In this document: positions 1-47,542 of the stretch, one piece after another
How the letters are laid out: every line of letters begins with the position of its first letter
Numbering within the stretch: the first letter of the stretch is position 1
From: Mycobacterium sp.
Lineage (GTDB): Bacteria; Actinomycetota; Actinomycetes; Mycobacteriales; Mycobacteriaceae
Assembly (NCBI GenBank): GCA_035649695.1
Contig: DASRJA010000613.1
Span: forward strand, 1 to 47,542
Length of the DNA stretch: 47,542 bases
Direction of reading: 5' to 3'
Position numbers and translations under genes: made by a program
The notes under the pieces: generated by a model
What the model was told of the DNA's origin: nothing
The model's database searches: none
What the model saw: the letters and a program-made list of their open reading frames with translations, nothing else

Positions 1-588
1 CTCGCGCGCGGCGGCAACGAGCAGCGCGACGATGTCCTGGGCGGTCACCGAGTCCAGGCTTCCGGTGGGCTCGTCGGCCAGAACGACCGCGGGTTCGGCC
101 ACGAGGGCTCTCGCGATCGCCACCCGTTGCTGCTGGCCGCCTGAGAGTTGGTCGGTCAGCTTCACCGAGTCCTGCGCGAGTCCTACTCGTTCGAGCGCGC
201 TGGCCACCCGGCGATCCCGTACCGTCGGCTCGATTCCGTCGAGAAGCAATGGCACTTCGACGTTTTCGGCCGCCGTCGCCTGCGGAAGAAGCGCCAGGCC
301 TTGAACGATGAAACCGCACGTTCGCCGGCGAAATCGGGCGCGGGCACGGCCGCGCAGCGTCGCCCAGTCAACGCCGGTCACCCGCACGTGTCCCTCGTTG
401 GGGGTGTCGAGTCCGCCGAGAAGATAGAGAAGGGTGCTTTTGCCTGAGCCGCTCGGGCCGGTAACAGCTATGACCTCGCCCCGGGCGGCGGCGAGCGACA
501 CCGAATCGACACCGCGAACCTCGTGCCCGCCGCCTCGATACGTCCGGGTCAACGTGAGCGCCTCGATCACGGGCGCTTCAGGCACCAT
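1..588 (-). CDS. ABC transporter ATP-binding protein (LolD/MacB-like), runs off the left edge
   Basis: Not in the ORF track; translated by hand from ATG at 588: [13 protein letters not shown]...GPSGSGKST (Walker A)...[15 protein letters not shown]...[10 protein letters not shown]. Overlaps the stop of the upstream ATPase. Confidence 0.9.
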
Positions 589-1270
589 CGAGGATCTCGC
601 CGTCGCGCATGCTGAGGCGCCGGTCGGCCCGCTCGGCGACCTGCGGGTTGTGCGTCACCGTGAGGATGCTCGCGCCCTCCCCCGCCTTGAGAGTCGCCAG
701 AAGGTCGAGAACGCCTGCGGCCGTTGACTCGTCGAGCTCACCGGTCGGCTCGTCGGCCAGCAGCACCTGCGGGTGCGGTGCCAGGGCGACGGCGATGGCT
801 GCTCGTTGCCCCTCACCGCCGGACAACTGCCCTGCCCGGTGGCGGCGCCGGTCGGCGAGCCCGACCTCGTCCAGAAGTTGGTCCACCCGGGCCCGGATCT
901 GTGTGCGCCCTCGACCCTCGAGGCGCAGCGGCAGCTCGATGTTCTCGGCGACGTCGAGAAGCGGGTGCAGGTTGTCCCGTTGGAGTACCACGCCGACCCG
1001 CCCACGGCGCCACCGAGCCCGCGCGGGCGGCGGTAGCCGGGTGAGGTCTTCGCCGTCGACGACGACCGCTCCTCCGCTGGGCTCGACGAGCCCGGCCAAC
1101 ACGTAGACGAGGGTGCTCTTGCCGCTTCCCGACGGTCCCATGACGCTGGTCCAGGTGCCCGGCTCCAGTGTCAACTCCGCGCCTCGAAGCGCGATGGTCT
1201 CGACCTCGGTCTCGCGGTAGATGTGGTACAGCCCGCGGGCTTCCATCGCGGGGCCGGTTCGGTCGGTCAC
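578..1270 (-). CDS. ABC transporter ATP-binding protein (LolD/MacB-like)
   Basis: [28 protein letters not shown] and VTH motifs. Likely start is GTG at 1270, overlapping the upstream stop (GTGA), or ATG at 1246; the 1582 start in the track is overextended. Confidence 0.9.
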   Translation of the reverse strand: MTDRTGPAMEARGLYHIYRETEVETIALRGAELTLEPGTWTSVMGPSGSGKSTLVYVLAGLVEPSGGAVVVDGEDLTRLPPPARARWRRGRVGVVLQRDNLHPLLDVAENIELPLRLEGRGRTQIRARVDQLLDEVGLADRRRHRAGQLSGGEGQRAAIAVALAPHPQVLLADEPTGELDESTAAGVLDLLATLKAGEGASILTVTHNPQVAERADRRLSMRDGEILDGA

Positions 1271-2058
1271 TTCGGCGCCAGGATGGAGACCGGCCACACG
1301 TCTTCGCGGTGGCCGTTCACGAGCCCGCCGAGCTTGACGAGCCCGACGCCTGGGGCGAAGTATTTGTCTTCGTCCTTGTTCAGGTCCAGCAGGTCTCGGT
1401 CGTTGGTCACCAGCACGTCGGAATAGCGACCCGCTGGGACCTCGGCCGAGGCGCCGAGTTGCTTGATGAGGGCCACGTCCTCTGCGACCGTCGGCCGGTA
1501 CTCCTGTCGATACGCGTCGCCCTGCACGGGGCGGGCCTGCATGATGATGCCGGGCAGCGCTCCGTCGACGCCCGCCTCCCACGAACCGGCGGTGCTAGAT
1601 ACAACCCCGTTCGTGTACTCCTTTGTGTCCTCGCCGAAGTACCAGACGTTGCCCGCGGGGTCCTGCGCGTACCAGTCCGATGTGCGCTCCTCAAGGGCTC
1701 CCGTGACGATGTCCCGCACGACGCTCGTCTTTACTCCGAAAATGTCCTTCGTCTCGTTGGTCACCGTCAGCTCGATCCGCAGCGGCACCCCGTCGCGCTT
1801 GCCTTCGTAGACCATCACGGTCCCCGGAACGAGCGGGAAGTACTTGTTGGTGATCTTGTCGGTGAACTGGGCCGGATCGACCTTGGGGGAGTAGGGGGTC
1901 TGCATCAACGGCACCGTCCAATCCGGCGGCGACGGTGCCGCTGTGGGGCTACCGGTGTTGATCGACCCCGGCTGCCCGGGCGGGGCCGACGTCGAGCCAT
2001 TCGAACCGCAGCCGGCCATCGCGACCGCGGCCATAAAAGCGATGATGAGCCTGCGCAT
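1267..2058 (-). CDS. Putative lipoprotein
   Basis: MRRLIIAFMAAVAMAG-C signal peptide with lipobox, then a Pro/Ser/Thr linker and a beta-rich domain (WYAQD..GNVWYFGE..WEAGVDGA). First gene of the ABC operon. Confidence 0.75.
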   Translation of the reverse strand: MRRLIIAFMAAVAMAGCGSNGSTSAPPGQPGSINTGSPTAAPSPPDWTVPLMQTPYSPKVDPAQFTDKITNKYFPLVPGTVMVYEGKRDGVPLRIELTVTNETKDIFGVKTSVVRDIVTGALEERTSDWYAQDPAGNVWYFGEDTKEYTNGVVSSTAGSWEAGVDGALPGIIMQARPVQGDAYRQEYRPTVAEDVALIKQLGASAEVPAGRYSDVLVTNDRDLLDLNKDEDKYFAPGVGLVKLGGLVNGHREDVWPVSILAPK

Positions 2059-2177
2059 CGCGGTCACCTCCATCGATACATTCGCCGTAAGCATGTGCTG
2101 CCATTCCTGAACGGCATCTGAACGCCAGCCGGGCCGGTTACCGATTCCTTTTCGGGGTGCACCCGGTCAATACAGGT

Positions 2178-2444
2178 ATGGACATAGCGCTCAATGACGC
2201 CGCGCGCGAAGTGCCCGACGGCCCACACTTCGCGGTGATCGCCGCGAACGCCGACGGGTGCCCGCAGTCGTCGGTGATCTTCGTCAAGCGGACGGAGAGT
2301 GATCGTCCAGAGGGCCACGGCATGTGCGGATACCACGCCGGCGACCGAGCTCCGGAGCGCCGACGTCCGTCCGGTGTTCACGTCTCGGACCGCGGCGGGC
2401 TGATTCATCTGATGAAATCAACGGTGAGGTACCAAGGCCGCTGA
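2178..2444 (+). pseudogene. Remnant of a PPOX-class (pyridoxamine 5'-phosphate oxidase-like, F420-dependent) oxidoreductase
   Basis: N-terminus MDIALNDAAREVPDGPHFAVIAANADGCPQSSVIFVKR resembles the PPOX start (..AVIAT.N.DG.PQSS.); similarity is lost after about 38 aa. Confidence 0.5.
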
Positions 2445-2536
2445 CGCAGTGACTCGAAAAGGGTTGCGCGAATGCATACTACAGATGGAACCGAATTATC
2501 GGCGCGCGACGTGAGAGCGAAATACATTGGGGTACA

Positions 2537-2761
2537 TCATGATAACATTTTTGACAGAAACCTCGTTCCGGAGATCTCGACCGAGGTTGCCTTGCGCCAG
2601 GTGTATCTGGCGCCACCGGTAAATTCGAAGTTGCACCGGCCGCCCTGGGGCTCTTCAGTGCGCACGGCATCCCAATCGGCCTGCGGCATTGTGATCTTCA
2701 CCGTGATTACGTTGTCGAGCGCATAAAACGAATCGAGTGCTTGCTGCTGTTCGGCGCTCAT
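2537..2761 (-). pseudogene. Truncated N-terminal fragment, probably of a CotH-kinase-family protein
   Basis: 74 aa (LDSFYALDNVITVKITMPQADWDAVRTEEP..) resembling CotH N-termini (I.ITM...DW..L); it runs into an AT-rich tract and stops. Family call is from memory. Confidence 0.4.
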
Positions 2762-3000
2762 CGTTAATCCCCGTTTCCGCCACCATTCGTGGACTACTTC
2801 AGGGTGCGCCGGGTGCGCGCTTTGAGCGCGAGTAATGGACTACTCGTCTTGGACAAGAATTCTCAGGTGTGCGCGCCACGAATATTCCTGAACCTCTGGT
2901 CATCAGCCAGGCTGGCCGACCGGTTTCTCTTGGGCTGTGCTTTCGCCATGTGAGTTCACCAGCCGCATGGCTAGCGCCGAAGGCAAGTGAACTGGAATTT

Positions 3001-3190
3001 TGCAGCGAAGATTGACGAGACTCCGCGACACGCCGGCGTTTTGTCCAAGTAGCCCGGCGTTTCTGATCAATCTTCACTGCATCTCGACAGCGTTGCTGCT
3101 GCCGCGCGCCGCGCGGCTGCACTGAGCAGCCACCATGTGGGTTCTCAAGCTTGACTGCACTTTCTCAAGTTTTACTGCACCAAGACTGCA
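3001..3190. repeat. Array of a 15-bp motif TCAAKYTTBRCTGCA: one inverted copy, three direct copies and one partial copy
   Basis: TGCAGCGAAGATTGA at 3001-3015 (reverse); TCAATCTTCACTGCA at 3067-3081; TCAAGCTTGACTGCA at 3145-3159; TCAAGTTTTACTGCA at 3165-3179 (last two on a 20-bp period); partial CAAGACTGCA at 3181-3190. Confidence 0.75.
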
Positions 3191-3302
3191 TTTGTGCAGT
3201 GAGCGTGAGACGCGCCGCAGCACGTCTGGGTTCGTGAGATGAAATGGCACGGCGCATGTTCGGTGGTGGATCCGAATCTTGGTCCTAGTCAAGTGGCGCC
3301 AA

Positions 3303-3782
3303 TCACGGATCGGAAGACTCAACGTTGGTGCGTGCGTCGTAGGACTGTCGGGCGGTGGTGATGAAGTCGAGGTTGTCGTTGGTCCAGGCGGCGAGCGATT
3401 GCACGATAGTCAGCAGGCTTCGCCCCACGGAGGTCAGCGAGTATTCAACTCGCGGAGGCACGCTGGGATGGACGGTGCGAGAGACGATGCCGTCGCGTTC
3501 TAGATTGCGCAGGGTCGAACTGAGCATGCGCTGGGTGATGCCGCCAGAGAGTCGGCGTAGCTCGTTGAACCGTCGCGGCTCAATTCCGAGCTGACACAAA
3601 ATGATCACCGACCACTTGTCACCGATCCGCGCCAAAACACCTCGGACCAGCGCTGCCCGCTCATCGTCGCCAAGTTCGCCGGCACCGGTACCCGCGGTGT
3701 CGGCAAGGCTGGTTCCCTCGGAGATACCAGGGCACTTTGAACTGCCCTCTTGCTGCGTGGAGGGCGCAGGGGTCACCATCAT
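3303..3782 (-). CDS. HxlR-family winged-helix transcriptional regulator
   Basis: IGDKWSVIIL..RRFNELRR..GITQRMLSSTLRNLERDGIVSRTVHPSVPPRVEYSLT is the HxlR signature. Divergent from the oxidoreductase operon; start uncertain. Confidence 0.9.
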   Translation of the reverse strand: MMVTPAPSTQQEGSSKCPGISEGTSLADTAGTGAGELGDDERAALVRGVLARIGDKWSVIILCQLGIEPRRFNELRRLSGGITQRMLSSTLRNLERDGIVSRTVHPSVPPRVEYSLTSVGRSLLTIVQSLAAWTNDNLDFITTARQSYDARTNVESSDP

Positions 3783-3788
3783 CCAACC

Positions 3789-3805
3789 AGTATCTCTCAG
3801 ATACT
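3789..3805. promoter_or_regulatory. Palindromic operator candidate for the HxlR regulator
   Basis: AGTATCT-CTC-AGATACT with perfect 7-bp arms between the divergent regulator and oxidoreductase genes; a second palindrome AGGGCA-N8-TGCCCT lies at 3729-3748. Confidence 0.55.
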
Positions 3806-3841
3806 TAGCTGATGGATGGGCACTAGCCAGGAGTTGGATTA

Positions 3842-4837
3842 ATGAAGGCTGTAGCCGTACTTGATTACGGCGGCCCCGACGTGCTGCGTGTAGTCGATGT
3901 GCCCGACCCCCGCGCCGGGTCGGGCCAGATTCGGCTTCGTGTGCACGCCGCGGCGGTGAACCCGGCAGACACGCTGCTGCGAGTGGGTGACATCGATGCC
4001 GCACTTGCCGGCAACCTCGATCCGCCCTATCGGCCCGGTATGGACGCGGCGGGGATCGTGCATGAAATCGGTCCAGACACCACGACCGATCTGCAGGTGG
4101 GTGACCGGGCGATGGCGATGGTCGTGCCTATCGACGCCTCGGGTGGCGCTTACGCCGAATATGTTGTTCTGCAGGCAGATCAAGTCGCGCCTGCACCGCA
4201 GGGGACAAGCCACGTCGAGGCAGCGACGCTGCCGATGAATGGCCTGACCGCCCTGCTCGCGGTCGATACCCTCGATCTGGACCCTGGCGCCTGGCTCGCG
4301 GTGACCGGCGCAGTGGGCGCCGTCGGCGGCTACGTCGTCGAGCTCGCCAAAGCCAGGGGTATCAGAGTCGTCGCCGACGCCTCCCCGGCCGACGAGGCAC
4401 TCGTGCGCAAGCTGGGAGCCGATCTGATTGTGGCCCGTGGGCCCGGGTTCGGTGACCGTGTGCACGAAGCACTCCCCGACGGTGCCGCGGCCGTGGCTGA
4501 TACCGCACTGTTGGGCGAAGATGTCAGCGCCGCGCTCCGTCCAGGCGGACAGATCGCGGTGTTCCGCAGACCGGGTGAACGGGGCACGCGGCCTTACGGG
4601 GCACCCACAGACGTCAGTTTGCGCGACATTTGGGTGCCTGAGTACCGCCGGGCCCGCCACAAGCTCGACTACCTACGCGGCCTTGTGGAGCAGGGGAAGA
4701 TCACGCTACGGGTCGCCGACGTTTATCCCGCTGCCGACGCCCCAGCGGCGCACCGCCGCCTGGAGGCGGGCGGCGTCCGGGGACGCCTCGTGTTGGATAT
4801 CTGGGCTCCGCAGGAGATGCAGGAGCCCAGCCAGTGA
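3842..4837 (+). CDS. NADP-dependent oxidoreductase (MDR/quinone oxidoreductase family)
   Basis: YGGPDVL, AAAVNPAD, PGMDAAG, GAYAEY, TGAVGAVG and GRLVL motifs. Confidence 0.9.
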   Translation: MKAVAVLDYGGPDVLRVVDVPDPRAGSGQIRLRVHAAAVNPADTLLRVGDIDAALAGNLDPPYRPGMDAAGIVHEIGPDTTTDLQVGDRAMAMVVPIDASGGAYAEYVVLQADQVAPAPQGTSHVEAATLPMNGLTALLAVDTLDLDPGAWLAVTGAVGAVGGYVVELAKARGIRVVADASPADEALVRKLGADLIVARGPGFGDRVHEALPDGAAAVADTALLGEDVSAALRPGGQIAVFRRPGERGTRPYGAPTDVSLRDIWVPEYRRARHKLDYLRGLVEQGKITLRVADVYPAADAPAAHRRLEAGGVRGRLVLDIWAPQEMQEPSQ

Positions 4838-5952
4838 GTGGGGCCGTCGATATCGGCGTCGGAATCATCGGTGCCAGCCCTGGACGCAGTTGGGCCGCCA
4901 TGTCACACATCCCTGCACTACAGGCGTTGTCGGGATACCGGCTGCGCGCCGTAGCCACCGGGCGCGCGGCTTCTGCCGAGCGTGCCGGAACAGAGTTCGG
5001 GGTGGATGGTTTCGACGACCCGCGGGCGCTGATCGAACACCCCTTGGTGGATCTGGTGGTGGTGGCGGTCAAGGTCACTCACCACCAACAGCTGGTGAGC
5101 CAGGCGTTGGCGGCAGGCAAGATGGTGTTCTGTGAATGGCCGCTGGGCGTTGACGCCTACGAGGCTCAAAGCATCACCGACGAAGCCGTGCGTGCTGGGG
5201 TACCCACCGTGGTCGGGCTGCAATCCCGCTTCACCGCAGGTGTGCGCCAGGCGGCTGAACTCGTGCGTTCCGGCCACCTGGGGAGGGTCGTCTCAACGTC
5301 CATCGTCGGCTCCGGGCTGGCGTGGCGCCGGGTCACAGACCCCTCACACGCCTACATGTACGACGGGCGAAGCGGTGCGACAACGCTTACCGTCCCGGCT
5401 GCTCACGCATTGGACGCACTGAGTTTCGTCCTCGGTGAAACCATCAGGTACACAGCAGCGTTCGGCTTGAGTTCACCGTATGTCGAGGTAGCCGGTGAGG
5501 CTGAAGCGCTGACAGTGACTGCTCCGGATCAAATCGCCCTGACGGCTGAGCTCGCATCGGGAGCAGTCGCCTCGGTGTTCTACCGAGGCGGCTCATCGCG
5601 AGTGGCAAACCTGCGGTGGGAAATCAACGGAACAGACGGCGACCTGTTGCTCACCAGCCCGTCTGGAAACGGCAACATCCAAATCGGCGATCTCGCACTG
5701 GCCGCAGGCCACTGTACCGACACCAAGATCGTCGAGATCGAATTACCTTCACCCACAGCCGAAGTCGTCAATGTTCCGCCCGGGCCGGCGGTGGCCGTCG
5801 CCGAACTGTATGCAGCGTTCGCCCGCGACCTCCGCAACGGCACCCAGGACGCTCCGACGTTCGTCACCGCACTGCAGTTACACCGCGCGTTAGCAGGCAT
5901 CGAGCGCGGGGCGCGCTGGACATCGCCAGTCGAGGTGCGCTCGACACCGTAG
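4834..5952 (+). CDS. Gfo/Idh/MocA-family oxidoreductase (Gal80-like)
   Basis: VGIIGA..SWA..SHIPAL, AGKMVFCEWPLG and VGLQ.RF; GTGA overlap with the upstream stop. Confidence 0.88.
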   Translation: MSGAVDIGVGIIGASPGRSWAAMSHIPALQALSGYRLRAVATGRAASAERAGTEFGVDGFDDPRALIEHPLVDLVVVAVKVTHHQQLVSQALAAGKMVFCEWPLGVDAYEAQSITDEAVRAGVPTVVGLQSRFTAGVRQAAELVRSGHLGRVVSTSIVGSGLAWRRVTDPSHAYMYDGRSGATTLTVPAAHALDALSFVLGETIRYTAAFGLSSPYVEVAGEAEALTVTAPDQIALTAELASGAVASVFYRGGSSRVANLRWEINGTDGDLLLTSPSGNGNIQIGDLALAAGHCTDTKIVEIELPSPTAEVVNVPPGPAVAVAELYAAFARDLRNGTQDAPTFVTALQLHRALAGIERGARWTSPVEVRSTP

Positions 5953-6112
5953 GTGGGGGCAGTGCGCCGAAGAGACACGACTAGGCGTCGCTCTCTTCTG
6001 GTGATGCGCGGAGTGGCGTGGACGGCCGTTGACGTAGGCCGGGAGTTGAGGCGCTTACCGGCCATCGGGGACAACGAGTTTCGCCTTTAACGACAACCGA
6101 GAGGAAATCACC

Positions 6113-6853
6113 ATGGGACAACTCGAAGGCAAGGTAGCGCTCGTCACCGGAGGAAGCGCCGGTATCGGGCTGGAGACAGCTCGCCGCTTCGCCGCAGAAG
6201 GTGCGCAGGTCTACCTGACCGGGCGCCGCAAGGACGTGGTTGATGCCGCCGTCTCCGACATCGACGGCGACGTCGTTGGTGTCGTGGGCGACGTCGCCGA
6301 CCTGACCGCCCTTGACGCGCTGTACGCTACGATCGCCGAACGCAGCGGCCGCCTCGACGTCCTGGTCGCCAACGCCGGCGGCGGACAAGTGGCTGGGTTG
6401 GCTGACATCACCGAAGAGCACTACGACACGACCTTCGACGCCAATGTCAAAGGCTTGGTGTTCACCGTGCAGAAGGCGCTACCGCTCCTGCAGGACGGTG
6501 CATCGATCGTCTTGCTGTCCTCGGTCGCCGGCATCAAAGGCCTTGCTGGCGTGAGTGTGTACGCGGCAACCAAAGCTGCGATCCGTAATTTCGCGCGCTC
6601 CTGGGCGGTCGAACTGGCACCGCGCGGCATCCGTGTCACTGCGCTGTGCCCGGGACCCGTTGACACACCCGGCTTGGCTGGATTCGCCGCACAAGTCCCC
6701 AGCGACGACGCCGCCTCCACGATCGCAATACCGATGGGCCGTGTTGGCGATCCCAAAGAGATTGCCGCAGGCGCGTTGTTCCTCGCCTCGAATGAGTCGT
6801 CGTTCCTCACCGGTTCGGACCTGATGGTCGACGGCGGCCAAGCTGCGGCCTGA
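6113..6853 (+). CDS. Short-chain dehydrogenase/reductase
   Basis: TGGSAGIG, VANAG, YAATK and PGPVDT motifs; RBS GAGAGG upstream. Confidence 0.95.
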   Translation: MGQLEGKVALVTGGSAGIGLETARRFAAEGAQVYLTGRRKDVVDAAVSDIDGDVVGVVGDVADLTALDALYATIAERSGRLDVLVANAGGGQVAGLADITEEHYDTTFDANVKGLVFTVQKALPLLQDGASIVLLSSVAGIKGLAGVSVYAATKAAIRNFARSWAVELAPRGIRVTALCPGPVDTPGLAGFAAQVPSDDAASTIAIPMGRVGDPKEIAAGALFLASNESSFLTGSDLMVDGGQAAA

Positions 6854-7150
6854 CCTGAAATTCGGCCTTTCCTCGATCACCTCGGAATTCGACCAGTACG
6901 TCGACGAATGATGGACGCGAATCTGCCCATGGCGACACCCGCCGCATTGAACGATTGCCCTACAGATATGCCAGACGAACTCGGGCGCGCGTTCAGCCAA
7001 GACCGCGACGTCCGGGTAAGACGTGCTCTCGCAAGCGCATTAGATAACGCAGAACATCGGCAGCGCGCAGATGCTCGAGAAATACTCCTGCACGATCCGC
7101 GGTGGTCCGTCCGCTCAATTCTGCACACTGCTACACACCCGCCTGACTGA
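6854..7150 (+). pseudogene. Possible 5'-truncated remnant with a HEAT-repeat-like C-terminus
   Basis: The frame is open from just after the SDR stop; contains DRDVRVRRALA and DPRWSVR, both HEAT-like. Confidence 0.3.
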
Positions 7151-7475
7151 GAGCGGTTCTCGCTCATGATCACGCCTTCGACCCGGGTGCCCATCCACCT
7201 TGACTAGCGGCCCCTCATAGTCTGACGAGACGCATGAGTTTTCCTGTCTTGAACTGCGTATCACCATCGAGATCCGACGAGTCCACGTGTAGGTACTCGC
7301 GAACGGTGGCGGAACTTCACGTGTGATGGCGGAGCGATGGCAGATCCGTCAAGCCATCGACGGCGTGACCTTGGCCGGCGTGATCTTGCGGTACTGATAT
7401 CTGTGGAGCTCGGTCGCGTCCCCCGCGAAGCGTGACCGATCCTGCAACGACACCGAACTGGCCGACTAAACTGAG

Positions 7476-9611
7476 CTAACCCGGCCAGCCTGTCTCCAGT
7501 GGGAACTGTCCGTCGGTCAAATGGCGCTTCAGTATCTTTCCCGTCGCGGTGCGCGGCAGCTGATTGACGAACGTGACGTCGCGCGGAATCGAGAAGCGAC
7601 TCAGACGGTTCCGGACGTAATCCTTGACCATCTCTTCGTCCAGCGACGCCCCGTCGGCGCGGACCACGAACGCGGCGAGGCGTTGACCGAATTCCGGATC
7701 GGGAACGCCGACCACTGCCACGTCCGCGACCTGTGGCAAGACGGCGATAGCTTCTTCGACAGGCCGCGGAAACACGTTCTCGCCGCCGGAGATGATCATC
7801 TCGTCGTCGCGTCCGGCGACGAAGAGCCGCCCGCTGACGTCGAGGTACCCGAGATCGCCGGTGTCCATCAGCTGGTCTTCGATGGCAGGTGACGCCGCGT
7901 TGGTGTAGCCGTCGAACAGCATGTCGTTGCCGACGAAGATGCGACCGACGGCGCCCACCGGCAGAGGATTGCCGTCCTGACCGAGTATGGCGATGCGAGT
8001 ACCGAGGGGTGGTCGACCTGCGGTCGTCGGGGCGACGCGCAGGTCGGTGGGATCGGCGATCGTTGCCCACGACACCTCGGTGGAGCCGTAGAAGTTGTAC
8101 AGAATATCGCCGAAGGTGTCCATGAACTTGACGACGGATGCGCCGGAAATCGGCGACCCGCTGCTGGCGACCACCCTCAGCGACGACGTGTCGTATCGGT
8201 CGACCACGGCGGCAGGCAACTCAAGCATGCGCTGCAACATCACTGGAACCAATATCAGGACGGTGCAGCGCTGCAGCGCAATGGTTTTGAGACACTCTTC
8301 GGCGTCGAACCGTTCCATCAGCACCACCGTTGCGAGTAGCGGAGCACTCAATTGCAGCGCGGCGAGGCCCCAGGAGTGAAACAGCGGCGCAGACAGCAAC
8401 ATCACTTCGTCGCGACGCAGCGGCATCCGCGACAACATCGCGGCGATTGCGCCGAAGCCGGGTGGCGTGGGTCGGCGCGCGCCCTTGGGCGTGCCAGTGG
8501 TACCCGAGGTGAGAACGATCAGCTTGCCGGGTCGTTTCGGCGGCGCCACCGGTTCCGCGCCGGCGCTGGCAGAGATGAGATCGTCGATCGAACGCCGCTG
8601 CGGCACTATCGAATTGGGGTGCGTCGAAATTCGCGGAACTTCCGCGGGGAGATAGCGCACCTGCGGCTCGAGGTCGTCGTCGACGAATATGGCGTCGACC
8701 GGGTTGCGTTTGACGATCTCGTCGATCGCGCGGGCTGCAAGGCCGGTGTTGAGCAACACCAGGTCTGCACCCAACTTGCTCGCAGCCACCATGCACTCGA
8801 CCATCGCTGAATGATTGCGTGCGAGGACCGCGAACTTGCTGTCTCCGGTGAAGCCGCCTGCGACGAGGCCCGACGCTATACATGCGGTGCGCTCGGCCAT
8901 GTCCGCGTAAGTCGTCGTCCCGTACCGATCGACCGAAGCTACGTTGTGCGGTGATCGCGCGGCGGCCGCCCCGAGACCGCCTGCGAGCGTAAATCCCCAC
9001 TTGGCAAGGGAATTGAGTTGCCGAAGACCACGATCCGGCCGGGACGCTCGCACCACACCGCTGACGATCATGGTCTTCAAGACGCTGAGTTGCAGAGAAT
9101 GCCCGTCGCCCATGTTGACCAGCAGTGACGACTGCTTGCCTTCGAGATAGTCCGAAATACGCAGCAGGCCTTCTCTAACCCAGTTCCGGACGGCGCCGTC
9201 GCTGGCTTTCGCGAGGTCCGGGTGGAGAAGGCCGACCCCGAAGATCCTCACCGCGATCCGAGTGCCGCCCTCTTCGGGGGTCAGGCGAATCGACACGAAA
9301 CAGTGACTCACCTGTGTTGCGTGGAACCACATCAGCATGCTCGACCGGCGGAGGGTCTGGCGCATCTCGTGAGCGATGACGGCGCCGCGGGGTGTGGACA
9401 GACGGACCTCGAACTCCTGCGCGTCGCCGGAAACCTGCTCGCACGACCCGAGTCCGCGGAAGAATCGCGGGTACCAGTCGGGTGCCTGCAGGATGCCCCA
9501 GATTTCCAGACATGAGTGATCCAGTGTCATGTCGAAAGCGATCACGTCACGTGCCACGTTGGTCCTGCCAGGCTGTTCGTAGGCCAACTGAGAGATCAAA
9601 TTGTGGTTCAT
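7476..9611 (-). CDS. Acyl-CoA synthetase (FadD2/FadD12-like) with an N-terminal SRPBCC/cyclase-like domain
   Basis: LTSGTTGTPKG, FYGSTE, DTGDLG, GRDDEMIISGGENVFP and TATGKI motifs. The first ~160 aa (IWGIL..PDWYPRFF.G) look SRPBCC-like. Confidence 0.85.
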   Translation of the reverse strand: MNHNLISQLAYEQPGRTNVARDVIAFDMTLDHSCLEIWGILQAPDWYPRFFRGLGSCEQVSGDAQEFEVRLSTPRGAVIAHEMRQTLRRSSMLMWFHATQVSHCFVSIRLTPEEGGTRIAVRIFGVGLLHPDLAKASDGAVRNWVREGLLRISDYLEGKQSSLLVNMGDGHSLQLSVLKTMIVSGVVRASRPDRGLRQLNSLAKWGFTLAGGLGAAAARSPHNVASVDRYGTTTYADMAERTACIASGLVAGGFTGDSKFAVLARNHSAMVECMVAASKLGADLVLLNTGLAARAIDEIVKRNPVDAIFVDDDLEPQVRYLPAEVPRISTHPNSIVPQRRSIDDLISASAGAEPVAPPKRPGKLIVLTSGTTGTPKGARRPTPPGFGAIAAMLSRMPLRRDEVMLLSAPLFHSWGLAALQLSAPLLATVVLMERFDAEECLKTIALQRCTVLILVPVMLQRMLELPAAVVDRYDTSSLRVVASSGSPISGASVVKFMDTFGDILYNFYGSTEVSWATIADPTDLRVAPTTAGRPPLGTRIAILGQDGNPLPVGAVGRIFVGNDMLFDGYTNAASPAIEDQLMDTGDLGYLDVSGRLFVAGRDDEMIISGGENVFPRPVEEAIAVLPQVADVAVVGVPDPEFGQRLAAFVVRADGASLDEEMVKDYVRNRLSRFSIPRDVTFVNQLPRTATGKILKRHLTDGQFPLETGWPG

Positions 9612-9884
9612 CCGCCCTCGATTCGGACCTGTTTCGTCGACTGGACCGCTGGCGGGGTGCTCGGTGCGCAGCCCAGATTGACAGGCTCCTACGGCACGCC
9701 GGGGTCAAAAGTAGCCAGGCGCGTCTTGTCAATCTGCGCTGCAGCTCGACACCGCTGCCACGGCGTGGAGGACTACTGGCGCTATCACCACCGCAGATCA
9801 GCCTGATGAATAACGATTCGAAACCTGTTGTGTTGCAGGATGAGACATGAGCAGTGACGTTTTGGCCACAGACATTATGGTCAC

Positions 9885-11024
9885 GTGGTGCACCGGCGAA
9901 CCGCCCTCAAGATCCCGCTGTACCTGGCAGCAGCCGCGGCACTGACCAAGTTGCCCCTCGTCTCTGCTGAGACGGGCCGATGGTCGGCTGACCGCGCCAA
10001 CGCCTGGTATGCAAACCAGGGGTGGCTGCTTGGCGCCAACTACGTCACCTCGAACGCCGTGAACCAACTGGAGATGTTCCAGGCGGGCACCTTTGACCCG
10101 CGCCGCATCGCGGGCGAGCTCAGTGTGGCCAAGCAAATTGGAATGAACACCATGCGGGTGTTTCTCCACGACCAATTGTGGGCTGCCGACCGGGCGGGAT
10201 TCAGCGACCGGCTTTCCCAGTTCGTCGCCATCGCGGCGAGTCACAACATCAAACCGCTCTTCGTCCTGTTCGACTCGTGCTGGGACCCGTTGCCCAGGGC
10301 GGGCCGTCAGCGCGCGCCAATAGCAGGAGTGCACAACTCCGGTTGGGTGCAGAGCCCAGGCGCCTACCGTCTACAGGACCCGGCCTACACCCGCGTGCTG
10401 CAGAGCTACGTCACCGGAGTGGTGGGCCTGTTCCGCAACGATCCTCGCGTCCTTGGTTGGGACGTATGGAATGAACCGGACAATCCGTCGCGCGATTACC
10501 GCAAGGTTGAACACGAGGACAAGCAGCAACTGGTTGCCGCGTTCCTCCCACACGTGTTCCAGTGGGTGCGCGCCGTCAACCCGATTCAACCGTTGACCAG
10601 CGGCGTATGGCAGGGCCACTGGAAAGACCCCGGAAGCCGCAGCGCGATCTGCAGCCTGCAGCTCGAGCACTCGGACGTCATCAGCTTCCACAACTACGGG
10701 GATCCGGCCGAATTCGAGGCCCGCATCGACGAACTCACTCCTCTGGGACGACCCATCCTCTGCACCGAGTATCTGGCGCGGCGCCTGGGCAGCACTGTGG
10801 AAGGAATTCTTCCGGTCGCCAAGAGGCGCAACGTCGGCGCCTACAACTGGGGCTTCGTCGCTGGGCGGACGCAGACGTATCTGCCGTGGGATTCCTGGAA
10901 GCGCCCGTACACCTCGATTCCCGAAACGTGGTTCAGCGATCTAATTCATCCCGACGGTCGGCCACACGACGACAACGAGATTCGGTTCATCCGACAGCTC
11001 GCTGGAGCAGGTCGCCCCACCTGA
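9885..11024 (+). CDS. Tat-secreted clan GH-A glycoside hydrolase (GH5-like, Rv3096-like)
   Basis: HRRTALK twin-arginine signal; WDVWNEP (acid/base) and LCTEY (nucleophile); SFHNY. Confidence 0.85.
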   Translation: MVHRRTALKIPLYLAAAAALTKLPLVSAETGRWSADRANAWYANQGWLLGANYVTSNAVNQLEMFQAGTFDPRRIAGELSVAKQIGMNTMRVFLHDQLWAADRAGFSDRLSQFVAIAASHNIKPLFVLFDSCWDPLPRAGRQRAPIAGVHNSGWVQSPGAYRLQDPAYTRVLQSYVTGVVGLFRNDPRVLGWDVWNEPDNPSRDYRKVEHEDKQQLVAAFLPHVFQWVRAVNPIQPLTSGVWQGHWKDPGSRSAICSLQLEHSDVISFHNYGDPAEFEARIDELTPLGRPILCTEYLARRLGSTVEGILPVAKRRNVGAYNWGFVAGRTQTYLPWDSWKRPYTSIPETWFSDLIHPDGRPHDDNEIRFIRQLAGAGRPT

Positions 11025-11279
11025 GGGCGAAACGCTCGATTAGACGTCTAGACACAGGCGACGACTGGACGGAATTCGAATGGATCGACGCGGCGGCGAA
11101 GGTGCGCTGAGCCCTGGGAGATCTGCTAGCTCGCGACGTCGAAGTCTTCATTGTGGAGCCTCTCGAGCCGCTAAGTGGACTCGACAGCCGATGAGTTTTG
11201 CGCAGTCGCGGGGTCTACATGGATTGCAAAGTGCCGGTTCGGCACGACACGAGAACGTCAGAAGAGGAGGCTCGTACCT

Positions 11280-11348
11280 ATGGTCATCGTTGCAGGACAC
11301 ATCACCGTCGAGCCCCAGCAACAACGCCGACCCGACATCGCCCCTTGA
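11280..11348 (+). pseudogene. 22-codon N-terminal remnant of an antibiotic-biosynthesis-monooxygenase (ABM) family gene
   Basis: Strong RBS GAGGAGG followed by ATG: MVIVAGHITVEPQQQRRPDIAP*. MVIVAGHITVEPQQ matches the typical ABM N-terminus as recalled. Confidence 0.5.
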
Positions 11349-11407
11349 CCACACCACGCTCACCGCGGACAGATCGTGTGCGCCTCAACCCCCGGGAGCC
11401 AACAGCC

Positions 11408-12502
11408 ATGTCTTCTCACACCACCTCCACCATCTTCATCATCGGCGGCACAGGGGCGCAAGGAATGCCCATCGTCGCCGCCCTGGTCGCCGACAAGAAG
11501 TACTCCGTGCGCGTCCTCACCCGCGACGCGAGCTCCCCCCGAGCCCAGGCCCTCCTTGCGCTCGGCAACGTCTCCATGCTCGAAGGCTCGTTCGCCGACG
11601 AAGCCATCCTGCGAAAAGGATTCCGCGGCTGCGACGGGGCCTACGTCAACATCGACGGGTTCAACACCGGCGAGAAGACCGAGACCTACTGGGCAATCCG
11701 CAGCTACGAGATAGCCATCGAAGAAGGAATCAAGTTCTTCGTCTACGGAAACCTTGACTACGCCCTCAAGAAATCAGGCTACGACTCCAAGTTCCGCAGC
11801 GGCCACTACGACGGCAAAGGCCGTATGGGCGAATGGATCCTGTTTCAGAATCAGGACAACAGCGACAGGATGGGTGCAGCGGTCTTCACCTCCGGTCCCT
11901 ACATCGAGATGGTGATCTCACCCCTGACGGCCATGACACCCACCATTGAAGACGGCGTCGTCACGTGGCGGGTACCGCTCGGCCAGGGCGCCATTCCCCA
12001 TGTCGCTCTTGAGGATTGCGGATACTACGCGCGCTGGATCTTCGACCACCCCGAGCGCTCGAACGGCATGAATCTCGAAGTGGCGATCGCACACATGACC
12101 TACACCGCCATCGCCGAGGCATTCCAGAAAGTCACCGGGCACCCGGCCCAATACATCGACACCGATCTGGATGCGTATTGGAACGGCCCACTCAAAGGGC
12201 TTGCCGATCTGCCTGCCGGGTACAACGCCGACCCCAACGACAAGAGCACCATGAGCTTCCGAGACAACTTCACCGGCTTCTGGAATGTGTGGAAGTACGG
12301 CAAGGTCTCCAGAAACTACGATCTGCTCGACGAAATCCACCCCAACCGGATCAGAAGTGCTGAGCAATGGTTCAGGCGGGAAGATCAGCTGGGACGAGAG
12401 CTCGGCAAGGGGACTCTCTGGGACAGGGTCCAGCCCGAGAACCAGACCATCGACTCGGCGATCCTCAAGGGTAGTGCGGATTTGAGGACAGGCACGTTGT
12501 AG
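11408..12502 (+). CDS. NmrA-family NAD(P)-binding protein
   Basis: IFIIGGTGAQG Rossmann motif, VRVLTRD and HYDGKG. Probable start is MSSHTT at 11408. Confidence 0.85.
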   Translation: MSSHTTSTIFIIGGTGAQGMPIVAALVADKKYSVRVLTRDASSPRAQALLALGNVSMLEGSFADEAILRKGFRGCDGAYVNIDGFNTGEKTETYWAIRSYEIAIEEGIKFFVYGNLDYALKKSGYDSKFRSGHYDGKGRMGEWILFQNQDNSDRMGAAVFTSGPYIEMVISPLTAMTPTIEDGVVTWRVPLGQGAIPHVALEDCGYYARWIFDHPERSNGMNLEVAIAHMTYTAIAEAFQKVTGHPAQYIDTDLDAYWNGPLKGLADLPAGYNADPNDKSTMSFRDNFTGFWNVWKYGKVSRNYDLLDEIHPNRIRSAEQWFRREDQLGRELGKGTLWDRVQPENQTIDSAILKGSADLRTGTL

Positions 12503-12611
12503 ACGCATGAGCGGCAATCCAAGCGCCGCTTGTTCTCGCCGTCGACCACGAATCAGGCCAAACCGAACGTCATGACGTTCCTTATCGCCAACGCCACAGC
12601 CGCCGCTCCAT

Positions 12612-12633
12612 CTGTGGGTTCCCTGTGGGTTCC
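12612..12633. promoter_or_regulatory. 11-bp tandem direct repeat upstream of mmpS; candidate OmpR/PhoP-type site
   Basis: CTGTGGGTTCC repeated exactly at 12612-12622 and 12623-12633. Confidence 0.4.
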
Positions 12634-12786
12634 TAAATTCGGCGCGGCATTCTCACTTGCCGTGTCGGACACTCGCCCAGTGTTGTGGGGACTCGTCCCG
12701 TGTCGTACCGTCAACCTAGTTGATTAGCCATCCTAGAGGAATTTCCCTACCGTCCGCGCCTGTCGCCGCTCATGAAAGGGTCACGG

Positions 12787-13233
12787 ATGCAACGGGTTTC
12801 GATCAGCCGTCGACTCGGCCAGCGCTGGATGCTCCTGGTTGCGGTGATCGTGGTCGCACTGGCGGGGTTCGCTGTGTATCGGCTGCACGGCATCTTCGCC
12901 TCTCACGACGTCACGTCCACACCCAGCGGCTCCGACAACGACATCGTTCCGTTCAACCCCAAGCACGTGGTTCTGGAGGTTTTCGGCCCGCCGGGGACGG
13001 TGGCGACCATCACCTACCTCGACGTGAATGCCCAACCGCAGCGCGTCGACGCCGCCACGCTGCCCTGGGCCTACGACACCAACACCACTCAGCCGGCCGT
13101 CTTCGTTAACGTCTCCGCCCAGGGTGACCGAGACTCCATCGGTTGCCGGATCAAGATCGACGACGTGGTCAAGGACGAGCGATCGGTGAACACTCTGAAC
13201 CCCTTCACCTACTGCCTGGATAAGTCCGGATGA
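12787..13233 (+). CDS. mmpS: MmpS-family membrane accessory protein
   Basis: N-terminal TM helix, [30 protein letters not shown] and TYCLDKS; ATGA overlap with mmpL. Confidence 0.95.
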
Positions 13234-16115
13234 GCACCCAGCGGGTTCCGGACTTCATCCGGCGGTACTCGGTGCTCATCGCGCTGTTCTGGCTGGGCCT
13301 GGCGGTGCTGACGAACGTTTTCGTGCCGCAGCTGGAGACGGTTGCCGAATCGCATAACGTCTCGCTGAGCCCCCAGGATTCGCCGTCGTTGCAGGCCGCA
13401 AAACGGATCGGCAAGGTGTTCAACGAGTTCGATTCAGACAGTTCGGCGATGATCGTCCTCGAGGGTGACCAGCCGCTCGGCGCCGACGCTCACCATTACT
13501 ACGACGGCTTGATTCAGAAGCTCCGTCAGGACACCAAGCACGTCCAGCACATTCAGGACTTCTGGGGCGATCCGCTGACCGCCGCCGGCTCGCAGAGCTC
13601 CGACGGCAAGGCGGCGCTGGTGCAGCTGTACCTAGCAGGTAACCAGGGCGAATCGCTAGCCAATGAGTCCGTCGATTCGGTGCGTGACATCGTCAATCAC
13701 ACACCGCCGCCACCGGGTATCAAGGCCTACGTCACCGGCGCCGCTCCCCTGGTCACCGATCAGTTCGAGGTAGGCCGCCACGGCACCCTGAAAACCACCC
13801 TGATCACCATCGGGGTGATCGCCTTGATGCTGTTCTCGCTTTACCGCCGCCTCACCACGGTGTTTCTCGTGATTTTCACGGTGATGATCGAGTTGACCGC
13901 CTCCCGCGGCGTCGTCGCCGTGCTCGCGAACGCCGGCATCATCCAGCTGTCGACGTATTCGACCAATCTGCTGACGCTGCTGGTCATCGCCGCGGGAACC
14001 GACTATGCGATCTTCATTCTCGGGCGATTTCACGAAGAGCGTTACACCGGGCAGGATCGCGTCTCGGCGTTCAACACGATGTACCACGGCACCGCGCACA
14101 TCATCCTGGGTTCAGGCCTGACCATCGCCGGCGCGGTGCTCTGCCTGACGTTCACCCGGCTGCCGTATTTCAACAGCCTTGGCGTTCCCGCCGGTATCGG
14201 CGTCTCCGTGGCAGTGGTGGCGGCGTTGACCCTGGCACCGGCCTTATTGGTCATCGGCCGCCATTTCGGGCTGTTCGAACCCAGCCGCCCCATGAGTACC
14301 CGGGGCTGGCGGCGTATCGGCACGGCCATCGTCCGCTGGCCCGTTCCCATCCTCTTGGCGACGGTCGCCATTGCCGCGATCGGTCTGCTCTCCCTGCCGG
14401 GATACAAGACGAGTTACGACGCCCGCCCCTTCATGCCCGCCAGCGCGCCTGCGAATGTTGGTTATGCGGCCGCCGAACGCCATTTCTCGGAGGCGCGGCT
14501 GAATCCCGAACTGTTGATGATCGAAGCCGACCACGATCTACGTAATTCCACCGACATGATCCTGCTGGAGCGCGTCGCCAAGGCGGTCTTCCACACCGAC
14601 GGCATCGCACAGGTGCAGTCGATCACCCGGCCGCTCGGCACGCCCCTGGACCACACGTCGATACCGTTCCAGATCAGCGCGGGCAGCGCGTCTCAGATCA
14701 ACAATCTGCCATTTCAGCAGGCCCGCGGCGCCGACCTGCTCAAACAGGTCGACGTGATCAACAATTCGATCGACGTTCTGCGACAGCAATATGCGCTGCA
14801 ACAACAGTCCAGCGCCGCCACCGACGAGCAGACCAAGGCATTCCAACAGACGGTCGCCACGGCGCAGGACCTGCGCGACAAGATCGCCAACTTCGACGAC
14901 TTCTTCCGGCCGCTGCGCAACTACTTCTATTGGGAGCCACACTGTTTCGACATCCCGATCTGCTGGGCGCTGCGATCCCTGTTCGACGCACTCGACGGCA
15001 TTGACGCGCTGACCGTTCAGCTGAGCAACGTCTCGGGCAGCATCGCCAAGCTGGACGCGCTGCAGCCGAAGCTGCTCGCGCTGATTCCGCCACAGATCGA
15101 AAGTCAGCAGACCAACCGTGATTTGACCCTGACGAACTACGCCACCACATCAGGCATCGACGACCAGACTGAGGCGGCACTGCAGAACGCCACCGCTTTG
15201 GGCCAGGCGTACGACGCGTCGAAGACCGACGACTCCTTCTACCTTCCGCCGGAGGCGTTCGCCAACCCTGAATTCCTTCGCGGGCTAAAGCTTTTCCTGT
15301 CGCCGGACGGCAAGGCCGCGCGGATGATCATCACCCACGAGGGCATTCCCGCTACGCCCGAAGGCATTTCGCACATCGACCCCATCAGGCATGCAGCGCA
15401 GGAAGCCGTCAAGGGCACCCCCCTGGCCGGATCCAAGATCTACATCGCGGGCACGGCAGCCACCTACAAGGACATTCAGGACGGCGCCAAATACGACCTG
15501 ATGATCGCGGGGATCGCCGCGCTCTGCTTGATTTTGCTCGTCATGATGTTCATCACCCGAAGCATCGTCGCCGCCATCGTCATCGTGGGTACCGTGGCGC
15601 TGTCGCTTGGCGCATCTTTCGGGCTGTCCATACTGATATGGGAGGACCTTTTCGGTATCCCACTGTTCTGGATCGTGCTGGCGCTGGGCATCATTCTGCT
15701 GTTGGCCGTAGGGTCGGACTACAACTTGCTGCTGATCTCACGGTTCAAAGAAGAGATCCATGCGGGCATCAACACCGGCATCATCCGGGCGATGGCCGGC
15801 TCCGGCGCGGTGGTGACGGCCGCCGGGCTGGTGTTCGCGGCCACCATGGCATCGTTCATTTTCGCCGATCTGCGGATTCTCGGGCAGATCGGGACCACAA
15901 TCGCCCTCGGTCTGTTGTTCGACACGCTGATCGTCAGATCGTTCATGACGCCGTCGATCGCAGCGCTGCTCGGACGCTGGTTCTGGTGGCCGCTGAAGGT
16001 GCGTCAACGCCCGGTACCCCAGGCGTTTGCCTTACCCGACCAACGGGAGCGACAACTACCCCTGTGGGACGACGGAGACTCCGCACCGACGTCCGAGCTG
16101 CCCCGACGCGGCTAG
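13230..16115 (+). CDS. mmpL: MmpL-family RND transporter (MmpL4/5-like)
   Basis: 961 aa; AAGTDY and AVGSDY proton-relay motifs, [12 protein letters not shown] and GRWFWWP. Confidence 0.95.
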
Positions 16116-16582
16116 GCGGTGGCGAGCTCGTCGTCCGGCTTGGGCGCCGTCACCGATACGTCCCGCAGCTTCCCTTTCAACCCCGCGACCCTGCGCAGCT
16201 GAGCGACGATGTTCATGGAGGTCAACATCGGGATCCCCCCGATGAAGGTCCTAAAGGAGGGATTGCCGCCATCTCTGTGCAGCATGTAGAGACAGCCGAC
16301 CACGTAAAAGAATCCGATGGTGAACAGGGCGGCGGGTATCGCGTACGCGAGCGGTGATCGGGCGTCGGAAACCAGTTCCCTCGCGTAATCCACTTCATCC
16401 TGCGACATCGGTTCGCGCTTGCGGACTTTGGCCAGCACCGCCTTGTGGGCGCCCACTTGTTCACCCAAGGGATGGGATGTCCGCTTCTCCAGCCGGCCGA
16501 TGTAGGTGAATACGCAAGTGGCGAACACGATCTCCATCACGGCAGCGAGGATCGTGAGATCACCCCACGGACCGAGATTCAC
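16112..16582 (-). CDS. Hypothetical membrane protein
   Basis: Two to three hydrophobic segments; AGGAG RBS upstream of the GTG start; convergent with mmpL. Confidence 0.65.
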
Positions 16583-16980
16583 CCTGTCGCTCCTCTTTTC
16601 CCCGTCGACCCTCGCGGCATGCCTGAAGTGCGAGAGCCCGCGTCGTCAGTGTTCGCGCGACTCTTGAAACGCTACCTGAACTAAGCATTTCTGTCGGTTC
16701 TCACAGGAACAAGACAGGAGTAGGAGTGAAGCCGCTCCTCGACGTCGTAGCCGCCGAAACCTCCCCATCGGCCGCGGGCAACGCGTAGTCGCGAATCGAG
16801 ATTGACGAGCTCTTTCGACACGCCGAAGTGATGTCAAAATAGCCCGCCGTTTTAGGTCAATGTCCGCTGCAACTCGCCAGCTAAACCCCGACGTAGCTGT
16901 AGGTGTAGATCCTCACAATCGATGTCATATTCTCACCAGTCATGTCAGGTGTCGTTCTCGCCGCCATCGATCGTTGGTGT

Positions 16981-17934
16981 TCACCGTTTCTCATTCCACC
17001 GGTGCGGATCGACTTCGAGCGCGGATCGGTCCCATCTGCCGCGTTCAGCGGCCGCCCGATAGGTGGTGTGCAAAAACTCCAGAAGGGTGCGGTCTGGGTC
17101 GGCTGCCGTCCGCACCGCCTCGTAGGGCAGCAGAAACTGGCCATTGTCGGTGCTGTAGAAGGCTTGCTCGGGTACGACGGGGTAGTCGGCGAAGCCGTCG
17201 GGTTCGGGATAGGCGTAAGCGTAGAAGGCGCCTTCGTCGCCGCCGCCCGGCCAGAAACCGCAACTGCTCAACTCGTGGGAGTAGCCCTCCACCATCACCC
17301 AATCACCGCAGTTGGGTGCCCCGCCTGGATGCTTCGGCGCGGCGCGGCCGGAGAACCTGGTGCAGGCCAGATCCATTGCCCCCCAAAAGAAGTGCACGGG
17401 GCTGACCTTGCCGATGAAATGCGAGCGGAACTCGCGCATGACGCGGTCGGCCGACACGAGTTGGCGCCAGAACAGGTGCACGGCGTGTGGGTCGTAGGAG
17501 GCGTGCGTGTGGTCCTCGGCGAACGGGATCGCGGGATCGACCTCATTGGGCCTCGCCTGAATCTGCACCGCGATGCCGCGCTCGTCGAGCGCACTGATCG
17601 TTTCGGCATAGAAATCGGCAACCGACCTGGGTTCGAGCGCGATCCGACGGGCGCCGCCGTCGCTGGATCGGATGTGCAACCGGTGTTCGATGAAGTCGAA
17701 CTCGATGTCGAAGATGCCCGATTCGTACGGAATCGCGGATGTGGTCAAACCTCGGGGACTGACGTAGAGGGTGACCTGCCACCAGTGATTGAGCATCGGC
17801 GCGTGTGCGAGTCGGATCTTGCCGACGATCTGGGTCCACATGTGCAGCGTGTCACGGGAGGCGGTCCACTCGTCGACCCGCAATGACGGCCAATTCTGCG
17901 CCGACGCGGTCTTGTTCGGGGTGGTCTCAGTCAT
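16981..17934 (-). CDS. DUF5996 (Ava_C0101-like) family protein
   Basis: TLHMWTQIVGKIRL..NHWW, SPVHFFWG.MDLA.TRFSG, YSHELSSCGFWPG and AFYAYAYPEP. Confidence 0.85.
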   Translation of the reverse strand: MTETTPNKTASAQNWPSLRVDEWTASRDTLHMWTQIVGKIRLAHAPMLNHWWQVTLYVSPRGLTTSAIPYESGIFDIEFDFIEHRLHIRSSDGGARRIALEPRSVADFYAETISALDERGIAVQIQARPNEVDPAIPFAEDHTHASYDPHAVHLFWRQLVSADRVMREFRSHFIGKVSPVHFFWGAMDLACTRFSGRAAPKHPGGAPNCGDWVMVEGYSHELSSCGFWPGGGDEGAFYAYAYPEPDGFADYPVVPEQAFYSTDNGQFLLPYEAVRTAADPDRTLLEFLHTTYRAAAERGRWDRSALEVDPHRWNEKR

Positions 17935-18136
17935 CAGACAACCCTTCCTCCTTGTAACTGCGCGGGCAGTCGCCCGCCGGTTGTTTGGAGCGACAGCAGC
18001 GACGACTCATCCGGACCTCGAGCGCCATATTGCACGCGGTCAGCCCAACGCAGGCTCGTTCACGGCCAATCGCTGGGCAAGGGCCGTGCCCGAGCCGATG
18101 GCTTGTCCGTCACCAAGGCGACCCTGCCGGCACCGG

Positions 18137-19051
18137 TCAGTAGTCCCAGACGGCCGGTACGCCACGAAAGGCGTTGCCGGCGACCGCCACGTGGCAGACG
18201 GACGGGAACGGCAGATGAGTGGCCACCAGCGCTTCACGGGTCGACGCCAGTTCCTGCAAGAGCTTGACCCGGACGCGGGCCGCCTCCTCAGGGTCGTGTT
18301 CGAAGCCGTTGAACCAGTCGGGGTGTTCGAACGCGACCTGGAACACTGCGTCACCAGCGAACGTCAGCCGCTCGCCGCCGGACGCCAGGCGGACCACGCT
18401 GTGCCCGGGGGTGTGCCCACCGGTGCGGCTGGCAAGCACACCCGGTGCCACCTCGTACTCCGTCTCGAACGGCCGCAGCCGGCCGCGGTGCTCGTCCAGG
18501 AACCGCGTGGCGGCCGATCGAAGCGCGTCCGGCACCCCCTCCGGCATGTTGGTATGGGTGAAATCGGGCGACTCCCAGAACTCGGCCTCGGCGGCGGCCA
18601 CGTGGACCCGCAGGTCCGGACGCAGCCGGCTCCCCAGCCCGTCGCCAAGCAGCCCGCCGATGTGGTCCATGTGCATGTGGGTGAGCACCACGTCGGTCAC
18701 GGATGCGGAGTCGATGCCGGCGGCCTCCAGTCGCAGGGCCAGCCGCCCGGCAGTCGGGAAGTCCGGGAACTCCCCCCCTAGCCCAGCGTCGATGAGTATG
18801 GTCCGATCGCCGCTACGCACCACGCACACGTTCAGCGGCCACTCGAGTACGTCCGGCGGCAGGAACATGTCATCGAGCCAGGACGCCAGGTCGGCCGAGT
18901 CAGCGTTGTAGGCGATCGTCTTGCCTGTGATTGGTAGGACCCCGTCGCTGATCACCAGCACCTCGATCTCGCCGACGTGCAGCGCGTAGCGCGACGGTAC
19001 CAACTCGTCGAGCCCCTCTCCGCCGAGGTGGGAAATGTTGTCCACGCTCAT
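18137..19051 (-). CDS. MBL-fold metallo-hydrolase
   Basis: LIDAG, THMHMDH (HxHxDH), GHTPGH, FAGDA and ATHLPFP. Start MSVDN at 19051 with GAGGAG RBS. Confidence 0.9.
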   Translation of the reverse strand: MSVDNISHLGGEGLDELVPSRYALHVGEIEVLVISDGVLPITGKTIAYNADSADLASWLDDMFLPPDVLEWPLNVCVVRSGDRTILIDAGLGGEFPDFPTAGRLALRLEAAGIDSASVTDVVLTHMHMDHIGGLLGDGLGSRLRPDLRVHVAAAEAEFWESPDFTHTNMPEGVPDALRSAATRFLDEHRGRLRPFETEYEVAPGVLASRTGGHTPGHSVVRLASGGERLTFAGDAVFQVAFEHPDWFNGFEHDPEEAARVRVKLLQELASTREALVATHLPFPSVCHVAVAGNAFRGVPAVWDY

Positions 19052-19128
19052 TTTTGTCTCCTCGATTCTTGAAAACGGCACGACCGCAACAGAAGAAGTG
19101 GCCGCCTGTATTTGTTTGGCTGCGAACG

Positions 19129-19932
19129 TCACGCCCTCGGCACGCCCACGTGGCGGTTCGCCCAGTCGAGCGCGTAGTCGGCCACGGCTTCCCAGCCGGG
19201 AGCGCCGGCCGTGAAGTGGGGTCGTCCCGCGAACTCCTTGTAGTCCACGACGGCCTTCGACTTGCCGAGGAGCTTCGCGGCCTCTCTGCTCACCGAGGCC
19301 GGCACCGTGTGGTCCCGTTCGTTGCCGAGCACGAGCAGAGGCGGGCGGTCGTCCTTGTGGAGGTCGACCTTGGTGACGGCGTGCGGATTGAAGTTGGCGA
19401 ACCCCGCCTGGAAGAGCACCCGCCCGGGACCGGGCACGTAGTAGCGCTGGTAGGCAGCCGCGGCGTCCGCGTCGTTCATGGTGTTGGTGAACCTGAAGTG
19501 GAACTGCTTGGGCGACAACGGGACGGTCTTCATCCTGTTCGCCGGGTTGCGTAGCACCGGCCATACGGTGCGAATCTGCGCCGGTGGCAGACGCAGCACG
19601 CCCTTGATCTGCGCCGGCGAGACGGCAACCGCGGCTGCACCGAGACCGCGGTCGAGCAGCAGTTCGGTGATGAGGCCGCCGAACGAATGCCCCATGATCA
19701 CCGGCGGGGTGTCTAGGCCGCGGATGATCCGGTCGTAGTGGTCGACGACCTCGGTGATGCCGAGACCGTTCATGACAGACGGGTCGCGACGGAGGGCCTC
19801 GACCTCGCCCTCCATGCGGGGCCAGGCCGGCGCGAGGACCTCGTGTCCGCGCTTCTCGAAACGCGCCTTCCAGCCCTCCCAGCTGCGCGGGGTGAGCCAG
19901 AGGCCGTGGATGAGGACGATGGGTGAATTCAT
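19129..19932 (-). CDS. Alpha/beta hydrolase (non-heme haloperoxidase-like)
   Basis: LIHGLW, GHSFGG nucleophile elbow, DHTVP and GRPH. Confidence 0.9.
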   Translation of the reverse strand: MNSPIVLIHGLWLTPRSWEGWKARFEKRGHEVLAPAWPRMEGEVEALRRDPSVMNGLGITEVVDHYDRIIRGLDTPPVIMGHSFGGLITELLLDRGLGAAAVAVSPAQIKGVLRLPPAQIRTVWPVLRNPANRMKTVPLSPKQFHFRFTNTMNDADAAAAYQRYYVPGPGRVLFQAGFANFNPHAVTKVDLHKDDRPPLLVLGNERDHTVPASVSREAAKLLGKSKAVVDYKEFAGRPHFTAGAPGWEAVADYALDWANRHVGVPRA

Positions 19933-20299
19933 GATTGGACTCCTCGGAGGTCGTGAGGGAGCGTCATACGTCGCACTGGATGAGGATCGCGCGTCAATGC
20001 GGTCGCTCGCGCCCTTGACTGTGCGTGGTCCGTGCCGTGGTTTGCGTAGTTTCGAAGTGCAACAGTGGCGACATGCCGCCCACCACGCGACTCGAAGCAG
20101 AATGACAAGCCCGAAGCCCGGCGGACGCGGCTACCCACCAATGTGTTGACTACGGACTTCCAAGGGTTCGTTGGACGACCGTCGACGCGAAACTGGGTTT
20201 CACCAAACAGCGCATCCGGACGGGCGGCGCGAACCAACAGGACCTGTTGGGCGCTCGCAGCCCGAAGGTGTATCCATAACCAGGGCGGAGGCTGATCCC

Positions 20300-20827
20300 G
20301 TGCCAGAGATTCTGACCAAACACGCCGTCGTCGACGACGTGCTGGACACCTTCCGAGAAATGTTGGGTCCTGACGCCGTCCGCTACCGAAACCACGTGTA
20401 CCGCGGTCTGAATTATCAACGAAAGCTGTTGCAGTTGAACACGATTCCAGACGAGATCGCCTTCGCGTGGGCCCTGCACGACATCGGAGTCTGGACTTCG
20501 GGGTGGGATTACATCCGACCCTCGTTAGATCAAGTTGACGAACTTGCGCCCCACAACCGCATCGCACACGTCGACCGGGTGCGTCAGATGGTGGAATGGC
20601 ATCACAAGGTGCGTCGCTGCCGAGACGACTGGGTGGTCGAGACATTCCGGGTAGCCGACCGGATCGACGTCACGAGAGGACTACTCCGCAGCGCACTGAC
20701 ACAGTCGGATATCAGGCAAGTGGTGAACGCGTTCCCGTACAACGGCTTTCACGCACTGCTGGTCCGCAGTGAAGCGGGCTGGGCTGCAAAGCATCCACTG
20801 AGGCCATTCCCCATGCTTCGTTGGTAG
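20300..20827 (+). CDS. HD-domain-like conserved protein
   Basis: YRNHVYR, HDIG, WHHK and ADRID pattern. GTG start at 20300 after GGAGG. Confidence 0.7.
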   Translation: MPEILTKHAVVDDVLDTFREMLGPDAVRYRNHVYRGLNYQRKLLQLNTIPDEIAFAWALHDIGVWTSGWDYIRPSLDQVDELAPHNRIAHVDRVRQMVEWHHKVRRCRDDWVVETFRVADRIDVTRGLLRSALTQSDIRQVVNAFPYNGFHALLVRSEAGWAAKHPLRPFPMLRW

Positions 20828-21176
20828 TGGGGGCTGCCCAAGCTAGTTCAGCCCCCAGAGCGGATGACCGTCGGCGGATACCGCCATCCCAAGCGAGCAG
20901 GGGCCAAAGCGCACACGCGGTATCAGGTCAGCATGTCGACTACACAGAGGATTATCGGAGGCGGCGCTCGGCGGCCGTCGGGACACAGATTTCAAGGCCG
21001 TGGCGGCAGGGTCGTTTTCGTCCCTGGGGTCGGGGGTGACAACCGTCCTTCTGGGTGCGCGTCAAACTACTGCGGGCGCTGGTCGGTAGGGGAATAATCC
21101 GACATGCGACGAGGAAGTCTCCCGGCATCGATCGTGGATAGGTGATCACGAACGATCGGGGAGGGAAAGCGGCAAC

Positions 21177-21848
21177 GTGACTGATCGAATCTCGATCGTC
21201 ATCGCAGAGGACTCATTGCTGGTCCGGGACAGCGTTTCCCGGGCGCTTTCGACCGACCCCGATGTGACTGTCGTCGGCGTCGCCGAGGACTACTACTCGG
21301 CGGTCGAACTCGTCGAAGAGCATCGGCCCACGATTCTGGTGACCGACGTTCGCATGCCACCCACGTCGACCGATGAAGGTATTCGGCTGGCGCGGTGGAC
21401 GCGGACAGCGCATCCGGACGTCGGGGTGATCGTGTTGTCGAATTACGCCGACCCGAGTTACGCGGCGGGGTTGCTGGAGGGCGGAACGACGGGCCGGGGG
21501 TACCTGCTGAAGGAACGCGTGGCGCGTTTCGACGAACTCTCCGATGCGGTGCACCAGGTGGCGAACGGCGGGACGGTACTCGATCCGCTCGTGGTGGAGG
21601 CGCTGCTTGCTCAGCCCCGCCCCGCGGCCACGCTGAACCGGTTGACCCCCAGAGAACGCGAGGTGCTTGGCGAACTGGCGACCGGGTTCAGCAATCGAAC
21701 GGTCGCGCGTCGGCTGGTGTTGTCCCAGCGGGCGGTGGAGAAGCACATCAATTCGATCTTCGCCAAACTCGAACTGACCCCCGACCAGTCAGTCGACCGC
21801 CGAGTCAAGGCCGTGTTGATGTTCCTCGACGACAGCGGATCGGTCTGA
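21177..21848 (+). CDS. NarL/LuxR-family response regulator
   Basis: IAEDS, DVRMPPT..DEG, GYLLK and the LTPREREVL..SN HTH. Confidence 0.95.
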   Translation: MTDRISIVIAEDSLLVRDSVSRALSTDPDVTVVGVAEDYYSAVELVEEHRPTILVTDVRMPPTSTDEGIRLARWTRTAHPDVGVIVLSNYADPSYAAGLLEGGTTGRGYLLKERVARFDELSDAVHQVANGGTVLDPLVVEALLAQPRPAATLNRLTPREREVLGELATGFSNRTVARRLVLSQRAVEKHINSIFAKLELTPDQSVDRRVKAVLMFLDDSGSV

Positions 21849-21873
21849 TGTTGTGCGGCCCGCGATCGGCAAT

Positions 21874-21891
21874 GGTGGTGCGTACACCATC
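21874..21891. promoter_or_regulatory. Palindromic box GGTG-N4-CACC; candidate response-regulator site
   Basis: GGTGGTGCGTACACCATC; 14/18 identical to the box at 23596-23613. Confidence 0.5.
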
Positions 21892-21924
21892 GTTTTTGGC
21901 AAATCGATCCGCGACGATGGCGGG

Positions 21925-22296
21925 GTGGCGGACCTCGTGCGTGTCTGGGTCGTCGACGACCAAGCAAGCTTCCGACGGGCTACCGCCGCCACGTTGGATG
22001 CGATGGACGACTTCGTGATGGCCGGCGAATGCGAGACCGGTGAAACCGCGATCGAGCAGATTCCCAACGGCGACGCGGACATCGTGTTGATGGACATCCA
22101 CATGCCGGGGATGGGGGGAATCGAAGCCGCGCGGCACATCTCGGCTGCACGAGCGGACGTGATGATCGTCCTGATGTCCACCTACGACGTCGAGGACCTT
22201 CCCGTTTCGGCCTCGGTCTGCGGTGCCGCGTCGTATCTGCACAAGGAACGCCTGTCTCCAGATTTGCTGAGGCGGATATGGCGAGCGGGCGCCTGA
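21925..22296 (+). CDS. Single-domain response regulator (receiver only)
   Basis: VWVVDDQ, LMDIHMPGMGG, LMST and YLHK; no output domain. Probable GTG start at 21925. Confidence 0.88.
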   Translation: MADLVRVWVVDDQASFRRATAATLDAMDDFVMAGECETGETAIEQIPNGDADIVLMDIHMPGMGGIEAARHISAARADVMIVLMSTYDVEDLPVSASVCGAASYLHKERLSPDLLRRIWRAGA

Positions 22297-22391
22297 GGCT
22301 CACGTCGGCGGTCGGATCGGCGCCCCAACTGCGTGCGCCGAGAACGCTCGCGGTCGCGGCGCTTCGCTCGCCATCGTTGGGCCACGACCTG

Positions 22392-23585
22392 ATGCACCGC
22401 TTCCGGGCCGAACGCTTCGAGTTGTTCCTCTCGGGCCACCTCGCATTGTGGGCGAGCGCCGGGATCCTGCTGCCGCTGTGGGAGTACTTCTGGTTGCTGC
22501 GATCGCCGCGGTTCCTGGCCTTCGTCGCCGTCGGTGCGGCGCAGTGCGTCGTGCTCGCCGTCGGGCTGCGACTGGCCCGGCGAGATCGGTATCAGCCATC
22601 GATCACGCTCGTCTGCATCGGCACGTGGGTCAGCGTTTCGCTGGTCACGCTCATCTCTCCGCCCCTGCTTCCGGCGATGGTCTTGGTGGCGATGGTGCCC
22701 GTCACCTTCGCCGAGCCCTACATCAGCCTGCAGCGCGGACTGGTGTTCACCGTGATCACCGCGGGCTGCGTCCTGGCCATGGCTGCGCTCGCCCGCATCA
22801 CCCACCTGCCAGCCGCGGTAGTCCAAGAGACTCGTTGGATAGAGACCGCGTTCATCGTCATCGCGGTGCCGCTCAACGTCCTTCACGTCATGGTGATCGT
22901 CTGGAACAACGCCTCGGCGTTGAGGACGTCCGAGCGAAAGCTCGCCGAACACGCGGCCGAGCTCGCCGCATCGCGCACCCGGTTGATCACCGCGGCCGAC
23001 GAGGAACGGCGCCGCCTCGAACGCGATCTGCATGACGGCGCCCAACAACACCTCGTCGCGCTGTCGGTGCTCGTCCAGTTGGCGCGCAACGCCGAACGTG
23101 ACCGCGCCGCGCCGTTGCTGACCGAGGCGTCCGAGCTGGTGGATACGGCGATCTCCGAGATTCGTCGGCTCGCCCACGGGATCTATCCCCCGCTCCTGAT
23201 CAGCGGAGGTTTGGCGGAGGCGTTGCCTGCGCTGGCCGCGCGGGCGTCCGTCCCCGTGCAACTAGACCTGGGGCGGATTGACCGCTACCCGCCTTCGACC
23301 GAGGCCGCGTTCTACTACTGCTGCAGCGAAGCGCTGCAGAATGCCGCCAAACACGGCGGCCCGGACACCACCGTCACGGTCACCGCCGTCGCCGACGAAC
23401 AGACGCTCACCTTGACGATCAGCGACACCGGCTGCGGATTCACCCCCGCGATCATGGGGATGGGGCTGACGAACATGACGGACCGCCTTTCGGCCATTGG
23501 CGGTCGGCTCGGGATCGACACGGCGCCTGGACGTGGTACTCGCATCACCGCCGCCGTCGACACTGAGGTGGAGCCGGCCAGCTAG
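22392..23585 (+). CDS. Membrane sensor histidine kinase (HisKA_3 type)
   Basis: About six TM helices; ERRRLERDLHDGAQQ H-box, EALQNAAKH, ISDTGCGF and GLTNMTDRL..GG. Start is 22392 or 22278. Confidence 0.92.
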   Translation: MHRFRAERFELFLSGHLALWASAGILLPLWEYFWLLRSPRFLAFVAVGAAQCVVLAVGLRLARRDRYQPSITLVCIGTWVSVSLVTLISPPLLPAMVLVAMVPVTFAEPYISLQRGLVFTVITAGCVLAMAALARITHLPAAVVQETRWIETAFIVIAVPLNVLHVMVIVWNNASALRTSERKLAEHAAELAASRTRLITAADEERRRLERDLHDGAQQHLVALSVLVQLARNAERDRAAPLLTEASELVDTAISEIRRLAHGIYPPLLISGGLAEALPALAARASVPVQLDLGRIDRYPPSTEAAFYYCCSEALQNAAKHGGPDTTVTVTAVADEQTLTLTISDTGCGFTPAIMGMGLTNMTDRLSAIGGRLGIDTAPGRGTRITAAVDTEVEPAS

Positions 23586-23595
23586 GCCATACCAC

Positions 23596-23636
23596 GGGGG
23601 TGTGCACACCACCACCAACCGTGTTGCGCACACGGT
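23596..23636. promoter_or_regulatory. Palindromic boxes upstream of the biosynthetic operon
   Basis: GGGGGTGTGCACACCACC at 23596-23613 and ACCGTGT-TGCGC-ACACGGT at 23618-23636. Confidence 0.5.
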
Positions 23637-23721
23637 GGTCAGGGCGGTGCCCGTCGCAGAAGGATAGGGCCACACCTTCGAAAGTCATTGTTTGACAGCA
23701 TCTTCAAGAGCGGAGGCTCGT

Positions 23722-24939
23722 GTGTCGACAGTCTCAAGTCCAGCGGGACAACGCTCCACGGCCCGCGCCCAGATGTTGTCGCGGCTGGCCCATAGTGGCC
23801 GAGATGTCATGTGCTACACCGTCGGCGATGAGCGAAACATCCTGCTCAATCACCCCGACCATGTCGAACACGTGCTTGCCGCGAACCGCGCCAACTACAG
23901 CAAGGACACCGCGGCCAACCGCTACTTCCGCACCGAGATCGCAGACGGGATCCTGACCGCCGACGGCGACGGCTGGCGGCGTCAGCGGACCCTGCTCAAC
24001 CCGGTCTTCCGCGACCGGGCACGGCTGGCGACCGCTGCACGCGAAGCCATCGCCGCCCTCGTCGCGCGGCTCGACAAGCTCGCCGACACGGGCCGCGAGC
24101 TGAACCTGTCCGCCGCGATTGGCGAAGTGACACTGTCGATTACGGTCCGCGCGCTGTTCGGGATGAGCCACGAACCGTTCATCGACCAGTGCATTGCGCT
24201 GGGTGGCGCACTGGACGATGCGAACTCCCTGTTGCCAGGTATGGACGGGGCGGGTCCGCGAGATGGGCTCTACCGGCAACTCCGCGCAGCGCTGTCCGCG
24301 TCGGCCCGCGGCGAGTACGGGCCGGCCCTGGCCGCGCTGGCCGACGACCCCGATCACTCCGGCGAGGCGCTCTACCAACAGCTGGTGACGCTGCTCCTGG
24401 CCGGATTCGAGACGACGGCGAATTCGCTCACGTGGGCGTGGATCCTGTTGATGCAACATCCCGACGTCTACGAGGAGTGGCAGCACAGCCTTGGGACGTC
24501 GGCGGCGCTCACCAAGGCCTTGTTCGACGAAACCCTGCGCCTGTACCCGTCGGCCTGGATCCTCGGACGGCGCGCGCTCAGCGACGATCACGTGGGCGGC
24601 GTCGACATCCCGGCCGGAGCCGCCGTAACGATCAGTCCCTTTCTGCTGCATCGGCATCCGAAGTTCTGGGACGACGCCGAAGCGTTCCGTCCGCACCGCT
24701 TCCTTCCGGGCGGCGCGCGGCCCGCTCACCGTTACGCCTACATCCCGTTCGGCGCCGGACACCGCTACTGCATCGGAGCCACCTACGCCCACGACGAGGC
24801 CGAGATGATCCTCGACGAGCTCGGCCGACGGTTCACCTTCCGATCGGAACACGTCGCCGACGCCCGGCCCGAGCACAAGTTCGTGCTACGCGCCCCTGAC
24901 CCGCTGCGCGTCACCGTCCACCGGAGGAATACGCCATGA
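23722..24939 (+). CDS. Cytochrome P450
   Basis: AGFETT I-helix, ETLR (ExxR), PHRF and FGAGHRYCIG heme-Cys motif. GTG start at 23722 after GGAGG. Confidence 0.95.
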   Translation: MSTVSSPAGQRSTARAQMLSRLAHSGRDVMCYTVGDERNILLNHPDHVEHVLAANRANYSKDTAANRYFRTEIADGILTADGDGWRRQRTLLNPVFRDRARLATAAREAIAALVARLDKLADTGRELNLSAAIGEVTLSITVRALFGMSHEPFIDQCIALGGALDDANSLLPGMDGAGPRDGLYRQLRAALSASARGEYGPALAALADDPDHSGEALYQQLVTLLLAGFETTANSLTWAWILLMQHPDVYEEWQHSLGTSAALTKALFDETLRLYPSAWILGRRALSDDHVGGVDIPAGAAVTISPFLLHRHPKFWDDAEAFRPHRFLPGGARPAHRYAYIPFGAGHRYCIGATYAHDEAEMILDELGRRFTFRSEHVADARPEHKFVLRAPDPLRVTVHRRNTP

Positions 24940-25205
24940 CCATTGCGCCCGCATCGCCAACCGAGTTCGGCGCGGCAGTCTGTGCCCTGATCGCAGAGCA
25001 CACGAACCTGCCAGTGGACTTCATCACACCCGACCGTGCCTTCGACGACCTCCCCCTCGATTCCCTCGGGATGCTCGAACTCATCCTGCTCGCCGAGGCC
25101 ACCTTCGGGATCGTCGCCTTGGATGACGACGGGATCGAAGTGCACACCGTCGGTGACGCGATCACATTCCTCGCATCGAAATTGCCAGTCGCACAGAACG
25201 ATTAG
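24936..25205 (+). CDS. Acyl carrier protein 1
   Basis: 89 aa, acidic, LDSL phosphopantetheine site, TVGDAI C-terminus; ATGA overlap with the P450. Confidence 0.88.
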   Translation: MTIAPASPTEFGAAVCALIAEHTNLPVDFITPDRAFDDLPLDSLGMLELILLAEATFGIVALDDDGIEVHTVGDAITFLASKLPVAQND

Positions 25206-25215
25206 GACACAACGC

Positions 25216-26874
25216 ATGAGCAGCCTCACCGATCAGATGTACGCCAACGCGGCGACCAGCCCGCGCGGGATGATCACCGGAACCTTCGAGGACCCGATCC
25301 GGCGCAGTTGGGGCGAGGTGCACGACGAAGCGCGACGGATGGCGGGCGCACTGTCGAAGATGGGTGTCGAGCCGGGTGCCTCGGTCGCGGTGCTGGCCGG
25401 CGATCCAGCCGACGTCGCCCCGCTCGCTCAGGCGGTCTGGATGCGAGGCGCATCGCTGACCATGCTTGCGCAGCCCACGCCGCGCACCGACCTCGCCATG
25501 TGGTTGGCCGACACGCATCGCGCCGCACGCACCGTACGGGCAGCCCTGACCATCGTGGGCGCACCGTTCACCGAGGCAGCCGAACCTCTGAATGCGGCCG
25601 GACAAGACGTGGTCATGCTCGAGGAGCTTCGGACTGGACCCGCCATCGAACCGCTGCATCCCGACGAGTCGGCGATCGCGATGTACCAGCTGACGTCGGG
25701 GTCCACCGGAACCCCCAAGGCTGTCCAGCTCACCCACGCAAACATCGTCGCCAACTCGAACGCCCTGTTCACGGCGACGGACGGCGATGCGGCCACCGAC
25801 GTGATGGTCAGCTGGCTGCCGCTGTCGCACGACATGGGCATGCTCGCGTTCCTCGCGCTGCCGATGCAGTACGGCGTCGAGCTCGTCGCCTCCAGGCCCG
25901 AGGAGTTCCTGCGCCGGCCGGCGCTGTGGGCGGACCTGATCAGCCGCTACCGCGGAACCATCACCTCAGGACCGAACTTCGCGTACGCGCTGCTCGCCCT
26001 GACCCTCGAACGGGCCGACCCCGGCCGCTTCGATCTGTCCAGCCTGCGCGTGGCGATCAACGGCGCCGAACCCATCGACGCCCGCGACACCCGTCGCCTG
26101 GCCGAGGCGGGTGCACGATTCGGACTGCGTCCCGGGGCGATCACCCCGGCGTACGGGATGGCCGAGGCCACGCTGGCGATCACCTTCGACAACTCACCAC
26201 AGGTCAACGTGGACCGGATCAGTCGCATCGATCTGCAGGAACGCGCGCTGGCCACGCCGGACGCCGGAGCCGACGCGTGCGGGGTGGTCTCGGTGGGTCT
26301 TCCGGTGGCGGGCATGGAGATCCGCGTCGTCGACTACTACTCGCGGCCGCGTCCGCCGCGACACGTCGGGTCGATCGAGGTCCGCGGCGCAGCGGTGTCC
26401 GGCGGATACCTCGCCGACCAGGGGTGGCGCGAGGGGGCCTTCATCCGTGACGGCTGGCTGCACACCGGCGACCTCGGCTACTTCGACGAACACGGCAGGT
26501 TGTACGTCTGCGGCCGGACCAAGGACGTGATCGTCATCGCGGGCAACAACATCTACCCGACCGATGTCGAACGCGCCGCCTGCGCCGTGCCCGGCGTCCG
26601 GGCCGGCAACGCGGTGGCCGTCCGCATCGACGCCGGCGAGTTCCGGGAGGGGTTCGCCGTGCTCGCTGAGTCGAAGCTCGCGGCCGATCCCGTTGAGGCG
26701 GAGCGCATTCGCGCCGAGATCGCCCTTCGTGTCAACCAGGCCGTGGGACCCAACGCACGAGCGGTACTGGTGCTGCCGCCGGGCAGTGTCCCCAAGACGG
26801 GGTCGGGCAAGCTGCAACGCCGCAAGGCCGCCGAATTGTTTGCGCGCCTCGACGCCGAGGCGGTGCCGGCATGA
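25216..26874 (+). CDS. Fatty acyl-AMP ligase 1 (FAAL, MbtM/FadD33-like)
   Basis: LTSGSTGTPK, SWLPLSHDMG, NGAEPI, YGMAEATL, HTGDLG, GRTKDVIVIAGNNIYP and KTGSGKL. Confidence 0.9.
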   Translation: MSSLTDQMYANAATSPRGMITGTFEDPIRRSWGEVHDEARRMAGALSKMGVEPGASVAVLAGDPADVAPLAQAVWMRGASLTMLAQPTPRTDLAMWLADTHRAARTVRAALTIVGAPFTEAAEPLNAAGQDVVMLEELRTGPAIEPLHPDESAIAMYQLTSGSTGTPKAVQLTHANIVANSNALFTATDGDAATDVMVSWLPLSHDMGMLAFLALPMQYGVELVASRPEEFLRRPALWADLISRYRGTITSGPNFAYALLALTLERADPGRFDLSSLRVAINGAEPIDARDTRRLAEAGARFGLRPGAITPAYGMAEATLAITFDNSPQVNVDRISRIDLQERALATPDAGADACGVVSVGLPVAGMEIRVVDYYSRPRPPRHVGSIEVRGAAVSGGYLADQGWREGAFIRDGWLHTGDLGYFDEHGRLYVCGRTKDVIVIAGNNIYPTDVERAACAVPGVRAGNAVAVRIDAGEFREGFAVLAESKLAADPVEAERIRAEIALRVNQAVGPNARAVLVLPPGSVPKTGSGKLQRRKAAELFARLDAEAVPA

Positions 26875-27686
26875 GCCCGAAGGCGACGACGAGTGAGGAT
26901 CGCAGCGAGGAACGAGCGAGGACCGGAGCGAGGAGGAGTCGAGGCATTAGCAAAGCCCCGGCCATCGAGCTCGAGCGGCTGCGGATCGTCCGCGGCGGCA
27001 ACACCGTCATAGACGACGTCACCGTGTCCGTCTCGGAGGGCATCATCACCGGGTTGCTCGGCCCGTCCGGCTGCGGCAAGACCACCCTGATGCGCACCAT
27101 CGTCGGGAACCAGAAGATCACCGCGGGGTCGGCGACGGTGCTCGGCCACGCTGCCGGTGCCAAGAGCCTGCGTCGGCATGTCGGCTACGTGACCCAGTCG
27201 CCGAGCATCTACCGAGACCTCACCACCATCGAGAACGTCCGCTACTTCGCGGCTCTGTACGGCATCGGCATGCAGCGCGTGCACGAGGTCGTCGAGGCCG
27301 TCGGACTGACCGGGCAGAAGACCGATCTGGCCGGCAACCTCTCCGGCGGACAGCAGGGCCGGGTGTCGCTCGCGTGCGCACTCGTCTGTGACCCGGACCT
27401 GCTCATCCTCGACGAGCCGACGGTGGGGCTCGACCCGCTGCTGCGCGTCGAACTGTGGGAACAGTTCGTCGACATGGCCGACCGCGGAAAGACGTTGCTC
27501 ATCTCGAGCCACGCCATGGACGAGGCGCGGCAATGCGCCGAACTGATCCTGATGCGCGACGGCGCCATCCTCGCGCACGCCGAGCCCGAAGCGATTCTGC
27601 GCCAAACCAATTGCCTTGACCTGGAATCGGCCTTCGTGGCACTCGTCCGATCCGAGCTCCAGCCCGTCGAGGAGGTCCGGTCATGA
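26871..27686 (+). CDS. ABC-2 type exporter ATP-binding protein
   Basis: GPSGCGKT, LSGGQ, LILDEPTVGLDP and SSH. Confidence 0.93.
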   Translation: MSPKATTSEDRSEERARTGARRSRGISKAPAIELERLRIVRGGNTVIDDVTVSVSEGIITGLLGPSGCGKTTLMRTIVGNQKITAGSATVLGHAAGAKSLRRHVGYVTQSPSIYRDLTTIENVRYFAALYGIGMQRVHEVVEAVGLTGQKTDLAGNLSGGQQGRVSLACALVCDPDLLILDEPTVGLDPLLRVELWEQFVDMADRGKTLLISSHAMDEARQCAELILMRDGAILAHAEPEAILRQTNCLDLESAFVALVRSELQPVEEVRS

Positions 27687-28438
27687 ACCCGACCACCCAC
27701 TGGGCGACGACCGTCCGAATCCTGACTCAGCTGCGTCGCGACCGGCGCGCGATGTTCATGATCCTGGTGATACCGGCGCTGATCACCGTCCTGTTCTACT
27801 CCACGCTGTCGTTGCAGGGGCCCGGGCCCGACGGCTTGACACCGTATGACCGGCTTGGCATCTTCCAGATCGCCGTCATCCCCTGCGCGGTGATGTTCCC
27901 CATCGCCGCCATCACGATGCGCCGCGAACGCGCAAGCGGCACGCTGGACCGGCTGTTCACCACCCCAATGTCCAAGTTGGACCTGCTGGCCGGATACGGC
28001 ACCGCGTTCTCGCTCGGCGCCGTCGCGCAGGCAGTGATCGTCACGCTCGTCGCCTACCGGGTGACGGACCTGAGCACGGCCGGCAGCCCACTGCTCGTGG
28101 CGATGGTCTGCGTGCTGACCGCCGTGCTCGGAGTCGCCCTCGGGTTGTTTTTCAGTGCGTTCGCCGAAACCGAGTTCCAGGCCGTGCAATTCGCGCCGAT
28201 CGTGCTGGTGCCCCAGCTGTTCCTGGCCGGAGTGTTCATTCCTCGCGACGAAATGCCCGGTTGGCTGCATTCGTTCAGCGACGTCCTCCCGCTCACCTAT
28301 GTCGTCGAGGCGTTGCAGCAGATCAGTGCCAACGCAGAGGCGACCCCCCGCATGTGGCGCGACGTCGGTGTCGTTGTCGCCTTCATCATCGCCGCGGTCC
28401 TCGGCGGCGCCGCGACTCTGCGCCGACAGGAAGCCTGA
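27683..28438 (+). CDS. ABC-2 type exporter permease
   Basis: About six TM helices; RERASGTLDRL and LPLTY. Confidence 0.92.
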   Translation: MNPTTHWATTVRILTQLRRDRRAMFMILVIPALITVLFYSTLSLQGPGPDGLTPYDRLGIFQIAVIPCAVMFPIAAITMRRERASGTLDRLFTTPMSKLDLLAGYGTAFSLGAVAQAVIVTLVAYRVTDLSTAGSPLLVAMVCVLTAVLGVALGLFFSAFAETEFQAVQFAPIVLVPQLFLAGVFIPRDEMPGWLHSFSDVLPLTYVVEALQQISANAEATPRMWRDVGVVVAFIIAAVLGGAATLRRQEA

Positions 28439-28441
28439 GCT

Positions 28442-29233
28442 ATGTACACCTTCGCCCACGACGGCGTCACGTTCACCGTCCAGCCCGCCGAGCAGGGCAG
28501 GCACACCGTGGTGTTCGTCAACGGGCTGTTCGGCGGCGGATGGATATGGGAACCCGTCGTCGCCACGCTGACCGCTCAGGGGTACGGGACCGTCGTCACC
28601 GCCGAACCCCTGGCTGCACACGAGACCGCAGAAGACATTCCCGCACTGCTGCAGAGCATCTCGTTGCTGGTCGACACGCTGCCCGATGCGGCCCCGATCC
28701 TCTGCGGGAACTCCCTCGGCGCGCTGGTGGCGATGGAGTTGGCGGCCGCCGAGCCGTCGCGGTGGGCCGGCGTGATCCTCAGCGGAGCACCTGGGCTGGG
28801 TGACGAGCAGGACGCGGACAGCTTCGGTTCCGCGCTGCGCACCCCGTCACTGCGGCTCGGAGACCTCATCGCCGACCGGCTGATTCACGACAAGGAACTG
28901 ATCACACCCGAACTGGTCGAGCGCTGCACCCAGGCGTTGACGCCACGCATCATGCTTCGCGCCGGGCGGGCGTTGCGCGCCACGCGCGGGTATGACGCGC
29001 GAGGGCTGTTGGGCCGCATCGATTCTCCCGTGCTGCTGATCTGCGGCGCCTGCGACGAGATCAGCTCGCCCGCGAAATGGCGAGACGCTGCCCCGATGTT
29101 CCCCGACGCCGACTACGTCGAGATCGCAGGAGCAGGCCACTCGCCGATGCTCGAGAAGCCGGACGAGTTCTCGGCCCTCGTGACTGCCTGGCTCGACACC
29201 ATTCCTGCGCCGCACCTCTCGGGTACCGGCTAA
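28442..29233 (+). CDS. Alpha/beta hydrolase
   Basis: GNSLG nucleophile, GACDEI (Asp) and GAGHSP (His). Confidence 0.88.
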   Translation: MYTFAHDGVTFTVQPAEQGRHTVVFVNGLFGGGWIWEPVVATLTAQGYGTVVTAEPLAAHETAEDIPALLQSISLLVDTLPDAAPILCGNSLGALVAMELAAAEPSRWAGVILSGAPGLGDEQDADSFGSALRTPSLRLGDLIADRLIHDKELITPELVERCTQALTPRIMLRAGRALRATRGYDARGLLGRIDSPVLLICGACDEISSPAKWRDAAPMFPDADYVEIAGAGHSPMLEKPDEFSALVTAWLDTIPAPHLSGTG

Positions 29234-29262
29234 CCGCAACAGCTTTCACGAAGGAACCGACC

Positions 29263-29526
29263 ATGGATTGCACGCTTTCCGCCTACGACACTCTCGTCGA
29301 TTGGCTGATCGACAGGATCGCCGTCTACCTCGCCACCAGCCCAGCTGCGATCGAGACCGATAAGACGTTCGGAGACTACGGCCTGGACTCGGCCTTCGCG
29401 CTCAATCTGTGCACCGACCTGGAAACCGAACTCGGAATCCTCGTCGAACCCACCATCGCGTGGGACTACCCCACCATCGGTGACATCGCCGGTCATCTCG
29501 CCGAAAGCACCGGGAGGACCCGATGA
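29263..29526 (+). CDS. Acyl carrier protein 2
   Basis: FGDYGLDS and WDYPTI motifs; ATG at 29263 after AAGGA; ATGA overlap with the PKS. Confidence 0.9.
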   Translation: MDCTLSAYDTLVDWLIDRIAVYLATSPAAIETDKTFGDYGLDSAFALNLCTDLETELGILVEPTIAWDYPTIGDIAGHLAESTGRTR

Positions 29527-32483
29527 CTCCGATCGCAAGCCAGATTGCTGTCGTCGGCATGGACTGCCGATTCCCCTGTGCCACAGACATCGACGAGATG
29601 TGGCGGCTGCTAATGGCCGGAGAGGTCGCCAAGAGTGTGGTGCCCGCCGACCGGTGGGACATCGACCGCTTCCACAGCACACAGATACGGCCGGGCACCA
29701 TGAACACCCGGTACGCCCACTTCATCGACGACGCCGACCTGTTCGATCACGAATTCTTCGGTATCTCACCGCTCGAAGCGGCCGCCCTCGACCCGCAGCA
29801 ACGCCTGGTCCTGCAATCCGTTTGGCGCGCATTGGAAGACGCAGCCATCGACCCGCGCGCACTTGCCGGCACCGAGGCAGGTGTGTTCGTGGGCATGATG
29901 CTGAGCGAGTGGGGCGCGCTCAATCTGTTGGACTTTCCATCGCTGACGTCGCAGCGCGGAATCGGCGGTGGACACTCGATGGTCGCAAACCGGGTGTCGT
30001 ACCACCTCAACCTCACCGGGCCGAGCGTCACGGTCGACACGGCGTGCTCATCGTCTCTTACGGCCGTACACCTCGGCTGCCAGGCTTTGGCCTCAGGCGA
30101 CACCGACCTCGTCGTGGCCTCAGGTGTGAACATTCTGCTGACCCCTGCACTGTCCATCTTCTATACCCAGGCCGGGCTGTCCGCACCGGACGGCACCTGT
30201 AAACCGTTCAGCGCCAACGCCGACGGCATCGGCCGCGGAGAGGGTGTCGGCACTGTGGTGCTGCGGCGGCTCGACGACGCGGTCGCCGACCGCCAGCCCA
30301 TCTATTCGGTCATCGCCGGCAGTGCCACCAACCAGGACGGCAAGAGCAGCGGTATCACCGCGCCGAACCGCTGGGCTCAGTCCAAGGTGATGCAGCGCGC
30401 ACTCGATCGCGCGGGCGCGGCCGCCAGCGATGTCACGTTCGTCGAAGCCCATGGCACGGGTACGACGTTGGGCGACATGATCGAAGCGAACGCGCTCGGC
30501 GACCTGCACCGCACCGGCCGCGGCGCCCCGTGCCTCCTCGGCTCAATCAAGGGCAACATCGGGCACGCCGAAGGGGCGGCAGGCATCGCGTCGCTGATCA
30601 AGACCAGCCTCGCGCTGTCGAGGGGGTTGCTTCCCCCGACCGTTGCGGCAGCCGGACCCAACCCGGCCCTACGGCTGGACCAGCAGGGCCTGACGCTGGC
30701 CACCACGGCAGCCGAGCTGGGCGATGGCCCGGTGCTCGCAGGTGTCAGCTCGTTCGGGATCGGCGGCAGCAACGTGCACGTGCTATTGACCTCCCCTCCC
30801 GCCGTCACGGCGGTGCCCGAGGTCCATGACGACGACGAGGTGGGTGTCATCACCGTGTCCGCGCACTCATCGGATGCGTTGCGCCGCAACGCCACTGCGC
30901 TGGCCAACGCCCTCGATGAGAACAACGACGACGCCGTCGCCGCCTTGTGCTACACCAGCAACCAAGTCAAGTCGTCGCTCAAACACCGGTTCGCTGCAGC
31001 GGGCACCCGCAACGAGTTGATCGGTGCCCTGCTCGGTTACGACATGTCCGCGCGCACCGAGAAGTCGCCTCGTCGCGGCGGCAGGCTGCGGATCGGCCTG
31101 CTGTGCACCGGACAGGGTGCCCAGTACCCCGGGATGACTCAGGCGCTCTACCGCACCTGCCCGCCGTACCGTGAGCATCTGACGCGGGCCGCCGCCGCCG
31201 TCGATACCACCTTCGCGGGACCTAATGGATTGCTCACCAACATGTTTCGCGGCGGCGACGTCATCGACACCACCGAGTACGCTCAACCGGCACTGTTCGC
31301 GGTGTCGTATGCCATCGGCGCGGCGCTACTCGACCTCGGTGTCGAGCCGACGTTCCTGATCGGCCACAGCGTGGGCGAATTCGCGGCTGCAGCGCTAGCT
31401 GAGGTCTTGACGCTCGACGAAGCGGCCGGCCTGGTGGTTGCCCGTGGCGCGGTGATGCAGCAACTGCCGAAGGGCGGTGCGATGAGTGCGGTCGACGTCC
31501 CCGCCGAACAGGTTGCGAATCTTGTTGCAGAAGAGCCAACCTGTGGAATCGCCGCTATCAACGGACCGGCCTCGACGGTGGTGTCCGGGCCCGCCGCCGC
31601 TGTCGATCGCATCACCACAGCACTTGCCCGCGGCGGCGCAAAGGTCACGTCACTGCCCGTCTCGCACGCTTTCCATTCGCCCCTCATGGCGCCTGCGCAG
31701 GACGCGTTCCGCGCTATCGCCGGCGCAGTGACACCGCGGAAGGCGACGATCCCGATCATCTCGACCGTGCACGGCACGATCGTCGACGGCACCGACATGG
31801 ACGCCGACTACTGGGCCGCCCAGCTCACGTCGACGGTGCGATTCATGGATGCGATGCGTACCGCCACCACGCAGGCGTCCCCGACCCACCTCGTCGAACT
31901 CGGCCCGCGCACGACCCTGCTGGCGCATGCGCGGCGCGGCGGCATCGACATGGACGTGGCAACCCTCGCGCCCTGCGTCGGGCCCGACGACGACGGCGCC
32001 GGTTTCGCGCGGGTCGTCGCCCGTCTGTACAGCGACGGGCTCACCACCCAGTTCGACCATCTCTACGATGCGGAGTCACGGACTCTGAAACGGTTGCCGC
32101 CCTATGTCTTCGGCGACGGATCCCGGTTCTGGCGCGTACTGGACACAGCGGCGGTCACTGGCTCGGTATCCACTGCGACGTCGGTCGTGGCTACTGAACC
32201 AGGCCCCGCGTCCGAGATAGCCGACGCCGCGCCGCTCGCCTCGCGTATCCGGCAGCTCATCGCCGACATCGGCGGCTACACCGTCGAGCAGATCGATCCC
32301 AACGCGCTCCTCGGCGCGGACCTGGGCTACGACTCCCTGCTGCAGCTTCGCCTCATCGAGTCGATCCGCACCGAGTATCCAGAGCTGCAGGAGGCGCCTG
32401 TCAGCGAATTGTTAAGTGCGATAGAGAATGTCGACGATGTAGTGCGCTACGTCGCCGACCGGTTGGCGGAGGTGGCCCGATGA
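29523..32483 (+). CDS. Single-module type I PKS (KS-AT-ACP)
   Basis: KS: DPQQR, DTACSSS, HGTGT, NIGH. AT: GQGAQ, GHSVG, HAFH (malonyl-type). ACP: LGYDSL. At 986 aa there is no room for KR, DH, ER or TE. Confidence 0.95.
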   Translation: MTPIASQIAVVGMDCRFPCATDIDEMWRLLMAGEVAKSVVPADRWDIDRFHSTQIRPGTMNTRYAHFIDDADLFDHEFFGISPLEAAALDPQQRLVLQSVWRALEDAAIDPRALAGTEAGVFVGMMLSEWGALNLLDFPSLTSQRGIGGGHSMVANRVSYHLNLTGPSVTVDTACSSSLTAVHLGCQALASGDTDLVVASGVNILLTPALSIFYTQAGLSAPDGTCKPFSANADGIGRGEGVGTVVLRRLDDAVADRQPIYSVIAGSATNQDGKSSGITAPNRWAQSKVMQRALDRAGAAASDVTFVEAHGTGTTLGDMIEANALGDLHRTGRGAPCLLGSIKGNIGHAEGAAGIASLIKTSLALSRGLLPPTVAAAGPNPALRLDQQGLTLATTAAELGDGPVLAGVSSFGIGGSNVHVLLTSPPAVTAVPEVHDDDEVGVITVSAHSSDALRRNATALANALDENNDDAVAALCYTSNQVKSSLKHRFAAAGTRNELIGALLGYDMSARTEKSPRRGGRLRIGLLCTGQGAQYPGMTQALYRTCPPYREHLTRAAAAVDTTFAGPNGLLTNMFRGGDVIDTTEYAQPALFAVSYAIGAALLDLGVEPTFLIGHSVGEFAAAALAEVLTLDEAAGLVVARGAVMQQLPKGGAMSAVDVPAEQVANLVAEEPTCGIAAINGPASTVVSGPAAAVDRITTALARGGAKVTSLPVSHAFHSPLMAPAQDAFRAIAGAVTPRKATIPIISTVHGTIVDGTDMDADYWAAQLTSTVRFMDAMRTATTQASPTHLVELGPRTTLLAHARRGGIDMDVATLAPCVGPDDDGAGFARVVARLYSDGLTTQFDHLYDAESRTLKRLPPYVFGDGSRFWRVLDTAAVTGSVSTATSVVATEPGPASEIADAAPLASRIRQLIADIGGYTVEQIDPNALLGADLGYDSLLQLRLIESIRTEYPELQEAPVSELLSAIENVDDVVRYVADRLAEVAR

Positions 32484-34159
32484 CCATCGTCGATATCGTT
32501 GCGGCCCGCGCAACGTCGGAATCGCTGGCATACGTCTATCTCGCAGACGGCACCCCGGCCAGTGAGCTGCGCTGGTCGTTCGCGGACACGGCGAGCCGCA
32601 CCCGCGCCTATGCCGCGCACCTCCGCGATCGAGGTATCAGTGCCGGACACCGCGTCGTGCTCGCGATCAATCCGAGCCTCGACTACATCGCGGCCCTGTA
32701 CGGCATCATGTGGCTGGGCGCCATCCCCGTCCCGTGCTTCCCGCCCCTGCGCACAAAGGAACTGGACCGCTTCGGAGCGATCACGGTCGACTGCGCGCCG
32801 ACGGCCATCGTCATCGACGAGATGTACCGCGAGCCGATCGAGGCTCTGCGCCGTCGCCTCGAGTCCGTCGGCCTGGAGCCGACGGTCGTCTATGTCGAGC
32901 AGGTCGACGACGCAGGCGATGACTCCCCGCCCGTACCCACTGCTGCGCGTGACATCGCGCTGATCCAATACACCTCCGGCTCGACCGGGACGCCGAAGGG
33001 TGTCTGCCTCACCCACGCCAACCTGGTCAGTAACTGCGAGGCGCTCGGTCGCAACATGGGTCACGACCCGGACCGGATCGGGTTCTCCTGGCTGCCGCCC
33101 TATCACGACATGGGACTGATGGGCACGATCCTGGTGTCGATGTTCCAGGGTGTCCCGCTGGTCACGATGTCGCCGCTGCACTTCGTGCAGTCGCCCCGCC
33201 GCTGGCTCGAGGCCATCACCCAGTACAAGGTGACGATCGCCGTGGGACCGAACTTCTCCCTCGACATGTGCTCCGATGTGTTGGCCGACGGCGACAACAC
33301 CGACCTGGATCTCTCCACACTCGAGCGGCTGTACTGCGGGGCCGAGCCGATCAGCATCGATACGCTCGCACGGTTCGAGAAAGCCGCGGCGCCGCTGGGT
33401 TTCAACCTGGACGCCTTGGTGCCGTGCTACGGGATGGCGGAGACGACGCTGTACGTGTCGGGGAAGAGCCCCGGCCGCAACTATCACACCGAGCCCTCAC
33501 CCGAACCGTCCGCGCTGCCGCGGGACGTCGTCAGCTGCGGGAAGGTCGACCCCGAGCACACCGTTCGGATCGTCGAGCCCACCAGTCTCGAGGCTTTGAG
33601 CGACGGACGCATAGGTGAAATCTGGGTGGCAGGCCCAAGCGTCGCGGCGGGCTACCACGATCGGCATTACCTGACACGCAGGGTATTTGGCGCGCGAATC
33701 GCCGGCGAGCTGGGTGGGTACTTGCGGACGGGTGATCTCGGCTTCGTCCGATCCGGTGAGCTGTTCGTCACGGGGCGCATCAAAGACCTGATCATCGTCA
33801 ACGGGCGCAATATCTATCCGCAGGACGTCGAGGCCAACGTTGGACGCGCAGACCCCGCCGTCCGTATCGCGGTGGCCTTCTCGATTCCCGGTGACAACTC
33901 CGAACAGCTGTGTGTCATCGCCGAAGTCGGCCAGCCGCAGGTGACCGCACAGGTGCACGCTCGGTTGGTCGATGCGATACGGGCCAGCGTGACATCGGAA
34001 TTCGGCATCCGACCGCATGTCCACATCGGACCGAAGCGCACGGTGCCGACCACGACCAGCGGGAAGGTACGCCGTCAGGAGACCCGGCGGATGTTCCTGG
34101 CCGACGAACTACTTTCCGTCCCAATCGATTCACCAGCCACACAGGAGTGCACGGCATGA
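32480..34159 (+). CDS. Fatty acyl-AMP ligase 2 (CayA/PgnD/JamA-like position)
   Basis: YTSGSTGTPKG, SWLPPYHDMGL, CGAEPI, CYGMAETTL, RTGDLG, GRIKDLIIVNGRNIYPQD and TTSGKV. Confidence 0.92.
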   Translation: MTIVDIVAARATSESLAYVYLADGTPASELRWSFADTASRTRAYAAHLRDRGISAGHRVVLAINPSLDYIAALYGIMWLGAIPVPCFPPLRTKELDRFGAITVDCAPTAIVIDEMYREPIEALRRRLESVGLEPTVVYVEQVDDAGDDSPPVPTAARDIALIQYTSGSTGTPKGVCLTHANLVSNCEALGRNMGHDPDRIGFSWLPPYHDMGLMGTILVSMFQGVPLVTMSPLHFVQSPRRWLEAITQYKVTIAVGPNFSLDMCSDVLADGDNTDLDLSTLERLYCGAEPISIDTLARFEKAAAPLGFNLDALVPCYGMAETTLYVSGKSPGRNYHTEPSPEPSALPRDVVSCGKVDPEHTVRIVEPTSLEALSDGRIGEIWVAGPSVAAGYHDRHYLTRRVFGARIAGELGGYLRTGDLGFVRSGELFVTGRIKDLIIVNGRNIYPQDVEANVGRADPAVRIAVAFSIPGDNSEQLCVIAEVGQPQVTAQVHARLVDAIRASVTSEFGIRPHVHIGPKRTVPTTTSGKVRRQETRRMFLADELLSVPIDSPATQECTA

Positions 34160-35097
34160 GTCAGCTGGCATCCACACGACACCCGGCACCGAACGAGCAA
34201 GCACCGCTGCCTGAACGCGACGTCCTGGCATCGCGCCTCGCCTACCTCACGGTCGGCATCCCCACCTTGGGAACGGTCGCCGCCGTCGGCTACGCGATCA
34301 GCGACGGGCTGTGGCTGTCCGACGTCCTGGTGTTCCTTGCGATGTACCTGATCACAGGGCTGGGGGTGGAGGGGGGCCTGCACCGCTACTTCACGCATCG
34401 CTCGTTCGTGGCGTCCGAACCAGTGAAGGTGGTCCTCGCGGTCGCAGGCTCGATGGCCGCGCAGGGTCCCGTGATCTTCTGGGTGGCGAATCACCGGCTA
34501 CACCACGCCTTCGCCGACACCGATCGCGATCCGCATTCCCCCCAACCGCAGGGACCAGGGTGGTGGGGCCGGGTAAAGGGACTGTGGCACGGCCACATTG
34601 GCTGGCTGTTCACGGTGAACAAGATCGACTGGAGTCGTCACACTCGCGACTGGTTGCAGGACCGCCGCGTGATGAAGATCAACGGGCACTACTTCACCGT
34701 GGTTCTGGCGGGCATCGTCATTCCGGGACTGGTCGGTGGCCTTGCCACTCAATCGATGCACGGCTTCGTCGGAGGCATCCTCTGGGGCGGCTTCGTTCGG
34801 ATCTTCGCACTCGACCATGCGACCTGGGTGGTGAACTCCCTCGGCCACACAATCGGAAACCGCGAGTTCCACATCCGCGACCAGAGCCGCAATATCGGAG
34901 TTCTCGCGCCACCCACCATGGGCGGGTCGTGGCACAACAACCATCACGCCCGGCCCAGCCTCGCGCAGACCCGCCGACACTGGTGGCAGCTCGATCTCGT
35001 GGGGGATTTCATCGGGCTGCTCGACCGCGTCGGACTCGTCAGCAACGTCCGCTACCCCAACACGCAAGAAGAGAACCATGATGATCGAAACAGCTAG
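34156..35097 (+). CDS. Membrane delta9-like desaturase/acetylenase 1
   Basis: His boxes HRYFTH, HRLHH, NSLGH and HNNHH, plus DPHSP. ATG at 34156 overlaps the FAAL stop. Confidence 0.92.
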   Translation: MSQLASTRHPAPNEQAPLPERDVLASRLAYLTVGIPTLGTVAAVGYAISDGLWLSDVLVFLAMYLITGLGVEGGLHRYFTHRSFVASEPVKVVLAVAGSMAAQGPVIFWVANHRLHHAFADTDRDPHSPQPQGPGWWGRVKGLWHGHIGWLFTVNKIDWSRHTRDWLQDRRVMKINGHYFTVVLAGIVIPGLVGGLATQSMHGFVGGILWGGFVRIFALDHATWVVNSLGHTIGNREFHIRDQSRNIGVLAPPTMGGSWHNNHHARPSLAQTRRHWWQLDLVGDFIGLLDRVGLVSNVRYPNTQEENHDDRNS

Positions 35098-36088
35098 TCC
35101 AACAACGGCTTCGGATTCCAGACAAGAGTCGCTGGCCCGGGCAATCGTGCAGTTGAACCCGAAGAGCGCGCGCGCCAAGCGCGTCGTCGCCGCGGTCACC
35201 GTTGGGATACCCGCGGTCGGCTTCGCCATTGCCGTGTACCTGGGCGTTGCCGGCACGGCCACTGCGTTGGACTACCTACTCTTCGCGGTGTTCTACGTGA
35301 TTCAGATGTTCGGCGTCAGCATCGGGTTTCATCGCTACCTCGCGCACAACTCGTTCAAGACCTCACCGTTCTTCGAGGGCGTACTGATGGTCACCGGGTC
35401 GATGGCCCTCGAAGGTCCAGTCCTGTTTTGGGTGAGCACCCACCGCCGCCACCACCGCTACTCCGACGAACTGGGCGATCCGCACTCACCGAACCTCAGT
35501 GGCAGCGGACTGGCCGGGAAGCTCAAAGGTCTTTGGTACGCCCATATTCCGTGGATGTTCAGCGACCAGGAGTCCCGAGTGACCGTGTTCGCTCCCGATG
35601 TGGTGCGGGATCGGCGCCTCTACTTCTACAACCGGACGTATCCCGTCTGGGCGTTGACGAGCCTGCTGCTCCCCGCGCTGTTGGGGTTCACGATCAGGGG
35701 CACGGCCGCAGCGGCGTTCTCCGGTTTCATCTTCGGTGGACTGGCGCGGGTGTTCGTCGCCAACCAGGCGGCCTGGTGCGTGGGGTCCGTCAGCCACATG
35801 ATCGGTTCGCGACCGTTCGCGACCAGAGATGACAGCGCCAACAACTGGCCGGTGGCCATCCTCACGTTCGGCGAGGGCCTGCAGAACAATCACCATGCCT
35901 TCCCGGGCGCCTACCGTCACGCAATGCGTTGGTGGGAACCAGATCTCAGCGGGTGGGTGATCGCCATACTCGCGAAGGCCGGCATCGTCTGGAGCCTCAA
36001 GATGCCGGACCGACAGAAGATCAATAGCCGTCTGCGACGCAATCGCCCGTCGGTGAAGTCCACCGACGAACTTAGGAAAGAAGGTTGA
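35078..36088 (+). CDS. Membrane delta9-like desaturase/acetylenase 2
   Basis: HRYLAH, HRRHH, DPHSP, GSVSH and GEGLQNNHH. Confidence 0.92.
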   Translation: MMIETASPTTASDSRQESLARAIVQLNPKSARAKRVVAAVTVGIPAVGFAIAVYLGVAGTATALDYLLFAVFYVIQMFGVSIGFHRYLAHNSFKTSPFFEGVLMVTGSMALEGPVLFWVSTHRRHHRYSDELGDPHSPNLSGSGLAGKLKGLWYAHIPWMFSDQESRVTVFAPDVVRDRRLYFYNRTYPVWALTSLLLPALLGFTIRGTAAAAFSGFIFGGLARVFVANQAAWCVGSVSHMIGSRPFATRDDSANNWPVAILTFGEGLQNNHHAFPGAYRHAMRWWEPDLSGWVIAILAKAGIVWSLKMPDRQKINSRLRRNRPSVKSTDELRKEG

Positions 36089-36091
36089 ACA

Positions 36092-36382
36092 ATGTTCGGA
36101 CGCAATAGAACCGCCACGATAGACGGCCCGCTCACACACGAGAAGCTACGGTCGTGGTTGATCGCGGAGCTGGCGCGGATGGTGAAGATCGACCAGGCAC
36201 AGGTCGACACCGCCAAGCCGTTCCAGGCCTACGGCCTGGACTCGCGTGCCGCCGTTCAAGTTTCGGGGGCTTTGGAGAAGGTTGTGGAGCGTCGGCTCTC
36301 GCCAGGAATCCTCTTCGACCACGAGACGATCGACGAGCTCGCGGATCACCTCGTGGGTGAACTGCAGCTCGAGCGCGGCTGA
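36092..36382 (+). CDS. Acyl carrier protein 3
   Basis: LRSWL, FQAYGLDS and FDHETIDELA. Confidence 0.9.
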   Translation: MFGRNRTATIDGPLTHEKLRSWLIAELARMVKIDQAQVDTAKPFQAYGLDSRAAVQVSGALEKVVERRLSPGILFDHETIDELADHLVGELQLERG

Positions 36383-36398
36383 GCACAGGAGATGCGTC

Positions 36399-37484
36399 AT
36401 GACGAAATTCGTCACCCTCACCGATCCTGACCCACGGTTCACGGAGTTCATCGAGAAGAGCAACACCCTCGAAGGCGCGAAGCTCGCTGCCGCCATCCCG
36501 AAGGAGTACGTGCAACCCTCACTGGCACGCGGGCTCCTCGGCCTTGCGGCCAGCCTGTCGGTGTATGTCGGCGCCATCGTCGCGATGGCCGTTCTCGATC
36601 GGTGGTACCTGGTAGTTCCCCTGGCTATCTTGGCGGGTCTGGGCGGGTGGGGCCTGCACTGCATCGCACACGAGTGCGGGCACGGATCATTCTCCCGAAA
36701 TCGCCGGTTGAACTTCGTGATCGGGCACCTGACCCTTGTGCATCTGCTGTATCCGTTTCACGCGTGGCGTCATGTTCACAACCTGCATCACGCCCACACC
36801 AACAGCCTGGAGCTCGACACCGACTGGGCGCCCATTCCCGAGGCGGTCTACCACCGGATGGCGTTGCGGGACCGAATGATCTACATCAGTGTGCGCACGT
36901 GGGCGGTGTGGGGCGGGACCATCCACCACTGGCTGCAATCGGGTCTGCGCCCGTCCTACTTCCCGAAGCGAGAGATGCGCCGGGACGCGCGCCGGTCGAT
37001 GGCGTTCGTTGCCGTCGTCGGAGGCGCCTACCTCGCCGCGTTGACGTACTTCACCGGCTGGCAAGGTCTACTGCTGTACTTCGTCGCGCCGTGGTTCGCC
37101 ACCCACGTGTGGTTCAGTATCACGACACTGATGCATCACAGCGCCGAGGACATCCCATACCTGACGTCCGAGCACTGGACGCGCAATGCCAGCAAGTTGC
37201 TCGTGACGACGGATTTCGTGTATCCGCGGTGGCTGCTGTTCCTCACCCACAACATCTCGCTGCATACCGCACATCACGTGTCGCCCGCCGTGCCGTTCTA
37301 CCACCTCGGCAAGGCGCAGGCTGCGCTGCTGCAGGCGTACCCCGAGATGATGCGGGTGGAGAAGGCGAGTGCGCGCAAACTATGGAACATCCTGCGCAAC
37401 TGCAGGTTCTACGATCCGGTCTCCGGGCTGTATTCGACGCGCCCGATGCGTCGGGTCGTCCCCCAGCAGAAGGAATCAGCGTGA
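36399..37484 (+). CDS. Membrane delta12/omega6-like desaturase/acetylenase 3
   Basis: HECGH, HNLHH and HTAHH His boxes, plus VPFYHL. ATG at 36399 after AGGAG. Confidence 0.92.
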   Translation: MTKFVTLTDPDPRFTEFIEKSNTLEGAKLAAAIPKEYVQPSLARGLLGLAASLSVYVGAIVAMAVLDRWYLVVPLAILAGLGGWGLHCIAHECGHGSFSRNRRLNFVIGHLTLVHLLYPFHAWRHVHNLHHAHTNSLELDTDWAPIPEAVYHRMALRDRMIYISVRTWAVWGGTIHHWLQSGLRPSYFPKREMRRDARRSMAFVAVVGGAYLAALTYFTGWQGLLLYFVAPWFATHVWFSITTLMHHSAEDIPYLTSEHWTRNASKLLVTTDFVYPRWLLFLTHNISLHTAHHVSPAVPFYHLGKAQAALLQAYPEMMRVEKASARKLWNILRNCRFYDPVSGLYSTRPMRRVVPQQKESA

Positions 37485-38317
37485 GCGCCGGATTGTTTGT
37501 GGCCCAGGCCTTGACACGCGCACATCGGATCGCACCGCGGGCTGCTGGGTACGTCTGGACGAGCATCTTCACCAACACCCGCGGGCTCGGCACCGCGCCG
37601 AACGACCTGTGCCCCTTGGGCGCCAGCCGCGTGGAACTGACGGGCGTGCCGAGGGTCGCGGCGGTGTATGTGTGGGGCAGCGCGGAGCCGACGGTTCTTG
37701 CGCTGCACGGATGGGGAGCCGACAGCACCACCATGTCAAGCGTGGTGGCTGCGGCAGCCGACAGCGGCGAGTCGGCGGTGTGCTTCGACGCACCTGGGCA
37801 CGGAGCCTCGCCGGGAACACAAGCGACGATGAGGGAGTATTCAGACGCTACTCTCGCTGTCCTGCAACGGTTTCCGAGCATCACCACCATCGTCGCCCAC
37901 TCATTTGCGGCGATCGCCGCAGTCTCGGCCGTCGCAGCGGCCGCCGGCAACAGCGTGCGATTTCTGCTCCTGCTCGCTCCGGCGTGCTCACTGTCGGACG
38001 TTCTCGAACGATGGGCCGCTCATCGGGATCTGCCACCGGCGGTGGTCGAGCAGATTCGTCGTGAACTACGGCGCCGCGACGGCATGGAGGTATCTCATTG
38101 GGATGTCAGAACACTCGGTCTTCCGGCGTCGGTCCGAGTTCAGATCCTGCACGATCCGGCGGACGCCTTGGTGCCAGTGAGCGACTCGTACCGGATCGCG
38201 GCCAGCATCTCGGCGGAGATCCAAGCGACTATGCCAGGCGTTGGCCACCACCGGGTCATCTCCTGCGACGAGATGCGACGGGCTTTGACTGCGCGGGCGA
38301 CCGCTTCCGATCGTTGA
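37481..38317 (+). CDS. Alpha/beta hydrolase, probable thioesterase of the polyyne core
   Basis: LHGWG, FDAPGHG, AHSFA (Ser), HDPAD (Asp) and GHHR (His); GTGA overlap with desaturase 3. Confidence 0.85.
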   Translation: MSAGLFVAQALTRAHRIAPRAAGYVWTSIFTNTRGLGTAPNDLCPLGASRVELTGVPRVAAVYVWGSAEPTVLALHGWGADSTTMSSVVAAAADSGESAVCFDAPGHGASPGTQATMREYSDATLAVLQRFPSITTIVAHSFAAIAAVSAVAAAAGNSVRFLLLLAPACSLSDVLERWAAHRDLPPAVVEQIRRELRRRDGMEVSHWDVRTLGLPASVRVQILHDPADALVPVSDSYRIAASISAEIQATMPGVGHHRVISCDEMRRALTARATASDR

Positions 38318-38552
38318 GTATGGCAATATCTCCGCTTGCCGGCGCTTGCTATGTTCCGTACGCGAGTGATGGGGAATTTCGCTCTCTATCTTGAGGGGTG
38401 GGCGGCTGATGGTGATTCAGCAGCGTGTCGAGGTAGCGGAGCCGTTCGCCGAGCCGTCGGCTCAGCTCTGGCACCCTGGTGAGGGCAGGGGGCCGAGCGC
38501 CTCGAGGGGCTACCTGTGCCGTCGCCATCGGACTCGGATCAGTATGTGACGG

Positions 38553-39117
38553 TTGACGAGCGGGTTGAGAACACCATTGGGGCCGGCCTCGGCGACCCTG
38601 ATCCTCGGTGGCGATGCCCAGACCCTGTCCTGGTCGTTCGTGGCGACCGACTTTCCTTTCCTGGCCGCGTCGGGCAGCGCGCAAGCCAAGGCGATCTCGG
38701 CTGCCACCGGGAACAAGGATCTGTTCTCGGCCACCGTGCTCAAGGTGTCGCATCACGCGTCGAAGCACGGCGTCAATCTGGAACTCGTCGAACGGATCCA
38801 CCCTGCGGTGACGCTGGTGTCGTCCACCGCAAGCGGCACGAAGTACGGGTTCCCCCACACCGTGTCGCAGGAAGCCATCCGGGAGGCGCTCGATCCGGTC
38901 GCCAGCAAGCTCAATCCGGCCACCGGGCTGCCTAAAGACCACAAGTCCGATGCCGAACTGCGCATCTTTCTACACCAGCGATACCACCACGGGACCGGGC
39001 GGCCCCGATGCTGGATCCTTCGCCCTATTGCTGCGCGGCGAGCGTCGCGAGCTCTGGCGCTTCGGCGATGCTCCCAGCCAATCGGTCGACCTCAGCAGTG
39101 CCAGGCTGTGGACGTGA
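38553..39117 (+). pseudogene. 5'-truncated, frameshifted ComEC/Rec2-like MBL-fold fragment
   Basis: LILGGDA and LKVSHHASKHG..YGFPH motifs without the N-terminal HxHxDH. An apparent extra base near 38966-38970 (ATCTTTCTAC) shifts the frame; the other frame reads YTSDTTT..LWRFGD..LWT* to 39117. Confidence 0.6.
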
Positions 39118-39147
39118 AGCCCGACCCGCGCTGAGTCCGTCGCCCGG

Positions 39148-40167
39148 TCAGCGGAAGCGGACGTCCAACGTCGCCAGACCGAAGATCTTCTTGCCGTCGG
39201 ACTTCGCCGAGACGATGACAACCCCGGAGCGGGTCTCAGGGTCCAGCGACTTGATCCGGCCGCCGAACTCGATGTCCGCGCCCCCGGTGGCCGACACGAT
39301 CGCGGGCGCGGACAGCCGCACCGCGTAGCGGGTAACCGCACCGGGATCACCCGACCACGCGGAGGCGAAGCCGGCACCCAACCCCATGGTGAGCATTCCG
39401 TGGGCGATCACATCGGGCAGCCCGGCCAGCTTCGCGATGGCCTCGTCCCAGTGAATCGGGTTGGCGTCGCCGGCCACGCCGGCGTAGTTCACCAGGTCGC
39501 CGCGGGACAGTCGGGTGTGGTGCACCGGTAGCTCGTCGCCGACCTTCACGTCATCGAACGACGGCGTGCCCGGCGTGCGGGCGGTGCTGTCGGCGATCCG
39601 CACCTCGCCCTCGGGGCGCACCGTCTTGTGGTACTCGGATTCGCCGACCCCGAAGATGTCGACGTCGTGCATCATCGCGTTGTGCACGGCTGTCTTGATC
39701 TCCGGATTGAGATCCTCGGCGGTGACGCCGACGACGGTGGTGTGCAGGGTGTGCACCCGCTCGCCGGCGGTGTCGGTGAAGGTGTTGGTGACGGTGATCA
39801 GGTCTCTGCCGGCGATGCGGCGCACTGACGTCAGTTCGACGTCGACGTGCAGTTCGTCGCCGGCCACGATCGGGCGGTGCTGCTCGAAGACCTCTTCGGT
39901 CTGCATGTAGGTGTCGTAACCGACGACCACCTGTTCGAACATGTGGCGATTGCAGGTCATGCCTGGAGTCGACGTAAACGTCAGCGGCGCCATGAGGTCC
40001 GAATATCCCAGCTCAGCGGCGGCGGCGACATCCCAGTGCGCGGGGTGATAGTCCTGCACGGCACGGGCGTACTCGCGTACCTTCTCGCGGCCGACCAGGT
40101 AGGTGCCGTCCATCTGGTAGTAGTGGCCGACCCGCGCTTCAAGCAGCGATGCTTCTGGTGCGGTCAT
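39148..40167 (-). CDS. Fused HadA/HadB-like (3R)-hydroxyacyl-ACP dehydratase (MSMEG_6754/MAB_4780-like)
   Basis: Double hotdog fold: GREKVREYARAV..HPAH..APLTF (HadA-like) and YAGVAGDANPIHWD..IAHGM (HadB hydratase-2 motif). Confidence 0.9.
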   Translation of the reverse strand: MTAPEASLLEARVGHYYQMDGTYLVGREKVREYARAVQDYHPAHWDVAAAAELGYSDLMAPLTFTSTPGMTCNRHMFEQVVVGYDTYMQTEEVFEQHRPIVAGDELHVDVELTSVRRIAGRDLITVTNTFTDTAGERVHTLHTTVVGVTAEDLNPEIKTAVHNAMMHDVDIFGVGESEYHKTVRPEGEVRIADSTARTPGTPSFDDVKVGDELPVHHTRLSRGDLVNYAGVAGDANPIHWDEAIAKLAGLPDVIAHGMLTMGLGAGFASAWSGDPGAVTRYAVRLSAPAIVSATGGADIEFGGRIKSLDPETRSGVVIVSAKSDGKKIFGLATLDVRFR

Positions 40168-40285
40168 GAATTCGCCCTACTTTTCTATCGGCTGGTTCGC
40201 TGAGGCCGACCAAGCACCCTAACGCGCCGGCATTTGTCGCCGGGATTGGCGCTCGATGGCTCGAAGCACTAATTTTCCGGAGGTG

Positions 40286-41281
40286 ATGTCCTCAGCTGCT
40301 GGTGCAGTCGCTCGGTGGATCGCTCCCCTTCTAACCGTTGCAGCGGTCGCCTGCGTGGGTCTAGTTGCCCACTCGGTGCCCGCCCCGGCGGTGCGCCTGG
40401 CAGCCGATGAGGGAAACCCGCTGGCTGGGTTGCCGTTCTTCGTCAATCCCACATCGGCGGCCATGCGTGCCGCGCAGAAGGCCGATCCGCCGAGCCCCGA
40501 GTTGACCGCCATCGCGAACACACCGCAGGCGTACTGGCTCGTCCCGGGCACTTCCGCCGCCACGGTCGCGAAGTACACCGGTGATGCGCAGGCTGCCGGC
40601 GCCATGCCGGTGCTGGCGCTCTATGGAATCCCACACCGCGACTGCGGCAGCTTCGCCGCGGGAGGCTTCGCGACAGGCGCCGAGTACCGCCAGTGGATCG
40701 ACGGCATCGCCGCCGACCTTGGCTCCTCGCCGGCCGCGGTAATCGTCGAACCCGATGCACTCGCCATGGCCGACTGCCTGTCGGGTGACCAGCGCCAGGA
40801 ACGGTTCGACTTGATTCGCTACGCCGTCGACACGCTGACCCGTAATCCGGCCGCGGCCGTCTACATCGACGCCGGCCACTTGCGCTGGCACAGTGCCGAC
40901 GAAATGGCTGCCAGGCTCAACCAGGCCGGTGTGGACCACGCGCGAGGCTTCAGCCTCAACACCGCCAACTTCTTCACCACCGATGACGAAATTGGTTATG
41001 GCGAAGCGATTTCGGGGCTCACGAACGGTTCGCACTACGTGATCGACACGTCGCGCAACGGCGCCGGGCCAGCGCCGGACTCCCCGCTCGACTGGTGCAA
41101 CCCCAGCGGCCGAGCACTGGGCACCCCGCCCACCACGGCTACAGCAGGCGCACACGCCGACGCCTACCTGTGGATCAAACGTCCCGGCGAATCCGATGGA
41201 TCCTGCAACCGCGGTGATCCGCCGGCGGGCAACTTCGTGACTCAGTTCGCCATCGCTCTGGCGAGCAACCCAGGCCATTAA
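40286..41281 (+). CDS. celA1: GH6 endoglucanase (CelA1/Rv0062-like)
   Basis: Signal peptide; YGIPHRDC, VEPDAL, YIDAGH, VIDTSRNG, WCNP and WIKRPGESDG. Confidence 0.92.
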   Translation: MSSAAGAVARWIAPLLTVAAVACVGLVAHSVPAPAVRLAADEGNPLAGLPFFVNPTSAAMRAAQKADPPSPELTAIANTPQAYWLVPGTSAATVAKYTGDAQAAGAMPVLALYGIPHRDCGSFAAGGFATGAEYRQWIDGIAADLGSSPAAVIVEPDALAMADCLSGDQRQERFDLIRYAVDTLTRNPAAAVYIDAGHLRWHSADEMAARLNQAGVDHARGFSLNTANFFTTDDEIGYGEAISGLTNGSHYVIDTSRNGAGPAPDSPLDWCNPSGRALGTPPTTATAGAHADAYLWIKRPGESDGSCNRGDPPAGNFVTQFAIALASNPGH

Positions 41282-41301
41282 ACGCTCGGTAGCGTCGTCG
41301 T

Positions 41302-42498
41302 ATGACGGACAACCCGGCAGAAGTAGTCGAATCGGTCGAGCCGCGACGGTCGATGCGGCACTACTGGCGCCGCATGGCGATCGTGCTGACCATCACGCTG
41401 CTGCTGTTCGGGGTGCCGTGGTGGACGCTGTTCGCGCCGAGCGCATCATGGCCGACGGCCGTGTTCGTGGTCGGCACGCTGCTCTTCGTCGGCGCGTTCG
41501 CTGCAATGCCTCTGCTGATGGTGTTCGGTCACGGGCGCAGGCATCTTGACTGGGCCGCCACCACCGGAGACACCCTGCTCGGCGCGGCGTGGGTGATGTT
41601 TGTCTGGTCCCTGCTGGGTCAGCTGTTGCGCCTGGTCCTGCTGACCGCGGGAGTCGCGGATCCGGTGCGGTCCCGACTGGTCGCCGGAGCTGTCCTCTGT
41701 GCGGTCGTCGTTCTCCTCGCGTGGGGCTACGCCGAAGCGATGCGGGTGCCGCGCGTCAAGAAAGTCGAGGTCGCTATCGCGCGGCTCGGGCCCGGCTTGG
41801 ATGGCCTGCGTGTCGCAGTCATCACCGACACGCATTACGGGCCGATCAATCGCGCGCGGTGGTCGACAGCCGTGGTGGCGCGCGTCAACGAGCTCAGCGC
41901 CGACCTCGTCTGCCATGTCGGCGATATCGCCGACGGGACGGTCGAGGTACGCGAGCTGCAGGCCAGTCCGCTCGCTTCGGTGAATGCCACGTTGGCTCGC
42001 GTCTACGTCACCGGCAATCACGAGTACTTCAGCGAGGCCGAAGGCTGGCTGGACTATATGGAGAGCATCGGCTGGGCGGCTCTGCACAACCGACACCTGA
42101 TCGTCGAGCGCGGCGGTGACCGGCTCGTTGTGGCCGGCGTGGACGACGCCACCGCACAGTCGTCCGATGCCCGCGGACACCGAGCGGATCTCGAGGCCGC
42201 CCGCGCGGGGGCCGACGCCACGCTGCCGGTCCTTCTCCTCGCGCATCAACCCAAGCAGGTCTCCCACGCGATGCGCGCGGGCGTCGACCTTCAGATCTCG
42301 GGTCACACTCACGGTGGTCAGATCTGGCCGTTCAATCTTCTTGTCCGACTGGAACAACCGGTCGTACATGGTTTGAGTCGGCACGGTGATCGGACCCAGC
42401 TCTACACCAGCCGTGGCACCGGATTCTGGGGGCCGCCGTTTCGGGTGTTCGCGCCGAGCGAGATCACGCTGCTGACTCTCCGATCGCCCCTCAGGTAG
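41302..42498 (+). CDS. Membrane-anchored metallophosphoesterase (YkuE-like)
   Basis: About four N-terminal TM helices; DTH, GDIAD, GNHE, LAHQP and SGHTHGGQ. Confidence 0.92.
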   Translation: MTDNPAEVVESVEPRRSMRHYWRRMAIVLTITLLLFGVPWWTLFAPSASWPTAVFVVGTLLFVGAFAAMPLLMVFGHGRRHLDWAATTGDTLLGAAWVMFVWSLLGQLLRLVLLTAGVADPVRSRLVAGAVLCAVVVLLAWGYAEAMRVPRVKKVEVAIARLGPGLDGLRVAVITDTHYGPINRARWSTAVVARVNELSADLVCHVGDIADGTVEVRELQASPLASVNATLARVYVTGNHEYFSEAEGWLDYMESIGWAALHNRHLIVERGGDRLVVAGVDDATAQSSDARGHRADLEAARAGADATLPVLLLAHQPKQVSHAMRAGVDLQISGHTHGGQIWPFNLLVRLEQPVVHGLSRHGDRTQLYTSRGTGFWGPPFRVFAPSEITLLTLRSPLR

Positions 42499-42672
42499 CG
42501 CACCTCCGCAACTGAGGTAGTCCACTACCCCAGTGGGCCCTTTTCCGCCGACCTAGATTCCCGAATAGATACGCACAACTGCCTTATTGGGATCGGTAGT
42601 CACGCGTCCGCTATGTACTCGCGACAACGACGGGCGCAACTGCGTCCAGGTCTGTGCACACAGGAGGGCTCC

Positions 42673-43812
42673 ATGTCTATGAACATCAACTACGAACCAG
42701 CCGCGTCGCGACAGTTCGAAGCGAATCCGCCGTTCTTCGGCTCCAAGGTCGCCTCCATAACGACACCCGGCTGGCAGAAGAACCCGGTCGGGTCACACCT
42801 CATCATGACTGTCGGTGTCTTCGCGTTCTGTGGCGTGCTCGGCGGCCTGTACATGTTCATGCAGTCGTCTGTCGAACGCAGTTCGACGTCGATGCAGCAA
42901 TTCGCCGGGTACGGCTTCCTGGCCGTTGGTATTGCTCTCCTGGTTTTGGGTACGGCCATCTGGTATCGGCGGTCTCAACGGAAGATCCTGCTTTCCGTCA
43001 CGACCGATGAATTAACTGTCAATATTCGGCCAGGTGACGTCTACTCATTCATTGGCGCGAAGCTGGGCACCTGGGGAGTGACCGGCGGCGCGACAATGGG
43101 TTTGGCGCTGCACCTCCAGTCTGGCGAGCGCCGATTCATTCTCGGCGGGCGCGACCGTCGCGTTGCCGCGGGCACACGGCTGGAAGCAGAGGACGTGGGC
43201 TACGGCCTACCGGTTGACGTCGACGCCTGGTTGTCGGCCGAAGACTTCGAGGAGATCCTCACCATGGTCAGCCGCCGCAGTGGGCTGGATATCCGTCGGC
43301 CCGGACCGGGGGACCCGATTCGCTGCTTGCTGTTCGTCAACTCGCTGAAGCTTCAAGAGATCGGGTCGTTCTCATTCAGGAAACAGTGGGAATTCTCGCG
43401 GTCGATGCACCAAGCGCGGCTGGCCATTGACGTTGTCCCAGAAGGGATTCGGGTGATCGACCCGCAGAGCGGTGCGCTCATTGCCGCGGTTTCGACTGCG
43501 CAGGTGACTGCGACACCCGTGATCTATAGCCCCGAGCAAGGGAATCACTGGTTTCCGGACCTCGGAAACGTCATCAGCGATGTGGCGACCAACTACTGGT
43601 CCACGTCGCCAGGCATGCGTGTATCCGTTCCTGGTATGGCCCCGCTGACGATCGGATGCCGCGACTCCGTTTCAGGTTTGGACTTTCGATTCTCGTGGCC
43701 CGGCGGCGTACCTGTCGTAGCTGCGCGCGCTGACTACGAGATCTCGGGGACGGATCTGCTCACTCTCACCGAGAAATTCGGGCTGACCCGCCATCTGCAA
43801 CGAGGCGCATAG
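42673..43812 (+). CDS. Hypothetical membrane protein
   Basis: Long ORF with AGGAGG RBS before ATG 42673 and two TM helices near the N-terminus. Confidence 0.7.
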   Translation: MSMNINYEPAASRQFEANPPFFGSKVASITTPGWQKNPVGSHLIMTVGVFAFCGVLGGLYMFMQSSVERSSTSMQQFAGYGFLAVGIALLVLGTAIWYRRSQRKILLSVTTDELTVNIRPGDVYSFIGAKLGTWGVTGGATMGLALHLQSGERRFILGGRDRRVAAGTRLEAEDVGYGLPVDVDAWLSAEDFEEILTMVSRRSGLDIRRPGPGDPIRCLLFVNSLKLQEIGSFSFRKQWEFSRSMHQARLAIDVVPEGIRVIDPQSGALIAAVSTAQVTATPVIYSPEQGNHWFPDLGNVISDVATNYWSTSPGMRVSVPGMAPLTIGCRDSVSGLDFRFSWPGGVPVVAARADYEISGTDLLTLTEKFGLTRHLQRGA

Positions 43813-43814
43813 GC

Positions 43815-46145
43815 TCAGCTTCCAAAACCCGCCTTGCGCAACGCATCCGCCATTGAGCCCGCAGGTTGATTCGACGGCCGCCGCCCAGCATCCTTGTCCC
43901 GACGTGGCTTACCCTGGCGCTGCTTGTCAGGTTCGCGACGGCCGCCCCGATCCTGCTGCGGCGTGTCATTCAGGCGCAGACTCAAACCGATGCGCTGGCG
44001 TTCCACATCGACAGCGACGACCTTGACTCGCACCACCTGACCCGACCGCACAACCTCATGCGGGTCGGACACAAAGTGATCGGCCATCGCGGAGACGTGC
44101 ACCAGGCCATCCTGATGCACTCCGACGTCGACGAACGCGCCGAACGCAGCGACGTTGGTAACGACACCCTCCAAGACCATGCCAACCTTCAGGTCGGCCA
44201 CCTTCTCCACACCGGCAGCGAACGTGGCCGTCGAGAACGCGGGCCGCGGATCGCGTCCGGGCTTCTCCAGTTCGGCGAGAATGTCGGTCACAGTCGGCAT
44301 ACCGAACTGGTCATCGGCGAAGTCGGCGGGCCGAAGGGCACGCAACGACCGCTCGTTGCCGATGAGTTCGGCGAGAGTCACACCTGCGCGGTCCAGGATG
44401 CGCCGCACCACCGGATACGCCTCGGGATGAACACCGGACGCATCGATGGGATCGTCGCCACCACGGATCCGCAGGAAGCCCGCGCATTGTTCGAATGCCT
44501 TGGGGCCCAAGCGAGGAACCTTCAGCAGCGCCTTGCGGTTGCGAAACGGCCCTGTCTTGTCGCGGTGGGCGACAATCGCCTCGGCCAAGGATTCTGAGAC
44601 ACCGGACACTCGCGCCAGCAGCGGCACGGACGCCGTATTCAGGTCGACGCCCACCGCGTTCACGGCATCCTCGACGACGGCTTCCAGGCTGCGGGCGAGC
44701 GTGCCTGGCGTGACGTCGTGCTGGTACTGCCCAACGCCGATCGACTTCGGCTCGATCTTCACCAGTTCCGCCAGCGGATCCTGCAGCCGCCGCGCAATCG
44801 ACACGGCCCCACGCAGAGTCACGTCGAGGCTCGGCAGCTCTTGCGCCGCATACGCAGACGCCGAGTACACCGACGCACCGGCCTCGCTCACCATGGCCTT
44901 CGCAGGAGCTTTGGCGCCCGCGGCGCGGATGTCGGCAATGAGTTCGGCGGCCAAGGCGTCGGTCTCGCGTGACGCCGTGCCATTGCCGACAGCGATCAAC
45001 TCGACGCCGTGACGGGCGACGAGCGCCCCCAGCGCTGCCTTGGCCGAATCCCATTGCTTCTGTGGCTGATGCGGGAAGATCGCGCAGGTGTCCACCACCT
45101 TGCCGGTGCCGTCCACGACTGCCACCTTCACACCGGTTCGATAGCCGGGATCAAGGCCGAGCGTGGTGCGGTTGCCTGCGGGCGCTGCGAGCAGGAGGTC
45201 CTTGAGATTCTTGGCGAACACCGCGACCGCGTCTTCCTCAGCGCGTTGGCGCAGCCGGACGCGGGCGTCGACCCTGGCAGAGATGTTCAGCTTGGTGCGC
45301 CACGCCCACGCGACGGTGCCCGCAAGCCACGGCGTCGCCGATGCATTCGAGGTCATGTCGATACCGAGGGTCTGGGCGATCATCGCGTGGTAGAACTCGT
45401 CGTCGCCACCGTCGAACGTCAGCGCAAGCGCCTCTTCCTTCTCGCCACGCATCACGGCAAGCACGCGGTGTGACGGCATGGTCTCCAACGATTCCCCGAA
45501 CTCGAAGTAGTCGCGAAACTTCTGCGCTGCCGCACCTTTCGCGACATCGTCTGACCAGGGCGCTGTGCGCAGCGAACCGGCCTTCCAGAACTTCTCGCGG
45601 ATGGCACCGATGAGTTCGGCGTCCTCGGCCGCACGCTCGGCGAGGATGTGTCGCGCGCCCTCCAGTGCTGCGGAAGCGTCGGCTACGTCGTCGCGCAGGA
45701 ACTCTGCGGCAGCTTCCTCGGGAACCAACGTCGGATCGGCTAGCAGCCGATCGGCAAGGGGCTCGAGCCCAGCCTCGCGTGCGATCTGCGCTTTGGTCCG
45801 CCTCTTCGGCTTGTAGGGCAGGTAGATGTCTTCGACACGCGATTTCGTATCAGCCGCCATCAATGCGGCCTTCAACTCGTCGGTAAGCTTCCCCCGCTCG
45901 TCGATAGAGGCCAGGACCGCGGCCCGACGGTCGTCTAGCTCTCGCAGATACTGCAGGCGCTCCTCGAGGCTCCGCAGCCGCCCGTCATCGAGACTCCCGG
46001 TCGCCTCTTTGCGGTACCGGGCGATGAATGGAACAGTGGCGCCCTCGTCGAGTAGCCGTACCGCAGCGGCGACCTGAACCTCCTGGACAGCGAGTTCCTC
46101 AGCGAGACGGGCGTTTACAGATTTCATCGTTGAGCTCCGAGGCAC
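43815..46145 (-). CDS. tex: Tex-family RNA-binding transcriptional accessory protein
   Basis: GATVPFIARYRKE, LGLDPGYRTG, SEAGASVYSAS, SIGVGQYQHDV and a C-terminal S1 domain. Start is 46145 or 46127. Confidence 0.96.
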   Translation of the reverse strand: MPRSSTMKSVNARLAEELAVQEVQVAAAVRLLDEGATVPFIARYRKEATGSLDDGRLRSLEERLQYLRELDDRRAAVLASIDERGKLTDELKAALMAADTKSRVEDIYLPYKPKRRTKAQIAREAGLEPLADRLLADPTLVPEEAAAEFLRDDVADASAALEGARHILAERAAEDAELIGAIREKFWKAGSLRTAPWSDDVAKGAAAQKFRDYFEFGESLETMPSHRVLAVMRGEKEEALALTFDGGDDEFYHAMIAQTLGIDMTSNASATPWLAGTVAWAWRTKLNISARVDARVRLRQRAEEDAVAVFAKNLKDLLLAAPAGNRTTLGLDPGYRTGVKVAVVDGTGKVVDTCAIFPHQPQKQWDSAKAALGALVARHGVELIAVGNGTASRETDALAAELIADIRAAGAKAPAKAMVSEAGASVYSASAYAAQELPSLDVTLRGAVSIARRLQDPLAELVKIEPKSIGVGQYQHDVTPGTLARSLEAVVEDAVNAVGVDLNTASVPLLARVSGVSESLAEAIVAHRDKTGPFRNRKALLKVPRLGPKAFEQCAGFLRIRGGDDPIDASGVHPEAYPVVRRILDRAGVTLAELIGNERSLRALRPADFADDQFGMPTVTDILAELEKPGRDPRPAFSTATFAAGVEKVADLKVGMVLEGVVTNVAAFGAFVDVGVHQDGLVHVSAMADHFVSDPHEVVRSGQVVRVKVVAVDVERQRIGLSLRLNDTPQQDRGGRREPDKQRQGKPRRDKDAGRRPSNQPAGSMADALRKAGFGS

Positions 46146-46319
46146 GCGAAGACTCTACCGACGAAATACCGACACTGCACCGCGCCACGAACACGAGAAA
46201 GTTCGACGGGAGATGTCGGAGACGCCGTGACGGCGCCGGTGTTGCACGTTCAGGTGATTGAGTCAGGACCCATGGCGGTCTTCGTGGTGGGCCGATGCAC
46301 GGCAACCTTGCGATGTCGA

Positions 46320-46550
46320 CTATTCCGGGATGAGTTGGTCGCTATCGGTGAACACCAGGCTGCCGGTGTCGAGCCTTACCGCCCACCGCCGGGCAGGATC
46401 GGCGATGCGTTCGGTGCCGATATCAACGGGGTGTCCGGCTGTCTGTCCGAAATCGTCGACAACGACCCCGCGGCATTCCGCGTCGGTGCCCGGATACACC
46501 CGGACCCGCATGTCCACCGCCACGGATGTATCAGTGTTCTTGTCGGTCAT
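46320..46550 (-). CDS. Small conserved hypothetical protein
   Basis: RVRVYPGT..GVVVDDFG..RRWAVRLDTG.LVF; SH3-like beta pattern. Confidence 0.6.
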   Translation of the reverse strand: MTDKNTDTSVAVDMRVRVYPGTDAECRGVVVDDFGQTAGHPVDIGTERIADPARRWAVRLDTGSLVFTDSDQLIPE

Positions 46551-46760
46551 CTCACGAGCGCGCTTCCCCATCTTGACCCCCAGTTACGTGAATTAACCCC
46601 GATGTCAGTAGACCACGCTTAGCCCGACGTGGAAAAGGGAAAGCGTGTTCATCACGAACTCAGCGTGACCGCCTTAGAGTCCAGATGTCGAGAATGGCGT
46701 CACGGCTCCGTCCCACGGGTGAGCGACCAACTAGGGTCGCCACACTGAAGGGAGAAACTC

Positions 46761-47168
46761 ATGGCCAAGTACCTGTTCCTCAAGCACTACCGAGGCGCGC
46801 CCGCAAGCGTCAACGACGTGCCGATGGACCAGTGGACGCCCGACGAGGTCCAGGCCCACATCCAATACATGAACGACTTCGCGAAGCGTCTGCAAGAAAG
46901 CGGCGAATTCGTCGACAGCCAGGCGTTGGCCCCGGACGGCGCCTGGGTCCGCTCCGACGGCGAGGGCAAGCCGCCGGTGACCGACGGCCCCTTCGCGGAG
47001 ACCAAGGACCTGATCGCGGGTTGGATGATCATCGACGTCGACTCCTACGAGCGCGCCGTCGAGCTGGCCGGTGAATTGTCCGCAGCACCCGGCGCGGGCG
47101 GCAAGCCCATCCATGAGTGGCTCGAGGTGCGGTCGTTCCTGACCGCTGCGCCGAAATTCACCGATTAG
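46761..47168 (+). CDS. YciI/DGPF-family protein
   Basis: TDGPFAETKDLIAGW motif; RBS AAGGGAG. Confidence 0.92.
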   Translation: MAKYLFLKHYRGAPASVNDVPMDQWTPDEVQAHIQYMNDFAKRLQESGEFVDSQALAPDGAWVRSDGEGKPPVTDGPFAETKDLIAGWMIIDVDSYERAVELAGELSAAPGAGGKPIHEWLEVRSFLTAAPKFTD

Positions 47169-47192
47169 GTGTCTGCTGCCGCCGGGGATGCG

Positions 47193-47542
47193 GTGGACGA
47201 GGCCCAGCTGCGGGACCTGATCCCCGGCGTGCTGGCGGCCCTCGTCCACCGCGGGGCGGACTTCGCGACCGCCGAGGACGCCGTGCAGGAGGCGCTGGTC
47301 CGGGCGGTCGAAACGTGGCCGAACCAACGCCCCGACGACGCCAAGGGCTGGTTGATCACCACCGCATGGCGCCGCTTCCTGGATCTCACCCGGTCCGATA
47401 TCGCGCGGCGCCGACGCGAGGCCCAGGTGTCCGACGAGCCGCCAACCGGACCGACCGCCTCCGTGGATGACACGCTCCAGCTCTACTTCCTGTGCGCGCA
47501 CCCGAGCCTCACCCCCGCGTCGGCGGTCGCCCTGACGCTGCG
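47193..47542 (+). CDS. ECF sigma-70 factor (ECF42-like), runs off the right edge
   Basis: Translated by hand: VDEAQLRDLIPGVLAALVHRGADFATAEDAVQEAL..WLITTAWRRFLD..DDTLQLYFLCAHPSL. Follows the DGPF gene; alternative in-frame start at 47169. Confidence 0.88.
   Translation, partial: MDEAQLRDLIPGVLAALVHRGADFATAEDAVQEALVRAVETWPNQRPDDAKGWLITTAWRRFLDLTRSDIARRRREAQVSDEPPTGPTASVDDTLQLYFLCAHPSLTPASAVALTL

Follow-up and report, generated by a model that had tools for sequence, protein, structure and literature searches.

A mycobacterial gene cluster links a polyyne core to a second FAAL, a type I PKS and a P450: a candidate route to PKS-extended polyyne lipids

The stretch of DNA analysed in our study, hereafter the window, comprises the 47,542 nucleotides of contig DASRJA010000613.1 of Mycobacterium sp. 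(GCA_035649695.1). According to the window annotation, 14 genes lie on the + strand between positions 23722 and 38317, in the order P450, ACP1, FAAL1, ABC ATPase, ABC permease, hydrolase (Hyd1), ACP2, PKS, FAAL2, Des1, Des2, ACP3, Des3 and thioesterase; the eight genes from the P450 through the PKS are referred to as the arm, and a six-gene polyyne core lies directly 3' of them. A preliminary description of this DNA had proposed an operon of 13 genes; the count is 14, but all the genes that it named are present and intact, including its additions to the core: the P450, two more free ACPs, the second FAAL, the ABC exporter, the second hydrolase and the KS-AT-ACP PKS. The spacing is suggestive of an operon, with 13 intergenic junctions of -20 to +29 bp and 4-bp overlaps at seven of them. 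The dN/dS values against three relatives range from 0.02 to 0.35 across all 14 genes (0.02 to 0.15 for ACP3), which indicates that every one of them is under purifying selection; because of these values, and because the same set of genes is found again in other genomes, the cluster is not a chance assembly. The promoter scan returned no sigma-70 site, the terminator scan found 11 terminator-like sites where chance predicts 7.1 +/- 3.1, the repeat search at the cluster edges gave short chance-like pairs only, and Rfam had no match within the window.

Directly upstream, also on the + strand, lies a two-component set (21177-23585) that accompanies the tandem form of the cluster. It includes a NarL/LuxR-type response regulator (21177..21848; Pfam Response_reg and GerE), a single-domain response regulator of uncertain start (21853..22296; NCBIfam receiver-domain matches) and a membrane sensor histidine kinase (22278..23585; HisKA_3 and HATPase_c). 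Copies of the NarL/LuxR-type regulator that are 92-99% identical are found upstream of the arm in three other genomes (G306, G307 and G308), where the other two genes are also conserved, and this regulator likely controls the tandem form.

The arm opens with a cytochrome P450 (23722..24939; PF00067, motifs FGAGHRYCIG and AGFETT), which likely oxidises a fatty-acyl chain. This P450 has no close solved or characterised relative, its PDB matches being distant (best E 1e-36); the P450s of one genome (G488) are 40% identical to it, and no arm gene lies within 1.5 kb of them, and the JGI label 'enediyne E7' is an automatic annotation that we set aside. ACP1 (24936..25205; PP-binding, DS motif) is an AcpP-like free carrier, 36-41% identical to the carrier of P450-hydrolase-ACP-FAAL modules and 11% identical to ACP3. 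FAAL1 (25216..26874) was assigned by profile match, insertion and tree to the PRK07768 family (713 bits against a cut-off of 572), which we take to be that of Pks16/Rv1013; its FAAL-type insertion was judged against one CoA ligase from the window, and the tree, with a support of 0.385, does not indicate its partner ACP. An ABC exporter ATPase (26871..27686; PF00005, DrrA-like below cut-off) and an ABC-2 exporter permease (27683..28438; PF01061, TIGR00025 at 136.9 against a cut-off of 146.9) are followed by the alpha/beta hydrolase Hyd1 (28442..29233; GNSLG nucleophile), whose residues S91, D205 and H233 are invariant in 43 sequences and which occurs as an ACP fusion in two relatives. Hyd1 is likely an acyl-ACP release or transfer enzyme; its PDB sequence search returned distant esterases and C-C hydrolases only, and its Atlas matches are generic alpha/beta hydrolases. 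ACP2 (29263..29526), a starter-type carrier, is closer to the ACPs of DarB-linked PKS clusters (44-48% identity) than to ACP3 (31%), so that a duplication of the core ACP was rejected, and it probably arrived together with the PKS. In the arm of G305, ACP2 is preceded by two acyl-CoA dehydrogenases, which fits its role as a starter carrier. Altogether, the three free ACPs represent three different classes, 11-31% identical to one another.

The last gene of the arm encodes a single-module type I PKS of 986 aa (29523..32483; KS-AT-ACP by Pfam, malonyl-type AT motif) with no KR, DH, ER or TE domain in the Pfam analysis. Its catalytic residues (KS C175/H310/H348, AT S616 and HAFH, ACP S938) are conserved in 39-41 of the 41 close homologues compared, and the lack of reducing and release domains suggests that it likely yields a 3-oxo-acyl chain by adding malonyl. 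In the PKS tree it is sister to the PKSs of DarB-linked clusters, and 11 of the 13 loci of this sister clade have the arrangement ACP-PKS-(TEII)-FAAL beside DarB/DarA-like genes; a Microbispora PKS (P0045, 55% identical) falls outside both clades. These mycobacterial clusters resemble the arm in their carrier (44-48% identity), PKS (52-55%) and ligase (about 52-58%), and an ACP-PKS-FAAL module without a polyyne core occurs in 13 of 200 genomes. DarB substrates are beta-keto-acyl thioesters (PMC6836626), and in contrast to the DarB/DarA (StlD) dialkylresorcinol systems the window cluster has neither gene. DarB and DarA gave no tblastn match in G000, and DarB gave none in five arm genomes (G301, G302, G306, G307 and G308) in a search that had no positive control and in which two genomes were 65-68% complete; DarB is thus absent, as far as searched, from six of the seven arm-bearing genomes, and G305 carries DarB/DarA in a separate cluster. 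A polyyne dialkylresorcinol product was rejected on these grounds. The arm of G302 retains a type II thioesterase.

The core opens with its ligase FAAL2 (32480..34159; AMP-binding), the first gene of a conserved six-gene order, which carries a FAAL insertion as judged against the same CoA ligase. It is followed by the JamB/CayB-like desaturase 1 (34156..35097; HRYFTH, HRLHH, HNNHH; DesA-family match), the JamB/CayC-like desaturase 2 (35078..36088; HRYLAH, HRRHH, QNNHH; PF00487), the core carrier ACP3 (36092..36382; PP-binding, DS motif, serine present), the delta-12-like desaturase 3 in the CayE/PgnH position (36399..37484; PF00487, His-rich boxes) and the core thioesterase/hydrolase (37481..38317; Hydrolase_4), whose motifs AHS, HDPAD and GHH, a Ser-Asp-His set assigned by motif only, are kept in relatives as AHS, HD..D and GH. 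The order FAAL, two desaturases, ACP, desaturase and thioesterase (32480-38317) matches the bacterial polyyne BGC definition (Lin 2021/22, Kim 2022, Mullins 2021), and all three membrane desaturases have the intact HxxHH/QxxHH boxes that it requires. No rubredoxin was found 3' of the thioesterase or in the assembly (92% complete), and there is no redox partner gene within the cluster; the core thus has the six genes of Lin's definition, which leaves rubredoxin out, and not the seven of Mullins's. Mullins (2021) placed two Mycobacteriaceae without rubredoxin within the polyyne clade, and work on heterologous expression showed that rubredoxin only raises the yield, that the six-gene core alone yields a free polyyne in Proteobacteria and that polyyne FAALs use ordinary C14-C18 acids (PMC9828172). 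An indirect comparison is offered by the cluster of Mycolicibacterium rhodesiae NBB3: its core proteins are 34-57% identical to the massilin proteins, and its desaturase orthologues 52-57%. It is important to note that 15 of the 17 family-level matches of desaturase 2 are lone desaturases with no triad within 3.8 kb, and these were left out of our core counts. In the wider Actinomycetes, the core was identified in one of 400 genomes, with rubredoxin and cut by a contig end.

The clusters for protegencin (pgn), caryoynencin (cay), cepacin (ccn), collimonin (col) and massilin (mas) share the six-gene order and the His boxes with the window core; cay also has a P450 (PMC9322674), and cepacin-type clusters have a stand-alone FabF-type KS. 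Compared with these known clusters, whose products are free acids, the window cluster adds the second FAAL, two free ACPs, the type I PKS, the second hydrolase and the ABC exporter, and it lacks both rubredoxin and the thiolase self-protection gene. In line with the preliminary description, no characterised polyyne cluster with a type I PKS was found in the literature searched; its claim of a new architecture is weakened, since the 14-gene set had already been printed for NBB3 (MycrhN_0261-0274, CP003169) in Supplementary Data 2 of PMC9098870, whose main text is silent on it and whose preprint terms the Mycobacterium group uncharacterised. The NBB3 cluster has the same 14 annotations and the same internal order, with a PKS (AEV70917) and a P450 that are 73% and 75% identical to those of the window; its arm and core are head-to-head with no adjacent two-component set, whereas those of the window are in tandem and have one. 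TtuABC is an alkyne starter cassette like JamABC. In the latter, from the jamaicamide pathway, a FAAL, an ACP and a JamB-type desaturase make an alkynyl PKS starter (PMC7063234): a single desaturase places one alkyne on a C6 chain, which is handed over on the same ACP. The window cluster, by contrast, combines a desaturase triad and a releasing thioesterase with a second FAAL/ACP before a lone non-reducing module, and thus departs from the JamABC type, with its single JamB-type desaturase and no releasing thioesterase before the PKS. The FAAL28-Mas/PDIM and FAAL22/FAAL29 pathways follow the same logic, in which a FAAL loads a pre-made acid on a PKS; however, the combination of FadD21/28-type FAAL, reducing PKS and PapA5-type acyltransferase is not found in the window, where a FAAL of the PRK07768 type stands with a single non-reducing module and the cluster contains neither PapA5 nor MmpL.

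Special attention was given to whether the two halves belong together. In a survey of 400 congeners, where an arm bearer was defined as a genome with a close Hyd1 orthologue, all six such genomes carry an adjacent core, which bears out the co-occurrence that the preliminary description had proposed to check. A close Hyd1 was also identified on 13 metagenome contigs; nine of them are too short, and the four that extend across the junction all carry the core. So does NBB3, and the five close P450 orthologues identified in 270 genomes are likewise all core-linked; none of the six genomes has the full eight-gene arm but no core. Three of these six have the tandem layout and three are head-to-head. 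In four loci beyond the window the arm is inverted and the two halves are divergently oriented; the inversion is clean and covers exactly the eight arm genes, and the link between arm and core survives it. This link also persists in several different genomic neighbourhoods, between which the cluster has moved as a unit. Arm and core identities are correlated (Spearman 0.82 over 36 non-independent pairs), so that the halves diverge together; we regard the pairing as genuine. The overlap of the PKS stop with the FAAL2 start at 32480-32483, reported earlier, is real; it is kept in four of six tandem relatives and replaced by a 76-110 bp insert in the other two. A fusion at 32480 was therefore rejected as the key feature: given the even split of layouts the overlap is incidental, and since the head-to-head layout is the ancestral-looking one, the halves are better described as linked than as fused. 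All arm-bearing cores fall in one clade of the core tree, so their co-occurrence counts as one acquisition, or two events with the sister clade described below. G302 groups differently in the arm and core trees, a hint of recombination. It is also important to consider that both arm modules occur without the core (the P450-hydrolase-ACP-FAAL module in G404 and L109), which means that the arm could act on ordinary fatty acids and may have an independent product.

In the sister clade, 11 of the 12 assessable cores have a FadD21/28-type FAAL 3' of the thioesterase, at a spacing of -14 to +23 bp in the ten cases measured. This FAAL is unrelated to FAAL1, which implies that a second FAAL was recruited twice. 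In nine of the 11 cases there is no adjacent PKS, and in the other two (G653 and G502) the FAAL runs on into a Pks2/Mas-type PKS within a PDIM-like locus that also has a PapA5-type acyltransferase; here the core may simply have inserted next to a wax locus that was already there. Taking all cores together, three (G393, G229 and G003) lack both a second FAAL and a PKS nearby. The independent recruitment of a FAAL, with or without a PKS, favours a PKS-extended polyyne.

Based on this gene content, we propose that the core makes a terminal polyyne acid that the arm re-activates, oxidises and extends by its PKS into an exported polyyne lipid, a reading to which we give an even chance of being correct. 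By analogy with cay and pgn, FAAL2 would load a long-chain acid on ACP3, the three desaturases would introduce the conjugated triple bonds, and the free acid would be released by the thioesterase. FAAL1 would then adenylate this acid and load it on ACP1 for the P450 and on ACP2 for the PKS, whose malonyl addition would lead to a 3-oxo-acyl thioester or, with iteration, to a pyrone. Release by Hyd1 would yield a lactone, a 3-oxo acid or the methyl ketone derived from it, and the ABC pair would export the product; loading by FAAL1, extension and release may run in another order. Phenolic glycolipid synthesis offers a precedent for such a release followed by loading through another FAAL, with FAAL22 acting first and FAAL29 after it (PMC11837247).

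Of the two products envisaged in the preliminary description, a PKS-extended or a two-chain polyyne lipid, the sister-clade FAAL, with or without its PKS, favours the first. In the two-chain case, the arm would convert an ordinary fatty acid into a separate oxidised or 3-oxo chain, to which Hyd1, acting as a transacylase, would attach the polyyne through an ester or lactone bond. Two FAALs, three ACP classes and two hydrolases do exceed the needs of a single chain, and the relatives of the PKS feed the two-chain condensation of DarB; nevertheless, the cluster has no condensing enzyme (DarB, FabH-type KS, PapA5 or C domain), DarB was not found in the six genomes named above, the similarity of Hyd1 to the O-acyltransferase OlsI is weak (56 bits; cut-off 385), and this reading does not account for the additional FAAL in the sister clade, so that we consider this product unlikely. 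Decidedly improbable in our view is that core and arm are two jointly regulated pathways with separate chemistry, one ending in a free polyyne acid and the other in a different oxidised lipid, with only the exporter and promoter region in common: the recurrent linkage, the movement as a unit and the twofold recruitment of a second FAAL argue against it, even though the core is self-sufficient in Proteobacteria and has intact thioesterase motifs here, the arm modules exist without it, and the halves are divergent in four loci. The arm might instead act first, passing an extended and oxidised acid to FAAL2/ACP3 for desaturation, with the PKS setting the length or oxidation of the precursor. For this order speak the full load-modify-release set of the arm (FAAL1, ACPs, P450, PKS and Hyd1), the possible precursor-supplying KS of cepacin-type clusters and the upstream position of the arm in the tandem form; it is highly improbable, as a non-reducing PKS would deliver an unstable 3-oxo acid to FAALs whose known substrates are ordinary acids, and gene order varies among relatives and is uninformative on reaction order. 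There is only a very slim chance that the mycobacterial triad makes a polyene or a single alkyne, as the missing rubredoxin, the uncharacterised status of the Mycobacterium clade and the lack, as of 2021, of an actinobacterial polyyne tied to a cluster (PMC8406139) might suggest, because its order and His boxes match a triad shown to make tetraynes, its NBB3 orthologues resemble the massilin desaturases and rubredoxin did no more than raise the yield of heterologous expression.

If the polyyne is indeed extended by a PKS, the wider proposal is that mycobacteria prime PKSs with polyyne acids and that this evolved twice, once with a PRK07768-type FAAL and a non-reducing module and once, within a PDIM-like locus, with a FadD21/28-type FAAL and a Mas-type PKS; we advance it tentatively. 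In the literature searched, cluster-linked bacterial polyynes are free fatty acids from Proteobacteria, whereas a polyyne incorporated into a larger lipid would be expected from this cluster family, of which NBB3 is a named carrier with a complete genome. Should the proposal be true, the family would provide a natural route for priming a type I PKS with a polyyne, so far achieved by engineering only and with single alkynes (PMC7063234). The expected products are lipids with a polyyne tip, either secreted or part of the envelope; they would be naturally clickable and Raman-visible, would form a class that we did not find in the literature searched, and would point to the presence of reactive, self-labelling lipids in the envelopes of mycobacteria.

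Our analysis identified 14 intact genes, all on the plus strand, at positions 23722-38317 of the window, rather than the 13 counted in the preliminary description. They follow the order P450, ACP1, FAAL1, ABC ATPase, ABC permease, hydrolase (Hyd1), ACP2 and PKS (the arm), then FAAL2, Des1, Des2, ACP3, Des3 and thioesterase (the core), with spacings of -20 to +29 bp at the 13 junctions and a 4-bp overlap at seven of them. Each of the 14 genes shows a dN/dS of 0.02-0.35 by a simple counting method (window versus the related genomes G306, G308 and G302). The PKS/FAAL2 overlap emphasized earlier is present at 32480-32483, but it is missing in two of six relatives with arm and core in tandem and carries no weight alone; loci L032 and L100 have a purine-rich insert of 76-110 bp between the PKS stop and the FAAL2 start, with its own ribosome-binding-like stretch. 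Two response regulators and one kinase lie upstream of the cluster. The host is a mycobacterium, its nearest named relatives being Mycobacterium/Mycolicibacterium records assigned to the same genus as the window. An MmpS/MmpL pair 7.6 kb upstream (12772-16115) was not counted as part of it because it did not turn up next to the cluster in relatives. The window also holds a GH6 cellulase-family gene (40256-41281), a weak GH5-like gene (9885-11024), an AidB-like lactonase-family protein below its cut-off with a long N-terminal extension (18137-19564, minus strand) and an ORF of 238 aa that matches no family (19929-20645, minus strand).

The six core genes have the polyyne consensus order given in the Lin et al. 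preprint, and their desaturases retain intact His boxes, including QxxHH, the requirement for which was demonstrated by Kim et al. (PMC9828172); the same work shows that a free polyyne acid needs no more than FAAL, ACP, three desaturases and thioesterase. The core genes are putative orthologues of characterised polyyne enzymes, an indirect assignment. No rubredoxin was found in either the cluster or the assembly, which is 92% complete; Mullins et al. (PMC8406139) recorded two Mycobacteriaceae without one and stated that no actinobacterial polyyne had yet been linked to a cluster. Elsewhere in the assembly, contig C234 (L133 1-1894) carries at its end, directly 3' of the fatty acid synthase gene, another FAAL2-like gene (65%) together with the first part of a Des1-like gene, and a second Des2 or Des3 is absent from the assembly; this piece may be a remnant, an unassembled second cluster or contamination.

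The two halves co-occur, as had been proposed for checking. Across a single draw of 400 congeners, Des3 was present in 19 of the 399 scored and Hyd1 in seven of 400 (six at 75-90%, one at 38%), and the core was found in all six genomes with the close Hyd1. Arm and core are in tandem in G306, G307 and G308, G307 being 68% complete with its arm broken and partly doubled across two contigs; they are head-to-head in G301, G302 and G305, the last on the basis of a 141-bp contig overlap. Among 15 metagenome loci, 13 had a close Hyd1; nine of the 13 were too short for the junction, and FAAL2 was at the junction in the four reaching it (three tandem, one head-to-head), two loci being 99-100% identical to the window and so not independent. 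A P450 search of 270 genomes returned five close orthologues, all in these arm-and-core genomes. Identity in the arm tracks identity in the core (Spearman 0.82, 36 dependent pairs), with the exception of G302, whose core is nearer the tandem group and whose arm is nearer the head-to-head group. Cluster flanks vary, save for hadAB in G308. The arm-bearing cores form a single clade (support 86) with the tandem cores nested inside it, which makes this a single acquisition with a later inversion.

The arm PKS is a KS-AT-ACP protein with every catalytic residue and an HAFH motif, which we take to indicate a malonyl-type AT; these features are retained in 39-41 of 41 close homologues, most of the exceptions being incomplete sequences, and the protein has no KR, DH, ER or TE domain. 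Its sister clade (support 0.999) is present in 13 of 200 congeners (16 matches, three being arm PKSs). There the PKS is followed by a FAAL of the FAAL1 family, also named Pks16, in 13/13, with a type II thioesterase between them in 7/13, and DarB- and/or DarA-like genes lie immediately 5' in 11/13. One DarB-like protein is above the StlD/DarB cut-off and another below, and the DarA label is an Atlas match at 0.94, Pfam and NCBIfam giving none. The substrates that DarB condenses are beta-keto- and enoyl-thioesters (PMC6836626), chemistry that would fit a non-reducing module as the beta-keto-acyl supplier. ACP2 shares 44-48% identity with the carriers of these clusters versus 31% with ACP3, and G302 retains the type II thioesterase after the PKS; a CHASE2-TIR domain protein lies directly 3' of that thioesterase (L051 14493-16127). 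DarB was not found in the window's genome or in five other arm genomes searched, and is present in G305 in a separate cluster. The mycobacterial DarB-DarA-ACP-PKS-(TEII)-FAAL clusters (L054, L113-L124, L129), of which L054 also has an O-methyltransferase, FAD monooxygenase and MmpL, probably make dialkylresorcinol or quinone lipids; no description was found in the literature searched. Contig C503 of the window's genome (228-9598) has a FAAL-ACP-PKS-type II thioesterase-MmpL set, accompanied by a hydrolase and a gene resembling glycosyltransferases, its PKS being 46% identical to that of the window.

The P450, Hyd1, ACP1 and FAAL recur (36-50% identity) as a second module in G404 (L055 8412-17225) and L109 (3465-12691), ordered P450-FAD dehydrogenase-hydrolase-ACP-FAAL-MmpL, with no PKS or desaturase matches within 30 and 17 kb, respectively. 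In the tree, the ligases of the two modules and FAAL1 group together (support 1.0), with support of 0.385 for the position of FAAL1 between them. With one set of relatives for PKS/ACP2, another for P450/Hyd1/ACP1 and one FAAL for both, the arm is a mosaic of two load-and-modify modules with a common FAAL. In G305, two acyl-CoA dehydrogenase genes are inserted between Hyd1 and ACP2 (L053 2862-6271).

Building on the observed gene content, motifs, selection, linkage and module ancestry, we propose that the core would liberate a polyyne acid, which FAAL1 would re-activate onto ACP1 and ACP2; the P450 would oxidise the acyl chain, the PKS would add malonyl to give a 3-oxo-acyl product, and Hyd1 and the ABC pair would release and export it. 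We give this route as a whole an even chance. Release and re-loading have a mycobacterial precedent in FAAL22/FAAL29 (PMC11837247). Hyd1 relatives are fused to a carrier once of ACP2 type and once of ACP1 type, which fits an acyl-ACP enzyme, or may reflect lost stop codons. A less likely variant is that ACP3 passes the chain straight to the KS, as happens in JamABC (PMC7063234), given that the PKS came with a carrier of its own and that the thioesterase is intact. TtuABC is a further system alongside JamABC. Among the alternatives, the joining of two chains by Hyd1 is unlikely, separate, co-regulated products from the two linked halves are doubtful, action of the arm before the core is improbable, and that no true polyyne is made seems very improbable indeed.

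As the preliminary description held, none of the characterised polyyne clusters met in the full-text literature, where subscription journals are thinly covered, has a type I PKS. No product of a mycobacterial polyyne cluster was found there. Caryoynencin is tailored by a P450 (PMC9322674), and cepacin-type clusters have a FabF-type KS (for background, PMC8460268, PMC9518984). The architecture is uncharacterised, but its gene set has already been printed, without discussion: M. rhodesiae NBB3 appears in Supplementary Data 2 of PMC9098870 with MycrhN_0261-0274, head-to-head and with 14 identical annotations (PKS AEV70917, 73% identical to ours). A term search there gives NBB3 as the sole 'polyketide synthase family' entry, a test limited by the many unnamed genes, and mycobacteria are not mentioned in the main text.

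A second FAAL was also found in the sister clade of arm-less cores. There are 13 other cores among the congeners, one on a 1.7-kb contig; in 11 of the 12 fetched, a FAAL unrelated to FAAL1 lies immediately 3' of the thioesterase (gap of -14 to at most +23 bp, 10 measured), as in the published M. cookii record. Nine intact copies pass the PRK05850 (FadD21/28-type) cut-off, the other two being frameshifted. In G653 (L090 14026-19999, L131) and G502 (L095, L132; core frameshifted in the assembly), the core directly abuts this FAAL, after which come a Pks2/Mas-type PKS and an F420 oxidoreductase. These face PapA5-type (below cut-off), DrrABC and more PKS genes in a PDIM-like locus, which suggests polyyne-tipped waxes. 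A hot-dog-fold acyl-CoA thioesterase-like gene lies immediately 5' of the core FAAL in seven arm-less clusters (L084, L085, L086, L088, L090, L095, L025) and is missing from arm-bearing ones. Against the parallel, nine of these FAALs have no adjacent PKS, a second FAAL is missing from the 7 kb of downstream sequence covered in G393, and G229 and G003, from other genera, have thiolases instead, three (L025 7243-12687) and one (L028 7392-13153) 5' of the core, respectively. These resemble the MasL self-protection thiolase, and in G003 there are in addition a Rieske-type oxygenase and an MFS pump, cf. cepacin-type clusters. The cluster is real, conserved and uncharacterised and extends the family of polyyne clusters, its product is a prediction, and the recruitment of a second FAAL on two occasions is the strongest reason for testing it.

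What the first reader, a model, noticed from the sequence alone, without database searches (positions are those of the whole stretch)
32480..38317. Complete polyyne-type core cassette in a mycobacterial genome
Seen: FAAL, delta9-like desaturase, delta9-like desaturase, ACP, delta12-like desaturase and thioesterase, coupled in one run. Established: this is the order of the bacterial polyyne core (caryoynencin cayA-F, protegencin pgnD-I; related collimonin, cepacin and massilin clusters), which makes conjugated terminal-alkyne fatty acids. Characterised producers are Proteobacteria. Actinobacterial homologous clusters have, as I recall, appeared in genome surveys, but I know of no mycobacterial product. 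Inference: this strain can make a polyyne lipid.
Basis: partly seen in the sequence, partly recalled or inferred. Interest (0 to 1): 0.9.

Follow-up and report, generated by a model that had tools for sequence, protein, structure and literature searches.

The report
Mycobacterial polyyne cluster with polyketide add-on
A soil mycobacterium carries the six genes that other bacteria use to build fatty acids with chains of triple bonds, joined to eight extra lipid-tailoring and export genes, so it likely makes a still unknown triple-bond lipid; such mycobacterial clusters were already listed in genome surveys, but we found no report of their product.

Summary
Confirmed. 32480-38317 holds FAAL, two Δ9-type desaturases, ACP, a Δ12-type desaturase and a thioesterase, intact and coupled. 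All three desaturases and the FAAL group with polyyne-cluster enzymes, not with housekeeping desaturases. This is the six-gene set shown sufficient for protegencin; the usual rubredoxin gene is missing.

The module's hydrolase and P450 were found in 6 of about 400 related genomes, exactly those with the closest cores, and stay linked across an inversion. A second FAAL flanks 17 of 19 mycobacterial cores and 0 of 61 others.

It is not a first sighting. Mycobacterial polyyne clusters are in published surveys, and M. rhodesiae NBB3 with the same 14 genes is in a 2022 supplement. No product or discussion of the module was found in print.

Best reading: the polyyne acid is re-activated, extended, oxidised and exported; untested. 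Verdict: new variant of a known kind.

The parts
23773..24939 (+). Cytochrome P450 (start codon uncertain; the ORF is open from 23692)
   Evidence: Pfam p450; ETLR and FGAGHRYCIG heme motifs; 73-96% orthologues only in the 6 module-bearing relatives
24936..25205 (+).
   Evidence: LDSL serine motif; 58-96% conserved in relatives; annotated acyl carrier protein MycrhN_0268 at the same position in M. rhodesiae NBB3
25216..26874 (+). Second fatty acyl-AMP ligase (FAAL1), PRK07768 family
   Evidence: NCBIfam NF005850 713 bits over cut-off 572; best PDB matches are FAAL-type adenylation enzymes; far from the polyyne FAAL clade
26871..27686 (+). ABC transporter ATPase
   Evidence: Pfam ABC_tran
27683..28438 (+). 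ABC-2 type permease (DrrB-like exporter)
   Evidence: Pfam ABC2_membrane; TIGR00025 just under its cut-off
28442..29233 (+). Alpha/beta hydrolase; candidate release enzyme or acyltransferase of the PKS module
   Evidence: Pfam Abhydrolase_6; GNSLG serine and His233; no paralogue in the genome at 1e-10; 75-90% orthologues only in module-bearing relatives
29263..29526 (+). Stand-alone ACP1, overlapping the PKS start by 4 nt
   Evidence: Pfam PP-binding; GLDS motif
29523..32483 (+). Type I PKS module KS-AT-ACP with no reductive domain, overlapping the core FAAL start by 4 nt
   Evidence: Pfam; KS Cys-His-His, AT GHSVG and HAFH, ACP GYDSL intact; 73% to the M. rhodesiae NBB3 PKS
32480..34159 (+). 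Core FAAL (CayA/PgnD position)
   Evidence: Inside the polyyne FAAL clade, support 95; 41% to the pgn-type locus L146
34156..35097 (+). Desaturase 1 (CayB/PgnE position)
   Evidence: His boxes at 76, 113, 260; clade of first desaturases, support 99; 48% to L146
35078..36088 (+). Desaturase 2 (CayC/PgnF position)
   Evidence: His boxes at 85, 122 and QNNHH at 269; clade of second desaturases, support 100; 52% to L146
36092..36382 (+). Core ACP (CayD/PgnG position)
   Evidence: Pfam PP-binding; GLDS motif; 58% to Burkholderia latens and Collimonas loci
36399..37484 (+). Delta12-type desaturase 3 (CayE/PgnH N-terminal position)
   Evidence: 52% to the P. protegens didomain protein P0123, its best full-length match among 1.84 billion representatives; polyyne clade apart from 16 outgroups, support 100
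37481..38317 (+). Thioesterase (CayF/PgnH C-terminal position)
   Evidence: HGWG, Ser, Asp and His columns conserved with pgn-, cepacin- and collimonin-type loci; 37% to L146
21177..23585 (+). Possible regulators: LuxR-type response regulator, receiver-like protein, histidine kinase (not core)
   Evidence: Pfam for the regulator and kinase; kept beside the cluster in G140, G404 and G113:C8, not in G153 or G205

Best explanation
The six flagged genes are the second half of a 14-gene coupled cluster (23773-38317) whose core likely builds a fatty acid with conjugated triple bonds, and whose extra genes likely re-activate, extend, oxidise and export it. Steps: (1) the core FAAL would load a fatty acid on the core ACP, the three desaturases would introduce the triple bonds and the thioesterase would release the acid (shown for Cay/Pgn orthologues, inferred here). 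(2) Electrons would come in trans, probably from the host's rubredoxin pair (inferred). (3) FAAL1 would reload the released acid on ACP1 or ACP0; the KS-AT-ACP module would add a malonyl unit without reduction; the P450 would oxidise the chain; the hydrolase would release or transfer it; the ABC pair would export it (inferred from domain logic and co-inheritance only).
For: Orthology of FAAL and all three desaturases to polyyne clusters and intact catalytic motifs. cayABCDEF or pgnDEFGH alone gave protegencin in a foreign host (PMC9828172). All 13 junctions lie between -20 and +29 nt, 7 of them 4-nt overlaps. Close orthologues of the hydrolase (7 of 401 genomes) and P450 (7 of 400) occur in G000 and the six genomes with the closest core desaturase, and in no genome without the core. 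The link survives an inversion (G153, G205; M. rhodesiae NBB3) and differing flanks. All 14 genes have dN/dS 0.02-0.36, with similar dS in both halves. A second FAAL lies beside 17 of 19 mycobacterial-clade cores and 0 of 61 others, from two unrelated FAAL families. 5 of 5 relatives tested have two rubredoxins elsewhere.
Against: No product, expression or enzyme data. The module carriers form one subclade, so co-occurrence reflects a single acquisition. G116 has a core with no second FAAL in 20 kb. A cousin of the module (P450, hydrolase, ACP, FAAL; 37-50%) exists without the core in G129. Why a released acid would need a second ligase is unexplained, and the order of steps is not shown. No rubredoxin was found in this assembly (92% complete, 806 contigs). 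The Mycobacterium/Nocardia first desaturase has a long stem branch (0.97), so its chemistry may have shifted. No Cay or Mas sequence was obtained for direct comparison.
Confidence: 0.45

Rival explanations
1. The core makes a free protegencin- or massilin-like polyyne acid, perhaps hydroxylated by the P450 and exported by the ABC pair, while FAAL1, the two ACPs, the PKS and the hydrolase make a separate lipid that merely shares the locus.
For: The core keeps its own thioesterase with an intact triad. Characterised polyynes are released free (PMC9828172), and P450 tailoring of a polyyne is known (CayG, PMC9322674). A module cousin exists without the core (G129). In G153, G205 and NBB3 the halves are divergent units.
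Against: Close module orthologues were never found without the core in about 400 genomes. Here the halves are fused into one run. No MasL-like thiolase gene lies beside any of 19 mycobacterial cores, although it is also missing from many proteobacterial clusters.
Confidence: 0.27
2. The module works upstream or in parallel: it builds or hydroxylates a second acyl chain, which either becomes the substrate of the core FAAL or is joined to the polyyne chain by the hydrolase acting as an acyltransferase.
For: Three stand-alone ACPs and two FAALs allow two chains; P450 and ACP0 are adjacent in every module copy that has them. G280 adds two acyl-CoA dehydrogenase genes inside the module and G153 a further thioesterase, which suits work on a separate chain.
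Against: The PKS has no reductive domain, so it cannot supply an ordinary acyl chain. The other mycobacterial subclade manages with a single FadD21/28-type FAAL placed directly after the thioesterase, which fits re-activation better.
Confidence: 0.15
3. The mycobacterial triad has drifted and makes only polyenes or a single ene-yne for a membrane or envelope lipid.
For: Long stem branches of the Mycobacterium/Nocardia enzymes (0.97 for desaturase 1, 0.5 for desaturase 2). Loss of the linked rubredoxin in all mycobacterial loci. No product has been tied to any actinobacterial cluster (PMC8406139, as of 2021).
Against: All three desaturases are kept in order with intact His boxes under purifying selection. 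The clades with characterised products on either side of the tree (pgn, cepacin, collimonin types) all make polyynes.
Confidence: 0.12
4. These are ordinary housekeeping desaturases that happen to be adjacent.
For: Database labels call them acyl-CoA or omega-6 desaturases.
Against: No significant similarity to the genome's DesA3-type proteins; separate from ordinary Delta9 and Delta12-type outgroups; present in only 20 of 400 genus genomes.
Confidence: 0.01

Closest known systems
Bacterial polyyne core cassette: pgn (protegencin), cay (caryoynencin), ccn (cepacin), col (collimonin), mas (massilin)
   Same: Gene set and order FAAL-FAD-FAD-ACP-FAD-TE; 37-52% identity to a pgn-type locus and 42-58% to a Burkholderia latens locus; same clades in four trees.
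   Different: No linked rubredoxin and no MasL-like thiolase; desaturase 3 and thioesterase are separate genes (fused in PgnH); fused to an eight-gene P450/FAAL/ABC/PKS module not described for the characterised clusters in the papers read.
Mycolicibacterium rhodesiae NBB3 MycrhN_0261-0274 (uncharacterised; listed in Supplementary Data 2 of PMC9098870)
   Same: The same 14 gene functions in the same internal order of each half; PKS 73% identical.
   Different: The two halves are divergent in NBB3 and co-linear here; different chromosomal neighbours. The paper's main text does not mention Mycobacterium.
Mycobacterium cookii JCM 12404 cluster and the larger mycobacterial subclade (core followed by a FadD21/28-type FAAL)
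   Same: Same six-gene core, no rubredoxin, second FAAL attached.
   Different: The second FAAL is of another family and lies after the thioesterase; no P450/ABC/KS-AT-ACP module; in G391 it is followed by a Pks2/Mas-type PKS.
JamABC terminal-alkyne starter cassette (jamaicamide)
   Same: FAAL, desaturase and ACP make an alkyne chain associated with a PKS (PMC9828172, PMC8406139): the logic proposed here.
   Different: One desaturase and one alkyne; from recall, direct hand-over to the PKS without release. Here there are three desaturases, a thioesterase and a second FAAL.

Membership tests
Bacterial polyyne core cassette | FAAL, 2 FAD, ACP, FAD, hydrolase/TE in this order (Lin consensus; Kim minimal set) | tested here: met
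Bacterial polyyne core cassette | FAAL and desaturases fall in the polyyne clades | tested here: met
   Quick IQ-TREE trees, SH-aLRT 95-100. References were pgn-, cepacin- and collimonin-type loci; no Cay or Mas sequence was obtained.
Bacterial polyyne core cassette | Intact HXXHH/QXXHH boxes in all three desaturases | tested here: met
Bacterial polyyne core cassette | Thioesterase Ser-Asp-His triad and ACP serine | tested here: met
   the nucleophile elbow reads AHSFA where pgn- and cepacin-type loci read AHSLG
Seven-gene polyyne cassette (Mullins 2021) | Linked rubredoxin gene | tested here: not met
   Absent from the window and from 19 of 19 mycobacterial-clade loci, present in 54 of 61 others. 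Mullins lists two Mycobacteriaceae as the same exception, and Kim shows it is not strictly required.
Bacterial polyyne core cassette | Makes a conjugated terminal-alkyne fatty acid | not testable with these tools
   Needs chemistry; no product found in print
Housekeeping DesA3-type or ordinary Delta9/Delta12 desaturases | Sequence grouping with these enzymes | tested here: not met
Alkyne-starter PKS hybrid (JamABC-like) | Active KS-AT-ACP module physically tied to the alkyne cassette | tested here: met
   Motifs intact, 4-nt overlap with the core FAAL, co-inherited
Alkyne-starter PKS hybrid (JamABC-like) | The alkyne chain is the substrate of the PKS | not testable with these tools
   Inference only

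The most novel reading that the evidence does not exclude
Mycobacteria have twice, independently, wired the polyyne core to a second FAAL so that the reactive polyyne acid is not left free but fed into polyketide-type lipid synthesis. This cluster would then make a PKS-extended polyyne, a mycobacterial lipid with a natural click handle, and would be the first actinobacterial polyyne cluster tied to a product.
Probability: 0.3. Interest if true: 0.8.

Novelty: new variant of a known kind. Interest (0 to 1): 0.48.

Why it matters
As of 2021 no actinobacterial polyyne had been tied to a gene cluster (PMC8406139), and nine searches found no later case for mycobacteria. The locus defines a 14-gene unit also present in a cultured, fully sequenced strain (M. 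rhodesiae NBB3), so the question can be tested directly. If the PKS module acts on the polyyne chain, it adds chain extension to a family whose known members are released as tailored free acids, and gives a genetically encoded alkyne tag for mycobacterial lipids. The rhizosphere and soil occurrence would fit a role against fungi or oomycetes, as for other polyynes (inference). If the module is unrelated, this is one more member of a clade already seen in surveys.

Tried and rejected
Expression: no RNA holder was listed among 24 runs; this is no evidence either way. Contigs of 4 DNA runs were laid: one contig of X2 (32148-32990) bridges the PKS/FAAL junction, but X2 may belong to the source campaign; the X8 contig ends too close to count. 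Cay and Mas references: a 150-genome family search around Burkholderia latens returned only two genomes already held, so they were not compared directly. The first desaturase-3 tree had outgroups too distant to root and was replaced. All trees are quick-mode SH-aLRT without bootstrap; the careful search did not finish. Rows were chosen by me: 39 core loci, 26, 20, and frameshifted or short hits were dropped by a coverage filter. The promoter/terminator scan was uninformative (0 promoters; 11 terminators against 7.5 expected). PDB searches gave only generic matches for the thioesterase, P450 and hydrolase. Distant P450 relatives in G354 and G219 are not in similar clusters. Recent transfer was rejected: GC3 0.74-0.87 lies within the genome's 5-95% range of 0.74-0.89. 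Searches scored only 6 and 4 candidates per genome, and G273 and G547 were limited or not scored, so tallies are floors. Loci and genomes come from one collection and overlap, so their counts are not added. No structure or complex prediction was run. Earlier scan notes: none on this locus; four loosely related cassettes did not bear on it.
Full report
OBSERVATION. The six genes are present as described, on the + strand and without internal stops: FAAL 32480-34159, desaturase 1 34156-35097, desaturase 2 35078-36088, ACP 36092-36382, desaturase 3 36399-37484 and an alpha/beta hydrolase 37481-38317. Pfam and NCBIfam support the labels. Desaturase 1 has only a weak NCBIfam hit, but all three desaturases keep their His boxes, the hydrolase keeps HGWG, Ser, Asp and His, and the ACP keeps its serine. 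The host is mycobacterial: the window has an mmpS/mmpL pair and the closest named relatives are Mycobacterium.

ORTHOLOGY. The best full-length match of desaturase 3 among 1.84 billion representatives is P0123, a Pseudomonas protegens desaturase-hydrolase didomain protein (52%, 426 bits). I call it PgnH by inference from the didomain description in PMC8406139. Three unnamed full-length proteins follow at 40-50%, and ordinary omega-6-type proteins at 36% or less. A metagenome locus 97% identical to P0123 (L146) has the same order, with 41, 48, 52, 43, 51 and 37% identity to the six proteins. A Burkholderia latens locus gives 44, 52, 55, 58, 58 and 42%; another strain of that species makes cepacin (PMC10485841, Table 1). 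In quick trees, desaturase 1 lies among first desaturases of polyyne-type loci (support 99) and desaturase 2 among second desaturases (100), apart from 11 outgroups. The FAAL lies in the polyyne FAAL clade (95). Desaturase 3 is separated from 16 outgroups (100). The genome's two full-length DesA3-type proteins (label recalled) show no significant similarity. No Cay or Mas sequence could be obtained.

COMPLETENESS. Kim 2022 (PMC9828172; parts 1-2 of 3 read) obtained a small protegencin peak from cayABCDEF alone and more with a rubredoxin or ferritin-like donor, so the six genes meet the minimal set. The seven-gene definition of Mullins 2021 is not met. No rubredoxin lies in the window or in any of the 19 mycobacterial-clade loci among the 80 (defined by 68% or more identity in desaturase 3), against 54 of the 61 others. 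None was found in this assembly (92% complete, 806 contigs). Five of 5 relatives tested have a rubredoxin pair elsewhere; in G205 it follows a gene that looks like alkB (label recalled).

Eight coupled genes precede the core: P450, ACP0, a PRK07768-family FAAL, an ABC ATPase and permease, an alpha/beta hydrolase, ACP1 and a KS-AT-ACP module whose stop overlaps the core FAAL start. All 13 junctions are between -20 and +29 nt, and 7 are 4-nt overlaps. The PKS keeps its KS triad, AT serine and ACP serine; its HAFH motif indicates malonyl (recalled rule), and it has no reductive domain.

CO-INHERITANCE. Desaturase 3 was found in 20 of 400 genus genomes, counting this one. The module's hydrolase matched 8 of 401 genomes: 7 at 75% or more and G129 at 38%. 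The P450 matched 10 of 400: the same 7 at 73% or more and three at 40-44%. The six relatives are exactly the six closest cores. The 14 genes are co-linear in G140 and G404, partly so in G113 (which has a second module copy), divergent in G153 and G205, and on separate contigs in G280. Flanking genes differ between genomes. dN/dS is 0.02-0.36 for all 14 genes in 4 comparisons, with similar dS in both halves. Against this, the carriers form one subclade, so this is one acquisition retained, not many.

A CONVERGENT HINT. A second FAAL lies beside 17 of the 19 mycobacterial-clade cores and none of the 61 others; the two misses are short contigs, and several of the 61 are truncated too. Five carry the FAAL1 type. 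Twelve carry a FadD21/28-type FAAL directly after the thioesterase (2 were classified), followed in G391 by a Pks2/Mas-type PKS. The two types are far apart in the tree. G116 has neither. No thiolase gene of the MasL type lies beside any of the 19, against 18 of the 61.

MECHANISM. Shown for orthologues: loading on the ACP, desaturation by the triad, release by the thioesterase. Inferred here: the same chemistry (about 0.8); electrons supplied in trans; the module acting on the same molecule (about 0.6); and the order re-activation, one unreduced malonyl extension, oxidation, release and export. The overall reading gets 0.45. Rivals: free polyyne acid with an unrelated module (0.27), module upstream or two chains joined (0.15), alkenes only (0.12), housekeeping (0.01). 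Chain length, number of triple bonds and final structure cannot be predicted. The long stem of the mycobacterial first desaturase (0.97) warns that they may differ from known products.

WHAT IS IN PRINT. Mullins 2021 (PMC8406139; parts 1-3 of 6 read, supplements only listed) describes an Actinobacteria clade, two Mycobacteriaceae lacking rubredoxin, and no actinobacterial product tied to a cluster. The Lin preprint (10.1101/2021.03.30.437786; passages, supplements closed) names an uncharacterised Mycobacterium plus Nocardia group. Hotter 2021 (PMC8379975; passages) cites Ross 2014, which I did not see, for a Mycobacterium orthologue. Supplementary Data 2 of Lin 2022 (PMC9098870; one section, passages and rows of file 4 read; one picture file unreadable, Supplementary Fig. 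23 not seen) lists M. rhodesiae NBB3 with the same 14 genes and M. cookii with core plus fadD28; its main text does not mention Mycobacterium. PMC9322674, PMC10485841 and PMC13003075 were read in passages. Nine searches found no mycobacterial product and no discussion of the module; the library lacks most subscription journals.

HABITAT. Of 24 runs listed, the 7 holding at least half the words are rhizosphere metagenomes of one year, possibly one campaign including the source; most others are soil.

VERDICT. Its presence in mycobacteria is already known, so 0.9 is too high. What is new is the 14-gene boundary, the conserved PKS module and the repeated recruitment of a second FAAL. New variant of a known kind; interest 0.48.

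Noticed in passing
G000:C234:1-1876 (- strand): A second polyyne-clade FAAL (65%) and the first 65 codons of a desaturase 1 run off the contig end. It groups with the other mycobacterial subclade, so it is either a second cluster cut by the assembly or a contaminating contig; the remaining genes were not found.
   Followed up: partly
G000:C503:228-8101: A separate hydrolase-FAAL-ACP-PKS (1397 aa)-thioesterase-like run; the PKS is 49% identical to the window's PKS over the KS-AT part.
   Followed up: no
L176:2862-6271 (G280) and L129:1814-2560 (G153): Module variants: two acyl-CoA dehydrogenase genes inserted between the hydrolase and ACP1 in G280, and an extra thioesterase after the PKS in G153.
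   Followed up: partly
L179:1116-19966 (G391): The core runs into a FadD21/28-type FAAL and a 2103-aa Pks2/Mas-type PKS, facing an ABC transporter and more PKS genes: a candidate polyyne envelope lipid locus.
   Followed up: partly
L178:8511-17225 (G129): Distant cousin of the module (P450, FAD enzyme, hydrolase, ACP, FAAL, then an MmpL-like ORF) without a polyyne core.
   Followed up: partly
L070:5287-6069; L018:11316-12131; L083, L084, L085, L086, L088, L092, L137, L139, L141, L145: A 4HBT-type acyl-CoA thioesterase gene sits just upstream of the core FAAL in most actinobacterial clusters but is absent from the module-bearing subclade and the window.
   Followed up: no
L177 and L120 (G113); L145 (G235): G113 has two copies of the module, on different contigs, both with frameshifts; the G235 core is frameshifted in several genes. 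Sequencing error was not excluded.
   Followed up: no
L069:14809-21041; L025; L066: An Actinomadura scrupuli core without rubredoxin has PKS and ACP genes downstream; polyyne-type cores also occur in Xenorhabdus sp. and Alcaligenes aquatilis.
   Followed up: no
window 38553-39134: Short ORF with weak similarity to ComEC/Avs1a metallo-beta-lactamase folds right after the cluster; probably a gene remnant.
   Followed up: no
window 9885-11024, 40256-41281, 12772-16115, 39148-40167: A weak GH5 and a clear GH6 glycoside hydrolase, an mmpS/mmpL pair, and a double MaoC-type dehydratase gene flank the region.
   Followed up: no
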